A stretch of DNA of 64,000 nt, taken from positions 32,001 through 96,000 of the IMG/VR virus record IMGVR_UViG_3300017917_001030, one strand, 5' to 3'. The number at the start of each line of letters is the position of its first letter. Within the stretch, counting starts at the first letter, position 1. The translations under genes and the position numbers were made by a program. Below, piece by piece: positions 1 to 64,000 of the stretch. The notes under the pieces are model-generated. The model had not been told where the DNA came from, searched no databases, and saw only the letters and a list, made by a program, of their open reading frames with translations. This stretch comes from a virus.

Positions 1-1079
1 AGAAAAAGATTGATGACACAAAGAGTCGTATTGAAGAAGTTAAGGCAGAAATCGCAGGCCTAAATGCAACCGTTGAAGAAGAAAAGAATATTTGTGATAC
101 TTTGGAGCAATCTATAAATGATGCTGACGACAAGAGGACAAAGCGATCAGAACTTTCTAGTTTATTGAAGAAGCTAGGCGAAAAGATTAAGACGCAGGAA
201 ACAAGCATTACGTTCTATGAGGAACACGATGTATGTCCTACATGCAATCAAAATATGGATGATGACCTTCGTACAACAGCTAAGGAAACACATAAGCATA
301 AGATTGACGAAATCCAAACTGCTATACAAACTCTGACCGAAAAAATAACTGAGATTGATAATCGTTTAACAGAAATTTCTGATATAGAAGACAATATTAC
401 AGACCATAAGAATAATGTAGTTCAATTACAATCTAAGGTAATTGCATCCCACACATATCTGCAGAAGCTTCAAAATGAGCTTGATTCTAATAATACAGAT
501 ACTGCAAATATAGACGAAGAAAAGACAAAGCTAAAAACACTTGCTAAACAAGTTTTATCGCTTGCAGAAGACAAAAGTAAAATTACAGAACAAAAACATT
601 ACCTGGATATTGCATCTGTACTACTAAAAGATACCGGTATTAAAACTAAGATTATTAAACAGTATCTACCTGTTATTAATAAATTAGTAAATAAATACTT
701 GGCGGCAATGGATTTCTTTGTTCACTTTGAATTAGATGAGTCCTTTAATGAGACAATTAAATCTAGACATAGAGATGAATTTAGTTATGCCTCATTTAGT
801 GAGGGTGAAAAGCAAAGAATTGATTTAGCATTATTGTTTACCTGGAGAACGATTGCTAAAATGAAGAATAGTGCAAGTACAAATCTATTGTTATTGGATG
901 AAGTATTTGATTCTTCACTAGATGCCAACGGAACAGATTATGTTATGAATTTATTAGATACTATTGGTAATGACACTAACGTGTTTGTTATCTCGCATAA
1001 AGGCGACCAGTTATTTGATAAATTTAAGTCTGTTATTAAATTCCAAAAATATCAAAATTATAGTAGAATATCAACATGA
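1..1079 (+). CDS. gp46: T4 gp46-like recombination endonuclease ATPase subunit (Rad50/SbcC family), 5'-truncated by window
   Basis: Frame is open to the window start; zinc hook CPTC, signature FSEGEKQRIDLA, Walker B LLLLDEVFD, H-loop VISH. Confidence 0.95.
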   Translation, partial: KKIDDTKSRIEEVKAEIAGLNATVEEEKNICDTLEQSINDADDKRTKRSELSSLLKKLGEKIKTQETSITFYEEHDVCPTCNQNMDDDLRTTAKETHKHKIDEIQTAIQTLTEKITEIDNRLTEISDIEDNITDHKNNVVQLQSKVIASHTYLQKLQNELDSNNTDTANIDEEKTKLKTLAKQVLSLAEDKSKITEQKHYLDIASVLLKDTGIKTKIIKQYLPVINKLVNKYLAAMDFFVHFELDESFNETIKSRHRDEFSYASFSEGEKQRIDLALLFTWRTIAKMKNSASTNLLLLDEVFDSSLDANGTDYVMNLLDTIGNDTNVFVISHKGDQLFDKFKSVIKFQKYQNYSRIST

Positions 1080-1645
1080 TTATTAGAAAAGACCAGCTTA
1101 ATTTAATTGAACCTGAAAGTGAATTATTGCAGCGTCCGCCTGCACTGTTTGACTTCGAAAAGGACGGTGCAGATGCCGAAATGATTTCGAATCTATTATT
1201 TGAGAAAATGAAACAACTAGGCGGGGCTGGGTTAAGTGCTAACCAAGTTGGTCTTGATATTAGAATGTTTGTTATGGGATTGGATAATATTAAAATTGCA
1301 GTATTTAATCCTGAGATTATTTCTTATTCAGAAGATACAGATCATTTTGATGAAGGTTGTTTATCTTATCCAGGATTAATGCTTAGAATTAAACGCCCTA
1401 AATCTATTAATGTTAGATATTATAATCAAAATAATGAGTTAATAGAAACTCCTGTAGAAGGATTAACTGCTAGAATATTCCAACATGAATATGACCACAT
1501 GATGGGACATAATTTTACAGAACGAGTTTCTAAATTAAAATTAGATTTTGCTAAAAAGAAATTTGAAAATAAAAAGAAAAAGATTATTAAAAAATACGCA
1601 GCTAAAACAATGATCGAGGCTTTAAATGACCATACAAATTCCTAA
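1076..1645 (+). CDS. def: Peptide deformylase
   Basis: Motifs GAGLSANQVG, EGCLS, QHEYDH. Confidence 0.95.
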   Translation: MIIRKDQLNLIEPESELLQRPPALFDFEKDGADAEMISNLLFEKMKQLGGAGLSANQVGLDIRMFVMGLDNIKIAVFNPEIISYSEDTDHFDEGCLSYPGLMLRIKRPKSINVRYYNQNNELIETPVEGLTARIFQHEYDHMMGHNFTERVSKLKLDFAKKKFENKKKKIIKKYAAKTMIEALNDHTNS

Positions 1646-2033
1646 AGAATATGATGATGGATATGACTTCGGATTTACCGCAGTAGATTCTGAAGAAACA
1701 GTTATTGAAAAACCCGTAGTAAATACCGAACCAATTAATCAAAATCTATCTAGTTTAGATGATAAGGTTTCTGATATATTATCTAAAATAGATGCATTAG
1801 AAGAAATTATTAAAGCAAGTGCTGGTGCAGGTAAAGAGTTTGATATAGATTCATATCGCCAGTTAGTTGAAAAAGATGTAAAGGAAAAATTAATTAAATT
1901 AGAAGGATTAATTCTTCCATTATTAATTAATTTAAAAAAGAATCCTGATAAAGATATTATCAAGTGGCCTAATCGAGTACCCGTCATTGACTCACAAATA
2001 CAAAAAATTCTAGCCATAACAAGAGCAACTTAA
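1626..2033 (+). CDS. Hypothetical T4-like phage protein
   Basis: 135-aa ORF overlapping def end; DFGFTAV and LLINLKKNPDKDIIKWPNR motifs resemble T4-like hypotheticals. Confidence 0.7.
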   Translation: MTIQIPKEYDDGYDFGFTAVDSEETVIEKPVVNTEPINQNLSSLDDKVSDILSKIDALEEIIKASAGAGKEFDIDSYRQLVEKDVKEKLIKLEGLILPLLINLKKNPDKDIIKWPNRVPVIDSQIQKILAITRAT

Positions 2034-2056
2034 TAAAAAGGTTTTACCTTTTAGGA

Positions 2057-2085
2057 TTGACACCGTTGTCGCCAGGTGTTATAAT
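2057..2085 (+). promoter_or_regulatory. Sigma70-type early promoter
   Basis: TTGACA-17 nt-TATAAT, followed by AAGGAG Shine-Dalgarno. Confidence 0.85.
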
Positions 2086-2106
2086 TAGACATAGTAAGGA
2101 GCAACT

Positions 2107-4176
2107 ATGTCAATTGAACAATCTAAATCTATTCTGGCAAAACTTCTAGCTCAAGAGAACATCTCAGTCGAGCACCGCAAAACCACAACTGCATACTTTG
2201 ACCCGAAGAATCGGGTGCTGACGCTTCCTATTTGGAAGAACATGAGCAACAACGTTTATGACTTGCTTGTAGGTCACGAAGTAGGTCACGCATGGGCAAC
2301 CCCGCCCGAAGGTTGGCACGATCAAGTTACAGGCAATTCTCCGGGTTTCAAGACTTATCTTAACGTTGTCGAAGATGCTCGTATCGAGCGCAAGATCAAG
2401 AGCATGTATCCTGGTCTCAAGTCTTCTTTCTATGCTGGCTATCGAGAACTAGTCGAACAAGACTTTTTCGGTATCACAAAATATAACCTTAAAGTCAACA
2501 AGCTTTCTTTGATCGATCGTTTGAATTTGCACTTTAAGATCGGTCCCTTCATGGCAGTCGAATTCAAACCCTCTGAACAGGTCTATGTTGAGCGTATGGA
2601 GAAGCTTGAGACCTGGGCCGAGGTTGTGGCTCTTGCTAAAGAACTTTATAAGAAACGCATCGAAGAACTTGAAGACATCACCGAGGGCGATGTTGAGCTT
2701 GTAGAGTCTGACGAAATGGATAAGGACGATGACGGTGACGGCGATTCGACCGGCGAAACTACTTATGAGTCTACGTATGATCCTGAATCTGTAACAGATG
2801 CAGAATTTCGTCGACGTGAGAAAGAACTAATCGACCCAACGATTCTTCCTTATCGTTATGCTAACCTACCTACAGTTGATATTGATAAGTGTATTATTGA
2901 TTACAAGACTTTGTACTCAAAAACAGAATGGCCCGCTCCTCGGCCGGATGTAAAATCTGACAAGACACTGCACGATGAATATAAGAGCCATAATTCTCGA
3001 TTCATTCAGTATCTTGTTAAAGAATTTGAACTTCGTCGAAATGCGGCCCAAATGGCACGTGCAACAGTAGCACGCACCGGCGAGCTTGATATTAACAAAG
3101 CATTCTCATACAAGATCAAGGATGATCTGTTCAAACGTGTAACTAATATCCCCGGTGGAAAGAATCACGGAATGGTAATGTTTGTTGATTGGTCTGGCTC
3201 TATGGGTGATGTTCTAAAAGCTACTATCGAGCAAACACTGGTGCTTGCAGATTTTTGCCGAAAGGTCAACATTCCTTTCCGTGTATTTGCATTTTCAGAT
3301 CATCCAGAGGCTTCGGTTTACGCACATCATAAAAATATCTATACTCAGAAACCCGATGCAAAATTCTCAATGCGTGACGGTGATATGTATATCGGATATT
3401 CTACGTTCTATGCTCTTGAAATTTTGTCTAGTCGTATGAGTATTGCAGATTACAATTTTGCTCAGCAAAAACTATTGTTTATTGGCGATTGTAATCAACG
3501 ACGTCATGGGTATCTTCAACGTCCCTTTGACGTTCCAGATACACTTCGCTTGAATGGTACGCCTTTGAATGAGAGTATTATTTTTGCGACAAAGTTTGTG
3601 CCTGCATTCAAAGAACAACACCGTCTGGATGTGGTGAATACTATTTTCTTGACTGACGGTGAATCTAACGAAATGGATTCAATCTGTAATAATGGAACTC
3701 GTCAAAGTCTGAATACCAAGTATGGTCTGCCATATCGGTCACGTTCTAATACGATCATTAAAGATCGAGCAACAGGTCACGAAGGTCATGCTAAACCCGA
3801 CCAGCCCATTACAATCGCATTTCTAGAATTGTTCCGTAAAATTACAGGTACAAATGCTATTGGTTATTATCTAATTAATTCATCTAATAAAAATACAATT
3901 ATTAATACTGCACACCGTGCAGGTATTAATGCTAATCCAGATAAGATTATCAGCGATATTAAAGAAAATAAATTCTTTATGGTTTCTGATTATGGATATA
4001 GTAAATATTTTATTGTTAAATCAAGTGATATTGAAATTACCGATGATATTATTAATATCTCTACAGATGAAGCAAAATCTTCACCGAAGAAACTAGCCAA
4101 AGCATTCACAGAAATGCAAAAGAAAAAGTTGGTCAATCGTGTTCTTTTGAATCGATTTGTTGCAGAAATTGCTTGA
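2107..4176 (+). CDS. CobT-like protein: N-terminal HExxH metallopeptidase-like domain plus C-terminal VWA domain
   Basis: HEVGH; MIDAS DWSGSM; NGTPL; FLTDGE; adjacent to a MoxR ATPase. Confidence 0.85.
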   Translation: MSIEQSKSILAKLLAQENISVEHRKTTTAYFDPKNRVLTLPIWKNMSNNVYDLLVGHEVGHAWATPPEGWHDQVTGNSPGFKTYLNVVEDARIERKIKSMYPGLKSSFYAGYRELVEQDFFGITKYNLKVNKLSLIDRLNLHFKIGPFMAVEFKPSEQVYVERMEKLETWAEVVALAKELYKKRIEELEDITEGDVELVESDEMDKDDDGDGDSTGETTYESTYDPESVTDAEFRRREKELIDPTILPYRYANLPTVDIDKCIIDYKTLYSKTEWPAPRPDVKSDKTLHDEYKSHNSRFIQYLVKEFELRRNAAQMARATVARTGELDINKAFSYKIKDDLFKRVTNIPGGKNHGMVMFVDWSGSMGDVLKATIEQTLVLADFCRKVNIPFRVFAFSDHPEASVYAHHKNIYTQKPDAKFSMRDGDMYIGYSTFYALEILSSRMSIADYNFAQQKLLFIGDCNQRRHGYLQRPFDVPDTLRLNGTPLNESIIFATKFVPAFKEQHRLDVVNTIFLTDGESNEMDSICNNGTRQSLNTKYGLPYRSRSNTIIKDRATGHEGHAKPDQPITIAFLELFRKITGTNAIGYYLINSSNKNTIINTAHRAGINANPDKIISDIKENKFFMVSDYGYSKYFIVKSSDIEITDDIINISTDEAKSSPKKLAKAFTEMQKKKLVNRVLLNRFVAEIA

Positions 4177-4201
4177 CACCTGCATCAAACGGCTTTATAA
4201 T
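4173..4201 (+). promoter_or_regulatory. Sigma70-type early promoter
   Basis: TTGACA-17 nt-TATAAT. Confidence 0.8.
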
Positions 4202-4234
4202 TAATTTGTTCACACACCCACAGGAGTTTACATT

Positions 4235-5389
4235 ATGAAATCGACTATTGACAAAGCAGCTCTGATCGCCACTCTTAAAGACAAGTTTGGCACATCTGTT
4301 AAACGTAAAGATGTTCTGACCTATGTTAAAGAAAAGAACATGCCGATTCCCAATTGGCTAATTAATGGTGCAGAGTATAAATCTGGTATTCGTGGTATTA
4401 TTAATCTTGGAAGTACAGTTATGCCTACAGAAGAAACACCTGCGCCCGTAATCAATGCCCAGGTATTGCAGATTGAGCCGCTTCGTCAAAAGAAACTTCT
4501 TGCAGAAGTCGGTGATCTAATTCCGGCGAAAGATGCACATTATGTTCCTTTCGGGTTTTACCGTGATCTGGAATCTATTATCAACTCGAAAGTGTTCTAC
4601 CCGGTGTTTATCACTGGTCTTACGGGTAACGGTAAGACTACAATGGTCGAACAAGTTTGCGCTAAACTGAAGCGAGAATGTATTCGTGTGAACGTTTCTA
4701 TTGAAACTGACGAAGACGATTTGGTCGGCGGTCGAACTCTGATTGATGGCAACATCACATTCCAAGAAGGCCCAGTCCTTTTGGCAATGCGTCGAGGTGC
4801 TGTTCTGCTGATTGACGAGATCGATCGTGGTAGCAACAAACTAATGTGTATTCAAGGTATTCTTGAAGGCAAGCCTTTCTTCAATAAAAAGACAGGCGAC
4901 GTTATCAACCCCGCTCCTGGTTTTACTGTTATTGCTACAGCAAACACTAAAGGTCAAGGTTCGGATAGCGGCAAGTATATTGCAGCACAAATTTTGGATG
5001 AGGCGTTCCTTGAGCGTTTCCCAATTACTGTTGAACAAGAATATCCCACATCTAAGATCGAGCGCAAGATTGTTATCAATAACATGAAAGCTCATAACTG
5101 CGTGGATGAGGATTTTGCAGACAAGCTTGTTAAATGGGCAGAGGTTATTCGCAAGACCTATATGGAAGAAGCGATCGATGAAATGATCTCGACTCGACGT
5201 CTTGTTCATATTGTTCGAGCATTTGCTATGTTCAAAGATCAAAAGAAAGCTATTGAACTTTGTATTAACCGCTTTGATGCAGATACAAAGAACGCATTCC
5301 TTGATCTTTACAAGAAGCTGGAAGAACCTGCTCCGACTCAGGATACAGTACAGCCTTCACCGAATGAAGACAAAGAAATCGAATTCTAA
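4235..5389 (+). CDS. CobS-like MoxR AAA+ ATPase
   Basis: Walker A GLTGNGKT, Walker B LLIDEID, ATANTKG, LDEAFLERF. Confidence 0.9.
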   Translation: MKSTIDKAALIATLKDKFGTSVKRKDVLTYVKEKNMPIPNWLINGAEYKSGIRGIINLGSTVMPTEETPAPVINAQVLQIEPLRQKKLLAEVGDLIPAKDAHYVPFGFYRDLESIINSKVFYPVFITGLTGNGKTTMVEQVCAKLKRECIRVNVSIETDEDDLVGGRTLIDGNITFQEGPVLLAMRRGAVLLIDEIDRGSNKLMCIQGILEGKPFFNKKTGDVINPAPGFTVIATANTKGQGSDSGKYIAAQILDEAFLERFPITVEQEYPTSKIERKIVINNMKAHNCVDEDFADKLVKWAEVIRKTYMEEAIDEMISTRRLVHIVRAFAMFKDQKKAIELCINRFDADTKNAFLDLYKKLEEPAPTQDTVQPSPNEDKEIEF

Positions 5390-5405
5390 ATTTTTTATTT
5401 TATTC

Positions 5406-5428
5406 AAAGGGCGCCCAGCGCCCTTTTT
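5406..5428 (+). terminator. Intrinsic terminator
   Basis: AAAGGGCGC-CCA-GCGCCCTTT hairpin followed by T-tract. Confidence 0.8.
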
Positions 5429-5443
5429 CCTGTTTCTATAGGC

Positions 5444-5451
5444 TATAAATA
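5444..5451 (+). promoter_or_regulatory. T4-type late promoter upstream of sugar cluster
   Basis: TATAAATA. Confidence 0.75.
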
Positions 5452-5486
5452 ATTTAGATATTATAATTACATAATAAGGAACTGAA

Positions 5487-6494
5487 ATGAAAACAGCATT
5501 AATTACTGGTATCACTGGACAAGATGGTTCTTATCTAGCAGAACTATTATTGGAAAAAGGTTATAAGGTACATGGTATTATTCGAAGAAGCTCTTCAATC
5601 AATACCAAGCGCATTGACCACATCTACAACAATCCAAATCTAAAACTACATTATGGCGATGTGACCGACTCTTTATCACTAATGAATGTGATAAAGAAAC
5701 ATAAACCCGACGAAATCTATAACCTTGCGGCGCAAAGTCACGTTGCTGTTTCTTTTGAAACGCCTGAGTACACTGCTATGGTTGATGCTTTAGGCACGCT
5801 AAAAATTCTAGAAGCAGTTAGACTTTTGGATATGCAGGATAGTGTTAAAATTTATCAAGCATCTACTTCGGAACTATATGGACTCGTACAAGAAATTCCT
5901 CAAAAAGAAACAACACCATTTTATCCTCGATCTCCTTATGGTGTGGCTAAATTATATGGCTATTGGATCGTCAAGAACTATCGTGAAGCCTACAATATGT
6001 TTGCTTGCTCTGGTATTCTTTTTAACCACGAGTCCCCTCGCCGCGGACATAACTTTGTTACAAAGAAAATTGTAAATGGTTTAGAGGCAGTCAGCGCTGG
6101 TCGTCAAGATGTTCTTTTGCTAGGCAATCTTAACGCAAAGCGCGATTGGGGTCATGCTAAAGACTATGTCGAGGCAATGTGGTTAATCCTACAGCAGGAC
6201 ACTCCTGATGATTATGTGATTGCAACGGGCGAACAATATTCGGTTAAAGAGTTTGTTGAACGTTGCGCTCCTTATTATGGTTTAAAGATTCGCTGGGAAG
6301 GCGAAGGTGAAAACGAAATCGGTATCAACGAATATAACGGCAAAGTTGTTGTTCGAGTTGATAAGAAATACTTCCGACCAGCAGAAGTAGAAACATTGTT
6401 GGGCGATTCTACAAAGGCTAGAACTGTATTGGGTTGGACACCTAAATATGATTTCGACGCATTGGTTAAGGATATGTGCCTGAACTTTGAGTGA
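5487..6494 (+). CDS. gmd: GDP-mannose 4,6-dehydratase
   Basis: [37 protein letters not shown]. Confidence 0.97.
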
Positions 6495-6501
6495 GGTTTT
6501 T

Positions 6502-7437
6502 ATGGAAAAGAATAGTAAAATATTTGTTGCGGGGCATCGAGGTTTGGTCGGCTCTGCGATTGTTAAAAAGCTACAAGAAGAAGGTTATACGAATCTAGTT
6601 CTACGTACACGCAATGAATTAGATTTGCGTGACCAACGAGCAGTTAAAAACTTCTTTAGTACAGAACGTCCCGAATATGTTTTTCTAGCAGCGGCAAAAG
6701 TGGGCGGCATTAATTATAATGCAACACATTCTGCAGACTTCATCTATGATAATTTAGCTATTCAGACTAATGTCATTGATGCAGCATATCGCAATGGTTG
6801 TCAGAAACTTCTTTTTCTCGGTTCGGCGTGTATCTATCCTAAGGTAACACCGCAACCTATTAAGGAAGAATATTTGTTAACTGCTCCCCTTGAACCTACG
6901 AATGAAGGTTATGCACTAGCAAAGATTGCCGGCTTGCGTATGTGCGAATACTACAGAAAACAATATGGGTTTAATGCCATTAGCTGTATGCCCGCAAACT
7001 TGTATGGCCCAAATGATAATTTTATCCCAGAACAAGGTCACGTTATTCCCGGTATTATTACTAAAATGTACCATGCAATTGCTGGCGGCCAAGACAGTAT
7101 TGAATGTTGGGGCGACGGTACACCTACTCGAGAATTCCTATATGTAGATGATCTTGCAGATGCATGCTTTTGGTTAATGCAGAATTATAACGAAAGCCAA
7201 TTTGTTAATGTTGGAAGCGATGAAGAATATACCATTAAAGATCTAGTAGAACTTCTTAAGAAAGAAATGTGCTTCAAGGGAGACATCGTTTGGAACACTA
7301 GTAAACCTAACGGAACTCCTAGACGTAAAATGGATAACAGCAAACTAAAGGCGCTTGGTTGGTCTCCTAAAGTAAAATTTGAGGAAGGTATCAAACGTAC
7401 TATTCAGTCATTTAAGAAAGAAAAGGGGATGCTATGA
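6502..7437 (+). CDS. fcl: GDP-L-fucose synthase family (Fcl/WcaG; could act as ColC)
   Basis: AGHRGLVGSA, AAAKVGGI, LGSACIYP, YALAK, WGDGTPTREF. Confidence 0.93.
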   Translation: MEKNSKIFVAGHRGLVGSAIVKKLQEEGYTNLVLRTRNELDLRDQRAVKNFFSTERPEYVFLAAAKVGGINYNATHSADFIYDNLAIQTNVIDAAYRNGCQKLLFLGSACIYPKVTPQPIKEEYLLTAPLEPTNEGYALAKIAGLRMCEYYRKQYGFNAISCMPANLYGPNDNFIPEQGHVIPGIITKMYHAIAGGQDSIECWGDGTPTREFLYVDDLADACFWLMQNYNESQFVNVGSDEEYTIKDLVELLKKEMCFKGDIVWNTSKPNGTPRRKMDNSKLKALGWSPKVKFEEGIKRTIQSFKKEKGML

Positions 7438-8594
7438 GATGGCCTTTGATGGGTGAGACTATCACCTTTACCGACCGCCTAAAGATGGCGCATTTTGTTT
7501 TAACTGCAAAGCGATTCACGTATGGCGAGAAGGTAAAACAGTTTGAGGATGATTGGAATAAGTGGCTAGGTTCTTCCTATTCATTGTATGTCTCATCTGG
7601 TAGTACAGCAAACTTTTTACTTGTTGCTGCAGTTATGGAAATGTATGGTCTTAAGCCTGGCGATAAAGTATTGTTGCCCGCTTGCACTTGGATGACCAAC
7701 GTAGCACCTATTATTCAACTTGGGTTAACTCCTATTTTCTGCGATGTTAATATGCAGAATTATAGTTTTGATCTAGAAGATGCTAAGTACATTAGTACAA
7801 AGCATAAGGATATTAAACTTATTTTTGTATCGCATCTATTAGGTTTTTCCGGCGACAATGAAAAGCTAAGAGAAATTTTCCCTCACGCTTATGTCATAGA
7901 TGATGTATGCGAGTCTCATGGCTGTACTGATAGAGATAATGTTAAGCGTGGCGCACATAGTCTAGGTGCAACATTTAGCTTCTATTTTGGTCATCATATG
8001 TCTACGGTTGAAGGTGGTATGGTTTCTACATACAGCCCAGAACTGTATGATCTAATGCGAATGAAGCGTAGTCATGGCCTTGCCCGTGAGTCTATGAAGT
8101 ACGACAAATATGCAGCAACATATCCTGCTATTGATAAACAATTCTTGTTTGTTACAGATGGCTATAATTTTAGAAACCATGAAATCCCAGCGGTGCTAGG
8201 TATATCGCAGTTGAAACGTTTGGATGATATGATTTTCCAACGTCGTAGAAATTATGACAAATACGTCGAGATCGTAAATTCGAGACCTGATTTATTCTAT
8301 GGTCATCAGCATGACGTTTATAATAGTAGTTTCTGTTTTCCCTTCATCTGCAAGTCCAGAGAAACTATGTTAAGAATGAAAACTGCATTTTACGATAACG
8401 GTATCGAATATAGACCAGTTGTTAGCGGTAACCTATTGGCTCAGCCATTCTTAAATGGTTATAAAATGGTAACGAAGAAAGATGTAACTAACGCAGACAT
8501 TATCCATAGTCAAGGTGTTTACATTGGTAATAATCATTTCATTAATGATAAAGATATGGAATTCTTGAAAGAAGTTGTAAAGGAAATAAAATGA
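7434..8594 (+). CDS. DegT/DnrJ-family PLP enzyme, ColD-like GDP-4-keto-6-deoxymannose 3-dehydratase
   Basis: SSGSTAN; SFYFGHHMSTVEGG has His in place of the usual catalytic Lys. Confidence 0.8.
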   Translation: MRWPLMGETITFTDRLKMAHFVLTAKRFTYGEKVKQFEDDWNKWLGSSYSLYVSSGSTANFLLVAAVMEMYGLKPGDKVLLPACTWMTNVAPIIQLGLTPIFCDVNMQNYSFDLEDAKYISTKHKDIKLIFVSHLLGFSGDNEKLREIFPHAYVIDDVCESHGCTDRDNVKRGAHSLGATFSFYFGHHMSTVEGGMVSTYSPELYDLMRMKRSHGLARESMKYDKYAATYPAIDKQFLFVTDGYNFRNHEIPAVLGISQLKRLDDMIFQRRRNYDKYVEIVNSRPDLFYGHQHDVYNSSFCFPFICKSRETMLRMKTAFYDNGIEYRPVVSGNLLAQPFLNGYKMVTKKDVTNADIIHSQGVYIGNNHFINDKDMEFLKEVVKEIK

Positions 8595-8938
8595 GTCTAG
8601 GACAAAGTATTGAAGATATTATTAAACAAACAGTTGATACAGTATTGAGTAAAGGCGAAATGCCTGATACTGAATATATTGCTACAGATAACCTAGGCGA
8701 GATTATTGAGAAGCTTGCTATCATTCATATTCGTATGTGGATGTTAGAAGACGCTATTCAAGCAGCTACTTCAGATGAACAGATCGCAGAACTAAAGCGT
8801 AAATGTGATATTTGCTTCAAGGTTAAGCGTCCCAAGTTTGTTCAAGCTATTAATGTTCTTGTAGATGATGCTATTGCAAATAACAAATCTTTGAGAGAAG
8901 ATTCAGTTAAATTGTATAAGGGAATTGACAATGCCTAA
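8591..8938 (+). CDS. Hypothetical helical protein in sugar cluster
   Basis: Coupled ORF; LGEIIEKLAIIHIRMWMLED. Confidence 0.65.
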   Translation: MSLGQSIEDIIKQTVDTVLSKGEMPDTEYIATDNLGEIIEKLAIIHIRMWMLEDAIQAATSDEQIAELKRKCDICFKVKRPKFVQAINVLVDDAIANNKSLREDSVKLYKGIDNA

Positions 8939-9857
8939 GATTGTATTCTGGAATAATTTCCATAAGGGTGATATGCACACCCAAAAAGAATTTATCAGAC
9001 AAATTGTAACTGAGCTTGAAGGATATGAGTTTGGTTACATGCATGATAATCCAGAAAAACTTCTATTAGGTCTAGGTGTACCTACACTAGGTAGCCCATC
9101 TTCGCTAAGCCCACGTGAACCTTTCTACAAAGATGAGAACGATACTTTGTATGTTAATACTTGGGTGGGGTGTTTCTGGGACATATTCTGCGAGAATGGC
9201 GGAATCAATATGAATACCTTTATCGTACAATGGACAAAGATATTCGATTTCATTAATCAGGAGTGTGGTACTAATCTTAAAATTAAGAATAGAGAAGATT
9301 ATCTACCTCGTGTTGACTATGAACAGTTTGACGTAAACAATATCAATGAGTTTTTAGCAAACAATAAAAATAAAAAAGTCTTGGTCTGCAACAACGTTCC
9401 TCAGTCGGGACAATCATTTGCCTCATCTATGGGTGAGTACATTTTGCCTTTGGCGGAAGCAGATCAAGACACCCTATTCATCTGCACGAATAAAATAGAT
9501 ACCAACGGGCTATCTAATGTGCTATTTACTGATGACATTATCAAGTGTAAGGATGGGTGTGACCTGCCTGAGATATCTTATCTAAGCAGACATTGTGATG
9601 TTATTATTGGTAAGAACTCTGGCCCATATGTATTTTGTGAGACATATGATAACTTTATGGATGAGACAAAAACATTCGTCTCGTTGAATAAGAAGCATCC
9701 AGACTTTGATACTATTAAAGAGACAATGTCTAACGGTGTAGACTATAAGTGTTCATATACTACAGTTCCTATTTTTAATATCGAATCACCTTCTGCTGAT
9801 GACTGCGAACGTGTTTATAATGCTATTGTGAAGGCACTAGGTTATGAAGAAGCTTAA
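8931..9857 (+). CDS. Hypothetical protein, possible GT-B glycosyltransferase
   Basis: N-terminal HKGD and C-terminal CDVIIGKNSGP resemble GT9-like motifs. Confidence 0.5.
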   Translation: MPKIVFWNNFHKGDMHTQKEFIRQIVTELEGYEFGYMHDNPEKLLLGLGVPTLGSPSSLSPREPFYKDENDTLYVNTWVGCFWDIFCENGGINMNTFIVQWTKIFDFINQECGTNLKIKNREDYLPRVDYEQFDVNNINEFLANNKNKKVLVCNNVPQSGQSFASSMGEYILPLAEADQDTLFICTNKIDTNGLSNVLFTDDIIKCKDGCDLPEISYLSRHCDVIIGKNSGPYVFCETYDNFMDETKTFVSLNKKHPDFDTIKETMSNGVDYKCSYTTVPIFNIESPSADDCERVYNAIVKALGYEEA

Positions 9858-10713
9858 GCTAGGATTTACAGATACACATCCGCATCTTGCTCAATTCTTT
9901 TATTCTATTCTTAGTTCAAGATATGATGTAGAAGTTGTTACAGAAAATTTCGACTTTCTGATTTTTGGAGATGATAATTTTGGTAACAATAATTTAAATT
10001 ATTCCAAAGATGATTGCGTAAAGATCTTCTTTACTGGTGAGAATAGACGACCAGAAAATTTTGATTGCCATTACGCGATTTCCTTCGATCATAACTTTGA
10101 ACCGTGGCATTATAGATTGCCATTATTTGTCGTTTATATGTGGGCATGGGAACATATCCATAAGATGAAGTATGACTATAACTACATCTTCAATCCCGAA
10201 ATAAAAGACAAAACAGGATTCGCTTCTTTTGTTGTCTCGAACCCTGGGTGTAAAGAACGAAATGAGTTTTTTAATATTCTAAATTCTAGAAAACCTGTTG
10301 ACAGTGGAGGCAAACTGTTTAATAATATAGGTATGACTCTAGATGGGGAACAGGCAAAGATTGATTTTCTGTCATCCAGAAAGTTTAATATTTGTTTTGA
10401 ACCCTACGCCCATCCTGGTTATGTAACAGAGAAAATCCTTCACGCATTCTATGCAGGCACTGTTCCTATTTACTGGGGTAGCGAAACTATTGCATCGGAT
10501 TTTAATCCAAACGCATTTATTAATGCATACGATTTTAGTACACTTGAAGAACTTGCCGACTATGTAATGGAAGTAGATAGTGATGATCGCTTGTATAACG
10601 AAATGGTAACACAACCTAAGTTTACATCAAATATCCCTCCCTCCTATATGTTGTTGGACAATTTTTTAAATTGGTTTGACGCCGTAGTCTATAACAAAAT
10701 TTTACAACGATGA
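9844..10713 (+). CDS. GT10 alpha-1,3/4-fucosyltransferase-like
   Basis: FASFVVSN, KFNICFE, GYVTEKI, VPIYWG motifs of GT10. Confidence 0.9.
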   Translation: MKKLKLGFTDTHPHLAQFFYSILSSRYDVEVVTENFDFLIFGDDNFGNNNLNYSKDDCVKIFFTGENRRPENFDCHYAISFDHNFEPWHYRLPLFVVYMWAWEHIHKMKYDYNYIFNPEIKDKTGFASFVVSNPGCKERNEFFNILNSRKPVDSGGKLFNNIGMTLDGEQAKIDFLSSRKFNICFEPYAHPGYVTEKILHAFYAGTVPIYWGSETIASDFNPNAFINAYDFSTLEELADYVMEVDSDDRLYNEMVTQPKFTSNIPPSYMLLDNFLNWFDAVVYNKILQR

Positions 10714-11423
10714 AAATACATACATTTATTTTTAATTGGCGTGGCCAATATGATAAGACTAAACAAAAAGAACAACAACTAAAAGACCTTAACATTCCTT
10801 TTACCGTTATTAATAGTGATGAAGAACACGAAGAAGATGGTTGGGAAAATATAGGCGAAGAAAGTTATTTTACTGCCCAGTTCTTAAAGGCAGTTGAAAT
10901 ATTTTCTAAAACAGATGCAGATGCACTGTTCCATATTCAAGCCGATGCCAGTTTCGATAATTGGGGCGGATTGATCTACGATGCAGAAAAATACTTTGAA
11001 GAATATAATTGGGGCATTTATGCACCCAATGTAGATTACACATGGTATGATTCTAGTCGTGTTGATCTTAATGCGCTTGAACTAGAATATCCTAACCTTA
11101 AAATGGTATCCAACACTGATTGTACTTGTTGGTTCATTCATCGAGACATTATTAAAATGGCTTACGATAGAGGCGTAGACTTCTCGCCTTATAAGATGGG
11201 TTGGAGTTTTGATATTGTTTATACTGCTTTGGCTTACATGAGTCAAAGACCAGTTCTAAGAGATTATAACTATACTATTGACCATCCGAAAGGAACCAAT
11301 TATAATACAGAACAGGCTGAAAAAGAAATGCAGGATCTTTTCTTCTCATTGCCTAACGATATTCAAATTGCATTCGCATCTATAAAAGGCGATAAGAATA
11401 ACCTATACAATTACTACAAATAA
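10710..11423 (+). CDS. Putative glycosyltransferase (GT-A-like)
   Basis: Cluster context; IQADA, GWSFDI. Confidence 0.5.
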   Translation: MKIHTFIFNWRGQYDKTKQKEQQLKDLNIPFTVINSDEEHEEDGWENIGEESYFTAQFLKAVEIFSKTDADALFHIQADASFDNWGGLIYDAEKYFEEYNWGIYAPNVDYTWYDSSRVDLNALELEYPNLKMVSNTDCTCWFIHRDIIKMAYDRGVDFSPYKMGWSFDIVYTALAYMSQRPVLRDYNYTIDHPKGTNYNTEQAEKEMQDLFFSLPNDIQIAFASIKGDKNNLYNYYK

Positions 11424-11424
11424 T

Positions 11425-12348
11425 ATGCGATATGACTTTTTCCAATTAAACGATTTACTGTCTCAGAAGTTGCAGAGCGGTGAACCGTTTTCCTGCCTGC
11501 GTATAGATAATACTGCCGGCTATGTTATGGATTGTCTGTATAAAGGAGAGCTGCCATCTAAAGAGTTCTATAATGAAAACACTTTAGTAGAGGGTGGCGT
11601 ATATCCTAACATTATGGAGTATGCGTATAATACTGTTATACCCATGACACATGCTGCAATGAAGAAATGTGATATCCTTGGCTTTGTGGATATGTCTGAA
11701 AGCATTGCACGTAATACACAATTTGTTTCTGAGTTTGGTGAGAAGCCAAACTTCTTTGGTCACAATGATATGTTGATTATGGATCCTGGTGCATTGTTAA
11801 ATGTTACGGGTCATCACTATGTTAAAACACCTTGGCCTACATATCTAAAAGGCAAAAAGGTTCTCGTCATTAGTACCCATGCAGAAACAATACAACACCA
11901 ATGGAATAATATAGATAAGATTTGGGGCGATAAGAAAGACTCCATCGTTCCATTTGACCTTGTAGGTATTATTAAATCCCCGTATCATCCTGCAATGGAC
12001 GCACGGCAATATCCTGGTTGTGATACATGGGATAAGACTGTAGACTATATTATGCAGGAAATTAGACAATATGATTTCGATGTATTGTTAACTAGTTCTA
12101 CAACATCCTCTCCTATCTATGCAGTATTAGCTGCTGAAATGGGTAAGGTTGGTATACAAACCGGAGGTGTGCTGCAACTATGGTTTGGTATTCTAGGTTA
12201 TCGTTGGTCTGTGGAAGCAAACAACGGTTATAAACCATGGGCAACAATGTATAACGAACATTGGATGTACCCTCTTGAACAAGATGAGCCGGCGAATAGA
12301 AATAAGTACGCCTTTTTAGAAACAAACTATGCTTATTGGAAACGATGA
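11425..12348 (+). CDS. Hypothetical glycan-related protein (possible GT-D-like fold)
   Basis: LKGKKVLVIS, DFDVLL, GGVLQLWFGI.G.RW; cluster context. Confidence 0.5.
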   Translation: MRYDFFQLNDLLSQKLQSGEPFSCLRIDNTAGYVMDCLYKGELPSKEFYNENTLVEGGVYPNIMEYAYNTVIPMTHAAMKKCDILGFVDMSESIARNTQFVSEFGEKPNFFGHNDMLIMDPGALLNVTGHHYVKTPWPTYLKGKKVLVISTHAETIQHQWNNIDKIWGDKKDSIVPFDLVGIIKSPYHPAMDARQYPGCDTWDKTVDYIMQEIRQYDFDVLLTSSTTSSPIYAVLAAEMGKVGIQTGGVLQLWFGILGYRWSVEANNGYKPWATMYNEHWMYPLEQDEPANRNKYAFLETNYAYWKR

Positions 12349-13670
12349 ATAAACAAGATATTATTAACGGCGTAGCCGAGTATATTAGAAATAAACAACA
12401 AAATAAAACCTGGGAAGCAGGAAAAGATTTTGTTAACTATGCTGGCCCACATTTTGATGAACGTGAGATTACAGATGCAGTTTCTGTTCTTCTAGATGGT
12501 TGGTTGGTTATGGGAGATAAGTCTCTTAAATTCGAGAAAGAATTTCCTAAACAGTTTGGAAAGAATCATGGCATTCTAACTAATTCAGGATCAAGCTCTA
12601 ACCTTTTGATGATGGCTACTCTGACATCTAAGAGAGGTTATAACCTTCCTAAGGGAACAAAGGTGTTGATGCCTATTGCAGGATTCCCTACAACACTTAA
12701 TCCAACTCTACAATTAGGGTTCACACCTGTTTTTGTAGATATTGAAATTGATACACTAAATTTAAATCTGGAACAAGCAGAAGCAGCGTTAAAGCAACAT
12801 CCAGATATTAGAGTAATTACCTTTGCTCACGTATTAGGCAATCCTCCTAATATGGATAAGGTAATGGAGTTGGTTCAACGATACAATCTTATCTTTTTAG
12901 AAGATTGTTGTGATGCTTTGGGATCCACATATGACGGAAAACCTTTGGGCAGTTTTGGTGATATGGCTTCTTGTTCTTTTTATCCTGCACATCACATGAC
13001 TATGGGTGAAGGTGGCTTCGTTGCGTGTAAAGACTATGAGACAGAAGTCATTGCTAGATCTTTCAGAGAATGGGGACGTGGTTGTTATTGCGTAGGCCCA
13101 GAAGCAAATAAACTACAATGCGGATCTTGTGGTAAACGATTCAGCGAATGGATTCCTTCCATGCCGGGTGAGGTGTTCGATCATAAATATGTCTATGATG
13201 AGATCGGTTATAATCTTAAGCCTATCGAACTGCAAGGTGCGATGGGACTTGTACAATTAGAAAAATTAGAGGAAATTCATGCCTATCGTCGCCGTAATTA
13301 TCAGTTGCTATATGCTTTTTACTCTAAGTATGAGCAATTCTTCCACCTACCTAGAGCAACAGAGAAATCTGATCCTAGTTGGTTCGCCTTCCCGTTGACT
13401 CTTCGTAAGGATGCTCCTTTTACAAGAGACGAATATGTTCAATGGCTAGAACAGAATAGAATTCAGACTAGACCTTACTTTGCAGGTAACATTATGCTAC
13501 AACCTGCATATTCACATATTATGGATCAAAATGTTGCAAAGAATAATTTCCCTGTTGCAACATATGTAATGACACATACTTTCTTCCATGGAACAAGTCC
13601 TGTTATTACCCCAGAACAAATTGAATATATCGGCAAAACAGCAAGTGCATTCTTGGATTTATATGTATGA
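12345..13670 (+). CDS. rfbH: CDP-4-keto-6-deoxyglucose 3-dehydrase-like (RfbH/DdhC, E1)
   Basis: NSGSSSNL, EDCCDALG, SFYPAHHMTMGEGG, WGRGCYC Cys cluster, DHKY, GYNLK. Confidence 0.9.
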   Translation: MNKQDIINGVAEYIRNKQQNKTWEAGKDFVNYAGPHFDEREITDAVSVLLDGWLVMGDKSLKFEKEFPKQFGKNHGILTNSGSSSNLLMMATLTSKRGYNLPKGTKVLMPIAGFPTTLNPTLQLGFTPVFVDIEIDTLNLNLEQAEAALKQHPDIRVITFAHVLGNPPNMDKVMELVQRYNLIFLEDCCDALGSTYDGKPLGSFGDMASCSFYPAHHMTMGEGGFVACKDYETEVIARSFREWGRGCYCVGPEANKLQCGSCGKRFSEWIPSMPGEVFDHKYVYDEIGYNLKPIELQGAMGLVQLEKLEEIHAYRRRNYQLLYAFYSKYEQFFHLPRATEKSDPSWFAFPLTLRKDAPFTRDEYVQWLEQNRIQTRPYFAGNIMLQPAYSHIMDQNVAKNNFPVATYVMTHTFFHGTSPVITPEQIEYIGKTASAFLDLYV

Positions 13671-14836
13671 AAAAGCTAAGTGACGCTGCATTAAACATAG
13701 ATGGACAGCCCATGTTCAAGTACTTGGACAGGGCTAGGAAGTTGGAACAACAGGGTCGTTCAATGATTCATATGGAAATCGGTGACCCTGATTTCTCCAC
13801 GCCTCATAATATTACTATGGCAGCGTTTAAAGCTTTGGCTGAGGGCAAAACACATTATACAAGTAGCTGGGGTGATCTAGAATTTAGAGAAGCAATAAGA
13901 GATGCTACATTAAGCAGCCGAGGGTTTTATCCTGATCTTAATCAAGTTCTAGTATTGCCTGGCGCAAACATTGGCATATTTTATGCGGTGTTTTGTTTAT
14001 GTGATCCTGGTACAGAAGTTCTTGTACCAGACCCAGGGTTTGCGACATACTACAGTTCAATAAAGATGTGTGGTGTAAATGCAGTTCGTGTTCATTTGAA
14101 AGAGGAGCATGGATTTAGAATGCAAGCCGAGGATGTAAGAAAACTAATTACAGACAAAACAAGATTGCTTATTCTTAATAGTCCAAACAATCCGACAGGT
14201 GCAGTTATGACTAAAGAAGAATTAAAAGCAATATATGATCTATGCGTTGAGAAAGACATTTATCTCTACAGCGATGAAATCTATAGTCGAATGATTTATG
14301 ACGACTATGAATTCACTAGCCCTAGCCAATATGACAAGTGCATGACCCATGTTATTTTAAGTAATGGTTTTAGCAAAGCATTTGCAATGACTGGATGGAG
14401 ACTCGGTTGCTTGATTGGTCCTGCAGAAGTTATGGAAAGAATGGCTGCGTTGTTACAGACAACAAGTAGTTGCGTTAGTTCTTTCATACAAAGTGCAGGC
14501 ACTGAGGCGATTCGAGGCCCACAAGATGCAGTATATAAGATGATGTTTGAATATAAACAACGCCGTGATCTATTGGTATCTGGTCTAAATACAATAAAGG
14601 GATTTAATTGTCAGACACCAGGCGGCGCATTTTATGTGTTTCCTAATATTACAGAAACGGGCCTAACAGATGTTGAGGTGTGTGAACAGCTAATGGATAA
14701 AGCAGGTGTTGTAACTGTACCGGGTAGTTGTTTTGGTGAACACGGTGCTGGGCATATTCGGTTATGTTATGCAACAGATATGTATAGTATCAAGTCTGCA
14801 TTAAATCGAATTAACAAATGGGCGGAGAATCTATGA
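13667..14836 (+). CDS. Class I/II PLP aminotransferase
   Basis: IGDPDF, NSPNNPTG, SDEIY, SKAFAMTGWRLG. Confidence 0.92.
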   Translation: MKKLSDAALNIDGQPMFKYLDRARKLEQQGRSMIHMEIGDPDFSTPHNITMAAFKALAEGKTHYTSSWGDLEFREAIRDATLSSRGFYPDLNQVLVLPGANIGIFYAVFCLCDPGTEVLVPDPGFATYYSSIKMCGVNAVRVHLKEEHGFRMQAEDVRKLITDKTRLLILNSPNNPTGAVMTKEELKAIYDLCVEKDIYLYSDEIYSRMIYDDYEFTSPSQYDKCMTHVILSNGFSKAFAMTGWRLGCLIGPAEVMERMAALLQTTSSCVSSFIQSAGTEAIRGPQDAVYKMMFEYKQRRDLLVSGLNTIKGFNCQTPGGAFYVFPNITETGLTDVEVCEQLMDKAGVVTVPGSCFGEHGAGHIRLCYATDMYSIKSALNRINKWAENL

Positions 14837-15846
14837 GAGTAAGTGATTGGATTGCTAATTATTTAAAATCTATTGGAGTGGAACGTGTTCATGGTCTAAT
14901 GGGTGGCGGTGCTGCTGGTCTTAATGATGGTTTTATTAAGCAAGGTATGCCATATATTTGTTACCATCATGAACAAGGTGCAGGCCATGCTGCAATCGGT
15001 GAAAGTAAATTTACCGGAAAAGTCTCTGTTGTTAATCCAACGACTGGGTGTGCTGGAACAAATTGTGCAACATCTGTTCTTAATGCCTGGCAAGATAGCG
15101 TGCCTGTTGTTTTTATTAGCGGTAATGTTCGTAAAAATACTTGTAGCAGATACATTAATAAACAGCGTAAAACAAACATCAGAAAATATGGCATTCAAGA
15201 ACATGATGTAGTTGAGACCTACAAGTCGATGACAAAATACTCTGTGTTTATTGAAAGCCCCGAGGATGTTTGTTACGAACTACAAAAAGCAATATTTATT
15301 GCAACCTCTGATCGTAAGGGCCCTGTTTGGCTAGATATTCCTAGTGATGTTCAAAGTGCGTCTATGCCTGAAAATCCAAGAACATACAATGATCTATCTA
15401 TTAATATAGAGGGCAATTCTGAAATTTTTGAAACTTATAAAGACCTAATTAATAAGGCAGAAAGGCCTGTTGTTCTTGCAGGTTACGGTATTAGACAAAG
15501 TGATACTGTAGAAAATTTTGTAGAGTTTATTGAGCAATACAATATTCCCTATGTTAGTACATATGGTGCTCGAGATTATACAGAGTTCAATCATCCTCTT
15601 AATATTGGCGCAGTGGGTATTAAAGGAAGTAGAGCAGGTAATTTTGCGATGCAGAATGCTGATCTATTATTAATTCTAGGATGTAGTTTAAATAGTAGCG
15701 TAATTGGTTATGATCCTGCGCAGTTTAGTCCAAAGAGTTATAAAATACTAGTAGATATAGATTCCAATGAAATGGAAAAAGATATTATTAAAGTGGACAA
15801 AAAGTTCTGTTCCTCATTAGACAAATTTTTCGCGGGGATGAAATGA
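14833..15846 (+). CDS. ThDP-dependent enzyme, N-terminal and middle domains (acetolactate synthase/YerE-like)
   Basis: HHEQGAGHAA, GPVWLDIPSDVQ, RPVVLAGYG. Confidence 0.85.
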   Translation: MRVSDWIANYLKSIGVERVHGLMGGGAAGLNDGFIKQGMPYICYHHEQGAGHAAIGESKFTGKVSVVNPTTGCAGTNCATSVLNAWQDSVPVVFISGNVRKNTCSRYINKQRKTNIRKYGIQEHDVVETYKSMTKYSVFIESPEDVCYELQKAIFIATSDRKGPVWLDIPSDVQSASMPENPRTYNDLSINIEGNSEIFETYKDLINKAERPVVLAGYGIRQSDTVENFVEFIEQYNIPYVSTYGARDYTEFNHPLNIGAVGIKGSRAGNFAMQNADLLLILGCSLNSSVIGYDPAQFSPKSYKILVDIDSNEMEKDIIKVDKKFCSSLDKFFAGMK

Positions 15847-16583
15847 ATAGACAAGAATGGATTGCAAAATGTAATGACTGGAAAAATAAGTGGCCTACAA
15901 TTATTCCAGAATATAAAGCAAACAACGAAGACTATGTCTTTAATCTATATGCTGTTTTAGATGCTATTAACAAATATAGCAGACCCGAAGATATTTTAAT
16001 GGGTGATGCTGGTAGCATTAGTTATGCTGGCCCTGTTGCTCTTGAGACTAAGCCGGGGCAACGAATGATCTTCAGTCCAGCTCAAGCGGATATGGGATGG
16101 GCAGTTCCCGCAGCAGTGGGTGTAGCCATGGCTAGTAAACAACCTGTAATTGCTATTGTAGGTGACGGCAGTTTTATGAGTAACGTGCAAGAACTTGCGG
16201 TCATCAAGCAACACAATCTAAATATTAAGTTCTTTATTCTTAACAATGATGGTTATCTTAGTATCAAGAATACACAAAGTAAATACTATGATGGTCGAGT
16301 ATATGGTACAAGTACAGAAACGGGTATTTGGTTCCCTAGCTTTCACAACATTGCTATGACATTTGGTCTACGTTATGTTGATATGAGATTAGCACATGAT
16401 CTGTTACAGATACCTTTACTTCTAGAAAGTCCAGAACCTATGATTATAGATTGTAAGTGTCTATCATCACAAGAAATTCTACCTGCTCAGGCATTGCGTG
16501 ATGGCAAGCAAGTAGGCTTACATGATATGACGCCCTTCTTACCTGATGATGTTCTAAAACAAGAAATGATAGTGGAGCTATAA
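15843..16583 (+). CDS. ThDP-dependent enzyme, C-terminal ThDP-binding domain
   Basis: MGWAVPAAVG, GDGSF...LNNDGY. Confidence 0.85.
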   Translation: MNRQEWIAKCNDWKNKWPTIIPEYKANNEDYVFNLYAVLDAINKYSRPEDILMGDAGSISYAGPVALETKPGQRMIFSPAQADMGWAVPAAVGVAMASKQPVIAIVGDGSFMSNVQELAVIKQHNLNIKFFILNNDGYLSIKNTQSKYYDGRVYGTSTETGIWFPSFHNIAMTFGLRYVDMRLAHDLLQIPLLLESPEPMIIDCKCLSSQEILPAQALRDGKQVGLHDMTPFLPDDVLKQEMIVEL

Positions 16584-16585
16584 TA

Positions 16586-17356
16586 ATGAAAGTAGTTGTT
16601 ATCGGTGCCGCGGGATTTATCGGCTCATACTTAACAAAACGTCTTACAGAAAAACATCAAGTGTTGCCAGTATACAGAGATACATTTGATGTGTTCGACA
16701 ACCAAACAGTAAAAACTATTCTCGAAACTATTAAACCTGACTACGTGATAAATTGCCTATCGCATGGAGGATACGACTTATCTAGTAATAATTCAGAATA
16801 CTTTTCTAAGAACATGACTTTGTTCTGGAACTTTTATTCTAATCAAGAACATTTTGGTAAGTATATTAATATAGGATCAGGTATTGAAAAAGTAGTAACG
16901 CCTAATTATAATAATGCATATGCTTTCTCAAAGAGAGAGATTTCTAAAATAATTAGAACAAACAATAAGTTTCTAAATTTCTACCTATATGGATGTTTCG
17001 GTAGCCACGAAAAAGATACAAGGTTACTAAAGAGATTTCTTGCAAGCGAAGAGCCGTTCGTTCTAAAGAATGATAGACGCTTTGATTATATCTCGATACA
17101 AGATTTCTATAAGTTTATAGAATATGAATTGGATGGCAAACTTGCAACCGAAACAACATTTACAGAAATAGATTGTGTCTATAATAACAAGATGCTCATT
17201 AGTGAGTTTCTAACTATGTTCTGTGATATAAATAATATTAGAAAGAACTTTATTATTGAATCGACAAGTGATGATGATTACATTGGCCGAAATCCTAACT
17301 TGCATGGGTTGCACCTTTACGGTATTGGACACGGCCTTAAAGAATATATGGCATGA
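16586..17356 (+). CDS. NAD-dependent epimerase/reductase (SDR)
   Basis: GAAGFIG, YAFSK. Confidence 0.85.
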   Translation: MKVVVIGAAGFIGSYLTKRLTEKHQVLPVYRDTFDVFDNQTVKTILETIKPDYVINCLSHGGYDLSSNNSEYFSKNMTLFWNFYSNQEHFGKYINIGSGIEKVVTPNYNNAYAFSKREISKIIRTNNKFLNFYLYGCFGSHEKDTRLLKRFLASEEPFVLKNDRRFDYISIQDFYKFIEYELDGKLATETTFTEIDCVYNNKMLISEFLTMFCDINNIRKNFIIESTSDDDYIGRNPNLHGLHLYGIGHGLKEYMA

Positions 17357-18300
17357 AAAATAAAATTGTTTACATTACAGGATGCTTAGGTTTCATTGGA
17401 TACCATGTGACCAAAAAATGTTTAGATGCAGGCTTTTATGTTTTTGGTATAGATAAAAAGACATATGCCAGCAATCTAAATTTTCTCCCAGAACTTCTCA
17501 AATACCCACACTTTAAATTCTTAGAATCCGATATCAACGATATCGAGCGAATTTTAGATTGTGACTACTTTATTAATACTGCCGCAGAAACTCATGTGGA
17601 TAACAGTATTGTAAGTTCTGACGTTTTTCTAAAAAGCAACATTAACGGTGTTCATAAAATACTTGAGCTTATAAAGGTAATGCCTAAAGCTCGTAGACCG
17701 ACACTATTGCATTTTAGTACGGACGAAGTCTATGGAGATATCGCGTCTGGTTTCCATACAGAAACAGATCTACTAAAGCCTAGCAATCCTTATTCTGCAT
17801 CCAAAGCAGCCGCTGATATGTTGGTGCTTGCGTGGGCCAGAACATTTGATATTCCATACGTAATTGTTCGACCAACAAATAATTATGGTATAGGTCAGTA
17901 TGTTGAGAAGTTTATTCCTAAAGCAATTAAGAATCTCACACTAGGTAAACCTATAATGATGCATGACCATGGTACTCCTAGACGAACATGGTTACACGTT
18001 TCAGATACGGCATCTGCAATTATGACAATAGTTAATTCGGGTGTCAAAAATGAGATCTATAATATCTCTGGAAATTACGAAGAACAAAATATTGCTGTCG
18101 CACGAAAAATAATTGACGAATTTTACATTACAACAGAGTATGAATCTTTTATGGACTTTACAGAAAAGAGACAAGGCCAAGATGTAAGATACGCTATAGA
18201 TGACTCTAAATTAAAAGCATTGGGATGGGCACCTGTTGCTGATTTTGATACTGAGCTAAAAGCTATTGTAGATTATTATAAAGAAAATTTTATATGGTAA
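17353..18300 (+). CDS. rfbB: dTDP-glucose 4,6-dehydratase
   Basis: GCLGFIG, AAETHVDNS, STDEVYG, YSASK, NNYG. Confidence 0.92.
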   Translation: MKNKIVYITGCLGFIGYHVTKKCLDAGFYVFGIDKKTYASNLNFLPELLKYPHFKFLESDINDIERILDCDYFINTAAETHVDNSIVSSDVFLKSNINGVHKILELIKVMPKARRPTLLHFSTDEVYGDIASGFHTETDLLKPSNPYSASKAAADMLVLAWARTFDIPYVIVRPTNNYGIGQYVEKFIPKAIKNLTLGKPIMMHDHGTPRRTWLHVSDTASAIMTIVNSGVKNEIYNISGNYEEQNIAVARKIIDEFYITTEYESFMDFTEKRQGQDVRYAIDDSKLKALGWAPVADFDTELKAIVDYYKENFIW

Positions 18301-18992
18301 AGAAAATTATATCAATTAGCGTATGGGGAAATGATCCTCGCTATATTAAAGGTGCTGAAAGACAGTACGAATTAGCTAAAGAATTCTATCCCGATTGGAA
18401 GTTTAGAATCTATACTGACGATAGAAACAAATTTACGCATCTCAAGGATGCCATGATTGTAGAAGTCACTGACGGTAGTTATGGTATGTACTGGAGATTC
18501 GGCGCAATGTTTGAGGACAGCGAGAACATTGTTATTGTCAGAGATTCTGATAGTAGAATAACTGAGCGAGAAGCGAGAGCTGTTAACGAATGGTTGGAAT
18601 CAGATAAAAAGTTTCATACATTCAGAGATCACGATGCACATTATGAATTTCCTATCATAGGTTGTGCATTTGGTTATAAAGGACGCTTTGATCTTGATAC
18701 GTTTTATCGTATGTTAGATTATAGAAAACGCCTGGACAAATATCTCGGAGATCAACTATTCTTAAGGGATATAATTTATCCTTTGGTTGAAAATAATATG
18801 TTGGTACATTCGATGCATGAAGGATGGTTCGGGGAGACACGAAAACAATTAGTCAATCCTTATGACTTCTGCGGCAACGGATATGATGAGAATGATATGC
18901 CTTTGTATCCACCCACACTTGCAGAATGTAACGGATTCGAACCAAGCAAAGTTTCACCTGAGTTTAAGTTCAACAAAGGTGCACTTAAATGA
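18294..18992 (+). CDS. Putative glycosyltransferase-like protein
   Basis: KKIISISVWG, RDSDSR (DxD), FRDH, DQLFL. Confidence 0.6.
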   Translation: MVKKIISISVWGNDPRYIKGAERQYELAKEFYPDWKFRIYTDDRNKFTHLKDAMIVEVTDGSYGMYWRFGAMFEDSENIVIVRDSDSRITEREARAVNEWLESDKKFHTFRDHDAHYEFPIIGCAFGYKGRFDLDTFYRMLDYRKRLDKYLGDQLFLRDIIYPLVENNMLVHSMHEGWFGETRKQLVNPYDFCGNGYDENDMPLYPPTLAECNGFEPSKVSPEFKFNKGALK

Positions 18993-19789
18993 AAAGCTAT
19001 TTTATCGTACCTGTATTCAATAAAGAATTTTTAATTGCAGATGTTTATCTAGGAATTGTTAATTCTGTTACACCCGGTTCCGACTACAAAATAATTTTTA
19101 TTATAGATGGATGTACAGACAATAGTGAGAACATCATTAGAAGTTATAATAATGAAAATGTAATTATATTGCGCGCCGATGATGTACATGAGATACTAAG
19201 TTTGAATATGGGTCTTAACTATATCAAAGACAATCTTGACCCACAATCTGGCGATTTAGTATTTACAGTGCAAGATGACGTTGTCTTGCAGCAACCTAGT
19301 ATTGATAAAGCATTTGAAGGTCTATTCAAAGAATATCCAGACTTAGGTTATGTCAGTATGCGACTTGGTGCTACAATACACGGAAACGCTGACGGCATAT
19401 TTGAATCTGATTTAGTCGAATCTGAATTCGGTCATTGGAAACAACTTGGTATGAATCATTATAGTATGGTTCCATACAGCGCAATAGTAATTAAAGATAT
19501 TGCAGTAAGAAGTCCTACTTGTATGTTATGGGATAGATATGCAGAAGCCGGATTCTATGATGAGAATTTGGCTCCATGTGGTTATGATTGTCATGATATG
19601 AGTATTCGCATGAATAAGCTAGGTTATCGTAATGCAGTATTCGGTCTTAGATACAGAAGTGATGTTGAATGGGGTGGCATGAGAATGAATCCAGATACAA
19701 AGATTAATTCTAGATTCGGTGATATCTACGATAGGAATCGAAAATATCTTGTTACAAAGCATAGTGATTATTTTGAAGGTAAACGATGA
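18989..19789 (+). CDS. GT2 glycosyltransferase
   Basis: IVPVFN, DGCTDNS, QDD, GFYDE. Confidence 0.85.
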   Translation: MKSYFIVPVFNKEFLIADVYLGIVNSVTPGSDYKIIFIIDGCTDNSENIIRSYNNENVIILRADDVHEILSLNMGLNYIKDNLDPQSGDLVFTVQDDVVLQQPSIDKAFEGLFKEYPDLGYVSMRLGATIHGNADGIFESDLVESEFGHWKQLGMNHYSMVPYSAIVIKDIAVRSPTCMLWDRYAEAGFYDENLAPCGYDCHDMSIRMNKLGYRNAVFGLRYRSDVEWGGMRMNPDTKINSRFGDIYDRNRKYLVTKHSDYFEGKR

Positions 19790-20523
19790 AATATGAAGAT
19801 ATGACAATAGATCAACTAAGTAAAGAAGAAGTTGAATCTATTAAGGATAGAAATGTTCTTTATAACTTATTTAAGAACTCCTATCAAAATTTACCAGATG
19901 AAGTTAAACAACATCGAGAATATTTTACCCAAGAAGGTAGAGGCTTCGGTGAAGATGCATTTCACGCAATGTGGTATTACATTTTCAAACACTATCAACC
20001 TAAACAAATTTTAGAGATTGGTGTGTTTAGAGGACAAACTCTATCATTGTTTCAGTTGCTAGGGAATCTGTTTAATATAGATGTTAATGTAGTTGGTATT
20101 TCTCCAATGGCATCTATTGGCGATTCTAAATCTAATTATGTTGATATAGATTACGAAGCAGACATACTACAGAACTTTGACCAATTTAATCTAAAGCATC
20201 CTAAACTTGTTCGCGCATTTTCTGCAGATGCTAATGCGAGATATGAGATTAAAACAAATAATTGGGATCTAATTTACATAGATGGAAATCACGATTATAT
20301 TAATGTGTTGATTGACTACTTTAATTGTGTGGATACTCTAAACCAAACAGGTATTATTGTGTTAGATGATTCTAGTCTTTATACAGACTTTAATGTCGAA
20401 GGTGCATTTAGAGGCCATGAGGGTCCATCGACTGTAGTACGAGATATTGTTAGCAAAGAGCTTGATAATTTTATTTCGGTTGGTCATAATAATTGTTTTA
20501 GAATTCCTCCGTATGAAGAATAA
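19786..20523 (+). CDS. Class I SAM methyltransferase (Methyltransf_24-like)
   Basis: LEIGVFRG, DLIYIDGNH, GIIVLDD. Confidence 0.85.
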   Translation: MKYEDMTIDQLSKEEVESIKDRNVLYNLFKNSYQNLPDEVKQHREYFTQEGRGFGEDAFHAMWYYIFKHYQPKQILEIGVFRGQTLSLFQLLGNLFNIDVNVVGISPMASIGDSKSNYVDIDYEADILQNFDQFNLKHPKLVRAFSADANARYEIKTNNWDLIYIDGNHDYINVLIDYFNCVDTLNQTGIIVLDDSSLYTDFNVEGAFRGHEGPSTVVRDIVSKELDNFISVGHNNCFRIPPYEE

Positions 20524-21232
20524 AGTAACAGTAATTACAGCAACAACAGGTTCTCCGTATCTAAGAAAAAATTTAGAATCTGTTGCTGCTCAAACATATG
20601 GCGACGTTCAACATCTTGTTTTTGTTGACGGTGAACACCATATGGATAAAGTTAAACCGCAGTTGGATGGAATAAATGCATCGGTTATAGTTTTACCATA
20701 CGCAACAGGCATTGAACAATACAACGGGCATAAGATGTATGCTGCGGGAACATATCTTGCGAAAGGTGATTACATCTGCTATTTGGATGAGGATAATTGG
20801 ATCGATCCGAACCATGTGGAAAGTCTAATGGCAGTAGCTGACGAAAATAGTTATGCCTGCTCGCTTAGAAAGATAGTAGATTCTGATGGCAAATATATTT
20901 GCAACGATGATTGCGAAAGTCTTGGAAATTGGATTTCGGTTATCAACGACTACTTTGTTGATGTAAACTGTTTCTTTTTTCCTAAACGACTTGCACTACA
21001 ACTAACACCATTATGGTATAGACGTGCAAGACACCCTGATGATCAACCTGAGGTCGATCGTCTATTGACATATACTCTGAGAGAAAATAAAATAGAGTGT
21101 AAGGTAAGTGGTCTGTATACTGTAAACTACAGAGCAGGCAACAGATCAGATTCGGTTCAAGCCCGGTTTTTCTTACAGGGCAATGAAATTATGAAACAAC
21201 GATATAATGGAGTTTTACCATGGGCGAAATAG
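20513..21232 (+). CDS. GT2 glycosyltransferase
   Basis: LESVAAQTY, VFVDG, YICYLDEDNW. Confidence 0.85.
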   Translation: MKNKVTVITATTGSPYLRKNLESVAAQTYGDVQHLVFVDGEHHMDKVKPQLDGINASVIVLPYATGIEQYNGHKMYAAGTYLAKGDYICYLDEDNWIDPNHVESLMAVADENSYACSLRKIVDSDGKYICNDDCESLGNWISVINDYFVDVNCFFFPKRLALQLTPLWYRRARHPDDQPEVDRLLTYTLRENKIECKVSGLYTVNYRAGNRSDSVQARFFLQGNEIMKQRYNGVLPWAK

Positions 21233-21552
21233 ATTACAAATACAATGAAGGTGAGCTAATTAGAGAATTGAAAGAATACATTGATTCTACATACGGCCAA
21301 CATTATTCATTGTCCAAATATCAAGCATCTGAATTTATTATTGATAACGGTCACGGTGTCGGCTTTTGTGCTGGCAATGTTATGAAATATGTTCAACGTT
21401 ATGGAAAGAAAGCAGGAAGGAATAGACAAGACCTATTAAAGGTGTTACACTATGCTTTAATGCTGTTGTATGTTCACGATGCAGAAACAGGCGAAGGCGT
21501 TGAAAACGATGAGCCGCAATATAAAGAACCAATCCAATTTCACCCAGTTTAA
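21220..21552 (+). CDS. Conserved T4-like protein (DUF3310-like)
   Basis: STYGQHY, GFCAGNVMKYVQRYGKK, DLLKVLHYA. Confidence 0.75.
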   Translation: MGEIDYKYNEGELIRELKEYIDSTYGQHYSLSKYQASEFIIDNGHGVGFCAGNVMKYVQRYGKKAGRNRQDLLKVLHYALMLLYVHDAETGEGVENDEPQYKEPIQFHPV

Positions 21553-21567
21553 TACAAAGGATATATT

Positions 21568-22224
21568 ATGCAATTTAGTAATGAAACGATTCAACTATTG
21601 AAGAACTTTGCTGCAATTAACAGCAACATTCTTATTCGCAAGGGTAAGACACTGTCTACAATTAGTACAGCAAAGAATATCTTTGCTAAGGTAACAGTTA
21701 CAGAAGACTTTCCGGTCGAGGTACCTGTTTATGATTTGAACTCTTTGTTGGCGTTGTTGACTTTGATGGAAAATCAAAATGTTGAGTTTGGTGATAAGTC
21801 GTTGACTATCTCTAAAGATAATGGCAAGTTTGAGTATTTCTATTCTAACGCCAGCGTCATTGTTGCAGCACCAGATAAGACGATTGAGATTGATGAACAT
21901 TTCAAGTTCAACCTTTCCTCTGAAGATGTTAATATGCTTATCAAGGCAGCAAATATTACAGCTGCTCCTACAATCTCTGTTATCGCAAAAGATGGCAAGG
22001 TTACATTGGCAGTAGGCGACAAGAAAAACGATACAGCAAATACCTATAAAAAGACTATCGGTGATAGCTCAGAAACATTTGAGTGCCATATGTCTGTAGA
22101 TAACTTCAAGATTGTTCCTGACGCATATGAAGTCACTATCTCTAAGAAGAAGTTGTTCCACTTCAAGCACGCCACAAAACCGCTTGAATACTTTATCGCA
22201 ATGGAGCCGGATTCTGTAGTATGA
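21568..22224 (+). CDS. gp45: Sliding clamp
   Basis: LLKNFAAINSNI, YDLNSLL, YFIAME; synteny with gp44. Confidence 0.93.
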   Translation: MQFSNETIQLLKNFAAINSNILIRKGKTLSTISTAKNIFAKVTVTEDFPVEVPVYDLNSLLALLTLMENQNVEFGDKSLTISKDNGKFEYFYSNASVIVAAPDKTIEIDEHFKFNLSSEDVNMLIKAANITAAPTISVIAKDGKVTLAVGDKKNDTANTYKKTIGDSSETFECHMSVDNFKIVPDAYEVTISKKKLFHFKHATKPLEYFIAMEPDSVV

Positions 22225-22550
22225 ACACGGCCACTCGCAGATCATTTGCAAAGACCCTAGGTCTTGTTGGTTTGGTTGCAGTAGGAATCGAAGGATATAA
22301 ACAAGCAAAAGAACGCATCGTTTATAAACAAGATGAGATTCCTTCTGCAGAACTTGAACAACAACTTGAAGGCAAGCCGGTTCTTCAGTTGGCAGCAACA
22401 TACGGAAAACCGAAATACAGAAATTCTTTTTATCTTGTTGGAATGGAAGATTATGAAGAAGGTACTCGTAAAGATGTTAAAGTGCAAATAGTACCTGGGC
22501 CTGATGGCAAACTGTATGTCAAGGAAAATGATTCCTGGCGTAAAATTTAA
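22221..22550 (+). CDS. Hypothetical protein with twin-arginine-like N-terminus
   Basis: TRRSFAK followed by hydrophobic LGLVGLVAVG. Confidence 0.6.
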   Translation: MNTATRRSFAKTLGLVGLVAVGIEGYKQAKERIVYKQDEIPSAELEQQLEGKPVLQLAATYGKPKYRNSFYLVGMEDYEEGTRKDVKVQIVPGPDGKLYVKENDSWRKI

Positions 22551-22565
22551 TATTATGGAGTTGTT

Positions 22566-23507
22566 ATGGAAGTTCGTGAAGATCAATTTTTGTGGGTTGA
22601 AAAGTATCGCCCTCGTAAGCTAGATGAATGTATTCTGCCCGCCGAACAGAAGAAGGTATTCGATGAAATGCTTTCTAAAGGCGAGATTCAGAATATGCTA
22701 TTGTGTGGTGGTGCGGGCATGGGTAAGACCACTATTGCCCGAGCATTGTGTGAAGAACTAGGAACAGATTATATCATCATTAACGGTTCTGAAGAATCTG
22801 GTATTGATGTTCTTCGTAGCAAGATTAAACAGTTTGCGTCTACTGTTTCCTTTAGTGGTAAGACCAAAGTTGTTATTCTTGACGAAGCAGATTATTTGAA
22901 TCCTAATTCTACTCAGCCTGCCCTCCGAGCATTCATTGAAGAATTCTCGGCAAACTGCCGATTCATTTTTACTTGTAACTTTAAAAATCGTATTATTCAA
23001 CCTCTGCATTCTCGATGTGCGGTTATTGAATTTAAGATTGCTAAAGCAGACAAGCCGAAAATTGCAGCATCATTCTTCCAAAGAGTTATTGAAATTCTTA
23101 AGCATGAGCAAATCGAAGCTGACCCTAAGGTCGTTGCTAAGGTAATTGAAAAGCATTTCCCTGACTATCGTCGAATTCTAAACGAACTTCAGCGTTACAG
23201 TTCTTCGGGTAAAATTGACGAAGGTATCTTAGTCAATATGGGCGAAGTTAATATGAAAGAACTTACCCTGGCTCTGAAGGAAAAAGACTGGAAGCGTATG
23301 CGTTCGTGGGTCGTTAATAATATTGACAATGACCCACAAACATTGTTTAGAAAGTTCTACGATACTTTGGCTGACGATGTTGTCCAAGTCCCGCAGCTTG
23401 TTCTGTTGCTTGCAGATTACCAATATAAGTCTGCATTCTGCGCAGACCAGGAAATTAACCTGGTTGCATGTCTAACCGAAATTATGGCTTCGGTACAGTT
23501 CAAATGA
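22566..23507 (+). CDS. gp44: Clamp loader large subunit
   Basis: WVEKYRP, GGAGMGKT, ILDEAD, SRC. Confidence 0.96.
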   Translation: MEVREDQFLWVEKYRPRKLDECILPAEQKKVFDEMLSKGEIQNMLLCGGAGMGKTTIARALCEELGTDYIIINGSEESGIDVLRSKIKQFASTVSFSGKTKVVILDEADYLNPNSTQPALRAFIEEFSANCRFIFTCNFKNRIIQPLHSRCAVIEFKIAKADKPKIAASFFQRVIEILKHEQIEADPKVVAKVIEKHFPDYRRILNELQRYSSSGKIDEGILVNMGEVNMKELTLALKEKDWKRMRSWVVNNIDNDPQTLFRKFYDTLADDVVQVPQLVLLLADYQYKSAFCADQEINLVACLTEIMASVQFK

Positions 23508-23770
23508 GAATTTCGGGTATAATTTACGATGTAGAATACCTCGAGCCAGACCAGCTTGGGGGTAATCTGGGCACCGCTGATTTTGATAAACAACGAATTT
23601 GTATCTCAAATCGAGCAACATTTCAAACTAAGCGTATTGCCCTGTTACATGAGACTATACATATATTAGACAGGACATATGGGATTGGTCTGGATGAAAA
23701 ACAAGTAGTTCTTCTTACCCATGCTTTAATTGCGTTAAAAGAGGATAATCCAGATGCAAATATTATTTAA
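23504..23770 (+). CDS. Small HExxH metallopeptidase-like protein
   Basis: LLHETIH. Confidence 0.6.
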   Translation: MRISGIIYDVEYLEPDQLGGNLGTADFDKQRICISNRATFQTKRIALLHETIHILDRTYGIGLDEKQVVLLTHALIALKEDNPDANII

Positions 23771-24053
23771 TACTTTTTCTAATACTATCCAATGGATAAA
23801 GGATGATTGGTCATCTAACCGTTTACGTTTTATTGTTGAGTTGCTTGCTTGGGGTATATCTATCGGATGTTCTATCACCATGGCGCTCACAGTACCCGAA
23901 CCTCCACTTCTCACTTTGTATCCTATTTGGATCAGTGGTTGTGCTATGTACGCTTGGGCTGCTTGGAGTCGTAAATCTTTTGGGATGTTGGCTAATTACA
24001 TTCTGCTCACCACCATTGATAGTATTGGGTTGGTGAGGATGTTGTTATCATGA
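23754..24053 (+). CDS. Small membrane protein (about 3 TM)
   Basis: Three hydrophobic segments. Confidence 0.65.
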   Translation: MQILFNTFSNTIQWIKDDWSSNRLRFIVELLAWGISIGCSITMALTVPEPPLLTLYPIWISGCAMYAWAAWSRKSFGMLANYILLTTIDSIGLVRMLLS

Positions 24054-24493
24054 GTATTTTCGGTGAACCTAAAAAAGAGATCAAAGTAGAGCCCTATAAG
24101 GCGCCTTCGATTTCCCCTTTCGATTTTATAAACTCTATCCATTATACTAAGGAACAGCTAATTGTCGACGATTGGTCTGAGAAACAGTATAATCCATTCA
24201 TTATTAATAAAGGACTTTCCTACGGTGCAGATACGGTAATCCCTGCCAATGAAATGAATTCACGTCCCCACCTGGACAAAAAACTACAATTTTCGTTCTT
24301 AATAAATAATATTAAGCCTCGTAAGAGATTCAATAAATGGATCAAGGCTGAGAAAATTGAAGCGATAGAAGTAATCAAGGAATACTATGGATATAGCACA
24401 GAAAAAGCCCGCCAAGTACTCCCACTTCTTGATGATTCAAAAATTGATTATTTGAGAACAAAACTAATAAAAGGTGGCAGTAATGGCAGATGA
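24050..24493 (+). CDS. gp62: Clamp loader small subunit
   Basis: PFDFINSI, YNPFIINKGLS, ANEMN, YYGYS.EKA. Confidence 0.93.
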   Translation: MSIFGEPKKEIKVEPYKAPSISPFDFINSIHYTKEQLIVDDWSEKQYNPFIINKGLSYGADTVIPANEMNSRPHLDKKLQFSFLINNIKPRKRFNKWIKAEKIEAIEVIKEYYGYSTEKARQVLPLLDDSKIDYLRTKLIKGGSNGR

Positions 24494-24914
24494 GATTTTC
24501 CACATTGATTACCCAGGCTACAAGCCGTTGGAGGTAACTTTGGTTCAACCTGACGATTTTTTGAAGGTCAGGGAAACGCTTACCCGTATCGGGGTAGCAT
24601 CACGTAAAGACAAGATTTTATACCAATCGTGTCATATCCTACATAAACAAGGTCGTTATTTTATCGTACATTTCAAAGAGCTTTTTGCGCTAGACGGAAA
24701 AGTTGCAGACTTGACAGATAATGATCTACAGAGACGAAACACTATTGCTAAGTTGCTTGTTGATTGGGGCTTAGTCCAGGTCGTAAATGCAGAGGCATTT
24801 AAGGATATGGCACCGCTTTCGCAGATTAAAGTTATTGCTTTTAAAGATAAGAATGACTGGAATCTACAGACCAAATATAATATTGGCAAGAAAAGACAAG
24901 GTACAGAGCAGTAA
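24483..24914 (+). CDS. regA: Translational repressor RegA
   Basis: DFLKVRETLTRIG, LYQSCHILHKQGRYFIVHFKELF. Confidence 0.97.
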   Translation: MADEIFHIDYPGYKPLEVTLVQPDDFLKVRETLTRIGVASRKDKILYQSCHILHKQGRYFIVHFKELFALDGKVADLTDNDLQRRNTIAKLLVDWGLVQVVNAEAFKDMAPLSQIKVIAFKDKNDWNLQTKYNIGKKRQGTEQ

Positions 24915-24918
24915 TCTA

Positions 24919-24926
24919 TATAAATA
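24919..24926 (+). promoter_or_regulatory. T4-type late promoter
   Basis: TATAAATA. Confidence 0.7.
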
Positions 24927-24929
24927 ATT

Positions 24930-25140
24930 ATATCCCCGGGATGGGAACTAGCAGTCCGAGGTTAAGGCTAGTAAATAATTTCTCGGGCCAATAAACCCTT
25001 ACCTTAGGGCTGTTAGATGTTACAGTAAAAATATCCGTGTAATTACACCTCCGACACGAAAGTTCGGACCAGTATAAGGTAAGCTGGGATTCTATGCCGT
25101 TAGGGTAGAATATTTTTAAACTCGCTTATTTAAGGAGACT
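24930..25140 (+). ncRNA. Structured 5' leader or ncRNA upstream of the hsp20 operon
   Basis: Pseudoknot ACTAGC/GCTAGT with GTCCGAGG/TCTCGGGC; 9-bp helix CTTACCTTA/TAAGGTAAG; further hairpins. Confidence 0.55.
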
Positions 25141-25143
25141 ATT

Positions 25144-25362
25144 ATGAGCACAATGTACGCAGACATGGCTATTGACGCTGTTCAAAACGCCAAATTAGAA
25201 GTTGTTCGTCATCTTGTTAAGGATGAACAAATCAAGAAACCCCTAGAGCATTTTGTAGAAGCCCAGCGCGTCTATACCAAAGCTGTTACTAAGTCTGTAA
25301 TGGACGTTGCAACAGTTGTAGTTGAGACAACAAATCGCTTCTTTTTCGGTTCTGCAAAATAA
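25144..25362 (+). CDS. Hypothetical small helical protein
   Basis: AAGGAG SD; 72 aa. Confidence 0.7.
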   Translation: MSTMYADMAIDAVQNAKLEVVRHLVKDEQIKKPLEHFVEAQRVYTKAVTKSVMDVATVVVETTNRFFFGSAK

Positions 25363-25374
25363 TAGGAGGTTAAT

Positions 25375-25875
25375 ATGCAATTAGGTAATATTACTTTCGG
25401 TCCTCAATTTAAGGACATGGATAAGTTCTTCGTTGGTTTTGAAGATCAGTTCAACCGTATTGCAAAGATGCATGATGATCTAACAAAGAACATTCCTAAC
25501 TATCCTCCATATAATATTAAGAAAACTGGGGATAACACTTATGTTATAGAATTGGCTGTTGCTGGTTTCGGTAAACAGGATATTGAAATTGAATTGGCTG
25601 ACGGCAAAATGGTTGTTAAGGGTAATATCAGTTCTCAAGAACAAGAAGAAAACTTCTTATTCAAGGGAATCGCAAACAGAGCATTTACTCGTACGTTTGC
25701 TCTTGACGATCATATTGAAGTTAAAAACGCCGAGATGTTCAATGGTATGCTAAAAGTGTTTTTGGAAAAGATTATTCCTGAGCACAAGAAGCCAAAGAAG
25801 ATCGAGGTTACAGATAAATCTGAAGGTACTTCTAAAAGAAAGCAGCAATTGCTGACAGAAGAATCTAAGGATTAA
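25375..25875 (+). CDS. Small heat shock protein Hsp20 (IbpA-like)
   Basis: NYPPYNI, IELAVAGF, RAFTRTF, NGMLKV. Confidence 0.95.
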   Translation: MQLGNITFGPQFKDMDKFFVGFEDQFNRIAKMHDDLTKNIPNYPPYNIKKTGDNTYVIELAVAGFGKQDIEIELADGKMVVKGNISSQEQEENFLFKGIANRAFTRTFALDDHIEVKNAEMFNGMLKVFLEKIIPEHKKPKKIEVTDKSEGTSKRKQQLLTEESKD

Positions 25876-25881
25876 ACAAAA

Positions 25882-25901
25882 GAAGAGGGGCGACCCTCTT
25901 C
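25882..25901. terminator. Hairpin after hsp20 (terminator or stabiliser)
   Basis: GAAGAGGG-GCGA-CCCTCTTC; weak U-tract on the + strand. Confidence 0.55.
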
Positions 25902-25920
25902 GTCATTATGGGATTGACAT

Positions 25921-26202
25921 ATGAATATAAAGTTGTTACAATTTACGAATGGTGATGTTATTATAGGGGAGTATAATTATGATGTTGTTAAAAATCCCTT
26001 TTTGTTAACATATCATGTCCATAAAGAGGAAGATGGTCCTGTTCTATCAATGGTGCCCTATGCGTTATTTGCAGTAAATCATAGTATAAATGTTAACCCC
26101 AGTAACGTGATATGGAAAGCAGACCCTAATATTTACATGATAGAGGATTATAAAGTAGCAGTAGATCGTGTACATAATCCCCCTAGTGAGACTACAGAAT
26201 GA
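25921..26202 (+). CDS. Hypothetical protein
   Basis: 93-aa ORF, NGDVIIG. Confidence 0.65.
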   Translation: MNIKLLQFTNGDVIIGEYNYDVVKNPFLLTYHVHKEEDGPVLSMVPYALFAVNHSINVNPSNVIWKADPNIYMIEDYKVAVDRVHNPPSETTE

Positions 26203-26498
26203 AAAAGAATGCTCCTGGACCAGTAATTTATCTTGACCCTAAAACAGGTCAGCCTGTATGTGATTCAGTAAAGTGTAAAGATAAATTCAATACAAGAAAA
26301 TATGATGTTAAAGAAACAAATTATAAATGGTCAGGTGGCCCAGTAACACATAAATTTTATTATTCGTTATGTGATGAATGTGGAAGGCAAAATATCACAA
26401 ATAAAGATAAAGCCCTTACAGGACAAAGCTTTAGGCGTGGTACTTTAAACAAAGGCGTAGATCCAGAAATTGAGGTAAATGATGGCAAAGAAAATTAA
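26199..26498 (+). CDS. Hypothetical zinc-binding protein
   Basis: CDSVKC ... CDECG. Confidence 0.6.
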   Translation: MKKNAPGPVIYLDPKTGQPVCDSVKCKDKFNTRKYDVKETNYKWSGGPVTHKFYYSLCDECGRQNITNKDKALTGQSFRRGTLNKGVDPEIEVNDGKEN

Positions 26499-26601
26499 AT
26501 CAGTTGTTAAACGTTCTAAACAGGGCGGCAACGCAAAGACATCTACAATGTCTAAGACAGAAAAACGATCCTACAAGAAATATCGAGGTCAAGGACGGTA
26601 A
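26482..26601 (+). CDS. Small basic peptide ending KKYRGQGR (39 aa)
   Basis: GAGG SD; MAKKIKSVVKRSKQGGNAKTSTMSKTEKRSYKKYRGQGR. Confidence 0.65.
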   Translation: MAKKIKSVVKRSKQGGNAKTSTMSKTEKRSYKKYRGQGR

Positions 26602-26613
26602 TATATAATAAGC

Positions 26614-26688
26614 CGCGGGGTAGCGCAGAAGTAGAGCGCCGGGCTCATAATCCGGAGGTCGGAGGTGCGATTCCTTCCCCCGCAACCA
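26614..26688 (+). tRNA. tRNA-Met(CAT), initiator-like
   Basis: C1:A72 mismatch, CGCGGGG start, loop CTCATAA, CCA end. Confidence 0.88.
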
Positions 26689-26694
26689 GTTAAA

Positions 26695-27411
26695 ATGAAG
26701 AAAATACTATTTACCCTTTTGGCGTTGTTCTATATGAGCAACGCCTTTTCTTTTAAGGTTACCGCTGAGAGTTGGCTTGTGGCTGACGGCGACGGTAAGA
26801 TTATTCAGAGCGAAAACGCAACTGAAGTGAGAGCCATTGCCAGTATAACTAAGCTTATGAATGCTATAGTTGTATTAGATGCAGAATTACCATTAGAAGA
26901 AAAGATTGGGCAGTTCACACGATTACAGTTGTTACAAATGTCGTTAGTACATTCAGATAACAATGCCGCGAAAAAGTTATGCGAAAGTTATCCTGGTGGC
27001 AATTATGCTTGTATTCGAGACATGAATAGAAAAGCACAAGCGTTAGGTATGGAAGATACTAAGTTTGTAGAAGCATCTGGACTAAGCCATATGAATGTTA
27101 GTACAGGGCAAGACTTAGTTAAATTAGTTCTAGCTGCTAAAGAATATCCGCTTATTGTAGAAGCGTCAAGAACATCGCAAATAAAAATCAAGACAAAGAA
27201 AAGTCTTCTTGTCTATAATAATACCAATCCTATAATTGGTAAAAGACATGAAGACTTTCTTGTTAGCAAAACTGGTTATAATAGAGCATCAGGTGGCAGT
27301 ATAGTTATGATGCTCGCAAAATCTAATGAACAACGAATTGTTGTGGTTCTTGGTAGTAAGACTACGAGAACTCGTATCCCAGAAGCAGAATTTATTGCGG
27401 CTGCCTATTAA
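26695..27411 (+). CDS. D-Ala-D-Ala peptidase, family S11 (PBP7-like), with signal peptide
   Basis: IASITKLM (SxxK), SDN, KTG. Confidence 0.9.
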   Translation: MKKILFTLLALFYMSNAFSFKVTAESWLVADGDGKIIQSENATEVRAIASITKLMNAIVVLDAELPLEEKIGQFTRLQLLQMSLVHSDNNAAKKLCESYPGGNYACIRDMNRKAQALGMEDTKFVEASGLSHMNVSTGQDLVKLVLAAKEYPLIVEASRTSQIKIKTKKSLLVYNNTNPIIGKRHEDFLVSKTGYNRASGGSIVMMLAKSNEQRIVVVLGSKTTRTRIPEAEFIAAAY

Positions 27412-28105
27412 GTTTTAATAGATGTAGTTTCTCAAAGAGCTTGATATACATCCACCCTATATCAATCTCAAACCAGCGCTTACTCAATCTAGAATTGCCT
27501 GGTTCTACGTGATGGTTATTGTGAAGTTCCTCACCACCAATAAGAATACCAAAAGGTATAATATTCCTTGAACTATCTTTAGTATCCTTATTACGGTACC
27601 CCAACCAGTGTCCGACTCCATTTATAACTCCTGCTGCCCAGAACGGTATCCAAGCTATTTGTACTAACCATACCAATAGTCCAATTGGTCCGAACAATAA
27701 TAAGTCGATGGCTAATAAACAATAAACGCCTAGCTTAGAATACTTACTGTATAGATTTTTCTCAAGCCAATCGTCAGGTGTACCTACACCATATGCATTG
27801 ACCATATCTTTATCTTTACTTGCTTTGGTATAAAGCAAAACACCTTTAAGTAAAACTGTCCAGTTGCCAAATACTTTTGGGCTATGTGGGTCGCCTTCAA
27901 CGTCTGTAAATCTATGGTGTTTACGATGTATGGCGACCCATTCTTTTGTAACCATTCCAGTAGTTAACCAAAGCCAGAATCGCATAAAGTGGGATAAAGC
28001 AGAACTAAACTCTATTCCTTTATGTGCCTGGCCTCGGTGTAAAAATACTGTTACGCAAATAATTGTTATGTGTGTAGTTATGAGTGTGTATAAAAGTTCT
28101 AGCAT
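27392..28105 (-). CDS. Acyl-CoA/fatty acid delta-9 desaturase
   Basis: His boxes HRGQAH, HRKHH, HNNHH. Confidence 0.92.
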   Translation of the reverse strand: MLELLYTLITTHITIICVTVFLHRGQAHKGIEFSSALSHFMRFWLWLTTGMVTKEWVAIHRKHHRFTDVEGDPHSPKVFGNWTVLLKGVLLYTKASKDKDMVNAYGVGTPDDWLEKNLYSKYSKLGVYCLLAIDLLLFGPIGLLVWLVQIAWIPFWAAGVINGVGHWLGYRNKDTKDSSRNIIPFGILIGGEELHNNHHVEPGNSRLSKRWFEIDIGWMYIKLFEKLHLLKLNRQPQ

Positions 28106-28106
28106 C

Positions 28107-28661
28107 TTAGTCTAACATTTTAGGAACTTGTCCAGGTTCTAGACCAAGATCTTCCTGTGGTTCTATTTGTATCTGTCCCAATCTACCAGGAGTTTGTTGC
28201 AGCCCCTGTACCGGTTGATTAAATGTCGGCGGGGTAAATGAAGGTGCCGCTGATTGATACATCTGCATTGGTTGTGGTCTAGGTGCCATAGGAGGCGCCA
28301 TGGGTGGAGCCATAGAAGGCACTGGCGGTGTAGGGCTTGCTAATCTATTACCGTTATTCATTTGCATACCGGCCATAGCTGCTTCTTTACCTGTACCCGC
28401 AAGCATTATACCTGATAATGTACCACATAGGAATGTAGCTACAGGAATAATTAGTTCAAAGAACTTTGAATCTATTGGGCTGATTGCGCCGAGAGGTTGT
28501 GTCACAAAAATAATAGAATAAAGAACAACAAACACGATACCTATAAGTGTTACGGCTAAGCAACCACCTATGAATACCTTTAAACGAACCATCAGTTCTT
28601 CAGATGTGTATCTTTCTCCAGGCTTGCTAGAATGTTCTATCGGCTTTTTGTCATCTGTCAT
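28107..28661 (-). CDS. 2-TM membrane protein with Pro-rich tail
   Basis: Two hydrophobic helices; MAPP repeats. Confidence 0.7.
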   Translation of the reverse strand: MTDDKKPIEHSSKPGERYTSEELMVRLKVFIGGCLAVTLIGIVFVVLYSIIFVTQPLGAISPIDSKFFELIIPVATFLCGTLSGIMLAGTGKEAAMAGMQMNNGNRLASPTPPVPSMAPPMAPPMAPRPQPMQMYQSAAPSFTPPTFNQPVQGLQQTPGRLGQIQIEPQEDLGLEPGQVPKMLD

Positions 28662-28873
28662 TTGCAACCTCCTTGTGGTTGTGTAGTATTATTACGATCT
28701 ACTTTCACTTCAGGTTGCTTTTTAAAAATATACTCAGGGCAATCTTTGTTTACTTCGCAACGAGGAGCTTTGCAGAAATCTTTATCCCAGTTGTCAGGGT
28801 CCTGACAAGGATATCTATAATGTGCTTCGCACCCAACTAACAATAATAAAGATAAAGTTATGAAATATCTCAT
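28658..28873 (-). CDS. Small Cys-rich lipoprotein
   Basis: Lipobox LVGC; YRYPCQDP.NW...C..P.C. Confidence 0.7.
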   Translation of the reverse strand: MRYFITLSLLLLVGCEAHYRYPCQDPDNWDKDFCKAPRCEVNKDCPEYIFKKQPEVKVDRNNTTQPQGGCK

Positions 28874-28889
28874 AAGTATCTCCAATTAA

Positions 28890-29051
28890 TTATTTAACAT
28901 TCTTACGAACATTCTTTTTTCTGTTGTCTTTCCATTCAACACAAACGACTTTAAAACTAGTAAAGTCAATGTATCTCCATTTTACGCATTCTGTGTCGGG
29001 CTTGTCGTATAACGGGCCCTGCAACAAAAAGGACATTATTATTGTCACCAT
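28890..29051 (-). CDS. Small hypothetical protein (53 aa)
   Basis: MVTIIMSFLLQGP...CVKW...VVCVEWK; start overlaps the upstream gene's stop. Confidence 0.5.
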   Translation of the reverse strand: MVTIIMSFLLQGPLYDKPDTECVKWRYIDFTSFKVVCVEWKDNRKKNVRKNVK

Positions 29052-29536
29052 CTTCCGGCGGTTACACCGATCTGATAAATTAAGTAAACTAAGAAACCAG
29101 CAATAACTAAAACAGCACTTAGTATTGAATACCAGAATGCTTGTTCAATCGCCTCTTTTCTTTTTCTTATTCTTTCTCGTTCTGCTCTTTCTTTTTCTTC
29201 TCTAATTCTTCTTCTAATTAGCACGAACTCATTATAACCTGATAATCCTAGATGTTGTAATTCGCCGTATATAAACATATGACGAATTTCATTTTCCATC
29301 TGAATCAATTTAGATTTTGCTGCAATTAAATGCAACGCCTCTTGTGTATCATTTCCTTCTAAGGACCCACCTGATTTCTTTTCTGCTTTCTTTATGAAAT
29401 CATGCAGGTCGCTTGCGTGCCTTGCCCATTTACCTAACTGACCAAATATATCCTGGGCTTCTTTGCCCATGTCGACAGCTTTTTTAATGCCCGAGTATGC
29501 GGCCGACAATGCGGCGAAGATTGTAATCGGATCCAT
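29045..29536 (-). CDS. Membrane-anchored hypothetical protein
   Basis: MDPITIFAA start; C-terminal TM. Confidence 0.7.
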   Translation of the reverse strand: MDPITIFAALSAAYSGIKKAVDMGKEAQDIFGQLGKWARHASDLHDFIKKAEKKSGGSLEGNDTQEALHLIAAKSKLIQMENEIRHMFIYGELQHLGLSGYNEFVLIRRRIREEKERAERERIRKRKEAIEQAFWYSILSAVLVIAGFLVYLIYQIGVTAGRW

Positions 29537-30099
29537 TATTTATTGGCTAGAGGATTATCAATAGCCTTTTGAATTTTGTTATCAGTTTCTCTACGAACAC
29601 GCTCCAATTCAATCGCAACATCTCTTTTTAGCTTATCCATATCGTCACGAGTTTTATCTAAATTAGCACGTAGATCTCTTTGCATTGCCTTTAAGTCTTG
29701 ATCTGTTTCACGCTGTGCTTGTTTAACATAGCGCTCTACCTGCTCTGTCACTGACTCGTTACGACGAATATCGCCTTTTAGATCAGTCTTAATATCTCTG
29801 GTATAGTCAGAAGTCTTTTGGCTATTTTCTTCAATAACCGCAAGACGCTTATCATACTCTGATAAATCTGGCGCTGTATACTCAGCAATCTTTTTCTTCA
29901 TACTCATATAATCTTTGTACGTTTCAAATGCTCCATACAATGCACCTAATGCAGAAGATACGATAGTGAATGCTACCATAAGTTTTGCAGGTGTAAATTC
30001 ATACCCACCTATACTAATAACGGTATCTTTACTAGCATACTTTTTAGCTGCCGCTTCTAATTTGTCTACTTCCTTGTTAAGGTCCTTGCCCTCAGACAT
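29536..30099 (-). CDS. Single-TM coiled-coil protein
   Basis: TM near N-terminus, heptad-rich tail ending DNPLANK. Confidence 0.7.
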   Translation of the reverse strand: MSEGKDLNKEVDKLEAAAKKYASKDTVISIGGYEFTPAKLMVAFTIVSSALGALYGAFETYKDYMSMKKKIAEYTAPDLSEYDKRLAVIEENSQKTSDYTRDIKTDLKGDIRRNESVTEQVERYVKQAQRETDQDLKAMQRDLRANLDKTRDDMDKLKRDVAIELERVRRETDNKIQKAIDNPLANK

Positions 30100-30100
30100 T

Positions 30101-31861
30101 TTAATTCCTTTCGTATTGTTGATTAACCATTTGTTGGTGCAGTATATCGCTACCACCCTGAAGGCCTCTCAAAACACGCACGTTGTCTACGGTTCTCTGA
30201 TTTTTATAAATTTCTTCAGTTTTATAAAACATCCCATCTCTTAATGTAAGATTTGTATATGCGCTGAAACCTGCAGGTATAGTTGCTATGGTAGCAATAT
30301 CTACGCTGCCGGCTGCATCATTGTTCTTCACGTCTTTTTTAACACTATCGCCTGATGTTTGCGTTTGTGTTGTTTCAGCTGGTTTATTTGTTTCTTCTAA
30401 TATTGCCTGTATGTCTCTAGGGATAGTACTTGCAACATAGCTTGTTTCTTTTTGTACTGGATCTTCAAATTTAGGTTGCTCGTATTTTGGAAGCTCCTGA
30501 ATTAAAGAAAGAACATTTTGTTGAGTTGTTTGCGATGGTGTAAACAACGAGTAAATAGATTCTTGTGATCTGTTTAAAATAGATGGTGTATATACTTGCT
30601 CTTGTTTGAATTCGGGTTGGATAAAATCGCCAGGCGCTTTTAATATTCCAACCAATCCATTCTGTAATTGATTTGTAGTTTGTAATCCTAAACCCGCACC
30701 ATTGTTTAGATTTGTTGTTGCGGTTTGTGTTTTGGTTTGTTGTGATTCTGCAATACTAGCAGACGTTAAAGTTTTAGCAACATTTTCAGCGTCTCTTACT
30801 GCAGCACCAGATAAACTACTTGCAGTTTCGTTAGCTTGTTGAACAGCAGAAGATTCAACTGCAGAAATTCTTGACTGTTCGTTTTTTACTATATTCAATA
30901 TTGTATTTAATGAAGGTCCACTTGCTTTAGCGTCTTTATTTGCATCTACAGTCGCAACAGGCTGAGCTGTTGAAGTTGAGGAAGGTGTTCCTGATACTGT
31001 AGCAGATGTGGTTGGAGTTGGACTTGAATTTGTTGGCGCGGTTGAAGTATTTTGTACAGGCTGAGTATTTACTGCAAAATTATCCACTATAATTTGTGTA
31101 GGTGTAACTTCAACCGTAGTAGTAGTCGTTGTGGTTGGACTTGCCAATTTACTTAATGCTTCTAAATAACCAGGGCAAGTTGGACTACTTAATACATCCA
31201 CACTACATGGATCAACCGAATATTTTAAACTAAAACTAATATTGTAAATTTCTGGGCCATATGGACCCGCCCATCCATTGTTATCTCTACCTACAAAACC
31301 ATATTGAACACTGCCTAAGTCTTTTGCTGCATAAGGGGTAGTAAAGTTTTCAGAGTAGTTAAATGATGTCCAATTAAATTTATAGTTTAAATCATAGTTT
31401 TTATTGAATACAGTAGAGCCCTTTGGGTCATAAAAACTAACATAAGCAGTTAAGTAATCTACTCTTGCATCATCCCAGCCATTACCATTCTTTGCGGTAA
31501 AACCAAAATTGTAGCCATTGACTCTTAGACCAGAACCAGAATTAGGAAGTATATTTGCCACTGCCTGCATCTGATACAAATTTGTTAGCCCAAATGAAAA
31601 GTTGATATTATTATCTGGTCTAACGATAGCATTAGGTCCGCAATACCCAGGATTGCCCCAAGTCCAGCAAGTTAAACTATCTTGGTAAACACCATTGACC
31701 CAAGACGACGGCCCACCATAGGGAGTGTTTTGTACTACATTCCCTGTGGTGTATACTTGTGTAGGATCTAAAGCTGTTGCGGTTTGCGAATTAGAAACCG
31801 AATAGCTTGTAGATGCTAGCACCAAGCAAAGCGCCGATACCAATTTTCTTATACGTATCAT
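30101..31861 (-). CDS. Secreted Ser/Thr-rich protein
   Basis: Signal peptide, N-terminal globular domain, DPC...SP.CPGY, S/T-rich linker. Confidence 0.7.
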   Translation of the reverse strand: MIRIRKLVSALCLVLASTSYSVSNSQTATALDPTQVYTTGNVVQNTPYGGPSSWVNGVYQDSLTCWTWGNPGYCGPNAIVRPDNNINFSFGLTNLYQMQAVANILPNSGSGLRVNGYNFGFTAKNGNGWDDARVDYLTAYVSFYDPKGSTVFNKNYDLNYKFNWTSFNYSENFTTPYAAKDLGSVQYGFVGRDNNGWAGPYGPEIYNISFSLKYSVDPCSVDVLSSPTCPGYLEALSKLASPTTTTTTTVEVTPTQIIVDNFAVNTQPVQNTSTAPTNSSPTPTTSATVSGTPSSTSTAQPVATVDANKDAKASGPSLNTILNIVKNEQSRISAVESSAVQQANETASSLSGAAVRDAENVAKTLTSASIAESQQTKTQTATTNLNNGAGLGLQTTNQLQNGLVGILKAPGDFIQPEFKQEQVYTPSILNRSQESIYSLFTPSQTTQQNVLSLIQELPKYEQPKFEDPVQKETSYVASTIPRDIQAILEETNKPAETTQTQTSGDSVKKDVKNNDAAGSVDIATIATIPAGFSAYTNLTLRDGMFYKTEEIYKNQRTVDNVRVLRGLQGGSDILHQQMVNQQYERN

Positions 31862-32939
31862 CTGACTTAGGTTCGTCTAATTGTGGGATTTTATCTGGAT
31901 TGGAATTCCAGTATGATCTAGCTTGTTCACCTATTTTTCCCTCTACTGGGCAAGGAGTTCCTGCTGCCAACATAGCGTCAAAGACACGACGATCTTGACA
32001 CATTGTTGCTACAGCAGCAACCTTCATACCCATATCATAAAGAGTTTTAGATAGCTTTAATCGTTCACAATTCATATCACGAACAGTGCCGCCAGAACTA
32101 ACACCAAATATTTGTGTTTGAACTGCGCCAGATGTACCTGTTGTACAAAGATCATTATTGCCACCAGACATCATATTAGGAGAGAATGCACTTGGCGGCG
32201 GTGTTATTAACCTTTGTTGTATGTTGGTCTCGTTTATGTTACGATTAGTCATATCACCAGTTTGTACGTTCTGGTTTATACTTTGACTGGAACTCAGATT
32301 CAAGTTTGTATTTTTATTTTCACTTGTTGATGTAGCAGTTGTAGTGTTAATATTTCTATTTGTCATATCACCAGTGTTGATATTATTATTTGTAGATGTA
32401 CTTACGTTATTATTGTTATTTGTATTTACGTTTGTACTTGTGCTGGTGACATTGCTAATATTACGAACCGTTTGATCTCCGTAGTTATAATTAGTATTTG
32501 TATTATTACTTGTAGTATTGTTATTGTTATTAAAGGTCTGAGTTCCAGAATTTACGTTGTAATTTGTGTTCGTGTTGGTATTTGATGACGTGTTCACATT
32601 ATTATTGTTGTAGGTCATCGTCCCAGAATTGACGTTATTGTTATTATACGTCATCGTTCCGGTGTTCACGTTGTTATTGTTTATTGTTTGAGTTCCACTG
32701 TTTACGTTATAATTAGTATTTGTGGAAGTATTATTATTTGTACTCGTTGAAGTACTATTTACCGTAGATGTACTGGTACTAGTAGCTGTACTAGTATTGG
32801 TATTGTTTGTATTTACGGTACTAGTAGAAGTTGAATTATTGTTAGTATCTACTAGCGTTTTTGAATCGTATACGGTTTGTGTGAAACCAGCACCACTTAG
32901 CATAACAAAAAGCAGCCCGCTGGCTAACTTTTTGTTCAT
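31791..32939 (-). CDS. Secreted Asn/Thr-repeat protein with Cys-containing C-terminal domain
   Basis: Signal peptide; NxN/TxT repeats; RDMNCERLKLSK...MCQD...AGTPCP. Confidence 0.75.
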   Translation of the reverse strand: MNKKLASGLLFVMLSGAGFTQTVYDSKTLVDTNNNSTSTSTVNTNNTNTSTATSTSTSTVNSTSTSTNNNTSTNTNYNVNSGTQTINNNNVNTGTMTYNNNNVNSGTMTYNNNNVNTSSNTNTNTNYNVNSGTQTFNNNNNTTSNNTNTNYNYGDQTVRNISNVTSTSTNVNTNNNNNVSTSTNNNINTGDMTNRNINTTTATSTSENKNTNLNLSSSQSINQNVQTGDMTNRNINETNIQQRLITPPPSAFSPNMMSGGNNDLCTTGTSGAVQTQIFGVSSGGTVRDMNCERLKLSKTLYDMGMKVAAVATMCQDRRVFDAMLAAGTPCPVEGKIGEQARSYWNSNPDKIPQLDEPKSDDTYKKIGIGALLGASIYKLFGF

Positions 32940-32983
32940 TTTGTGCTCCCTATCTGTTATTTTTATTTTGGATCCTGCCGATA

Positions 32984-32991
32984 TATTTATA
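32984..32991 (-). promoter_or_regulatory. T4-type late promoter for the reverse cassette
   Basis: TATTTATA on + = TATAAATA on -. Confidence 0.7.
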
Positions 32992-33018
32992 CTCTTGAGG
33001 TATTTTGGACAGAATCTA

Positions 33019-33047
33019 TTGATCTTTATTTAAAGATCCTATATAAT
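33019..33047 (+). promoter_or_regulatory. Sigma70-like promoter of gp43
   Basis: TTGATC-17 nt-TATAAT. Confidence 0.6.
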
Positions 33048-33072
33048 CTTAAATTATTTATCGAGGTATTCT

Positions 33073-35562
33073 ATGAAATTCTATACAAACGTGAATCAGT
33101 ATAGCAACAAGATCTTTGTCAGAGGCGTTAATAATGGCAAAATCGTAAAAGATAAGATCGAATTTCAACCAAAACTATTCCTAAAATCTCAGAAGCCTTC
33201 TAAGTACAAATCGCTGTTCGGGGACAATCTGGAGGAAATCCAATTCGCGGATATCCGAGACGCAAAGGACTATATCAAGCGATACAGCGAAGTTGAGAAC
33301 TTTGAGATCTATGGAAATACGAATTTCGTCTATCAGTACATTACAGAAACATTTCCTGGCGAAATTGAATTTGATATCCAGCAGATTAAGATCTGGTCTA
33401 TCGACATTGAAACTACTGTAGAAAACGGGTTCCCTGATACTAGAAACCCGCTAGAAGAAATTCTGTTAATCACTATTCAAGATTATGCGACCAAGGAAAT
33501 TATCTCCTTTGGTAGTAAACCGTTTAAGGTATCTAAGGATAACCATACTTATGTTAAGTGTGATAATGAGTATGATCTGCTAAAACGATTTGTAGATTAC
33601 ACTGCAGAAAATCCTCCGAATATTTTTACCGGTTGGAACATTGAGTTTTTCGATATGCCATATATCGTGAATAGGATCATTAAACTTCTCGGTGATGACA
33701 AGGCAAAGGAACTATCTCCCTGGAACGTTATTGGTCAGCGTGAGTTTACTCGGTTTAACAAAACAGAGTTGGCAGTAGATATTCTTGGCATTTCTATTCT
33801 AGACTATTTGGACTTGTATAAAAAGTTTACATATTCTGCACAAGAATCGTATAAGTTGGATCACATCGCAAAGGTCGAGCTTGGTAAAGAAAAACTAGAT
33901 TATAGTGAGTATGGTTCGTTCAAAGAGTTCTATACTAAGAACTGGCAAAAGTTTGTCGAGTATAACGTCATCGACGTAGAACTTGTTGACCAGCTAGAGG
34001 ATAAGATGAAGTTGATTGAACTTATCCTGACAATGGCATACGACGCCAAGTGTAACTATGGTGACATCTTTTCCGCAGTACGAACCTGGGATTGTATTCT
34101 GTGGAATCACTTGTGGAATAAGAATGTAATCGTTCATCAGCGTGAGGGTAAACCAGCACGATCCATTGTAGGTGCATTCGTTCAAGAGCCAGTACCAGGA
34201 AAATATGATTGGGTCGTATCCTTCGATGCGACAAGTCTGTATCCTAGTATCATTATGCAGTACAACCTTTCTCCAGAAACATTGGTTATCGGAAGCGCAA
34301 AGGATACAACTGTTGAAAAGATGTTGACTTCTAGTTATGACCTCAGTGATCTAACAGAAAAAGATGTTTGTATGGCGGCGAACGGCTTTATGTATAAGCG
34401 TGACAAGCAAGGCCTGTTTCCTGAGATCGTTCAAAAGTTGTTTGACGATCGTAAACGGTACAAGAAACTAATGTTGGAAGCGCAAACTAAATACGAGGAA
34501 ACGAAAGACAAGAATTGGCAAAAGCAAATCGCAAAGTATAATAACTTTCAGATGGCGAGAAAGATTCAGATGAATTCGCTCTTCGGTGCATGGGGCAATG
34601 AGTTCTTCCGATTCTATGACTCCAATATTGCTGAAGGCATTACTATGACAGGGCAATATGTTATTCAAAAGGTCGGATATGCCTTGGATGAGTATTTGAA
34701 CAAGGTGTGTGGCACTAAGGATTATAAGTATTCGTTCTATTCAGATACAGACTCTTGTTATATCACTTTAGATCCACTTGTCCAAAAGTTTTATAAGGAT
34801 CAGTCTAAAGAAAAGATCATTGAGATTCTCGACAAAATCTGTGAGGAAAAGATCGTTGGTGCAATCAACAAGGCGTGTGACGAGCTTTCAAACTACACTA
34901 ATGCGTTCGAGAAGAAGATTTACTTCAAGCGAGAAGCGATTGCAGATCGAGGCATCTGGGTTGCTAAGAAGCGATATGCGTTGAATGTGTATAACAACGA
35001 AGGTGTTCAATATAAAGAACCTAAGCTGAAGGTCATGGGATTGGAGATTGTCAGATCGTCCACACCCGAGCCTGTTCGTGATGCGCTTAAGCAAGCGGTT
35101 AAACTTGCTCTGACAAGTACCGAGTCCAAACTACAAGATTATATTAGAGACTTCGAGAAAGAGTATCGTAAAATGGATGCGGAACGCATCGCATTTCCTC
35201 GCGGAGTAAACGGGCTCGATAAATACAAAGATAGAGCAAATATATATAAATCCGCAACACCGATGCACGTCAGAGGATCGTTGTTGTATAACTTCTATAT
35301 TCGTGAGAAAAATATTGAAAAAGAGTATGAGGTTATTAATGAAGGTGACAAGATTAAGTTTGTCTATTTGAAAGAACCCAATCTAATTAAAGAAAATTGT
35401 ATTGCGTTCATTTCTAAGATTCCGGAAGAATTTAATCTTAGACAGTATGTTGATTATGACACAATGTTTGAGAAATCATTCATTGAACCTCTGACTACTA
35501 TTCTTAATGGCGTGGGTTGGACAGCTAAGCCACAAGCTACATTGGAAGGATTATTCTCATGA
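33073..35562 (+). CDS. gp43: Family B DNA polymerase
   Basis: DIET, GWNIEFFD, SFDATSLYPS, KIQMNSLFG, YSDTDS, KKRY. Confidence 0.98.
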   Translation: MKFYTNVNQYSNKIFVRGVNNGKIVKDKIEFQPKLFLKSQKPSKYKSLFGDNLEEIQFADIRDAKDYIKRYSEVENFEIYGNTNFVYQYITETFPGEIEFDIQQIKIWSIDIETTVENGFPDTRNPLEEILLITIQDYATKEIISFGSKPFKVSKDNHTYVKCDNEYDLLKRFVDYTAENPPNIFTGWNIEFFDMPYIVNRIIKLLGDDKAKELSPWNVIGQREFTRFNKTELAVDILGISILDYLDLYKKFTYSAQESYKLDHIAKVELGKEKLDYSEYGSFKEFYTKNWQKFVEYNVIDVELVDQLEDKMKLIELILTMAYDAKCNYGDIFSAVRTWDCILWNHLWNKNVIVHQREGKPARSIVGAFVQEPVPGKYDWVVSFDATSLYPSIIMQYNLSPETLVIGSAKDTTVEKMLTSSYDLSDLTEKDVCMAANGFMYKRDKQGLFPEIVQKLFDDRKRYKKLMLEAQTKYEETKDKNWQKQIAKYNNFQMARKIQMNSLFGAWGNEFFRFYDSNIAEGITMTGQYVIQKVGYALDEYLNKVCGTKDYKYSFYSDTDSCYITLDPLVQKFYKDQSKEKIIEILDKICEEKIVGAINKACDELSNYTNAFEKKIYFKREAIADRGIWVAKKRYALNVYNNEGVQYKEPKLKVMGLEIVRSSTPEPVRDALKQAVKLALTSTESKLQDYIRDFEKEYRKMDAERIAFPRGVNGLDKYKDRANIYKSATPMHVRGSLLYNFYIREKNIEKEYEVINEGDKIKFVYLKEPNLIKENCIAFISKIPEEFNLRQYVDYDTMFEKSFIEPLTTILNGVGWTAKPQATLEGLFS

Positions 35563-35945
35563 ATATTAAAGCAATGATACTCGTAGGTGCACTTGCACTA
35601 ACAGGTTGCAGTTCAGTTAAAGAATGGATACCTAGTTTCTGGGATGATAACCAAAGCAAGGTAACGATTGATCTAAGACAAAGTGTTAATCAATTAGATT
35701 GTTCTAAAGAACACTTACCACAAATTGTTCCTATTAAAACAAATCTAGAATGGCTTCAACTATATTCGGAAAGTAAAAAGACGACCGATGTAATGAAGCT
35801 AATTAAACCTATGACAGAAACGGTGGATGACTTTTATAATCGTAGTAAACAAAAACAGGGATCCACTGCTTATTGTGAGTTGAAGAAAAAGCTCATGGTT
35901 GTGCAGGCGAGAGCAATATCCGAAACAATACTTAGGAGATTCTAA
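35559..35945 (+). CDS. Lipoprotein
   Basis: Lipobox LTGC. Confidence 0.7.
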   Translation: MNIKAMILVGALALTGCSSVKEWIPSFWDDNQSKVTIDLRQSVNQLDCSKEHLPQIVPIKTNLEWLQLYSESKKTTDVMKLIKPMTETVDDFYNRSKQKQGSTAYCELKKKLMVVQARAISETILRRF

Positions 35946-36175
35946 TGGAACAATTAAGAGGTTTGGTGGGATGCGGACACGCATGGGCTGAGCAACGAGC
36001 ACTTATGGCGCTTGAACTATCAGATCAATACGCCACAAATCAAATTACAAGAGATGAATATCTTGAACTGCTTCAAGACCTAGTTAGAACAGATGTACTA
36101 GATCAAGAGGCAAATGATATGCAAGTTAAAGCTGCACTTGTTACTGCGGTATATGGATTGATGCAGGTGGTATAA
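35945..36175 (+). CDS. Hypothetical protein
   Basis: AGGAG SD; TAATG coupling. Confidence 0.65.
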   Translation: MEQLRGLVGCGHAWAEQRALMALELSDQYATNQITRDEYLELLQDLVRTDVLDQEANDMQVKAALVTAVYGLMQVV

Positions 36176-36970
36176 TTGAAAACAGCTTTGTTATTTCATA
36201 TGTTGGGACTAGGTGATCATATCTCATATAATGGCCTAGCTAGAAGATTGATTTTTGAAAAGCAACTAGAAAAGCTATATATCCTTGCCTGGGAAAAATA
36301 TGCTTATCTGGTTGCTTATATGTACAGAGACGAACCAAGAATACAGGTAGTCGCAATTAGAGACGGTGTTGAATACTACGATTCACGCCAAGCAATAATT
36401 CATTACAATACAGATGCAGTATATCTATTAGGGCATGCTGTATTGCCAGGTCAACCATTTGCGGATGTGGTTAGACCCGACGCAGAATATAAACAAGTAT
36501 CCTGGGCTGACCTTTCAGCAAAATATCCGTATGGTCATAGAAATTACTATGAGTTTATGAATATAGATTGGAAGCATCGCTTTACAGATACGATGTATGT
36601 TCGCGATATGCAAGAAGAGCAGCGCCTCTTTAATAAACTAAATCCGAACCATGAGGAATATGTTTTTGTTCAAGATGATCCCAACCGAGGATTTTCTTTT
36701 GATAAAGACAAAGTATTGAACCTAGTAGGCAAAGATGTTAAAATTATTAGTAATGATACATCCGAGAACTTATTCCATTATGGTTCAATCATCCAAAATG
36801 CAAAGCAAGTTCATTTAATGGAATCGTCATTTAGATGTTTTGTTGAAACAGTTCCAACAGAAGGTGTTGAGTTTTATCTACATCATTACATACGCAATTC
36901 TGAGAGGTTAGTATATGACGGTAAAATATGTCCCGTTGAAACTAGAAAGCCTTGGCAGGTTATACTATAA
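36176..36970 (+). CDS. Hypothetical, possibly glycosyltransferase-like
   Basis: GLGDHI; IQNAKQVHLMESSF. Confidence 0.55.
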   Translation: MKTALLFHMLGLGDHISYNGLARRLIFEKQLEKLYILAWEKYAYLVAYMYRDEPRIQVVAIRDGVEYYDSRQAIIHYNTDAVYLLGHAVLPGQPFADVVRPDAEYKQVSWADLSAKYPYGHRNYYEFMNIDWKHRFTDTMYVRDMQEEQRLFNKLNPNHEEYVFVQDDPNRGFSFDKDKVLNLVGKDVKIISNDTSENLFHYGSIIQNAKQVHLMESSFRCFVETVPTEGVEFYLHHYIRNSERLVYDGKICPVETRKPWQVIL

Positions 36971-36986
36971 TTGAAAAGGAAATAAT

Positions 36987-38066
36987 ATGTCGTTACTAGA
37001 GAAATTAAAAAAGAATTCTACAATTAAAGAAACAGAAATACTTAACAAATCCAAATTCTTCTCTAAGAAGGATATGATTCAGACATCCGTGCCTATGATG
37101 AACGTGGCATTGTCTGGTAGTTTAGAAGGTGGGCTTACACCTGGTCTAACAGTTTTTGCCGGGCCATCTAAGCATTTTAAAACAGCATTCTCATTGCTGT
37201 TGGCTAAGGCATACACCGACAAATATCCTGATGGTGTTGTTCTATTCTATGATTCAGAGTTTGGTTCTCCACAATCCTACTTCGATAACTTTGGTATTGA
37301 TACGAACCGTATTCTGCATACTCCAATCACAGACATTGAACAGTTGAAGTTTGATGTAATGTCTCAGCTTAATAACATTGAACGAGGTGACCATGTTATC
37401 ATTATCGTTGACTCTGTTGGTAACCTTGCATCTAAGAAAGAAGTTGATGATGCATTGGAAGGAAAGTCTGTTGCGGATATGACACGTGCTAAACAAATGA
37501 AGTCTTTGTTTAGAATGATTACACCGCACTTGACTATTAAAGATATTCCGATGGTTGTTGTTAATCACACCTATGCAGAAATCGGTTTGTATCCAAGACA
37601 AATTGTTTCTGGCGGAACTGGCATTTACTATTCTGCAGACAACATTTATATCATTGGTCGTCAACAAGAAAAAGACGGTAACGAAATTACAGGTTACAAC
37701 TTTATTATCAACGTCGAGAAGTCTAGATTTGTTAGAGAAAAATCTAAGGTGCCAATTGAAGTTACATACGAAGGTGGTATCAGTAAATGGTCTGGCCTAC
37801 TAGACATTGCACTTGAATCTGGTCATGTTATCAAACCATCTAACGGTTGGTATTCTAGAGTAAATAAAGAAACAGGTGAAGTTGAATCTAAGAAGTGGCG
37901 AGTAAAAGATACCTACAGCAAAGACTTCTGGCTTGAGGTATTGACGGACAAAACATTCCGCGAATATATTGATAACAAGTATAGAATGGCGGGCGGAGAT
38001 ATGTTAAAATCTGCTATGGAAGATATTGATGTGGATGAGGAGTTCGAGAATGCAAGCGATCTATGA
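36987..38066 (+). CDS. uvsX: RecA-like recombinase
   Basis: AGPSKHFKT, YDSEFG, DSVGNLASKKE. Confidence 0.96.
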   Translation: MSLLEKLKKNSTIKETEILNKSKFFSKKDMIQTSVPMMNVALSGSLEGGLTPGLTVFAGPSKHFKTAFSLLLAKAYTDKYPDGVVLFYDSEFGSPQSYFDNFGIDTNRILHTPITDIEQLKFDVMSQLNNIERGDHVIIIVDSVGNLASKKEVDDALEGKSVADMTRAKQMKSLFRMITPHLTIKDIPMVVVNHTYAEIGLYPRQIVSGGTGIYYSADNIYIIGRQQEKDGNEITGYNFIINVEKSRFVREKSKVPIEVTYEGGISKWSGLLDIALESGHVIKPSNGWYSRVNKETGEVESKKWRVKDTYSKDFWLEVLTDKTFREYIDNKYRMAGGDMLKSAMEDIDVDEEFENASDL

Positions 38067-38355
38067 GCCATGGGCAGTAAGTAAGATTGGTAAGGAAGAT
38101 CTTTGGGGTGTAAAAATTATCGAAGGTGAATATAAAGGAGCGATCATTAGTATCAATTCTTTAGACTTCATCGACGATAATTCTGGTGAATGTGCTCTTG
38201 ACTTTAACTTTATCCAAAAGCCCGAAGGCAAAACAGATGAAGATCTAAAGTCGGAGGACTTTAACAAAACACTCACACTTATTATTAATGATATTCTAGA
38301 GAAAGCGGTTAATGAATACAAAGATCGAGACGGTGATTCTATCACAGCTGGTTAA
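38050..38355 (+). CDS. gp40: gp40-like head vertex assembly chaperone
   Basis: Position between uvsX and gp41; VKIIEGEYKG. Confidence 0.6.
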   Translation: MQAIYEPWAVSKIGKEDLWGVKIIEGEYKGAIISINSLDFIDDNSGECALDFNFIQKPEGKTDEDLKSEDFNKTLTLIINDILEKAVNEYKDRDGDSITAG

Positions 38356-39712
38356 TGATGATGAGTTTATGAGGAAAACGATCCCGTTCTTGAAGCGGGA
38401 TTATTTTCTAGACTCAAATGAACAGCTAATATTTGATAATATCGTAGGATTTATTGAGCAGTATAATACTATTCCTAACAGAGACGCTTTGATTATTGCT
38501 ACTCAAAATAATAAGTCTTTGAATGATGAACAGTATAAAGAAGTATGTGAACTTATTTCTACATTGGTTCCAAGCGAACATAATAAAGAATGGTTGTATA
38601 AGGAAACAGAAAAGTTCTGTAAAGATAAAGCAATCTATAATGCCATCATGGAATCTATTAAGATCATTGATGGTCGAGATAAAAATAGATCAGAGGATGG
38701 TATTCCTCAGTTGTTGCAGAATGCACTTGGTGTATGTTTCGACAACAACGTAGGTCATGATTACTTAGATAATTCTGATACTCGTTATGACTTTTACCAC
38801 AAGGTTGAATCTAGAATTCCGTTCGATCTAGATTTCTTTAACAAGATTACTAACGGTGGTCTGCCAAATAAAACACTTAATGTTGTATTGGCAGGTACAG
38901 GTGTTGGTAAGTCTTTGTTCATGTGTCACGTTGCTGCATCTGTATTGGCGCAAGGCAAAAATGTTTTGTATATCACTATGGAAATGGCGGAGGAACGTAT
39001 TGCTGAGCGTATTGATGCGAACTTGATGAACATCACTATGGATCAGCTTAAAGACTTGCCAAAAGCCATATTCGATAATCGTATTGAAAAGATTAGAAAC
39101 AAGACTGAAGGCAAATTGATTATTAAAGAGTACCCTACTGCTGGTGCTCACGTAGGTCACTTTAAATCTTTGTTAAATGAATTGCAGCTAAAGAAACAGT
39201 TCAAGCCTGATATTATTGTTATTGATTACTTGAATATTTGCGCTTCATCTAGATTTAAAGCAAGTGCAGCAACTAACTCTTATACTTTGATTAAGTCTAT
39301 AGCTGAAGAACTTCGTGGCCTTGCGGTTGAGGAAAATGTTCCTATTCTATCTGCTACTCAGACTACTCGAGGTGGTTATGGTAATACAGATGTTGAACTG
39401 ACAGATACTTCTGAATCGTTTGGTTTGCCTGCGACAGTAGACTTTATGTTTGCTTTGATTTCCACTGAAGAACTTGAACAGTTGAATCAACTAATGGTCA
39501 AGCAGTTGAAGAACAGATATAATGACCCGACCGCAAATAAACGGTTTGTCATTGGTGTTGATCGAGCGAAAATGAAGTTATATGATTTGGAACAGTCTGC
39601 TCAAAAGGGTTTGACTGACTCAAACATTGATGTTGACACAACCAGAAGTAGCAATTATAATTTAGGTGAAGTATTTAATCGAAGAAGAGACCTATCGTCT
39701 ATTAAGGTGTAA
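38312..39712 (+). CDS. gp41: Replicative DNA helicase
   Basis: AGTGVGKS, EMAEE, DYLNI, SATQ, SESFGLP. Confidence 0.97.
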   Translation: MNTKIETVILSQLVNDDEFMRKTIPFLKRDYFLDSNEQLIFDNIVGFIEQYNTIPNRDALIIATQNNKSLNDEQYKEVCELISTLVPSEHNKEWLYKETEKFCKDKAIYNAIMESIKIIDGRDKNRSEDGIPQLLQNALGVCFDNNVGHDYLDNSDTRYDFYHKVESRIPFDLDFFNKITNGGLPNKTLNVVLAGTGVGKSLFMCHVAASVLAQGKNVLYITMEMAEERIAERIDANLMNITMDQLKDLPKAIFDNRIEKIRNKTEGKLIIKEYPTAGAHVGHFKSLLNELQLKKQFKPDIIVIDYLNICASSRFKASAATNSYTLIKSIAEELRGLAVEENVPILSATQTTRGGYGNTDVELTDTSESFGLPATVDFMFALISTEELEQLNQLMVKQLKNRYNDPTANKRFVIGVDRAKMKLYDLEQSAQKGLTDSNIDVDTTRSSNYNLGEVFNRRRDLSSIKV

Positions 39713-39714
39713 AC

Positions 39715-40545
39715 ATGAGAAATTATTGGAGTTGTTCTGATTTTGCTGATTGGGTTCGAGGTATACCTAAAGGCAAAGCCAAGACCGGCAAAGGCTGGGA
39801 TGAATGGGAAAAGGAAGCAAAAGAAAAACATCCAATTCGTTATTGGATAGCTGAAGAAGCTCTAGATAGAATTCAGACTTTCGTTCGCCTACCTATTGAT
39901 ACACTGTACAACATCAAATACTACATTAACAATCGTTGGATCACTAAGACTCACGCATTAACAGCACATCCAAACGATATTAAGCGTGGGCAGTGGTGTG
40001 ATCTTAGCCATCGCTTCCTGCCCTGTCTTTTTAATGAGCTACGAGAGTTCGTCGAAGTAGAACTTGCGTGGTGGCACCTTGCTTGGAGCCCTGAAGAAAG
40101 ACCTAAGTATAATATGCCATGGTGGGCAGTAGGTTGGTGGCGTATTAGAACTTGGCGTTGTCCACAAGCTGGTCTAGACAACCTTAAATGGCAAATAAAT
40201 CTCAAAGCCGAAGAAAACTATGGTCTGAACCCTGGCGATGAAGGTTACGGAGAACCTACTCGTCAAGCCATTAATGCAAAAGAAATCTACGATCTTTACA
40301 TCTGGTGGACAGAGGTTTATCCGAAGAGACCTGATCCACATGACGTTGGCGGTTGGACTGCGTACTGCGAAATGCGTAGAGAAAAAGGTTATAGTCTTCT
40401 TGACATGGAGTCTGAAACACCTGAAGAAGCAGAGATCGCTAGAGTCGCTCTTGACAAGACACAAGAGATTGAAGAACAATATCGCAAGGAAGACGAAGAA
40501 ATGATGATTCGTCTAATTAAAGTTAGAGATTCCCTTTGGACATAA
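39715..40545 (+). CDS. Trp-rich hypothetical protein
   Basis: 276-aa ORF ending RLIKVRDSLWT. Confidence 0.75.
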   Translation: MRNYWSCSDFADWVRGIPKGKAKTGKGWDEWEKEAKEKHPIRYWIAEEALDRIQTFVRLPIDTLYNIKYYINNRWITKTHALTAHPNDIKRGQWCDLSHRFLPCLFNELREFVEVELAWWHLAWSPEERPKYNMPWWAVGWWRIRTWRCPQAGLDNLKWQINLKAEENYGLNPGDEGYGEPTRQAINAKEIYDLYIWWTEVYPKRPDPHDVGGWTAYCEMRREKGYSLLDMESETPEEAEIARVALDKTQEIEEQYRKEDEEMMIRLIKVRDSLWT

Positions 40546-40556
40546 AGGATAACATC

Positions 40557-40817
40557 ATGGATAAAGTTAAAACTAAATCAACTGCTAGTAAAGTGCCTGC
40601 AAAGAAAGCGACGCCGAAACCAGCAAAGGTTGAAAATATCACATGGCCGAAAATTACAGTAGGCTCACATCTGACCGTCACGGAATTCGATGACGGTCGT
40701 ACTATTTTAGCATGGGATGATGACGTGCTTTTGCAAGAAGTTAGAGCAGCAATCGCATCTGTAGAAAATCAAACCACAACAGAAAGTAAACCTAAGCGTT
40801 CGACAAAGACTAAATAA
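40557..40817 (+). CDS. Hypothetical protein
   Basis: AAGGA SD; basic N-terminus. Confidence 0.65.
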   Translation: MDKVKTKSTASKVPAKKATPKPAKVENITWPKITVGSHLTVTEFDDGRTILAWDDDVLLQEVRAAIASVENQTTTESKPKRSTKTK

Positions 40818-40827
40818 AGGATCTACT

Positions 40828-41295
40828 ATGTTATTGAAGTTGCTTGAAAAGATCGGTCGAAAAAGAATAATCAAGGACAGACATGGTGATGAATACATGC
40901 ATCGCTACTACCTTGGTTTCAAGGAGAAACAAGATGCATTCGACGATGTTAAACCCTACCCCAACATCTTTATCCACAAAATCTTCAAATCCGACGAAGA
41001 TAGAGACCCTCACGATCATCCCTGGACATACCTCACCGTTATCCTCGGTGGAGGATATTGGGAATACACCCCAGTTTTCGACTCAAAAGGCGCCTTTGTT
41101 ACAGAGGTCAGTCGCTGGAGAGGACCTGGAAGCGTTATATGGCGTAGAGCCACCGACCTTCACCGATTAGAAATGACGGAACCTACAACGACTTTATTCA
41201 TTCACGGATGGAGAAAGCGAGAGTGGGGCTTTTTGACGAATAAAGGCTGGATTGACCGAATTACTTATATTAAAGGGAAACTTGCAAAGGTATAA
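40828..41295 (+). CDS. Cupin-like protein
   Basis: HDHPW...GGYWE...HRL. Confidence 0.7.
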   Translation: MLLKLLEKIGRKRIIKDRHGDEYMHRYYLGFKEKQDAFDDVKPYPNIFIHKIFKSDEDRDPHDHPWTYLTVILGGGYWEYTPVFDSKGAFVTEVSRWRGPGSVIWRRATDLHRLEMTEPTTTLFIHGWRKREWGFLTNKGWIDRITYIKGKLAKV

Positions 41296-41298
41296 ATA
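41291..41298 (+). promoter_or_regulatory. T4-type late promoter
   Basis: TATAAATA. Confidence 0.65.
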
Positions 41299-41319
41299 AT
41301 TTCTGAGGGGGTAGCAATA

Positions 41320-41829
41320 ATGCAAGTTTCCGTAAGAAATGCAAGAGATAGAACGCTGACTACACTTTTAAAGCTAGCAGCCAATTCGTTCGGCAAGGCG
41401 TTGCTATCACCCCAGATGCTCAAAAATATCAATCTTAAGATTATTATCCGTGATCAATTAGACGCAGGTGGGTACTGCGATTACGATCAAGACGATTCAA
41501 GTTGTCCGAGAGATTTCACTATAGAAATCTGCAGAACCAGAAAAAAGATCAATATGTTCAAAGTTCTGGCGCATGAGATGGTTCATGTTAAACAAATCGC
41601 TCGTGGAGAAATGAAGGATAGATACGTAAAGAGCAAATACGTTGTAGTATGGTTTGGTGAAAAATATAGTGAAGAGGATGTTTCTTACTGGGATCAACCA
41701 TGGGAGATAGAAGCCTATGGTCTAGAAAATTCCCTTGTTGCAAAATTTCTAGTTGAACACGATCAATTTAAAAATTTAAAGCAAAGGCATAGTGATTGGT
41801 TTGCAGAAGAAGCTCTGAATAGAGAATAA
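41320..41829 (+). CDS. HExxH metallopeptidase-like protein
   Basis: LAHEMVHVKQ; PWEIEAY. Confidence 0.75.
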   Translation: MQVSVRNARDRTLTTLLKLAANSFGKALLSPQMLKNINLKIIIRDQLDAGGYCDYDQDDSSCPRDFTIEICRTRKKINMFKVLAHEMVHVKQIARGEMKDRYVKSKYVVVWFGEKYSEEDVSYWDQPWEIEAYGLENSLVAKFLVEHDQFKNLKQRHSDWFAEEALNRE

Positions 41830-41847
41830 CAACTAAAGGAGCGACAA

Positions 41848-42006
41848 ATGGGCAGTATAGTTTTTACATTATATGATATTATTCAGCTCTTACTTATGCT
41901 TGGTGCTTGTTATGCTTGTTATAGATGGGGGCACCATAAAGGTATGAATGATACAATAGATTTCTTCGAAGCGGAAGGTATAATCAAAAGAGAGGAAGAG
42001 GCTTAA
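41848..42006 (+). CDS. Small membrane protein (52 aa)
   Basis: AAGGAG SD; single TM. Confidence 0.6.
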   Translation: MGSIVFTLYDIIQLLLMLGACYACYRWGHHKGMNDTIDFFEAEGIIKREEEA

Positions 42007-42037
42007 TTTATACCACCGTTGTTCTTTAACAACACCG

Positions 42038-42069
42038 AAAACCCGAGCATTTGACTCGGGTTTCTTTTT
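42038..42069 (+). terminator. Intrinsic terminator overlapping a sigma70 promoter
   Basis: AAACCCGAG-CATTTGA-CTCGGGTTT plus T-tract; TTGACT-17-TATACT at 42051-42079. Confidence 0.75.
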
Positions 42070-42145
42070 CTGTTATACTTATGGTATGGTTACAGAATTT
42101 AAGTCTAGCAAAAAGGTAAAACCTTTTTATTACCTAAAAAAGTGC

Positions 42146-42174
42146 TTGACTCGGTGACCGATTGAACATATAAT
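42146..42174 (+). promoter_or_regulatory. Sigma70-type early promoter
   Basis: TTGACT-17 nt-TATAAT. Confidence 0.8.
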
Positions 42175-42180
42175 AATGGT

Positions 42181-42570
42181 ATGGTTAAGAACTTCATTGT
42201 AGGTAGCGACGTAGAAATCACGACAAAGTGGAAATCAAATCTGCTTTGGCGAGACTATGACGTCAACACTTTCAAGGGCAAAGTAGTTGCAAATCCTAAA
42301 TGGCTTGACAACGACTACGTTTCCGTGTATACTGGGAATACAGATTACCCTGTATCCTATATTCACAAGAAGTTCATTGTGGGATTCGATATGGCTGAGA
42401 ATCGTAGCGATCTGCGAATATTCAAAGTCAAATCGAAGACTAAAGGAAGTGTCTACAATGTCACTTCCGTTGGTGGCAAGGTATCTTGCGATTGTGTTGG
42501 TTTCCAATTCCGCAGATACTGTAAGCATTCGGATTCAGTCAAGAAGCTTTTGGACAAAGAAAGTGCTTGA
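42181..42570 (+). CDS. SWIM zinc-finger protein, probably leaderless
   Basis: CDC...CKH; ATG 7 nt after the -10 box. Confidence 0.75.
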   Translation: MVKNFIVGSDVEITTKWKSNLLWRDYDVNTFKGKVVANPKWLDNDYVSVYTGNTDYPVSYIHKKFIVGFDMAENRSDLRIFKVKSKTKGSVYNVTSVGGKVSCDCVGFQFRRYCKHSDSVKKLLDKESA

Positions 42571-42595
42571 CAAGTTGAACAGAATGCTATATAAT
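42567..42595 (+). promoter_or_regulatory. Sigma70-type early promoter
   Basis: TTGACA-17 nt-TATAAT. Confidence 0.8.
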
Positions 42596-42638
42596 TTGAC
42601 TTGTGATTGTTTAATATCTTTTGAAAAGGATCTATATT

Positions 42639-43070
42639 ATGTCTAAAACTTCAGCAACATTCACCGTCGCCGGTGTGTCTACTCAGAACGGCGTTACTAA
42701 AGTGCGCTTTGCTAATGACTTGGCATCTCGTGTCAAGCTCTTGTCTAAAGGTGGGCATTCCCCTCTTGAACTTATTGAGTTGCCTAAGGCAATGACTAAG
42801 GCTGAGGCTTGCCAGCATCTTCTTAGTGTTGGCGGAGTGTTCAATCAATGGACTGATCTGATTAATCAGACCATGGATAAGAAGTCTGGCGTTGTTGTGG
42901 CTCAAGCCAAAGCAGCAAAGCCTGCAAAGAAAGCGACCCCTGCTAAAGCTGCAGTACCTGCTAAGAAAGCAGCACCGGCTAAAAAGGCAGTCCCCGCTAA
43001 AGCACCTAAGGCATCTGCCGAAGATGATTTTGAGATTGAGGAATTGAAAGAGCTTGCTGAGGCAAACTAA
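42639..43070 (+). CDS. Protein with histone H1-like PAKK repeats
   Basis: PAKKA/PAKA repeats and acidic tail. Confidence 0.7.
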   Translation: MSKTSATFTVAGVSTQNGVTKVRFANDLASRVKLLSKGGHSPLELIELPKAMTKAEACQHLLSVGGVFNQWTDLINQTMDKKSGVVVAQAKAAKPAKKATPAKAAVPAKKAAPAKKAVPAKAPKASAEDDFEIEELKELAEAN

Positions 43071-43133
43071 TTCAAAAAAGTATCACTAGAACCGTTGGTC
43101 AGGCTATATATAATATATAGCAAGGAAAGTAAA

Positions 43134-43250
43134 ATGTTACTAATATCTAAACCCCTACACTGCGAGAGCAATTATATTGGCAGACAGCCAGTAGAAGCCT
43201 TTGCACGCACAAATTCATGGGATGAATTTACCGAGGGGCGGGATAGTTAA
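43134..43250 (+). CDS. Putative attenuator leader peptide (38 aa, all 20 amino acids)
   Basis: AAGGA SD; MLLISKPLHCESNYIGRQPVEAFARTNSWDEFTEGRDS; overlaps antiterminator strand. Confidence 0.75.
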   Translation: MLLISKPLHCESNYIGRQPVEAFARTNSWDEFTEGRDS

Positions 43251-43310
43251 GTAGTATACTACGTTCTTAACAAAACCCTCGGTACCCCTAAAGTCCGAGG
43301 GTTTTTCTTT
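43229..43310 (+). promoter_or_regulatory. Transcription attenuator (antiterminator/terminator)
   Basis: TACCGAGGG (43229-37) can pair with CCCTCGGTA (43276-84), competing with terminator AAAACCCTCGG/CCGAGGGTTTT plus T-tract. Confidence 0.75.
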
Positions 43311-43337
43311 ATATGACAATTTTTAATAACCTTGTGC

Positions 43338-43366
43338 TTGACAGGGTTTCTAAAAGGTGTTATAAT
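43338..43366 (+). promoter_or_regulatory. Sigma70 promoter of the tRNA array
   Basis: TTGACA-17 nt-TATAAT. Confidence 0.85.
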
Positions 43367-43396
43367 AAGCATCTGGTTTAGAAGTGTTCTAAACAT

Positions 43397-43408
43397 TGTT
43401 CTTTAAAA
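43397..43408 (+). promoter_or_regulatory. boxA-like antitermination site
   Basis: TGTTCTTTAAAA versus rrn boxA TGCTCTTTAACA; lies between promoter and first tRNA. Confidence 0.6.
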
Positions 43409-43423
43409 ATTTGCATTCCAATT

Positions 43424-43497
43424 ACCCGGTTAGCTCAAAGGTAGAGCACACGACTGATAATCGTGAGACAGAGGATCGTTACCTCTACTGGGTACCA
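43424..43497 (+). tRNA. tRNA-Ile(GAT)
   Basis: Cloverleaf, loop CTGATAA, CCA; T-loop ATCGTTA. Confidence 0.88.
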
Positions 43498-43569
43498 TAT
43501 AAAAACACATTACGGCAACCTGCCTGAGGGAGAGGATACCGAACTAGTGTCGGGTAGTGTGTTTCTATA
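43498..43569 (+). ncRNA. Long-stem element type B, copy 1
   Basis: TATAAAAACACATTA ... TAGTGTGTTTCTATA. Confidence 0.55.
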
Positions 43570-43577
43570 TAGTTTAT

Positions 43578-43654
43578 GCTCGGTTCGTCTAGCGGTCCAG
43601 GACAACGGCCTTTCACGTCGTAGATCACGGGTTCAAATCCCGTACCGAGTACCA
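43578..43654 (+). tRNA. tRNA-Glu(TTC)
   Basis: Loop CTTTCAC, CCA. Confidence 0.92.
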
Positions 43655-43660
43655 CAAATT

Positions 43661-43745
43661 GGAGGTGTAGGAAAATTGGTAACCCCAGCGGACTGTAAAT
43701 CCGCCGCCCCTGGCACTACTTGTTCGACTCAAGTCACCTCCACCA
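43661..43745 (+). tRNA. tRNA-Tyr(GTA)
   Basis: Loop CTGTAAA, variable arm, CCA. Confidence 0.92.
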
Positions 43746-43750
43746 TATTA

Positions 43751-43859
43751 AGGATGCGAACAGCAATCTTTTTTAACTTTAAGCCAAACGAGTGGTCCGG
43801 TTCGATTCCGGCTTGTGGTGTAATGGTAGCATACCCGTCAAAAGTAAAAAGGCATCCTG
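43751..43859 (+). ncRNA. Y-RNA-like element A1 (T-arm then D-arm)
   Basis: AGGATGC-GAA-CAGCAA ... GCATCCTG; CCGG-TTCGATT-CCGG followed by GTGT-AATGGTA-GCAT. Confidence 0.7.
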
Positions 43860-43867
43860 TTAATAAT

Positions 43868-43945
43868 GGCTAGGTGGCAGAGTGGTCCAATGCAGCGGAT
43901 TGCAAATCCGTAAAGTCGTCAGTTCGAATCTGACTCTAGCTTCCA
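43868..43945 (+). tRNA. tRNA-Cys(GCA)
   Basis: Loop TTGCAAA, U73, CCA. Confidence 0.92.
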
Positions 43946-43957
43946 ACAAAAAAGTGC

Positions 43958-43985
43958 TTGACTTTTTTAGTACAGGCATTATAAT
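43958..43985 (+). promoter_or_regulatory. Sigma70-type promoter
   Basis: TTGACT-16 nt-TATAAT. Confidence 0.7.
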
Positions 43986-44136
43986 AAGTACATAAATTAA
44001 TAACACGCCTCGCAGCGTTATTAAACTAGTGTTAGCTCTGCTAATTACTAGCGCAAATATAAACGGTGCATCAACGATGTGCTTTCGGTATCCGCGATAG
44101 AGATACGGCTAAAGTTCGTAATGCCAAAAGTATTTA

Positions 44137-44211
44137 GGTCTCAAAGTGTTCATGGACGCACGCAAGCCTGTCACGCTTGAAGAAGGGGATCGTTACCCCT
44201 TGGGACCGCCA
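44137..44211 (+). tRNA. tRNA-Asp(GTC)
   Basis: Loop CTGTCAC, G73, CCA; T-loop ATCGTTA. Confidence 0.88.
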
Positions 44212-44214
44212 AGA

Positions 44215-44330
44215 TTTAGTAAGTGCTGTTTACAGCAACCGTGTCACAAGTCTAGGGTTGAGGCTCTAGTTTAGTATGTTTACATACACCGTGTTGCAAG
44301 TGAAGGGTTGAGGCTCTTCCTTACTAAATA
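44215..44330 (+). ncRNA. Tandem-motif ncRNA
   Basis: Closing stem TTTAGTAAG/CTTACTAAA; two copies of ACCGTGTnnCAAGTnnAGGGTTGAGGCTCT. Confidence 0.55.
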
Positions 44331-44350
44331 TTTTTATCTCAAAGTTTTAT

Positions 44351-44425
44351 TCCGGAGTAGCACAGCGGTAGTGCAGTTGACTGTTAATCAATTGGTCGTA
44401 GGTTCGATCCCTGCCTCCGGAGCCA
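44351..44425 (+). tRNA. tRNA-Asn(GTT)
   Basis: Loop CTGTTAA, CCA. Confidence 0.95.
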
Positions 44426-44430
44426 GTTAT

Positions 44431-44506
44431 GCGGGTGTAATTCAGTTGGTAGAATGCTTCCTTGCCAAGGAAGATGTCGAGAGTTCGAGTCTCTTCGCCC
44501 GCTCCA
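44431..44506 (+). tRNA. tRNA-Gly(GCC)
   Basis: Loop TTGCCAA, U73, CCA. Confidence 0.95.
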
Positions 44507-44511
44507 GTTTT

Positions 44512-44571
44512 AGGATAGTAACAGCAATCAAAAAGCATACATTTGTAACTGTAAAAGCAAACTCTATCCTG
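44512..44571 (+). ncRNA. Y-RNA-like element A2
   Basis: AGGATAG-TAA-CAGCAA ... CTATCCTG; internal TACA-TTTGTAAC-TGTA. Confidence 0.65.
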
Positions 44572-44581
44572 TTATTTTTTA

Positions 44582-44658
44582 GCCCCGGTGACGGAATTGG
44601 TATACGTGTTGGTCTTAGAAACCAAATTTTAGGAGTTCGAGTCTCCTCTGGGGCACCA
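44582..44658 (+). tRNA. tRNA-Leu(TAG), short variable loop
   Basis: Loop CTTAGAA, A73, CCA; 77 nt. Confidence 0.85.
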
Positions 44659-44661
44659 AGT

Positions 44662-44828
44662 TTTGTAAGTGTAGATGTTGAGAAAGCATGTATAGGCATA
44701 TATGTGTGAGGCGGATATGAAACCCCGACAAGTAACAACTAGTACTACGTACCTCTAACCAGTCCGCGGCTTATCTAGAAAATACTGGTAAAATGGTTCC
44801 GAATGAGGGAGGCGGAACTACTTACAAA
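44662..44828 (+). ncRNA. Putative structured ncRNA
   Basis: Closing stem TTTGTAAGT/ACTTACAAA; internal ACCAGT/ACTGGT and GTTCCG/CGGAAC. Confidence 0.45.
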
Positions 44829-44877
44829 TTCATTCTCGCTTTGACTTATGGCGTACAATAGGATAAATTATAAGTCA

Positions 44878-44943
44878 TTTTTAAAGTACATTATGAAAAG
44901 AATTCCGAGATAAATCGGTAGGTAACATAGTGTATTTTAAAAA
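44878..44943 (+). ncRNA. Long-stem element type B, divergent copy
   Basis: TTTTTAAAGTACATTA ... TAGTGTATTTTAAAAA. Confidence 0.45.
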
Positions 44944-44945
44944 TT

Positions 44946-45021
44946 GGGGCCATAGCTCATCTGGGAGAGCGCCTGTTTTGCAAGCAGGAGGCGGTCGGTT
45001 CGAGTCCGACTGGTTCCACCA
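44946..45021 (+). tRNA. tRNA-Ala(TGC)
   Basis: G3:U70, loop TTTGCAA, CCA. Confidence 0.95.
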
Positions 45022-45025
45022 AATT

Positions 45026-45100
45026 GCCTGGATAGCTCAGGGGTAGAGCGTCTCCCTTACAAGGAGAGGGTCCGCGGTTCGAAACCGTGTCCAGGTACCA
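45026..45100 (+). tRNA. tRNA-Val(TAC)
   Basis: Loop CTTACAA, CCA. Confidence 0.95.
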
Positions 45101-45105
45101 ATCAT

Positions 45106-45182
45106 CGGGGTGTAGCGCAGCCTGGTAGCGCATCTGCTTTGGGAGCAGGAGGTCGTGAGTTCGAGTCCCACCACCCCGACCA
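45106..45182 (+). tRNA. tRNA-Pro(TGG)
   Basis: Loop TTTGGGA, CCA. Confidence 0.95.
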
Positions 45183-45197
45183 TCATAAGGAAATGCT

Positions 45198-45464
45198 ATG
45201 TCATATGTACCATTGAGAGATAAAGTTCTGTTGGAAGAAACAGAAAAAGCTACAGTCACAGAAAGCGGAATTTATTTAGGTGACGCTCGTGCAGATAACA
45301 ATACACGACCAGGTCGTGTTCTTGCAGTAGGTCCAGAAGTGTCCGAAATCAAAGCAGGAGATATTGTTTACGTGATGTGGCAAAAATCTCATATCATCAA
45401 AGAAGGCGATAAATTGCTTGCAATCGTAGGCATAGATGATATAATTGCAGTATTAGAAGATTAA
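45198..45464 (+). CDS. GroES-like co-chaperonin
   Basis: PLRDKVLL, TESGIYL, GRVLAVGP, DIIAV. Confidence 0.88.
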   Translation: MSYVPLRDKVLLEETEKATVTESGIYLGDARADNNTRPGRVLAVGPEVSEIKAGDIVYVMWQKSHIIKEGDKLLAIVGIDDIIAVLED

Positions 45465-45465
45465 T

Positions 45466-45542
45466 GTGACCATAGCTCAGTAGGATAGAGCATCTGCCTT
45501 CTAAGCAGACGGTCGGGGGTTCGAATCCCTCTGGTCACGCCA
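45466..45542 (+). tRNA. tRNA-Arg(TCT)
   Basis: Loop CTTCTAA, CCA. Confidence 0.95.
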
Positions 45543-45547
45543 GTTTT

Positions 45548-45611
45548 AGGATAGTAACAGCAACCACAATTTACACTAGACTTATAATCTAACCAGTAAA
45601 ATTCTATCCTG
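45548..45611 (+). ncRNA. Y-RNA-like element A3 displaying an anticodon-type loop
   Basis: AGGATAG-TAA-CAGCAA ... CTATCCTG; internal TAGA-CTTATAA-TCTA. Confidence 0.68.
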
Positions 45612-45615
45612 TTAT

Positions 45616-45691
45616 TCCCTCTTCGCCAAGTTGGTAAGGCATCGGATTTTGATTCCGACATTCGGTGGTTCGAGTCCATCAGGGGGAGCCA
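45616..45691 (+). tRNA. tRNA-Gln(TTG)
   Basis: U1:A72, loop TTTTGAT, G73, CCA. Confidence 0.92.
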
Positions 45692-45697
45692 ATTAGT

Positions 45698-45776
45698 TGG
45701 GGCGTAGTGTACTCTGGTATTAGCACACTGGTCTTTGAAACCAGTAGATTGGGTTCGATTCCCGACGCCCTTACCA
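45698..45776 (+). tRNA. Second tRNA with TTG anticodon (atypical Gln)
   Basis: Loop CTTTGAA; U1:U72 mismatch, A73, CCA. Confidence 0.75.
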
Positions 45777-45790
45777 TATTATTTTTAAAC

Positions 45791-45857
45791 GGAGAACGAC
45801 ATGAAACGAGGTAAACTCTAGTGTCATCCCAGGTCCCGTATTGGTCTTGGATGGCAC
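45791..45857 (+). other. Minigene (MKRGKL*) plus hairpin
   Basis: GGAG SD, ATG 45801, TAG 45819-21, stem GTGTCATCC/GGATGGCAC. Confidence 0.45.
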
Positions 45858-45882
45858 GTAAAATCAATTTAATTACGACCAT

Positions 45883-45959
45883 CCCTTGCTGGCGTCAACG
45901 GTTAGCGTACCGGACTCTTAATCCGCGAGGTCTCAGTTCGAATCTGAGGCAAGGGACCA
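45883..45959 (+). tRNA. tRNA-Lys(CTT)
   Basis: Loop CTCTTAA, CCA. Confidence 0.88.
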
Positions 45960-45963
45960 ATAT

Positions 45964-46038
45964 GGGATTGAAGCTTTAAGGTGAAGCAACGGACTTTTAA
46001 TCCGTAGAACTGGGATCGTCGGCCCAGCAGTCCTACCA
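45964..46038 (+). tRNA. tRNA-Lys(TTT)
   Basis: Loop CTTTTAA, CCA; atypical T-loop ATCGTCGG. Confidence 0.82.
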
Positions 46039-46125
46039 TATAAAAACACATTAAACGCCCACCCATCGTGGTTGATGGCCGGTAGTTGCGTCTCTAACCA
46101 AGCCGCTTCATAGTGTGTTTCTATA
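46039..46125 (+). ncRNA. Long-stem element type B, copy 2
   Basis: Same 15-nt arms as 43498-43569, different interior. Confidence 0.55.
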
Positions 46126-46200
46126 TGGTAGTTTAACTCCGTGGTTAACTCCGCCAGGCCGATACGCTCTATAGAGCGTGTCGAAGCAAGGAGCTACCAT
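46125..46200 (+). ncRNA. Putative structured RNA
   Basis: ATGGTAGTTT/GAGCTACCAT stem; CGATACGCTC-TATA-GAGCGTGTCG hairpin. Confidence 0.4.
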
Positions 46201-46217
46201 AACCTAAAAAGATAAAA

Positions 46218-46409
46218 ATGTATATTTCACAAATAGCAAGAATCAACGATCATTATATGGGTCGTGATCGAGAAAAAGTTTATGTTACTTTGAAAGATGA
46301 AAACGGAGCTACTTATACCAGATATGAGCAGTACCTTTTCACGCCTTACAACAAGCAAGGTAAACTAGAAGAATTACAAAAAGGTAATACCATAGATTTA
46401 AAAGCTTAG
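46218..46409 (+). CDS. Small hypothetical protein
   Basis: 63-aa ORF filling a gap between RNA genes. Confidence 0.5.
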   Translation: MYISQIARINDHYMGRDREKVYVTLKDENGATYTRYEQYLFTPYNKQGKLEELQKGNTIDLKA

Positions 46410-46484
46410 CGGTCCTTAGTTCAATGGATAGAATGCCATGCTTCGAACTTGGAGATGTGGGTTCGATTCCTGCAGGACCGGCCA
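46410..46484 (+). tRNA. tRNA-Arg(TCG)
   Basis: Loop CTTCGAA, CCA. Confidence 0.85.
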
Positions 46485-46488
46485 ATTT

Positions 46489-46564
46489 GCCCTGGTGACG
46501 GAACGGTATACGTGTCGGATTCAAAATCCGAATTCTGAGAGTTCGAATCTCTCCTGGGGCACCA
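46489..46564 (+). tRNA. tRNA-Leu(CAA), short variable loop
   Basis: Loop TTCAAAA, A73, CCA; 76 nt. Confidence 0.85.
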
Positions 46565-46566
46565 AT

Positions 46567-46642
46567 GGTATTCTTAGTGTAGTGGTCTGCACACGACGTT
46601 GTGACCGTCGTAGTATGAGTTCGATCCTCATAGAATACCCCA
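46567..46642 (+). tRNA. tRNA-His(GTG)
   Basis: G-1:C73, loop TTGTGAC, CCA. Confidence 0.92.
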
Positions 46643-46651
46643 AACAATTAT

Positions 46652-46727
<76 letters not shown>

Positions 46728-46732
46728 AATAT

Positions 46733-46822
46733 GGAAGCGTGGTAGAGTGGTCTAATACGTCAGCCTTGAAAACTGAAGATTCTTAATCGGGTCCGTGAGT
46801 TCGAATCTCACCGCTTCCACCA
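46733..46822 (+). tRNA. tRNA-Ser(TGA)
   Basis: Loop CTTGAAA, long variable arm, CCA. Confidence 0.92.
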
Positions 46823-46921
46823 GTATTCTTGCAAGAAGAAAACACTGCGCCCTGAGCCTCACCGGGCGGTATGTCAGTTACAAAACAGTAGGGTAAGAGT
46901 CCCAAGGAGAGGCACGAATAC
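46823..46921 (+). ncRNA. Putative structured RNA
   Basis: Closing stem GTATTCTTGC/GCACGAATAC; internal CGCCC/GGGCG. Confidence 0.4.
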
Positions 46922-46924
46922 AAT

Positions 46925-47015
46925 AGTGAGATGCGAGAGTTGGTCTAATCGGCCTCCCTGGAAAGGAGTGCATCGTGCAAACGGTACTAGGGTTCGAATC
47001 CCTATCTCACTGCCA
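46925..47015 (+). tRNA. tRNA-Ser(GGA)
   Basis: Loop CTGGAAA, long variable arm, G73, CCA. Confidence 0.9.
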
Positions 47016-47017
47016 AC

Positions 47018-47105
47018 GGAAGATTAACTGAGTAGGACTCAGCACTGATTCGAAACCAGTTGGACTCAGAAATGGGTTGGGGATCGAGACCTCAGTCTTC
47101 CACCA
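47018..47105 (+). tRNA. Atypical tRNA-Ser(CGA) with Sec-like long D stem
   Basis: Loop TTCGAAA; D stem CTGAGT/ACTCAG; variable arm; CCA. Confidence 0.72.
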
Positions 47106-47107
47106 GG

Positions 47108-47136
47108 TTGACACTAAAATCAAAAGATGTTATAAT
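47108..47136 (+). promoter_or_regulatory. Sigma70 promoter
   Basis: TTGACA-17 nt-TATAAT. Confidence 0.85.
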
Positions 47137-47156
47137 TAATTTTTAAGGAGTTAAAG

Positions 47157-47678
47157 ATGCCAGCAGTATTCATTGTTAGTGATACGCACTTCGGGCATGC
47201 TGGTGTCTGCAAATTCTTACGTGAAGATGGCACCAAGCTTAGACCATGGGACTCACCTGAAGAAATGGATGAGGCAATGGTTAAGGCCTGGAACGAAACA
47301 GTTAGACCTAATGATAAAGTTTATCACCTCGGCGACGTAGTTATTAATCGCAAAGCTCTACACATTCTTGGTAGACTGAATGGTGATAAAGTTCTTATCA
47401 AAGGCAACCATGATATTTTTAAGTTAGAGGATTATACTCAATACTTCAGAGATATTCGTGCATATCATGTAATGAACAACTACATTCTTTCCCACATTCC
47501 TGTTCACGCATCGTCAAAGGGAAGGTTTGCAGGTAACATTCATGGGCACCTACACTCTAACAAAGTAATGACTATGGACGGTAACTTTGTTGATCCATGG
47601 TATCAGTGTGTTTGTGTAGAGCAAACTGATTTTAGGCCTATTACATTTGAAAATGTATTGAAACGATTTGAAAAATAA
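47157..47678 (+). CDS. Calcineurin-like metallophosphoesterase
   Basis: SDTHFGH, HLGD, GNHD, SHIP, HGHLH. Confidence 0.9.
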   Translation: MPAVFIVSDTHFGHAGVCKFLREDGTKLRPWDSPEEMDEAMVKAWNETVRPNDKVYHLGDVVINRKALHILGRLNGDKVLIKGNHDIFKLEDYTQYFRDIRAYHVMNNYILSHIPVHASSKGRFAGNIHGHLHSNKVMTMDGNFVDPWYQCVCVEQTDFRPITFENVLKRFEK

Positions 47679-47768
47679 GGAAGACGGGCAGGACGGTAAT
47701 GCAGCGGATTGCTAATCCGTAGACCGTAGTAATACGGTCAGTGGGTTCGACTCCCACGTCTTCCACCA
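47679..47768 (+). tRNA. tRNA-Ser(GCT)
   Basis: Loop TTGCTAA, long variable arm, CCA. Confidence 0.92.
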
Positions 47769-47773
47769 GTTTT

Positions 47774-47887
47774 AGGATACTTGCAGCAAATTCACAGCAA
47801 TGAAAGCCGTGTGTTTTAGGTTCGATTCCTAAATTCCCCGTTAGGAGAATTAGCTCAATTGGTAGAGCAACGAAAAAGAGTATCCTG
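47774..47887 (+). ncRNA. Y-RNA-like element A4 with circularly permuted tRNA core
   Basis: AGGATAC-TTG-CAGCAA ... GTATCCTG; T-arm, loop-closed acceptor stem, TA, D-arm. Confidence 0.8.
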
Positions 47888-47895
47888 TTATTTTT

Positions 47896-47987
47896 GCCAG
47901 CGAGACTGGGTAGTCAGAGAGGTCTTATAAACCTTTTAGCGCCAGATTAGCGTTCTTGAGAGTGTTCGAGTCACTCCGCTGGTACCA
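47896..47987 (+). tRNA. Atypical tRNA with TAT anticodon (Ile?) and long variable arm
   Basis: Loop CTTATAA; 4-nt D loop; canonical T arm; CCA. Confidence 0.7.
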
Positions 47988-47991
47988 TTTT

Positions 47992-48066
47992 GGTGATATG
48001 ACGTAGACGGATGCGTAGCGGTTTCATAAGCCGACGAGGTTGGATCGTTACCAACTATCACCACCA
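47992..48066 (+). tRNA. tRNA-Met(CAT), elongator-like
   Basis: Loop TTCATAA, CCA; T-loop ATCGTTA. Confidence 0.82.
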
Positions 48067-48074
48067 TATATAAT

Positions 48075-48151
48075 GCGTCCTTAGCATAACTGGAGAATGC
48101 ACTGGTTTACGAAGCCAGGGGATGGGAGTTCGAATCTCTTGGGACGCACCA
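48075..48151 (+). tRNA. tRNA-Arg(ACG)
   Basis: Loop TTACGAA, CCA. Confidence 0.92.
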
Positions 48152-48157
48152 TATAAA

Positions 48158-48231
48158 GCTCCTATAGTTAAGTGGTATAACGTATCCTTGGTAAGGATAA
48201 ATTCTGAGTTCAATTCTCGGTGGGAGCACCA
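48158..48231 (+). tRNA. tRNA-Thr(GGT)
   Basis: Loop TTGGTAA, CCA. Confidence 0.92.
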
Positions 48232-48246
48232 ACAAAGGAGTTACTT

Positions 48247-48426
48247 ATGAGCGGCAAAGGTTCCAAACCAAGACCATTCAGTGTAGATAGTGATACCTAC
48301 AGTAATAATTGGAATGCAATTTTCGGTAAGAAAAAAGACAATACTGGTACAGATAAGAATGAATATTATGATGTACTAAGTACAGAAGAATCATTAACAG
48401 AAAACGAAAAAGATAAAACAGAATAA
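48247..48426 (+). CDS. Small phage protein (GKGSKPRP N-terminus)
   Basis: AAGGAG SD; MSGKGSKPRPFSV...NWNAIF. Confidence 0.65.
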   Translation: MSGKGSKPRPFSVDSDTYSNNWNAIFGKKKDNTGTDKNEYYDVLSTEESLTENEKDKTE

Positions 48427-48430
48427 TTAT

Positions 48431-48504
48431 GCATCCCTGATGTAATGGCAGCATGACGGTCTCCAAAACCGTTCGTCGGGGTTCGAGTCCCTGGGGGTGT
48501 GCCA
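48431..48504 (+). tRNA. tRNA-Trp(CCA)
   Basis: Loop CTCCAAA, G73, CCA. Confidence 0.92.
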
Positions 48505-48584
48505 ATATTCGTGAGCAGGTTTAATTTCGATCTCAGCGGCCCTGACGATCAAAAATTAAAACCTTTTTATTAATACCCTGACGG

Positions 48585-48613
48585 TTGACAGAGTCATTGA
48601 AAGACATTATAAT
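48585..48613 (+). promoter_or_regulatory. Sigma70 promoter
   Basis: TTGACA-17 nt-TATAAT. Confidence 0.85.
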
Positions 48614-48633
48614 AATGGTATAGTAAGTTAAAT

Positions 48634-48711
48634 GCGGGTAGACAGGACAAGGGGCGTCCAGCAGCCTTCCAAGCTGAAGATCGCGGAGTTCGACTCTCCC
48701 TACCCGCTCCA
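48634..48711 (+). tRNA. tRNA-Gly(TCC), apparent 8/4 fold
   Basis: Loop CTTCCAA, U73, CCA; GCGGGTAG/CTACCCGC with a 4-bp T stem. Confidence 0.82.
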
Positions 48712-48729
48712 ATTTTGTTAGGTGGTACT

Positions 48730-49209
48730 ATGAGAAAGCAAATTAACATCGAAGAAATCAAGTCGTTTATCGACGCCCAGAGTCCCGAAACCAAAATTTA
48801 CATTGGTGCGGATTCAGAACGTTACAAACGTGATGGTGTTTGGTATGCCGACTATACTCTTGCTGTTGTAGTACACATCGACGGTCGTCATGGTTGTAAG
48901 ATTTTCGGTGAAGTTCAAACCGAAATCGACTATGACAAAAAGAACAGTCGCCCTGCAATGCGACTAATGAACGAAGTTTACAAAGTATCAGAACTATATC
49001 ACAAGCTTGTTGATGTTGTTGGTGATCGAGAAGTCCAAATACATCTTGACATCAACCCGCAAGAATGTTATAATAGTTCAATAGTAATTCAACAAGCCGT
49101 AGGTTATATCAAAGGAACTTGTAACATTATTCCGATGGTTAAACCGAAAGCTTTTGCAGCAAGCTATGCCGCAGACCGACTAAAGGAAGTCTTGGCGCTT
49201 GCAGCTTGA
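48730..49209 (+). CDS. RNase H-like YkuK (DUF458) family protein
   Basis: IYIGADS, RLMNEV, IHLDIN, AASYAAD. Confidence 0.8.
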   Translation: MRKQINIEEIKSFIDAQSPETKIYIGADSERYKRDGVWYADYTLAVVVHIDGRHGCKIFGEVQTEIDYDKKNSRPAMRLMNEVYKVSELYHKLVDVVGDREVQIHLDINPQECYNSSIVIQQAVGYIKGTCNIIPMVKPKAFAASYAADRLKEVLALAA

Positions 49210-49215
49210 GAATAA

Positions 49216-49290
49216 GCCGAAGTAGCACAACGGTAGTGCAGCGCTCTTGTAAAGCGAAGGTTGAGGGTTCGATTCCTTTCTTCGGCACCA
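49216..49290 (+). tRNA. tRNA-Thr(TGT)
   Basis: Loop CTTGTAA, CCA. Confidence 0.93.
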
Positions 49291-49296
49291 GTTATT

Positions 49297-49523
49297 AGGA
49301 TGAGTACAGCAGTCACAAAACGAAAATAAAGTACTGCCCATTCACGGAGGACCACCGTAAGGTGTAATTTTATGGGCTATGGGGCATACCTGAAATAAAA
49401 TAGCGATGCTGGTTAACCAGATAGACTAACATACTCGAATGTATGTTTGATTTCAGTGGGGAATTCGCCCGAAAGGGAGCACTGGGGTTCAAGAACCAAG
49501 TTAATACTAACCCGACCATCCTG
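49297..49523 (+). ncRNA. Y-RNA-like element A5 (long, 227 nt)
   Basis: AGGATGA-GTA-CAGCAG ... CATCCTG; multiple internal hairpins including GNRA loops. Confidence 0.6.
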
Positions 49524-49534
49524 CTTATATTATT

Positions 49535-49631
49535 AGAATAGGTTCAGCAAACATCTAGCGGTGTAATACCCGCATTATAGGAAGGTGAGTTTCGAGTTTT
49601 CACCATAATCAAAAAGTAGAAAACTATTCTG
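49535..49631 (+). ncRNA. Y-RNA-like element A6
   Basis: AGAATAG-GTT-CAGCAA ... CTATTCTG (compensatory change); T-loop-like GGTGAG-TTTCGAG-TTTCACC. Confidence 0.65.
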
Positions 49632-49675
49632 ATGTATAGGTTAAAATAAATCATAACCTGAAAGTGAGAAAAAAT

Positions 49676-51112
49676 ATGAATACTTTTGTTGAAGCAGTAG
49701 CAAATCAAGAAGCCCGTACCACTAACGGTATGAAGGCTCGTAAGTCCACCGCATCCGCTGTTGTAGATTTGTTCTACAATATTGGTGCATCCCGTGGCAA
49801 GAATGTTATCCCCGGCTTTACTGCCGCACTTGCAGAGAACCGTGACTTGGCACTTCGTGTTGCAGCATGGGCTCGTGATGTGCGTGGTGGTGCAGGTGAA
49901 CGACAACTCTTCCGTGACATTCTTGTCTACTTGGAAAAGTACGACCCCGAAGCAGCTAAGGCTCTTTTGGCTAAGGTACCTGAGCTGGGTCGTTGGGACG
50001 ACTTGTTCGTCTTTAAGACCAAGGAGCTAAAGGAAGCAGCATACACTATGTTGGGTGACGCATTGCGTGAACGCAACGGTCTGGCTGCTAAGTGGACTCC
50101 TCGTCAAGGCCCTATTGCTTTGGAAATCCGTAAGTTCTTCGGCATGTCGCCTAAGTTCTATCGTAAGTCCTTGGTTAACCTAACTAAGGTCGTTGAACAA
50201 GATATGTGTGCTAAGAACTGGGATAACATCAACTTCTCTCATGTTCCTTCGGTTGCGGCATCCCGTTACAAGAAGGCATTTAACCGTAACACTGAAAAGT
50301 ATGCAGAATACGTAAAGTCGTTGGTTAAGGGAGATAACCCGGAAGTTAAGGTCAACGCAGGCGCAGTATATCCATATGATGTAGTGAAGGGAATCATCCC
50401 TAACTCTTATGTCAAAAGCGCTTTTGACAAGACAGAGCTTGACCTAATTGAAAAGCAATGGGAAGCTCTTCCTAATTACGTAGGCGATGCTAACATTCTT
50501 CCTTTGGTTGACGTTAGCGGGTCGATGTCTTGTCCTGTTGGTGGCTATGGTTCTAAGAATAAGATGTCCTGTATGGATGTTGCTGTTTCGTTGGGACTTT
50601 ACCTTGCGGACAAGAACAAGGGCAAGTTCAAGGATACTTTCTTGACATTTAGCTCTTCGCCAGAACTACTTACTCTAAAGGGTAATATTGTTCAAAAGGT
50701 TACACAAATGGTTGCTTCTAAGTGGGGAATGTCCACCAACCTACACGCAGCATTTTCAAAGATTCTGTCTGTAGCGAAGAAAGGTAATGTTCCGCAAGAA
50801 GAAATGCCAGATATGGTATTGATCTTGTCCGACATGCAATTCAATGCTTGCATTGAGCATGACGACAGTGCAATCAAAATGATTGCTCGTAAGTACGAAG
50901 AAGCAGGCTACACCATGCCTAAGGTTGTATTCTGGAACTTGAATGCTGCATATGGTAACACACCAGTGAAGTTTGACAAGTCTGGTACTGCTTTGGTATC
51001 TGGTTTTAGCCCATCTATTGTTAAGCCTTTGTTGGCAGGCAACCTTGAAACTTTCACCCCAGAAAGTGTCATGTTGCAGACCATCATGCAAGACCGTTAC
51101 GCGGTATTGTAA
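49676..51112 (+). CDS. DUF2828-type protein: helical TROVE/Ro60-like N-terminus plus VWA domain
   Basis: T.NG, RDVRGGAGER, GRWDDL, AAKWTPR, MIDAS VDVSGSM, ILSDMQF, FWNL, LVSGFS. Confidence 0.8.
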   Translation: MNTFVEAVANQEARTTNGMKARKSTASAVVDLFYNIGASRGKNVIPGFTAALAENRDLALRVAAWARDVRGGAGERQLFRDILVYLEKYDPEAAKALLAKVPELGRWDDLFVFKTKELKEAAYTMLGDALRERNGLAAKWTPRQGPIALEIRKFFGMSPKFYRKSLVNLTKVVEQDMCAKNWDNINFSHVPSVAASRYKKAFNRNTEKYAEYVKSLVKGDNPEVKVNAGAVYPYDVVKGIIPNSYVKSAFDKTELDLIEKQWEALPNYVGDANILPLVDVSGSMSCPVGGYGSKNKMSCMDVAVSLGLYLADKNKGKFKDTFLTFSSSPELLTLKGNIVQKVTQMVASKWGMSTNLHAAFSKILSVAKKGNVPQEEMPDMVLILSDMQFNACIEHDDSAIKMIARKYEEAGYTMPKVVFWNLNAAYGNTPVKFDKSGTALVSGFSPSIVKPLLAGNLETFTPESVMLQTIMQDRYAVL

Positions 51113-51208
51113 GTGCTCAATTCTGACAGCACGTTAAACACGGTCAGACGTCGATCTTAAATGACTGCGCCGGCACTACGCAAGGTGTCTCCGTACTCGG
51201 TAAGCGGA
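51113..51208 (+). ncRNA. Structured 3' element with H-type pseudoknot
   Basis: GTGCT/AGCAC interleaved with TCTGAC/GTCAGA; terminal TCCG...CGGA hairpin. Confidence 0.45.
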
Positions 51209-51237
51209 ACTAATTTCAATTTTGGTTAACCTATTGG

Positions 51238-51266
51238 TTGACGAAAATTTGCCAAGGCTATATAAT
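51238..51266 (+). promoter_or_regulatory. Sigma70 promoter
   Basis: TTGACG-17 nt-TATAAT. Confidence 0.75.
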
Positions 51267-51277
51267 AAGTGTTTTAT

Positions 51278-51360
51278 GCGGGTGTGGTGAAATAGGTAGA
51301 CACAGGAGACTTAAAATCTCCCGCTTCGGCGTGCTGGTTCGAGTCCGGTCACCCGTACCA
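51278..51360 (+). tRNA. tRNA-Leu(TAA)
   Basis: Loop CTTAAAA, variable arm, CCA. Confidence 0.95.
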
Positions 51361-51373
51361 TTATTCTAAAACT

Positions 51374-51838
51374 ATGAAAGATAATATGTCACTAACTTTA
51401 CAAAATATTGAAAGTGCTTTGGCGGGTGAGTCTATGGCTCATATCAAGTATCGTTACTTTGCCAAAATTGCACGTGAGGAAGGCTTCGAAGAAGTCGCAA
51501 AACATTTTGAACATACTGCAGATCAAGAAATTCTTCATGCTTGGGGTCACCTTGAGCTGTTGATTGGTAAGCCTAATACCAAAGAATGCCTTGAAAAAGC
51601 TATTGCAGGTGAGACTTATGAGTATACTGAAATGTATCCTAAGTTCGAGCATCAGGCAAAAGCAGAATCTAATATCGAAGCAGTTAAAGAGTTCAACGAA
51701 CAAGGTCGTGAATCCTTGCAGCATGCTCAAGAATTTAAAGCAGTATTGGCAAAAGCAGAAAAGCGCTTTGCTGCTCTTAAGGGTGTCGAGAAGCGTCATG
51801 CTGAAGCATACCAAAAAGTTCTTGGAGGTCTAGCATGA
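51374..51838 (+). CDS. Rubrerythrin (diiron domain; start may be 51386)
   Basis: AGESMA..KY..FA..A..EG, E..HA, GETYEYTEMYP. Confidence 0.9.
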   Translation: MKDNMSLTLQNIESALAGESMAHIKYRYFAKIAREEGFEEVAKHFEHTADQEILHAWGHLELLIGKPNTKECLEKAIAGETYEYTEMYPKFEHQAKAESNIEAVKEFNEQGRESLQHAQEFKAVLAKAEKRFAALKGVEKRHAEAYQKVLGGLA

Positions 51839-51990
51839 GCGATAATCAATACGAATACAAGCATGTCTGTCCTGTTTGTGACTATGTTCATGAGGACAAT
51901 GAAACTACTCCATTCGATCAAATGCCTGCTGATTATGTTTGCCCAGCATGCGGTGTCGAAAAAGATTGGTTTGATAAACGAGTTGCATGA
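51835..51990 (+). CDS. Rubredoxin
   Basis: CPVCDYVH ... PADYVCPACGVEKDWF; ATGA coupling on both sides. Confidence 0.88.
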   Translation: MSDNQYEYKHVCPVCDYVHEDNETTPFDQMPADYVCPACGVEKDWFDKRVA

Positions 51991-52382
51991 TTGATTGTCT
52001 AGTCATCGGTGATTCTATTGCCGTAGGTGTTCAGCAGTTTAGGCAAGAGTGTGCGATCTATGCTAAGGTAGGTATTAATAGCAGAGATTGGAACAACAAG
52101 TTTATCGGCAAAGACCTACGTGCAAATACAGTTATTATTAGCCTGGGGTCTAACGACTCCGGCAATATTAAGACTGCTGCAGAGCTAAACGAACTAAGAC
52201 AATCGGTAACATCCAAAAAAGTAGTTTGGATTTTGCCTTCTAATAATAGTGACAAACGAGACATCGTAAAATTCATAGCAGAAAAATACGGTGATATTGT
52301 GTTGGGTGTAAATCAACTATCCAAAGACGGTGTGCATCCAACAGTCGCTGGTTATAAAGAATTAGCAAATAATACAAAATAG
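51987..52382 (+). CDS. SGNH/GDSL hydrolase
   Basis: IGDSIA, SLGSND, DGVHP. Confidence 0.85.
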   Translation: MIDCLVIGDSIAVGVQQFRQECAIYAKVGINSRDWNNKFIGKDLRANTVIISLGSNDSGNIKTAAELNELRQSVTSKKVVWILPSNNSDKRDIVKFIAEKYGDIVLGVNQLSKDGVHPTVAGYKELANNTK

Positions 52383-52387
52383 TTTTT

Positions 52388-52464
52388 GCGCCTGTAGCTC
52401 AGTTGGTTAGAGCAGTGGACTCATAATCCATTGGTCGCGGGTTCAAGTCCCTCCGGGCGCACCA
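52388..52464 (+). tRNA. tRNA(CAT), probably Ile2 (lysidine type)
   Basis: Loop CTCATAA; body resembles ileX-type tRNAs; CCA. Confidence 0.85.
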
Positions 52465-52479
52465 TTTAACGAGGTAATT

Positions 52480-52689
52480 ATGTCCAATCAAGTAACATCA
52501 GAAGATGCAGTCAACCAAGTAGGCAATCGTTACGATCTTGTTTTGATCGCAGCACGCCGAACACGTGAATTGAAGCGTGGGCATAAGCCATTGATTGATT
52601 CAAAGCATAAGCCAGCAGTAACGGCTCTAAATGAAATTGAACAAGGTAAAATTGGCAGAGATTACCTGTTAAAATTGAGAAAACGGTAA
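52480..52689 (+). CDS. rpoZ: RNA polymerase omega subunit
   Basis: VTSEDAV..VGNRYDLVLIAARR.REL, KPAVTAL.EI..GKI. Confidence 0.9.
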   Translation: MSNQVTSEDAVNQVGNRYDLVLIAARRTRELKRGHKPLIDSKHKPAVTALNEIEQGKIGRDYLLKLRKR

Positions 52690-52787
52690 ACTAAGCTATT
52701 TAGCTTTATCGTCATCTATATTATAATAAGCATGTGGTGAGTTAGCCGCAATCGTTATTTTTTTTTTTATTTTAATGGAGATTTACA

Positions 52788-53039
52788 ATGGTTAAAAATC
52801 GTGTTTTGAAAGTTCTTGAGTCTGGTCGTCAATTTACACCCGCTCAATTGGCAGGTCTTACCGGTGCATCTGAGGACAGCATTCGTCCTCGTATTAGCGA
52901 ACTTCGCGCCGAAGGTCACGCAATCTATACTAACACTACAAAGAATGGTAAGGTTGCATATCGTCTAGGTACTCCTAGCCGTCGCATGGTTGCCGCAGCT
53001 TACGCAAGCATGGGCAGCGACGCTTTCACTCGTATGTGA
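52788..53039 (+). CDS. Winged-helix HTH DNA-binding protein
   Basis: FTPAQLAGLTG...RISELRAEG, YRLGTPSR. Confidence 0.75.
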   Translation: MVKNRVLKVLESGRQFTPAQLAGLTGASEDSIRPRISELRAEGHAIYTNTTKNGKVAYRLGTPSRRMVAAAYASMGSDAFTRM

Positions 53040-53125
53040 TCTAAGTAACCGAGCACCTTGCCCGTTTGAGCTTCATTCAATAAAGTGCTTCCGTATGGCG
53101 TAAGCGGAATTTATTAGAGTATATC

Positions 53126-53416
53126 ATGCCACTATATCTTGTTGAAACAATTACTACATTCAAACATCAATATATCATTGACTGTAAAGAAGCATCTCAT
53201 GCCGAAGATACAGTTGTTTGTAATGAGGCAACAGAACTAGATCAAAAATATCTAGGTGAAACGATTGTAACTACTAGAGAAATTACTACGAATGAGTTTT
53301 ACTCCATGCTTCCAACAAGCATGAATGGTCATCTAAAGGATAAAATTATCCATCAAGTTCAGTATCAGGCTGAGCGCCCAGACTACTCAAGTAATATCGA
53401 AGGGCTTGGTATTTAA
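53126..53416 (+). CDS. Hypothetical protein
   Basis: 96-aa ORF; YLVETITTF. Confidence 0.65.
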   Translation: MPLYLVETITTFKHQYIIDCKEASHAEDTVVCNEATELDQKYLGETIVTTREITTNEFYSMLPTSMNGHLKDKIIHQVQYQAERPDYSSNIEGLGI

Positions 53417-53977
53417 ATGTATAACTTCGAAGACGAAGCTGTTAGAAAAAAAGCTAAATCGCTTTGGTATATTCGCAAAGGAAACCCTGCACTTCTAAGT
53501 AAAGAAGATGCGGAGTTCGTTGAAGCATTTTGCAGTTGGGACTATCAACGCAGGAAGAAAAAGATTGACCCCAACAAGCTAGCAGAAGTCCAAAAGAAAA
53601 ACAGAGAAGCGTATCGTAAAAAGAAAGCGCAACCTGAAAATTTTGGCAAGCTAGAATATACTGCTCTTAAATCGAGAGTTAATTCCAAGAAAAAAGAAGG
53701 TCGTGTTCTAGGGTTTGATCTGACTCCAGAATACATTCAAAAGGTCTTCGATTCTTGTCAGGGCAAATGTGCTATAACCGGGCTTCCTTTTAGCATGGAA
53801 CTTGGGACTAAAAAGAAACGAAATCCTTTTAGACCCAGCGTAGATCGAATTAATTCGAGAAAAGGGTATGTCAAAGGCAATATCCAGATTGTTCTCACTA
53901 TCGTGAATACAATGAAAATGGATTACACCGACGATATACTGCATCCAGTTATACGGGCTTGGTCCTCTAATATCTAA
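53417..53977 (+). CDS. HNH-like (His-Me) putative endonuclease
   Basis: GKCAITG, PSVDRINS.KGY.KGNIQ, N.MK. Confidence 0.7.
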   Translation: MYNFEDEAVRKKAKSLWYIRKGNPALLSKEDAEFVEAFCSWDYQRRKKKIDPNKLAEVQKKNREAYRKKKAQPENFGKLEYTALKSRVNSKKKEGRVLGFDLTPEYIQKVFDSCQGKCAITGLPFSMELGTKKKRNPFRPSVDRINSRKGYVKGNIQIVLTIVNTMKMDYTDDILHPVIRAWSSNI

Positions 53978-54006
53978 AAAAAACCGGCGAGCAATCGCCG
54001 GTTTTC
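53978..54006. terminator. Bidirectional intrinsic terminator
   Basis: AAAACCGGCGA-GCAA-TCGCCGGTTTT. Confidence 0.85.
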
Positions 54007-54032
54007 TACGTGTTTCTCGGATTACTATGCCT

Positions 54033-54040
54033 TATAAATA
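54033..54040 (+). promoter_or_regulatory. T4-type late promoter
   Basis: TATAAATA. Confidence 0.75.
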
Positions 54041-54071
54041 ATATAAGAACATAGACTTTAATGGGAATACA

Positions 54072-55100
54072 ATGATCTCTCTAAAAGACCTACGCCTAAA
54101 TTTTGACGTCTTAAACGAAGCTGCAAGGGAAACAGGCGCAGCATCCGACGCAGAAGGCAAATTACACGAACTATTAACAGGCTACCATTTCAATAAGGGT
54201 AAGCATGTTGAATCCTATCGTGAAGAAGGCAAAACACCGCAAGAAGTGCACGATAATCTAAAGGCTGCTGTTTCTCCAGAAACTTATGAACGTATTAATA
54301 AGCATGCGGAAGAAATGGCATATAACCTACACCATCATCTAAGACAAGAAGGTTTTAGGGGCAAGGTCAGCAAAGTAGCTTGGACTTCACAAACTAAAGA
54401 CGTTGAGCACTTTACCGGCAAACCTGATCCGAACAATGAGTCGGATATTATGGTTGAACTAAAGCACGGCGCAAGTTCAAATAAACCAAATGGTACAGTT
54501 GAACACCTAGGCTTTAGTATGAAGTATGCTAATAATGCACCTACACTAAAGAATAAAACACCCAAGACAATGGGTGAAACTTATGGTATCGACCATAAGA
54601 AACTAATGCAACATCACGAACAGCATATGGAAAGTGTTCGTAAACAATTAGGTGTTGAGAAGTCTTCTTCTGGTGCTGAAATGCACTCCAAATATAAAGA
54701 GCTCAGAGGAACTGCTAAAGGCGATAGTATCGAAAGAACATCCCATGCCTCAAGAGTAGCAATGATTGGCGAATTACATAAACACCTAAGTAATATGTCA
54801 CCTGAAGAATTGCACAAGCATATTCTAAACCATATTGCAGGCGAGACTAATTCAAGAGTGTTAATGGCAAGTACCACATCAACAGGTCAACACCATATTA
54901 TTGATACCAGAGAACATTATAATAAGATTCTAAAAGAGCACGCAAAACATCTTGCAGTTAAAAAGGGTGAAGGTACGACCTTGTCTATTACAGGCAAAGG
55001 CGGAAAACCACTGTTAAATATACAGGCAGTTAATAAAGGCCGTCCAACAAAGACACCAGAATTTATTGCTAAGCCTGGTGCATCATTAATGGGTAAATAA
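54072..55100 (+). CDS. Late hypothetical protein, possibly PD-(D/E)xK-like
   Basis: SDIMV...GFSMK; His-rich; behind late promoter. Confidence 0.55.
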   Translation: MISLKDLRLNFDVLNEAARETGAASDAEGKLHELLTGYHFNKGKHVESYREEGKTPQEVHDNLKAAVSPETYERINKHAEEMAYNLHHHLRQEGFRGKVSKVAWTSQTKDVEHFTGKPDPNNESDIMVELKHGASSNKPNGTVEHLGFSMKYANNAPTLKNKTPKTMGETYGIDHKKLMQHHEQHMESVRKQLGVEKSSSGAEMHSKYKELRGTAKGDSIERTSHASRVAMIGELHKHLSNMSPEELHKHILNHIAGETNSRVLMASTTSTGQHHIIDTREHYNKILKEHAKHLAVKKGEGTTLSITGKGGKPLLNIQAVNKGRPTKTPEFIAKPGASLMGK

Positions 55101-56293
55101 TGTTATCATTCAATAATTTTTTAGTTGAAGCTGCGAGCGAAGACAAACTAAAACACCTAGAGCATTTAGAAGACCATGTTATAAATGCAGGAGCAGATGG
55201 TTTTGCTCATGCTGTTCATAATTTGGAAGACGTTCATGGTAAACTAAAAGGTGGTAAGAATAACACCACTGTAATGACCAAGTATGATGGTTCACCATCT
55301 ATTGTCTTTGGTCATAATCCAGAGAACGGCAAATTCTTTGTTGCATCTAAATCTATTTTCAATAAGAATCCTAAATTAAACTACGATGAAAATGATGTAG
55401 ATGCCAACCATGGACATGCTCCTGGTCTGGCGCAAAAGTTGAAAGCAGCTTTGCAACATCTACCTAAAGTTACACCGAAGGAAGGTGTATATCAGGGTGA
55501 TCTAATGCACTCAGGTGTTAAGAATAGTGACAATCCATATGGTGATATAGAAGAAAAAGGTGGTAAGTATCACTTCAAGCCAAACACCATTACCTATTCT
55601 ACAGATAAGAATTCTAAAGAAGGTCTTGCTGCAGGTAAATCTAAGTTAGGTGTTGTTGTCCATACCGCGTATAAAGGTAAGACAATTGAAAGTATGAAGG
55701 CTGATTATACACCTGATGTATCACACTTTACCCAACATCCAGACGTACATCTAATCAATAACAGAGAAGACGTACACTCTGCAAAATTAACACCGGAGCA
55801 AGAAACTAAATTTAAGCGTCATCTAAACGCAGCTAAGAAGGCATTTGCCGAAGCACCGATGACTGCTTTACATGCTATATCAGGTCACGAAGAACATCTA
55901 AAGAACTATGTGAACTCCACTGTTAGAGATCAGACAAGACCTACAGTAAACGGCTATATAAAACATCTTGAGAGTAAACATAGAGCAGCAATATCCAAGC
56001 TAAAGTCGGATAAAGCTATTGCCGAAAAGACAGCATCTATGCACAACGAGTTAGCTACCGCTAATCGTAAGAGAGATCATTTTGAGCACGTACTTAAGAT
56101 GCACTATCAATTACAACGTGCTAAGGATGAATTAACACACGCCTTGTCGTCTGCTAAGTTCCCATTCGAGCATTACATAAACGACAAGAAAGTTAAGCCA
56201 GAGGGATTTGTTGTTGTTCGTAATAACAGACCATCTAAATTTGTTGATAGAGATGAATTTAGTCGTGAGAACTTTGCTGCAAGACCAAGATAA
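55100..56293 (+). CDS. Conserved T4-like protein with RNA-ligase-like KxDG motif
   Basis: HLEHLED, TKYDGSP, YQGD, PEGFVV, KFVDR.EFS..NF. Confidence 0.7.
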   Translation: MLSFNNFLVEAASEDKLKHLEHLEDHVINAGADGFAHAVHNLEDVHGKLKGGKNNTTVMTKYDGSPSIVFGHNPENGKFFVASKSIFNKNPKLNYDENDVDANHGHAPGLAQKLKAALQHLPKVTPKEGVYQGDLMHSGVKNSDNPYGDIEEKGGKYHFKPNTITYSTDKNSKEGLAAGKSKLGVVVHTAYKGKTIESMKADYTPDVSHFTQHPDVHLINNREDVHSAKLTPEQETKFKRHLNAAKKAFAEAPMTALHAISGHEEHLKNYVNSTVRDQTRPTVNGYIKHLESKHRAAISKLKSDKAIAEKTASMHNELATANRKRDHFEHVLKMHYQLQRAKDELTHALSSAKFPFEHYINDKKVKPEGFVVVRNNRPSKFVDRDEFSRENFAARPR

Positions 56294-56344
56294 TATATTA
56301 CTATCACCCAGGCTCATAGAGTATGCTAACACCGTGTCAATAAG

Positions 56345-57994
56345 ATGTCTATAAAAAGTATTAAAGAAAAAGAACTTTTGGTTAACTTTGCTAAATCGTT
56401 AGGGCAAGAGATTGACCCACGTATGGTTGAAGAAGTCGAGCGGTTGAACAAGATCAAGGCGCAGATACAAGAATCGGTTAAAGATAATGTTTTTATTGAT
56501 CTATCTAATGCTATAAAGCAACAGTCGCAACCTGTTTTGGTTGAAAGTAATTATCCGGTGCCTCCATCGCTGGATGACCTAATGAATCTAATGGAGGAAA
56601 AGGAGACGGAGAATGAGTTGGTTCAAGCACAAACCACCGAAGAACCCACCCTTACCGAAGAAACCAAAACCGATACCCCCGCCGATAAGCCAGCAACCCT
56701 TGCAGAAGTAACAGCAAAATTTATTTCGGAAGCACCTAAAGATAGTTTCCAACAACCCGATCCACTACCTGTACCAGGTAATTTGGCTGAGATACAAAAG
56801 AAGTTAAAGTTTCTTGAGCAATGGATCGGTAAAGTATCAATGGCTGGGCCTGGCTCTGGCGAAACAAGATTTAGATTTTTGGATGATATTAGACGTGAGA
56901 CTATAGATGATACTCACAAGGTATTAAGATATTATCCTTCTCAGAATCCTGCATATAGTAAGTTTGGTTTTGGTTTCTTAAGTGGAGATCAGGGCCCTAT
57001 CTATTCTATGCGTTATGACACGAATGGTTATACCAGTAACGCAAACGTAACCGCTGGTCTAACTGCTTGGAATAAAACAAAAGATTGTTTGGACATTTAT
57101 CAGGCTGACGGTTCAGTTCTACAGACGGGCCTTGAAAACTATATTCGAGTATATAACACATCAGCCAATACAATAAACCAAGGTACATTTGTTCAATTTG
57201 GTGGAGTATATACTGATAATGAGGAAACACCTATTGCCGTTCCCTTTGTCAATGATGCCAATGCTGTTCCTTTATATAGCATAGGTGTTGTAACAACCAC
57301 TATAGGATCAAATGCTGCAGGCAGAGCTACGGTGCTAGGAGAGGTTCATGGTATAGATACTTCGGGTAATGTTTCTGGCGAATCGTGGAACGTGGGCGAT
57401 TTACTTTGGGCTAAACCTGGTGCGCCGGGCAAATTAACAAAGGTCAAACCTACTGCACCGAATGTGGTTGTTTCCGTCGCTGCAGTGTTGAAAAAAGACT
57501 CTACGGATGGTACTTTATTAGTCCGTCCTACAATATGGCCCAGATTATATTACGCTAGTTTTTCTGATACAACAGATCAATATGCAGCAAACGTAAATAC
57601 TGCATATGCTATAACATACAATACTGTAGATATTGCTAGTGGATTTGAAATAGGTACACCGAGATCTAGAGTGTATGCAAGAAATTCTGGTTTATATAAC
57701 TTCCAGTTTTCTGCTCAGTATGTATCCACAAACTCCAGCGCTAAAGATGTGTATATTTGGATAAGAAAAAACGGCCAAGATATACCTAATAGTGCATCGA
57801 GAAAATCTATAACAGGTAACGGTGTTTATGATGTTCTAGCTTGGAACTTTATTGTCAGTATGAATGCTAATGATTATTTTGAATTAATGTGGGCGGCGAA
57901 TGACACCACAATTAGGCTTGCAGCACCCGGAGCAACCTCTTTTTGCCCTGCGATTCCTTCAGTGATTCTAACGGTTACCGAAGTAGCTCTATAA
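56345..57994 (+). CDS. Hypothetical virion or fibre-associated protein
   Basis: GSGE.RFRFLDD; beta-rich C1q-like tail (GLYNFQFSAQ, IPSVILTV). Confidence 0.65.
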   Translation: MSIKSIKEKELLVNFAKSLGQEIDPRMVEEVERLNKIKAQIQESVKDNVFIDLSNAIKQQSQPVLVESNYPVPPSLDDLMNLMEEKETENELVQAQTTEEPTLTEETKTDTPADKPATLAEVTAKFISEAPKDSFQQPDPLPVPGNLAEIQKKLKFLEQWIGKVSMAGPGSGETRFRFLDDIRRETIDDTHKVLRYYPSQNPAYSKFGFGFLSGDQGPIYSMRYDTNGYTSNANVTAGLTAWNKTKDCLDIYQADGSVLQTGLENYIRVYNTSANTINQGTFVQFGGVYTDNEETPIAVPFVNDANAVPLYSIGVVTTTIGSNAAGRATVLGEVHGIDTSGNVSGESWNVGDLLWAKPGAPGKLTKVKPTAPNVVVSVAAVLKKDSTDGTLLVRPTIWPRLYYASFSDTTDQYAANVNTAYAITYNTVDIASGFEIGTPRSRVYARNSGLYNFQFSAQYVSTNSSAKDVYIWIRKNGQDIPNSASRKSITGNGVYDVLAWNFIVSMNANDYFELMWAANDTTIRLAAPGATSFCPAIPSVILTVTEVAL

Positions 57995-58003
57995 TTCAAA
58001 AAT

Positions 58004-58011
58004 TATAAATA
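58004..58011 (+). promoter_or_regulatory. T4-type late promoter
   Basis: TATAAATA. Confidence 0.75.
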
Positions 58012-58042
58012 ATAAGTCTAAACTATATTCTAATGGAAAACA

Positions 58043-59926
58043 ATGGATTTCAAACAATTTCTCTCCGAGGAAAAGCACGATACCATCGCAGTTCTTAATG
58101 GTAGAATGACCCCTGTTACCAAGGGTCACGAAGAGAACGTAAATGGGCTAAAAAAGTTGGCAAAAGAACATAATGCCGATCATTTAGTTATTGCTACTCA
58201 CTCCCACGATACAAAGACTGAAGGCTCTGCTAATAAAAATCCTCTTTCTCCAGCGCAGAAAGAAAAGCACCTTCATAGAGCATTCCCAAACACAAATATA
58301 CAGATGACTTCTAAAGAGAAGCCATCCATTTTCCATCATCTTTCTGACCTTCATAAGAAAGGTTATAAGCACGTTGTTCTTGCATCCGGTGCTGATAGAA
58401 CAGAGGATTATGAGCGAGTAAAGAAGTATAACGGTGTTAAGGGTTCTCACGGTTACTACAAATTTAAATCCATTAAGACAGCAAGTACAGGTGAAAGAAA
58501 AGAAGGCGTATCTGGTACAGATATGAGAAAACACGCCGCTTCTGGTAACTTTGAGAAGTTTAAAGAAGGCCTTGCATCTAAGCTTGCAAGCAACGAAAAG
58601 CATGCTAAAGACATCTATAACGATGTTAGACACGGTATGCATATCAAAGAAGATTACGAAAATCCAAACAGATTCGATTGGGGCACACCCGAAGGTACTA
58701 ACCATGCCATGAAAATGACACCTGGAATGGAACCAGAAAAGATTGTTTGTCCTGTTGGCGAAACATGGAGCAAAGGAAAGGGAACGTGTGTTCCTATTCG
58801 TGAAGCATATATTGCTAACGAAATATTCAACCTTGGTTCTATTGTAGAAGCAACCGACGGTGTTGCAGGTGAAATCGTTTACAGAGGTTCCTCTTACGTA
58901 ACTATACAATTAGAAAATGGTGAGACAACAAAGCGTTGGTTAAAAGACGTGAAAGAAAGCACCAAAGAAATAATTATTAGCAAGAAAAAAATTAAAGAAA
59001 ATGTTTCTCCTGCTAGAAAAATTCCTGCTCTGTTAATGTCTAAAGAACAGTTAGCGGAAATGACCCGTGGTAATATGGAAATAGAATACATGGGTTACAA
59101 AACATCTAACCTTCATATGTCAACAGATGCTTCAGAAAAGCTAAAAGAACTGACTAGAAGAAATGATGTCAATCCTAAATTTGTTATGCAGGCTATCAGA
59201 GCGACGGATAATTATTTGCAGATACAAAAGGATGCATCTAACGAAGGTTTCGCAAAAGAAGAAACCGTCCATAGCTTTGTAAATATGGTAGCAATTGCTC
59301 ACGATACATTAAATATGCTAGGCGTATCTGATCAAGAACTAGTATATATGAATGATAACCTTAAAGCAATGTCCGATCTAAGTATGCACCGAGATGGTTC
59401 TTTTGCTAACGAACCTTATGTCGCTGTTCCTGTTGCAGGATTAGGTGATATAGAAGAAGGTGTTGATTCTTCAGACTACAGAATTGTTGTTGATAGCTTG
59501 GGGCGTAAACGAAGAGTTCGTGCTAACAGAATAATTACAGATAAAGAAACAGACAAGGATACCGAAATGAAAGAATCCAAATTAAATCTATCTTCATTCA
59601 GAGAAAAGATCAAGGTAGAAGAGCAAACAGTTGATCCAAAATCATTAGATGCTATTGAATCTCCTACACACGCCAGAGATATTAATTTTAGAGGCGAAAA
59701 AGATGTATTCCATGGAATTGATAAGCCTATTGAAGGACAAGATGTTGACGGCAAACAGCTAGGCATGGTTTCATTCAAGTCTTTTATGAATGCTCCAGAA
59801 ACACAAAAGGTTGCTGCAGAGCATGCTAAGGATAGACAAGATGTACACAGAGCGCAGGTAGAATTGGCACAAAGCCATAGCCCTGCATATAAACAAATGT
59901 CAAAAGCAGCTAGACAGGACGTATAA
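58043..59926 (+). CDS. Cytidyltransferase-like (HIGH fold) protein with long C-terminal extension
   Basis: GRMTPVTKGH, KNPL, GADR, VSGTDMR. Confidence 0.75.
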   Translation: MDFKQFLSEEKHDTIAVLNGRMTPVTKGHEENVNGLKKLAKEHNADHLVIATHSHDTKTEGSANKNPLSPAQKEKHLHRAFPNTNIQMTSKEKPSIFHHLSDLHKKGYKHVVLASGADRTEDYERVKKYNGVKGSHGYYKFKSIKTASTGERKEGVSGTDMRKHAASGNFEKFKEGLASKLASNEKHAKDIYNDVRHGMHIKEDYENPNRFDWGTPEGTNHAMKMTPGMEPEKIVCPVGETWSKGKGTCVPIREAYIANEIFNLGSIVEATDGVAGEIVYRGSSYVTIQLENGETTKRWLKDVKESTKEIIISKKKIKENVSPARKIPALLMSKEQLAEMTRGNMEIEYMGYKTSNLHMSTDASEKLKELTRRNDVNPKFVMQAIRATDNYLQIQKDASNEGFAKEETVHSFVNMVAIAHDTLNMLGVSDQELVYMNDNLKAMSDLSMHRDGSFANEPYVAVPVAGLGDIEEGVDSSDYRIVVDSLGRKRRVRANRIITDKETDKDTEMKESKLNLSSFREKIKVEEQTVDPKSLDAIESPTHARDINFRGEKDVFHGIDKPIEGQDVDGKQLGMVSFKSFMNAPETQKVAAEHAKDRQDVHRAQVELAQSHSPAYKQMSKAARQDV

Positions 59927-59928
59927 AA

Positions 59929-60366
59929 ATGAATGAATTAGAATTAGCATTAAAGAAGGTACTTGCCGATACATTCACGATGTATTTTAAAGCACATGTA
60001 TTTCATTGGAACGTAGAAGGGCCTGATTTTAAACAGTATCACGATTTCTTCGGTGGTTTATATGAGGAACTATTTGGTGCAGTAGATCCCATTGCAGAAC
60101 ATTGCAGAGCTTTGGGATACTATACTCAGACATCTTTAAATCAGATGTTAGATTTAAAAATTATTCCTGAGCAAGAACAAGTTTTAACTGATCCAAGATC
60201 AATGGCACGAGAGTTGCTAACAAATAACGATATGATTATTGTATCGTTGATGCGTGCATATCAAGAAGCCGAAAAGGCAACAGAGCTTGGTCTATGTAAT
60301 TTCCTACAAGATAGAATTGATGTACACACCAAGCATGGTTGGATGTTAAGAGCGGTAACAAAATGA
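59929..60366 (+). CDS. dps: Dps/ferritin-like protein
   Basis: HWNVEG..F...H..F..LY, D.IAE, K..WML. Confidence 0.9.
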   Translation: MNELELALKKVLADTFTMYFKAHVFHWNVEGPDFKQYHDFFGGLYEELFGAVDPIAEHCRALGYYTQTSLNQMLDLKIIPEQEQVLTDPRSMARELLTNNDMIIVSLMRAYQEAEKATELGLCNFLQDRIDVHTKHGWMLRAVTK

Positions 60367-60821
60367 TTAAGTTTTCAGATTACCTAGGGCAAGATCTAGA
60401 AGTTAACGAAGAAGAACTTGTAGAATCTGTAGAGTGGGAAGATATCGAAGATACCTATACCGCTGAGGATTTTATTGAAGTTCTTGATGAAGAGTACTTG
60501 GACGAAAAGTTATCCGTTACAGCTAGAATTAAAAAGGGCCAGAAGTTAAAATCTAGAAAGACTGCGTTTGCGCAGGCCAGAAAGATGAAACTACGCAGAA
60601 CTTCTAACCCCGAAGTAATCGGTAAGCGTGCTAAAGTTGCAGCAAGACGTTCTATTATTAAGAAGTTATTAAAGGGCAGAGATAAGAGTAAGTTATCTGC
60701 TCAAGAAAAAGATAGAATAGAAAAACAAGCAACTATGATTATGTCTAATCAAAAGGGTCTTGTAGTTAGAATGATTCCAAAGGTTAGAGATTTAGAACGC
60801 CAACGGTTAAAGAGCAAATAA
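60363..60821 (+). CDS. Hypothetical protein, acidic N-terminus and basic C-terminus
   Basis: Coupled ORF; charge-segregated. Confidence 0.7.
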   Translation: MIKFSDYLGQDLEVNEEELVESVEWEDIEDTYTAEDFIEVLDEEYLDEKLSVTARIKKGQKLKSRKTAFAQARKMKLRRTSNPEVIGKRAKVAARRSIIKKLLKGRDKSKLSAQEKDRIEKQATMIMSNQKGLVVRMIPKVRDLERQRLKSK

Positions 60822-61732
60822 TGGACAAGGTTTCTTTAGCTATACAGGAAAATCTTAATAAATGGTTCAAAGAAAAGTGGGTTAGATTTGGACCAGATGG
60901 AAAAATAAGAGGAGCCTGTGCAAGAGGAGATGATTCTGAGGGAAAGCCGAAGTGTCTTCCAATGGCAAAGGCTCATGCATTAGGTAAGAAGGGTCGTGCT
61001 AGTGCAGCTGCAAGAAAACGCAGAGAAGACCCCAATCCAGAGCGTAGTGGTAGCGCAATTAATGTTGCTACTCGAAAAGAAGGAATAGAAATGGATAATC
61101 AGGCATGTCCTCATTGTGGTGGACCTCTATTTGAAGATTTGTTAATGGCTGAAGAAAAAGACGCATGCTATTATAAAGTTAAGAGCAAGTATAAAATATG
61201 GCCAAGTGCTTATGCATCTGGTGCGTTAGTTCAATGCAGAAAAAAGGGCGCCTCTAATTGGGGAAATAAAAACGAATCCGAAGGTACAGATATGAAGATG
61301 AAGAAAAAGACATATTCAAAGTTAAAAGAGGAACTAGACCAGGTATATTGTTCTGAGTGTCTAGAAGACGAGTATGGATATGTCGAGGAAACCTTCGAAG
61401 TAACAGGCAATGAGCAATATGAGGACTGGGGCGAGTCTGAAGACCTAACAGAAGCAGAATATCAAGGCAAACAAGTCTCACTTCATAAGCCTTTTAGAAC
61501 ATCAGATGGCAAAGGTAAATTTGCTGTCTATGCAAAGAATGAAAAAGGGAACGTAGTCAAAGTTAATTTCGGTGATACCACCGGATTGACAATTAAGACA
61601 AGCAATCCTGAAAGACGTCGTAATTTTAGAGCCAGACACAACTGTGATAATCCTGGTCCAAAACACAAGGCCCGTTATTGGTCATGCAAGGCATGGTCAA
61701 GAGGTTCGGTTAAAGCCGGAATCGGCGCTTAA
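60821..61732 (+). CDS. Multi-domain conserved phage protein
   Basis: WFKEKWV, DACY.KVK...WPSAYASG, RR.NFRARHNC, ARYWSC. Confidence 0.7.
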   Translation: MDKVSLAIQENLNKWFKEKWVRFGPDGKIRGACARGDDSEGKPKCLPMAKAHALGKKGRASAAARKRREDPNPERSGSAINVATRKEGIEMDNQACPHCGGPLFEDLLMAEEKDACYYKVKSKYKIWPSAYASGALVQCRKKGASNWGNKNESEGTDMKMKKKTYSKLKEELDQVYCSECLEDEYGYVEETFEVTGNEQYEDWGESEDLTEAEYQGKQVSLHKPFRTSDGKGKFAVYAKNEKGNVVKVNFGDTTGLTIKTSNPERRRNFRARHNCDNPGPKHKARYWSCKAWSRGSVKAGIGA

Positions 61733-61767
61733 TAAATATTCATAGAAACATCTTAAGGGAAACCAAA

Positions 61768-62646
61768 ATGCAAAGAATCACTAACGATTTGTTTGAGTCT
61801 ATCAGAAAAATTACTTCAACCGAAGTTCAACAGTTGTCTGAGGAATCTCAAACATTAGACGAAAAAAAGAAAATGAAAATGGAGAAGGAAGAGCCTGAAG
61901 AAAAAATGGAAAAAGAAGAAGGCGAATCCATGAAGGAAGCTCTTGTCGGTAAGCAAGCTGTTCTAGATAAAAATAAGAACAACAAGCTAGACAAAGAAGA
62001 CTTCAAAATTCTTCGCGGTGAAAAGGCAATGAAGGAAGAAGAAGAAAAAGAAGATGAAAGTCTTGATGAAGCTTCTTACTCCGCTAAGGCAGCCCGCAAG
62101 GGTAAAGATATCGGCAAGCCAGGCAAAATGTTTGGTAAGATTGCAGGTAGTGCAGCTAAGAAATATGGCTCTGAAGAAAGAGGCAAGAAAGTTGCTGGTG
62201 CAGTTCTAGCTAAGCTACGTGCTAAGCATATGAAAGAAGAAGCAGATCTAATTGAATCTGTTACAGAAACAGTTATCAAGCATGATGACTTTGTAATTGA
62301 AGTTACAAATAATCCTACAGTAGGAGACTTCTTGAAGGCGTTGCAAACAATCGTTCCTGTTCAAGAAGAAGCAGATCAAGCGGAAGTTGTTGCTGCAGCA
62401 ATGGAAGCATTCGACGAGCAAAACGTTGATGTTATCATTGAAGCATTTACACGTTCTGAGATTGGTGAGAAAATTGCTGCTCATAAAAAGGCAGGTAACC
62501 TAGTGGCAGGCGAAAAGTTTTCTGTTAAGGACGGAAAGCCATACGCTGAATATGTGGTAACTGATAAAGAAGGTAACCGCAAAAAATATATTCATCATGG
62601 CACGACACGTCGCATGGAAAGCATGCTAGCATCCAAAACAAAATAA
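61768..62646 (+). CDS. Glu/Lys-rich late protein (possible internal head protein)
   Basis: Repeated E-A/E-E segments; LDKNKNNKLD.EDF. Confidence 0.6.
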   Translation: MQRITNDLFESIRKITSTEVQQLSEESQTLDEKKKMKMEKEEPEEKMEKEEGESMKEALVGKQAVLDKNKNNKLDKEDFKILRGEKAMKEEEEKEDESLDEASYSAKAARKGKDIGKPGKMFGKIAGSAAKKYGSEERGKKVAGAVLAKLRAKHMKEEADLIESVTETVIKHDDFVIEVTNNPTVGDFLKALQTIVPVQEEADQAEVVAAAMEAFDEQNVDVIIEAFTRSEIGEKIAAHKKAGNLVAGEKFSVKDGKPYAEYVVTDKEGNRKKYIHHGTTRRMESMLASKTK

Positions 62647-62663
62647 AGACGGTAACTCGTTTT

Positions 62664-62671
62664 TATAAATA
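62664..62671 (+). promoter_or_regulatory. T4-type late promoter
   Basis: TATAAATA. Confidence 0.75.
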
Positions 62672-62690
62672 ATAAAAATAGGAGACAAAA

Positions 62691-63230
62691 ATGTCACAAT
62701 GGGGTAAATTAGAAAGACTAGAACAAGCAGCAACAGCTACAGCAAATACAGGTAGCTCTACTATTGTTCTAAGTACACAACGTGCTACAGCAGCTAACGG
62801 CTGGGCAGTTGGTTATTCTGTAGTTATTGCTAACGTAGATTACAGAATCGCAGCAATCACTTCTGCAAATACAGTAGTATTAGACACCGCATATGTTGGT
62901 GCTAACGTTGCTGCAGCAAACGTTGCTATTCAGCAAGATCCAAAAGATATCAGAACAAATGGTTGGGGTACAACTTTTGCATCTGGTAGCGGAGCAAATA
63001 CTGTAAACAAAGGTACAGTATATGGTGTTGACCGTACTGAAATGGGTGTTGCTGGTAATAAGGCTAACGGCTTTAGCCACACTGGTTGGACTTACTACAA
63101 GACATATACTAATACACAAGGCGCAACACGCCACAAGGCAGAGGTATTAGTTGCTATGTCCAAGAACTTTAACGCTAACGCAACAGGTACACTACAAACT
63201 GATGCTAATGACGGCTCTGTTCTAAGTTAA
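62691..63230 (+). CDS. Virion structural protein
   Basis: MSQWG start; YGVD, HTGW, R.KAEVLVAM. Confidence 0.7.
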   Translation: MSQWGKLERLEQAATATANTGSSTIVLSTQRATAANGWAVGYSVVIANVDYRIAAITSANTVVLDTAYVGANVAAANVAIQQDPKDIRTNGWGTTFASGSGANTVNKGTVYGVDRTEMGVAGNKANGFSHTGWTYYKTYTNTQGATRHKAEVLVAMSKNFNANATGTLQTDANDGSVLS

Positions 63231-63252
63231 TCCTTTCTCCTAGGGTGGGTTA

Positions 63253-64000
63253 ATGGCAGATACAAGAGTATCGCAGCTTAATACTGCAAATGTAGTTAAT
63301 AAGGACGACTTACTATATTTAGTACAAAATGATGAGAGCAAAAATGTAACTGCGGGTACATTATTTGCTTCTATAGTTGATCCTACATTAACTGGTAATA
63401 TATCGTTGGGTGGTGGCATCGTTGATGTCATCACTGGTCCTGGTGTCATTGACATCACAACCACAAGAACTGATCTTTTTGGTGGCGTTTCGGCTGATGC
63501 TAACGCCATTGCAAACGGGTCGGTTCTTCCTTCCACGATTTATTTCTACACTGCGAACACATCTGCTTCTGGTAGAGGTCTAACCTTTAAACCAGATACG
63601 CCATTAAATAAAACCCTTTATGTTACCCATGCTCGCGGTAAGATTCACTTATCTGGCGCACCAGGAACAGTAACATATGGCCCAGATGATTGGGTTGGTT
63701 CAGATGGTTTAAGACCTTTCCCTCGAGGTTTACACTTCGTTAAGGGATCTACATATACTCTTGATGTTAGTGATCCAACTAACGCAAGTAATATTATTGG
63801 TCTTTCTACATCTATTGACGGTTTAAACACATTAGGTCAAGATTACACTGTTAATGTAACACGTAATGGTACTCCTGGTACACCTGGCGCTAATATTGTT
63901 TACTACTTCCCAGATGTTCCTACGGATCTAGGCGGTAAGAACTACCTAGATATTCCTCAGGGTGTTGACGGTCAGTTAAAGGTTATTAACCTTGTTACGA
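63253..64000 (+). CDS. Virion or tail-fibre-like protein, 3'-truncated by window
   Basis: MADTRVSQL start; GSTYTLDVSD, GTPGTPGA; open to window end. Confidence 0.7.
   Translation, partial: MADTRVSQLNTANVVNKDDLLYLVQNDESKNVTAGTLFASIVDPTLTGNISLGGGIVDVITGPGVIDITTTRTDLFGGVSADANAIANGSVLPSTIYFYTANTSASGRGLTFKPDTPLNKTLYVTHARGKIHLSGAPGTVTYGPDDWVGSDGLRPFPRGLHFVKGSTYTLDVSDPTNASNIIGLSTSIDGLNTLGQDYTVNVTRNGTPGTPGANIVYYFPDVPTDLGGKNYLDIPQGVDGQLKVINLVT

Follow-up and report, generated by a model that had tools for sequence, protein, structure and literature searches.

The locus described here lies within a window of 64,000 nucleotides (positions 32,001 to 96,000 of the viral record IMGVR_UViG_3300017917_001030), which is the whole stretch of DNA that was analysed and to which all coordinates refer. 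It comprises, on one strand, a promoter and the gene that it serves, a short leader ORF, an intrinsic terminator, a second promoter and a long array of tRNA genes; the features are listed in Table 1. A first-pass annotation, made from the sequence alone, had pointed to a 38-codon ORF with a Shine-Dalgarno sequence ahead of the array, and this ORF is found both by sequence reading and in the ORF list. The same annotation had counted 33 tRNA genes behind it, a figure that has to be corrected: ARAGORN gives 31 genes downstream, together with one further tRNA gene at 26614, outside the array.

Table 1. Positions of the features of the leader locus in the window.
Feature	Position	Strand	Description
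Sigma-70 promoter of the upstream gene	42567–42595	+	Consensus, 12/12 match
Upstream gene	42621–43070	+	149 aa; Ala/Lys/Pro-rich tail; no PHROG family
T/A-only box	43104–43119	+	Variant of the exact box of the relatives
Shine-Dalgarno sequence	43122–43126	+	Purine-rich; 7 nt 5' of the ATG
Leader ORF	43134–43250	+	38 sense codons and a stop codon
Start and stop codons of the leader ORF	ATG at 43134; stop 43248–43250	+	
Region 1 (tentative)	43152–43156	+	Pairs with 43234–43238 in the minimum-energy fold of the ORF
Long imperfect hairpin in the ORF	43161–43205	+	Codons 10–24
Second hairpin in the ORF	43211–43229	+	8 bp
Region 2, antiterminator strand	43229–43237	+	Codons 32–35; 11–19 nt 5' of the stop codon
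Region 3, terminator 5' arm	43272–43282	+	43276–43284 pairs with region 2
Region 4, terminator 3' arm	43295–43310	+	Includes the T-run
Sigma-70 promoter of the array	43338–43366	+	Consensus, 12/12, with TG extension; between the terminator and the first tRNA
tRNA array	43424–52464	+	31 genes, all 20 amino acids (ARAGORN)

A scan lists no + strand terminator between 43070 and 43134, and transcripts of the upstream gene should therefore enter the leader. In 32 of the 33 distinct regions of the leader family (described below) there is an exact, promoter-like T/A box of eight bases at the place corresponding to the T/A-only stretch of the window; we take it to resemble the late-promoter consensus of T4, and its activity as a promoter is inferred. 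The start codon in the relatives either has a Shine-Dalgarno sequence or lies 5–6 nt 3' of this box. The sigma-70 promoter between the terminator and the array is likewise conserved, some 30 nt past the T-run. Since it is strong and stands after the terminator, the array does not depend on read-through, and the leader element can only add to array transcription; the first-pass annotation had raised this promoter as a caveat, rightly so. The linkage of leader and array is observed to be fixed: the first tRNA begins 78–340 nt past the leader stop codon in all 46 HMM-detected leaders with enough 3' sequence, and this is so with or without an extra ~0.9 kb between the upstream gene and the leader. 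No RNA sequencing run is listed as containing the stretch; one run (a small share of it, and probably DNA) covers only conserved parts of the tRNA genes at 43540–44000 and nothing of the leader.

The leader ORF of the window contains all 20 amino acids. The set is full by codon 30, and 32 of the 38 codons are distinct; both counts had been given in the first-pass annotation and were reproduced. Amongst the 308 ATG-to-stop ORFs of 25–48 codons in the window, the leader is the only one with the whole set. That annotation had also suggested a comparison with random windows. All-20 stretches are found in 40 of 14,104 windows of 38 residues from the long ORFs of the phage and in 5 of 14,364 windows of 33 residues from its proteins; the first of these counts means that the leader ORF, taken singly, is only mildly unusual. 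The evidential weight rests on completeness kept across a diverged family, not on the lone ORF of the window. There is no run or enrichment of one or a few amino acids in the leader, and 18–20 kinds are present in all 29 peptides of the family; for this reason we place it as a variant outside the families of the trpL/hisL type, which are marked by runs of regulatory codons.

The family was assembled by fetching related loci with the upstream gene as anchor, and 80 related viral contigs were examined. A leader heads the tRNA array in 54 of them, and a 55th copy is severed by the end of its contig; HMM matches account for these copies in 50 of the 80 related loci (in addition to the window), and four more were recognised by their architecture. 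In 11 related loci there are tRNA genes but no leader was detected. A library of 1.84 billion proteins yielded nine extra members, while DNA and protein searches of a cultured-phage collection with the region and the upstream gene gave no matches, and PHROGs contain no family for the leader peptide or for the product of the upstream gene. The ORFs are 29–42 codons long. Of 29 distinct peptides, which measure 29–38 aa, 18 have 20 amino acids, nine have 19 and two have 18, so that 11 are missing one or two.

Completeness was compared with two null models in 13 lineage representatives of less than 65% identity, of which eight are complete, with a mean of 19.5 kinds. When residues are shuffled within alignment columns, 0.54 peptides are expected to be complete and the mean falls to 17.6 kinds, and none of 20,000 shuffles attains eight. 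If the 16 conserved columns are held fixed and the rest redrawn from the family pool, 0.53 complete peptides are expected and the maximum is five, again with none of 5,000 draws attaining the observed number. Rare residues relocate between lineages while the set remains full. On the evidence of these alignments, then, completeness of the amino-acid set is shown to be selected. The reading frame itself is open in all 13 representatives: it contains no stops, whereas the two alternative frames contain 18 and 27. For the first, second and third codon positions the variability amounts to 0.32, 0.27 and 0.35, without an excess at the third, and several four- and six-fold degenerate codons are conserved in 9–11 of the 13 lineages; as judged from these patterns there is constraint on the codons or the RNA, beyond that on the peptide. 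A core of 16 peptide columns is conserved, as would also be expected of a functional peptide, and the conservation extends to the codon level. It had been predicted that, in relatives, codon diversity and the alternative helices would persist while the peptide drifted. Completeness, the terminator and the pairing of regions 2 and 3 are indeed kept, but the presence of the core means that the peptide is not simply drifting.

The codons can also be set against the tRNA species of the phage. The leader of the window uses 28 of the 30 anticodon species, whereas the maximum for windows of phage genes is 24 and none of 14,104 reaches 28; measured against synonymous recodings of that peptide, the spread over anticodon species has P = 0.0014. 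In five relatives the leaders use 20 of 24, 23 of 25, 24 of 24, 20 of 22 and 20 of 23 species, each above its own null mean, with recoding P values of 0.27, 0.047, 0.0009, 0.12 and 0.18 in the same order. The earlier claim that different isoacceptors are sampled is thus supported for the window and for the one relative in which all species are used, and amounts to a trend in the other four. In two relatives there are Phe codons in the leader, yet the fetched array has no tRNA-Phe.

Folding programs find an intrinsic terminator at 43272–43310, with a stem of 11 bp and a T-run; a simple terminator scan does not list it because the loop exceeds the limit of eight set for that scan. A terminator is found in 22 of 22 representatives. 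In its alignment 92.4% of cells are paired and three of 12 pairs are changed on both sides, and its covariation score is attained by none of 500 shuffles. The 9-bp complement between the end of the ORF and the 5' arm of a strong terminator, to which the first-pass annotation had drawn attention, is exact in the window (43229–43237 against 43276–43284), and both elements are conserved in the relatives. Over 16 lineages the duplex of regions 2 and 3 has a predicted energy of -9.8 to -19.0 kcal/mol, close to that of the terminator helix formed by regions 3 and 4 (-13.8 to -18.3), and it beats 95% of shuffles in 14 of the 16. Region 3 finds its best partner within the leader in region 2 in 12 of 13 lineages, and a lineage's own region 2 is a better partner than those of other lineages (P = 0.008). 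Co-variation is seen in two lineages (L043 and L072) that have a different terminator sequence and ORF 3' ends that match it accordingly.

The structures inside the ORF are less uniform. A helix between regions 1 and 2 is present in the minimum-energy folds of most ORFs; across the family it is not significant against shuffles or cross-lineage pairs (P = 0.07 and 0.12). The hairpin at codons 10–24 has its own stem in each lineage, changed on both strands. RNAalifold returns no pairs and no consensus for this region, since lineage-specific stems are out of register in the alignment, and the hairpin was thus assessed by folds of individual sequences and by duplex energies. The second hairpin, proposed earlier as a pause site, is also found by folding. 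When the ORF is folded alone, the z-score lies below zero in each of 13 lineages (mean -1.8), and the folding energy of the leader RNA of the window lies below that of shuffles with z = -3.8.

How a ribosome would affect these helices was modelled by folding nascent transcripts, cut before the 3' arm of the terminator, with the ribosome footprint masked. The 5' arm of the terminator is paired with a probability of 0.75 with the ribosome at codons 2–10, 0.63 at the middle codons and 0.33 at the last four positions, and in 15 of 16 lineages the value for early positions exceeds that for the last by at least 0.2. It should be noted that this result is partly built into the design, given that region 2 lies under the mask itself. 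When full-length transcripts are folded at equilibrium, the probability of the terminator is at least 0.7 at any ribosome position in 10 of 15 lineages (the count leaves out L032, in which the terminator was misassigned); switching occurs only in L055, L079 and L036, and partly in the window, and only for the first ~10 codons. That equilibrium folds mostly leave the terminator intact under the ribosome mask is evidence against a thermodynamic switch. As the terminator wins at equilibrium, the antiterminator would have to work kinetically, and a kinetic competition between the two helices is what we infer. A further qualification concerns the position of the codons. In all 13 lineages Trp lies no more than four codons from region 2, as do, in some of them, one or two further single-copy residues, and a ribosome stalled there would mask region 2, given a footprint that extends 12–14 nt downstream. 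The earlier proposal that stalling at any tRNA would free the antiterminator strand has to be narrowed to this extent, at least for the simple model. The prediction that single-copy residues stand clear of region 2 is weakly met (combined P = 0.024, for lineages that are not independent).

Because diverged relatives keep both an ORF with all 20 amino acids and an overlapping, switchable terminator, the phage probably gauges whether all tRNAs are supplied. We propose that the leader ORF, standing at the entrance to the tRNA array, is a census of the genetic code and not a run of a single amino acid, and that the whole is a ribosome-dependent attenuator which terminates transcription only once the entire census has been translated; in the absence of expression data we would assign this a probability of roughly 0.62. 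Transcripts would come from the promoter of the upstream gene and, in most relatives, also from the T/A box, and would include the census ORF, the translation of which is inferred. Region 2, formed by its final few codons, could pair with region 3 of the terminator 20–30 nt further on. A ribosome delayed within the first ~25 codons, through the lack of any one charged tRNA, would leave region 2 free to capture region 3 as it emerges; no terminator would form and the polymerase would continue into the tRNA genes. If the whole census were decoded, the ribosome at the stop codon would cover region 2, the terminator would form and transcription would stop. Both termination and read-through, and with them the direction of the response, are deduced from the arrangement of the helices. 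The sigma-70 promoter of the array would give a basal or early supply, to which the attenuator would add one driven by demand.

Other explanations have to be weighed against this. The ORF might be translated and gauge decoding, as we suppose, and nevertheless have an output other than read-through into the tRNA genes. Read-through might, for instance, occlude the downstream sigma-70 promoter and thereby reduce transcription of the array; alternatively, the terminated leader RNA of ~180 nt, or the peptide, might act in trans, as is reported for the products of the Sinorhizobium trp attenuator. The strong conserved promoter only ~30 nt after the T-run would suit such an output, as would the observation that leader and terminator by themselves make up a small but complete unit of transcription, which has a T/A box of its own in 32 of the 33 regions and whose RNA is more structured than shuffles. 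A pairing of regions 2 and 3 that is conserved and co-varies is, however, only sensible if the efficiency of the terminator is modulated; moreover, the element keeps a fixed, same-strand position at the head of the array, and nothing here points to a target in trans. We regard such an output as unlikely. It is more doubtful still that the ORF merely adjoins the array as an ordinary gene for a small protein, equipped with a promoter and a terminator of its own, its diversity being a by-product of fold or function. The 16-column core kept across lineages, the frame that is open in all members and the fact that gene callers in public data call it as a protein are all compatible with this. Against it, completeness is upheld by relocation of residues, far above what the make-up of the columns would lead one to expect, the third codon position shows no excess of change and degenerate codons are themselves conserved. 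Nor would a protein gene of this kind, for which there is no PHROG family match, account for a codon choice spread over isoacceptors or for final codons that co-vary with the terminator arm.

That the element is a non-coding structured RNA, for example one concerned with processing or stability 5' of the tRNA precursor, with a frame that is open by descent only, seems very improbable. It would agree with the low folding energies (z = -3.8 in the window, negative in 13 of 13 lineages) and with conservation at the nucleotide level, but leaves unexplained the census of 20 out of 20 and its compensating upkeep, a start codon that either has a Shine-Dalgarno sequence or follows the T/A box by 5–6 nt, and the absence of in-frame stops against 18 and 27; no Rfam family is matched at its threshold. 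The least credible reading, which we would hardly entertain, is that the terminator belongs to the upstream gene and that a chance ORF happens to lie in the 3' untranslated region. In its favour are the lack, in the window, of a listed + strand terminator between that gene and the ORF, and the fact that a single ORF of 38 codons with all 20 amino acids is not very rare (40 of 14,104 windows). In many relatives, though, there is ~0.9 kb between that gene and the leader, which stays with the array, and the statistics for the family as a whole speak against chance.

The attenuator that we favour may be part of a more ambitious scheme, which taken as a whole is tentative and, on balance, not what we would expect to be borne out in full. 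The leader would then be a self-test of the whole decoding apparatus, with read-through as the default and the terminator switched on only by a ribosome that has decoded every amino acid (in the window, with 28 of 30 anticodon species). It would serve as a general counter-defence sensor, restoring any single tRNA lost to a host anticodon nuclease or to starvation; to our knowledge there is no parallel for this amongst genes for stable RNAs. As the T/A box, taken to be phage-specific, would drive the unit in most relatives, the scheme further implies a late, demand-driven supply of tRNA after promoters of the host type have faded.

Leader-peptide attenuation is a textbook mechanism, known from the amino-acid operons trp, his, leu and phe, in multivalent form from thr and ilvGMEDA, and also from pheST. 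In each of the attenuators of which we are aware, between one and three amino acids are sensed, and the genes under control are biosynthetic or encode synthetases. The phage leader shares with them a short leader ORF, an intrinsic terminator behind it, an alternative helix on the 5' arm of that terminator which is masked by a ribosome completing the ORF, and, as proposed here, read-through when the ribosome stalls. It differs in that each of the 20 amino acids occurs at least once in ~33 codons, and in that tRNA genes stand behind it, not biosynthetic or synthetase genes. In addition, there is a second promoter behind the terminator, the helix between regions 1 and 2 is not established, and an untranslated leader is predicted in most lineages to read through instead of being super-attenuated. 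T-box riboswitches recognise a single specific uncharged tRNA by direct binding and work without translation; the resemblance to these lies in sensing the state of the tRNA pool through a choice of terminator or antiterminator, whereas the sensor in the phage leader would be the ribosome. A permissive Rfam scan of 42900–43450 gave 15 weak matches, none at the gathering score; there is no T-box amongst them, and the best scores for His_leader, the threshold of which is 49, are 18.7 bits (on the minus strand) and 14.8 bits. Leader ORFs that sense drugs (of the erm, vmlR and msrD type) are also comparable, as general reporters of the state of translation in which a stalled ribosome remodels the RNA downstream; there the stall depends on the drug and the nascent peptide and occurs at one site, whereas in the census it could occur at any codon.

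A further comparison is offered by the trn operon of Anabaena PCC 7120, a long array of tRNA genes that is reported to be induced under translational stress (PMC8421152, PMC10272220). Both systems would provide a spare tRNA array that is expressed more when translation is impaired. In Anabaena, as described there, the array is controlled at its promoter by direct repeats and the repressor TrcR, unlike in the phage leader; the main text of PMC8421152 contains no words beginning ‘attenuat’ or ‘leader’. More generally, no description of tRNA genes controlled by a leader peptide was found in the literature, supplementary files being outside the scope of the search. If the proposal is correct, it explains how tRNA arrays in large phages are regulated, ties them to starvation and to host defences directed at tRNA, and provides a compact natural part of ~180 nt that reports a shortage of any tRNA. 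As an evolutionary signal, moreover, selection for a complete amino-acid set within ~33 codons is unusual and clean, and other genomes can be searched for it. Attenuation as known from the textbooks thus appears to have been rebuilt, in a virus, as a general gauge of decoding capacity placed over the tRNA genes themselves.

The leader, the short open reading frame (ORF) that heads the tRNA array, lies in a viral record of 130.6 kb (about 72% complete) whose phage genes include those for a DnaB-type helicase and a family-B DNA polymerase; its region has no match, at the DNA or the protein level, in the cultured-phage collection. The first-pass annotation had described a 38-codon frame behind a Shine–Dalgarno sequence, with all 20 amino acids appearing by codon 30 and 32 distinct codons, an exact complementarity between the end of this frame (region 2) and the 5′ arm of the terminator (region 3), and a sigma-70 promoter beyond the terminator. 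All of these are borne out by the sequence; the array itself was found to contain 31 tRNA genes, and not the 33 counted earlier.

Coordinates of features in and around the leader region
Feature	Position	Strand	Remarks
Shine–Dalgarno of leader ORF	43122-43126	+	
Leader ORF	43134-43250	+	38 codons; confirmed by reading sequence 42700-43700
Hairpin inside leader ORF	43161-43205	+	folding
Second hairpin inside leader ORF	43211-43229	+	folding
Region 2	43229-43237	+	codons 32-35; exact complement of 43276-43284 in terminator 5′ arm
Terminator	43272-43310	+	11-bp stem and T-run; folding
Sigma-70 promoter, perfect	43338-43366	+	between terminator and tRNA genes
tRNA array	43424-52464	+	31 genes, all 20 amino acids
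T/A box copies (among others)	5444, 41291, 54033, 58004, 62664		

One tRNA-Ile called by ARAGORN (47896-47987) is 92 nt, long for an Ile tRNA, with its anticodon at an unusual position (31); it may be a mis-call, an insert-bearing tRNA or a lysidine-type Ile tRNA. More sigma-70 promoters, perfect or near-perfect, are predicted within the tRNA region (47108-47136, 48585-48613, 49046-49074 and 51238-51266), so that the array would be transcribed in several blocks. The upstream gene used to fetch related loci (the anchor gene, 42621-43070) encodes 149 aa, a conserved N-terminal domain followed by an Ala/Lys/Pro-rich repeat tail, for which no PHROG family and no cultured-phage match was found despite 226 relatives in viral contigs.

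The best 80 of these 226 loci were kept, and a profile search detected a leader homologue in 50 of them. Four further leader loci (L026, L031, L043 and L072) were recognised by their architecture, an additional copy (L044) is interrupted by the contig end, and nine called members of the family came from applying the profile to a set of 1.84 billion representative proteins. Counting the window, the profile matches comprise 33 different DNA versions and 29 different peptides, 29–38 residues long, with a mean column identity of ~40%. The first tRNA begins 78–340 nt past the leader stop in all 46 profile-detected leaders with enough downstream sequence (in the remaining four the sequence ends within 244 nt), and this linkage is kept both by leaders directly adjoining the anchor gene and by those ~0.9 kb away from it. 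No leader was found in 11 related loci with tRNA genes behind the anchor gene (L024, L025, L028, L029, L034, L045, L048, L049, L068, L071 and L074), L034 being so classed on spacing alone; in leaderless relatives the tRNA genes directly follow the anchor gene or come after a plain promoter. Within this phage group the element is common without being universal. Two library members, P0005 (64 aa) and P0009 (45 aa), extend beyond the usual stop, which has thus been lost or moved, and may be decayed copies.

An exact 8-base box consisting only of T and A stands upstream of the leader start in 32 of the 33 distinct versions, the window carrying a variant. Its spacing falls into two classes, either 17–25 nt from the start with a Shine–Dalgarno sequence (22 versions) or 5–6 nt from it without one (10 versions); the latter, should the box act as a −10-like promoter element, suggests a leaderless message. 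The whole record holds 12 exact copies on the + strand, nine of them 19–51 nt before an ORF start, and two on the − strand. The box is probably a phage-specific promoter element, and it would correspond to the T4 late-promoter consensus.

Taken singly, the leader is only mildly unusual in its amino-acid completeness. The chance frequency of complete sets, a calculation proposed at first pass for 30-codon windows, is 40 in 14,104 windows of 38 residues from the phage's own long ORFs and 0.4% of random draws (5 in 14,364 for 33-residue windows of phage proteins), and among the 308 ATG-to-stop ORFs of 25–48 codons in the window only the leader is complete. The case therefore rests on the relatives. 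All 20 amino acids occur in 18 of the 29 family peptides, 19 in nine and 18 in two; the members found by architecture (L026, L031, L043 and L072) have 20, 20, 19 and 19 kinds, and the nine library members have 20 in four (one a 64-residue read-through form), 19 in four and 17 in one (P0009). Because relatives share ancestry, completeness was judged against two nulls that preserve the residue composition of the family. With 13 lineage representatives (<65% identity) and residues shuffled within each alignment column, 0.54 complete peptides are expected, and 17.6 kinds on average; neither of the observed values (eight and 19.5) was reached in any of 20,000 shuffles. When the 16 columns common to at least 60% of lineages were fixed and the other positions redrawn from the family pool of variable residues, 0.53 complete peptides were expected (maximum 5), and 0 of 5,000 draws reached eight. 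Completeness exceeds both nulls because residues (His, Lys, Asp, Val and others) relocate while the set stays nearly complete: their positions in the alignment depend on the lineage, yet each occurs once in nearly every peptide. Judged against these nulls, the completeness of the family is conserved and selected.

Such a census is meaningful only if the leader is translated. The frame is open in 13/13 lineage representatives, the other two frames holding 18 and 27 stops. In these lineages the first, second and third codon positions have base variabilities of 0.32, 0.27 and 0.35, several codons with four- or six-fold degeneracy are conserved in 9–11 of the 13, and the ORF alone folds better than its dinucleotide shuffles in every one (mean z = −1.8), a pattern unlike that of a gene selected for its peptide alone. 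A hairpin at codons ~15–20 is formed separately by each lineage, with both strands changed; RNAalifold gave no consensus for this internal hairpin region, since the alignment does not bring the lineage-specific stems into register. On these comparisons the leader is under both coding and RNA constraint, which fits an element that functions through its codons and RNA helices.

The sampling appears to extend to isoacceptors. With codons assigned to anticodons by simple wobble rules, the 38 codons of the window's leader call on 28 of the 30 phage-encoded anticodon species, missing one Leu and one Lys; 38-codon windows of the phage's own genes average 17.7 (maximum 24; 0 of 14,104 reach 28), and the same peptide recoded with phage codon usage averages 23.1 (P = 0.0014). 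The leaders of five relatives with whole arrays fetched touch 20/24, 23/25, 24/24, 20/22 and 20/23 species, all above the null mean (P = 0.27, 0.047, 0.0009, 0.12 and 0.18, respectively). It should be noted that these records include a closely related pair and that the codon usage in the null was that of the window. By this measure, isoacceptor sampling is clear for the window and for one complete genome; the remaining relatives show a trend. In two relatives, L085 (G005) and L086 (G003), tRNA-Phe was not found in the fetched arrays (14.7 kb after the leader), which cover 19 amino acids, though both leaders have Phe codons; the leader would thus be an amino-acid census and not a strict mirror of the array.

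In the proposed mechanism, a ribosome reading the leader to its end would cover region 2, and the terminator would form; with the ribosome absent, or held up within about the first 25 codons for want of a charged tRNA, region 2 would pair with region 3, permitting read-through into the tRNA genes. The terminator is present in 22/22 representatives, with 92.4% of cells paired, compensatory changes in three of 12 pairs and a covariation score reached by 0 of 500 shuffles. Pairing of regions 2 and 3 is strong: across 16 lineages it ranges from −9.8 to −19.0 kcal/mol, near the −13.8 to −18.3 of the terminator itself, and it outperforms 95% of shuffles in 14 of them. Region 3 is better matched by region 2 of its own lineage than by that of other lineages (P = 0.008), and in 12 of 13 lineages no other part of the leader pairs better with the 5′ arm. 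The most telling cases, as far as predicted pairing goes, are L043 and L072, where the terminators differ in sequence and the altered arm is again matched by the end of the ORF (in L043, through 13 contiguous pairs). Nascent transcripts were also folded, cut before the 3′ arm and with a 30-nt ribosome footprint masked. The pairing probability of the 5′ arm is 0.75 with the ribosome at codons 2–10, 0.63 at middle codons, 0.33 at the last four positions and 0.62 without any ribosome; it falls by 0.2 or more from early to last positions in 15 of 16 lineages, and from middle to last in 11. The predicted logic is read-through by default, with termination only once the ORF is read to its end, although the test partly presupposes its result, as the mask itself covers region 2. 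At equilibrium the complete transcript of most lineages folds into the terminator irrespective of where the ribosome sits, so the antiterminator would have to prevail kinetically, as it does in known attenuators. Pairing of region 2 with its tentative early-ORF partner (region 1) was not significant against controls in the lineages tested. Trp lies within four codons of region 2 in 13/13 lineages, so Trp shortage would probably not be sensed by this mechanism. Counted against the attenuator model are the 11 incomplete peptides among 29 and the 11 leaderless loci with tRNA genes.

The observation of a census ORF and switchable terminator before a tRNA array is confirmed and strengthened, and the attenuator interpretation offered at first pass is supported by every comparative test run (completeness, terminator and pairing of regions 2 and 3). 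There is no experimental proof and there are no expression data; we would put the probability that the leader acts as a ribosome-dependent attenuator of the array at about 0.62.

As to known systems, the leader is not a T-box by Rfam, its region matches no Rfam leader family, and full-text literature searches gave no account of leader-peptide control of tRNA genes. For the spare tRNA array of Anabaena, the available parts of the sources describe control at the promoter, exerted by the repressor TrcR (PMC8421152, PMC10272220), words beginning 'attenuat' and 'leader' occurring 0 times in what was available of PMC8421152; on that partial view it differs from the phage leader, a proposed attenuator. 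Leader-peptide attenuators work alike, but the phage leader lacks their defining run of the sensed amino acid, and it is therefore filed as a variant of leader-peptide attenuation and not as a member of that family.

Follow-up and report, generated by a model that had tools for sequence, protein, structure and literature searches.

An uncultured T4-like myovirus carries, at the end of a large tRNA island, a gene for a homologue of RNA polymerase's omega subunit (RpoZ). In the encoded protein, here termed phage omega, the residues that correspond to Arg3 and Arg52 of Escherichia coli omega, both of which face ppGpp at site 1 of the polymerase, are glutamine and asparagine. The gene is assigned by sequence comparison to a large omega family present in tRNA-rich contigs of uncultured phages, and within this family omegas with a predicted intact site 1 coexist with omegas that have lost its residues. 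A tentative explanation, held with somewhat less than even confidence, is that a functional phage omega would form a hybrid RNA polymerase with a weakened or dead site 1, and that elongation would be mainly affected. The gene (52480..52689, + strand) lies in a 64,000-nucleotide stretch of DNA, termed the window, which comprises bases 32001-96000 of a 130,602-bp IMG/VR virus record with an estimated completeness of 72%.

The phage omega protein is 69 amino acids long (MSNQVTSEDAVNQVGNRYDLVLIAARRTRELKRGHKPLIDSKHKPAVTALNEIEQGKIGRDYLLKLRKR) and opens with MSNQVTSEDAVNQVGNRYDLV. It scores 62.4 bits against PF01192, RNA_pol_Rpb6 (E 4.1e-17, cut-off 26), and 62.1 bits against the NCBIfam equivalog TIGR00690, rpoZ (cut-off 23.6). 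Among solved structures of bacterial RNA polymerase, 23 distinct omega chains match it at E <= 1e-3, the best of them at E 1.2e-13, and residues 4-68 align with the conserved core of these chains by HMMER. Such scores are far above chance, and the RpoZ homology that a first-pass annotation had read from the letters is borne out by all three comparisons.

The start codon at 52480 is fixed by the reading of the frame. Although the frame is open for 92 amino acids, the part upstream of 52480 falls within a tRNA-Met gene (52388-52464), and 52480 is the earliest ATG, GTG or TTG past the upstream stop. A ribosome-binding site, GAGG, is found by direct reading 5 nt before the ATG (52471..52474, +), and the protein has no second methionine. 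Because of these four features the start is secure, and MSNQVTSED, the beginning proposed earlier, is the sole possible N-terminus given the start codons available in frame.

Gene content shows the source to be a T4-like phage. PHROGs families in the record include the gp43 polymerase, gp45 clamp, gp44/62 clamp loader, RegA, UvsX and UvsY, as well as a gp41-type helicase, a gp46/47-type nuclease, terminase, portal, capsid, sheath and tube proteins and a gp55-like late sigma factor. The closest cultured gp43 proteins are those of cyanomyoviruses, with ∼50% identity. Neither Rpb1 (beta') nor Rpb2 (beta) domains, Rpb1_2 and Rpb2_6 included, were found in the 130.6-kb record, which represents 72% of the genome; MazG, zf-dskA_traR, RelA_SpoT and HD_4 domains were likewise not found in this record. 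As Rpb1 and Rpb2 are missing from this portion of the genome, phage omega appears to be an orphan subunit that would act solely with a host polymerase. No PHROGs v4 family corresponds to it (0 matches at 1e-5). Its matches in a protein atlas are to omega clusters only, and one of these has Uroviricota as the commonest taxon.

Other genes of this phage suggest glycan synthesis and 7-deazaguanine DNA modification. A long block at window positions 4235-21229 and upstream of it (locus L051) encodes putative sugar-nucleotide epimerases, aminotransferases and glycosyl-/fucosyltransferases, and the phage further has genes resembling QueE, QueD and GTP cyclohydrolase.

The tRNA island (43424..52464, +) consists of 31 tRNA genes, out of 32 in the window, and of conserved non-tRNA genes. 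The latter code for a PdeM-like phosphoesterase (47157-47678), for an RNaseH_like PF04308 protein (48715-49209) and, at 49664-51112, for a Ro/TROVE-like DUF2828/DUF7788 protein. The final tRNA of the array, tRNA-Met(CAT) (52388..52464, +), ends 15 nt before the omega start, which agrees with the earlier placing of the gene at the end of the tRNA region.

Omega is the last gene of a putative transcription unit. A sigma-70-like promoter, TTGACG-17-TATAAT, matches the consensus at 11 of 12 positions (51238..51266, +) and lies just upstream of tRNA-Leu(TAA) (51278..51360, +), the opening gene of the unit. Genes for a rubrerythrin (51374-51838, +), a rubredoxin (51835-51990, +) and an SGNH/GDSL-like hydrolase (51987-52382, +) follow, then tRNA-Met and omega. 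Downstream come a hairpin (52733-52750) and then a T run (52733..52775 in all, +), which are terminator-like for the omega transcript and are situated in the leader of the next gene. That gene encodes an 83-amino-acid winged-helix-like protein (52788..53039, +), whose HTH_11 score of 21.3 bits does not reach the cut-off, 25. The promoter is a candidate start for the unit: the scan found seven sites compared with 4.9 +/- 2.0 in shuffled sequences, and these are consensus matches, not proof of promoters. Loci L002-L007 and L015-L017 of clades A and B preserve the succession tRNA-Leu(taa), tRNA-Met(cat), omega, and tRNA-Met followed by omega is also found in L004, L005, L007-L010 and L015-L017.

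The gap between omega and the HTH-like gene (window 52690-52787; L002-L017, L060 and L069) has features of its own. In relatives it carries a near-perfect TTGACA-17-TATAAT promoter; the -35 element of the window's copy is degenerate. A 7-bp hairpin around AACCGCC is conserved in the same gap in relatives, and three of its pairs display compensatory changes. The hairpin is followed by a T-rich stretch and then by GAAGCGGTT, which might pair with the loop. This element looks like a leader or attenuator. A separate observation concerns the rubrerythrin, which recurs in 11 of 114 related loci (34 viral and the best 80 metagenome loci). Together with the rubredoxin it hints at relief of oxidative stress in a low-oxygen host or habitat.

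Relatives of phage omega are abundant. A word-indexed protein search yielded 175 of them and a scan of viral contigs 34 omega loci. In a metagenome scan with the family alignment, at least 545 of 598 candidate stretches encode relatives, and the best 80 were kept as loci. The 114 loci examined are the 34 viral and these best 80 metagenome loci of at least 545. tRNA genes are present at 33 of the 34 viral loci and at 69 of the best 80 metagenome loci; where the locus is 4 kb or longer, the fraction is 51/54. The omega start is no more than 60 nt from a tRNA on the same strand at 16 of the 34 viral and 31 of the best 80 metagenome loci. tRNA linkage is a family trait of phage omegas. Phage tail-collar proteins are found beside omega at the tRNA-free loci L019 and L082. 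A 'tRNA-island' omega was defined here by more than ∼55% identity to the window omega and a position in or adjoining a phage tRNA array; the window omega, with 31 tRNA genes upstream, belongs to this group.

The surroundings of omega are also partly conserved. At least one further gene is common to the window phage and 72 of the 114 loci (34 viral and the best 80 metagenome). On the same basis, and in the range of 60-80% identity, the PdeM-like phosphoesterase is found at 37 loci, the RNaseH_like PF04308 protein at 23 and the Ro/TROVE-like DUF2828/DUF7788 protein at seven. These three genes suggest a conserved tRNA-island module, perhaps one for RNA processing or repair. The 83-amino-acid HTH-like gene is downstream of omega in 21 of the 114 loci and is 75-88% identical.

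DNA nearly identical to that of the window was detected in sequencing runs of ten studies, one of which is possibly the source; their samples come from pond, aquaculture, wastewater, estuary, lagoon and freshwater habitats. In three other studies, contigs span omega intact; one is identical in the open reading frame, and two differ from it at five bases, which comprise two synonymous changes and the substitutions A25S and R67K (variant P0001).

Site 1 of RNA polymerase is formed by omega together with beta', whose partner residues are R362, R417, K615, I619 and D622. On the omega side, R3 and R52 face the phosphates of ppGpp, with R52 toward the 3′ diphosphate (preprint 10.1101/188680), and Ala2 and Arg3 touch the 5′ diphosphate (PMC13192712). 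The N-terminal MAR motif is a predictor of site-1 binding and is conserved across Alpha-, Beta-, Gamma- and Deltaproteobacteria (PMC6912228).

In the HMMER register, Asn3 of phage omega corresponds to E. coli Ala2, Gln4 to Arg3 and Val5-Thr6 to Val4-Thr5. The protein begins MSNQVT, and its N-terminus is one residue longer than that of E. coli and free of arginine, in agreement with the earlier statement that MAR is lacking. At the position of E. coli Arg52, within ALREIEEG, phage omega has asparagine (TALNEIEQG). The MAFFT register agrees with that of HMMER for both positions. Since R3 and R52 are both replaced, the case for an altered site 1 is stronger than one based on the missing MAR motif. 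A crippled site 1 in a hybrid of host core and phage omega is plausible on these residues. The omega and beta' of the host, whichever bacterium it is, may themselves lack site 1, and the substitutions would then be meaningless with respect to ppGpp.

The two site-1 positions were compared over the family. For this count 234 rows were reduced to 208 distinct sequences, after L118, P0121, the truncated P0050, P0058 and P0065, and alpha- and beta-type bacterial rows outside the core pattern had been left out. A canonical MAR start occurs with Arg52 in 82 of the 208 distinct sequences and without it in 13; another N-terminus occurs with Arg52 in four and without it in 109. Altered N-termini include MSNQ, which is that of the window clade, MT(A/S)RY, MN(K/N)Q, MNGR, MKGR, MSR, M(T/S)(E/Q)SR(A/V/I)RY and long extensions. 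In every one of the 18 distinct sequences that have glutamine at the Arg3 position, the Arg52 position is asparagine. By locus, MAR is retained at 33 of 113 classified phage-type loci (among the 34 viral and best 80 metagenome loci scanned), and 25 of the 33 also have Arg52. MAR and non-MAR loci are not distinguished by their GC content.

This coupling of MAR and Arg52 fits with the two residues forming one functional unit, although it is not statistically secured, as so short an alignment yields a tree with poor support. On the tree, the N-terminus changes at least 17 times and Arg52 at least 11 times. When relatedness is corrected for, the tree of ∼60 columns leaves two independent contrasts on supported branches (sign test p 0.5).

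Phage omega is under purifying selection and not in free decay. Comparison with four clade-A relatives gives pN values of 0.20-0.24 and pS values of 0.68-0.73, and MSNQ together with the asparagine is retained across clade A. A constraint on the new state can be argued because the altered N-terminus and the asparagine are conserved within each clade despite near-saturated synonymous sites. The nearest relatives carry MAR and R52, and the MAR-less state of the window omega is thus read as a secondary loss.

How phage omega might act can be outlined as follows. It would be made from the transcription unit of the tRNA island, probably early and by host sigma-70 RNA polymerase, and its mRNA would be freed from a tRNA-mRNA precursor through tRNA processing. 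By homology, the protein would most likely dock on host beta', either replacing host omega or alongside it; host beta' is the most likely partner because neither beta nor beta' is encoded in the 72% of the phage genome that the record covers. Site 1 of the resulting hybrid would be weakened or non-functional, given that R3 is replaced by Gln and R52 by Asn and that the N-terminus is one residue longer. The expected effect is a relief of the ppGpp-dependent slowing and pausing of elongating RNA polymerase, along with DksA-independent effects. Stable-RNA promoters would not be expected to become fully released; that outcome depends on site 2 and DksA. We infer the binding to beta', the displacement of host omega, the lost response to ppGpp and a benefit to the phage.

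Published work on ppGpp bears on this outline. Control of initiation is chiefly via site 2, and site 1 acts chiefly in elongation (PMC13192712); because of this division, and because DksA returns ppGpp sensitivity to polymerase that lacks omega and loss of rpoZ is mild, the likely consequence of the substitutions is relief of elongation and not release of tRNA promoters. A mutant RNA polymerase altered at site 1, including an omega delta2-5 deletion, bound ppGpp just ∼2-fold worse by DRaCALA (PMC7676912), so that loss of the omega contacts need not abolish ppGpp binding. A further point against the outline is that no second ppGpp-related gene turned up in the 72% of the genome covered by the record. 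Nor can ppGpp blinding be the general job of phage omegas, since MAR is kept at 33 of 113 loci, 25 of them with Arg52. The many loci with both MAR and R52 imply that the basic role of the family is something else, and the change in the window lineage could be relaxation.

This last point leads to a different account, in which the phage tops up omega and so keeps host RNA polymerase assembled, stable and biased toward the housekeeping sigma factor during tRNA and early transcription, and the changes at the N-terminus and Arg52 represent relaxation or drift. It is a possible account, though on the unlikely side. The retention of MAR and R52 at 25 of 113 loci and in 82 of 208 distinct sequences calls for a general role independent of ppGpp, and omega has been tied to the folding of beta' and to sigma competition (PMC5811629, PMC3147163, PMC3985657). 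Once R52 is gone the N-termini are very diverse (MSNQ, MTARY, MTSRY, MNKQ, MNGR, MKGR and MTESRAR), as relaxation predicts; however, the altered N-terminus and the asparagine are conserved in each clade where synonymous sites are near saturation. In addition, host RNA polymerase already has omega, and a top-up is a weak reason for a gene to be present in hundreds of contigs.

The first-pass annotation had proposed that this omega blunts the stringent response so that tRNA promoters stay on. In its literal form, a ppGpp-blind polymerase at stable-RNA promoters would let the phage tRNA promoters fire through the stringent response. Part of the proposal holds: the site-1 residues are lost, Arg52 as well as MAR, the linkage to tRNA genes is family-wide, and at most loci omega is in or at the end of a tRNA array. 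It also agrees with the finding that, in vitro and with no DksA present, ppGpp fails to inhibit RNA polymerase lacking omega (10.1101/188680). The part concerning promoters does not hold well. With DksA, the delta-omega polymerase regains ppGpp sensitivity, the phenotype of an rpoZ deletion in E. coli is mild, and stringent reprogramming is ascribed mainly to site 2 (10.1101/188680). Initiation is controlled principally through site 2 (PMC13192712) and DksA restores sensitivity, and for these reasons an omega swap alone is unlikely to keep tRNA promoters on. Furthermore, omegas with MAR and R52 are found equally often in tRNA arrays, for example with 21 tRNAs in L112, 12 in L122 and 25 in L020. 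Release of the promoters by this omega is thus quite improbable.

A docking function has also to be weighed. The rebuilt surface of omega may recruit a phage transcription factor, such as the 83-amino-acid winged-helix-like neighbour, with the loss of ppGpp contacts as a by-product. A regulator that acts via direct contact with omega is known, GafA of RcGTA (PMC9638019), and at 21 of 114 loci (34 viral and the best 80 metagenome) omega is succeeded by the HTH-like gene, with 75-88% identity. This gene has its own promoter and leader, however, and is absent from most omega loci of other clades; such recruitment is considered very improbable.

That the contig is chimeric or misclassified and the gene an rpoZ of bacterial origin is scarcely credible: contamination of phage collections does occur, as most of the eight matches to phage omega among 50,697 INPHARED records resemble enterobacterial or other cellular rpoZ, but omega is located 50 kb within a T4-like genome that is colinear, the synteny recurs in many contigs, bacterial rpoZ loci have spoT and no tRNA (0/12) where the phage loci show the opposite, and no close copy is found in any sampled bacterial genome.

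The cellular omegas that served as controls are clearly distinct. Omega matches at E <= 1e-5 were found in 381 of 401 sampled Pseudomonadota genomes, one of which (G384) is unpublished, and the 12 best Pseudomonadota omega matches are 48-60% identical to phage omega. In a sample of the gammaproteobacterial class, 0 of 400 genomes reach E <= 1e-15, and among ∼800 sampled proteobacterial genomes no omega has above 60% identity to phage omega. The matches listed from a scan of genome contigs include one distant alphaproteobacterial-type locus. In the tree, three gamma-type bacterial omegas separate with a support of 100 at distances of 2.7-3.2, compared with 0.7 or less for the nearest phage relatives. 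All 13 distinct bacterial rpoZ loci open with MAR(I/V)T(V/I)ED and carry ALREI. A SpoT-type HD domain is encoded just downstream of rpoZ in every bacterial row (L036-L049); this context is not seen in the genome of the window, where no HD_4 was found in the 130.6-kb record.

Four of the INPHARED records, MG065691.1, MG065686.1, OR845831.1 and OR851528.1, are named as Campylobacter, Escherichia and Salmonella phages. Their rpoZ scores are identical to those of Salmonella chromosome contigs that INPHARED also contains, and the rpoZ sequences in these four records are probably cellular DNA.

Of the core subunits of bacterial RNA polymerase, omega is the one least understood; the function best defined for it is the formation of ppGpp site 1. 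Phage omega is like proteobacterial RpoZ in family and core, with ∼50% identity over residues 4-68 to E. coli-type omegas and a short single domain. It differs in being located in a tRNA array without spoT downstream, in the extra N-terminal residue, and in having Gln at R3 and Asn at R52. Unlike the enterobacterial omega of 91 amino acids, the 69-amino-acid phage protein has no acidic C-terminal tail. The lack of MAR is shared with omegas such as those of Firmicutes, whose RNA polymerase is said to have no ppGpp binding at site 1, and predicts no site-1 binding (PMC6912228), but phage omega is of proteobacterial derivation and its loss is secondary.

Products of other mobile elements offer partial parallels. 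TraR, encoded on a conjugative plasmid, binds RNA polymerase in its secondary channel and mimics DksA and ppGpp (10.1101/188680). Phage omega is proposed to resemble it as a mobile-element product that rewires ppGpp/DksA control of host RNA polymerase; whereas TraR is an accessory factor of the site-2 region, phage omega would replace a core subunit and affect site 1. As in T4, the window phage relies on the host core polymerase, is proposed to change its properties and has a gp55-like late sigma factor. In PHROGs no phage of the T4 group has an omega family, however, and the window phage would swap a subunit instead of modifying the polymerase or adding a factor to it. Phage-encoded ribosomal proteins, reportedly described by Mizuno et al. 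in 2019, are similar in that a virus carries one small subunit of a large host machine and not the rest; in the present case the copied subunit belongs to RNA polymerase and is changed where a regulatory ligand binds. An rpoZ phage-resistance mutant of M. abscessus was considered as a parallel and set aside as not relevant, the resistance being attributed to surface changes (PMC8092298).

A literature search over article texts found no paper that describes a phage-encoded omega. In a pelagimyophage paper (PMC7029224) and a jumbo-phage paper (PMC7824862) the words 'omega' and 'rpoZ' are absent, and 'rpoZ' is absent from another jumbo-phage paper (PMC12619734), which has a single occurrence of 'omega'. 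New here are the second lost contact, Arg52, coupled with that of MAR, the coexistence of intact and lost site 1, the bacterial controls and the anatomy of the unit. If phage omega enters host RNA polymerase, subunit replacement would join the known phage takeovers of transcription and would be tied to the expression of large tRNA sets.

A wider hypothesis, and a rather doubtful one, is that large aquatic tRNA-island phages routinely swap this core subunit of host RNA polymerase for a ppGpp-competent (MAR and Arg52) or, in other lineages, a ppGpp-blind (Gln/Asn) version and in this way set the sensitivity of elongation to the alarmone. If true, we know of no earlier case in which a virus exchanges a core RNA polymerase subunit and so rewires control by a second messenger. 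The abundant natural phage omegas that have both ppGpp-facing arginines, or neither, represent ready separation-of-function variants. They could be used to probe site 1 in vivo, with elongation, pausing and repair set against initiation.

Several individual loci display further features. At L127 (3261-5586), a MAR-less relative of the window omega is followed by genes for a DSP-type phosphatase, an AAA_33 kinase, a phosphoesterase and a 196-amino-acid protein with HD_4 (58 bits), the fold that SpoT-type ppGpp hydrolases have; this is the only HD_4 gene among the 114 phage-type loci (34 viral and the best 80 metagenome). L087 and L119 are parts of one metagenome contig of 524,565 bp, with two different omegas that are separated by ∼310 kb and both lie in tRNA-rich surroundings; either the phage is huge and has two omega paralogues, or the assembly is chimeric. 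The MAR-type omega locus L020, with its 25 tRNAs, encodes a 254-amino-acid protein like the N-terminal part of alanyl-tRNA synthetase (7303-8064; tRNA-synt_2c 59.9 bits).

Some of the tRNAs predicted by ARAGORN are odd. In the window these are a 92-nt tRNA-Ile(tat) with the anticodon at position 31 (47896-47987) and a 79-nt second tRNA-Gln(ttg) with the anticodon at position 38 (45698-45776). A relative, L014, has a predicted 100-nt tRNA with the four-base anticodon ctcc (2403-2502).
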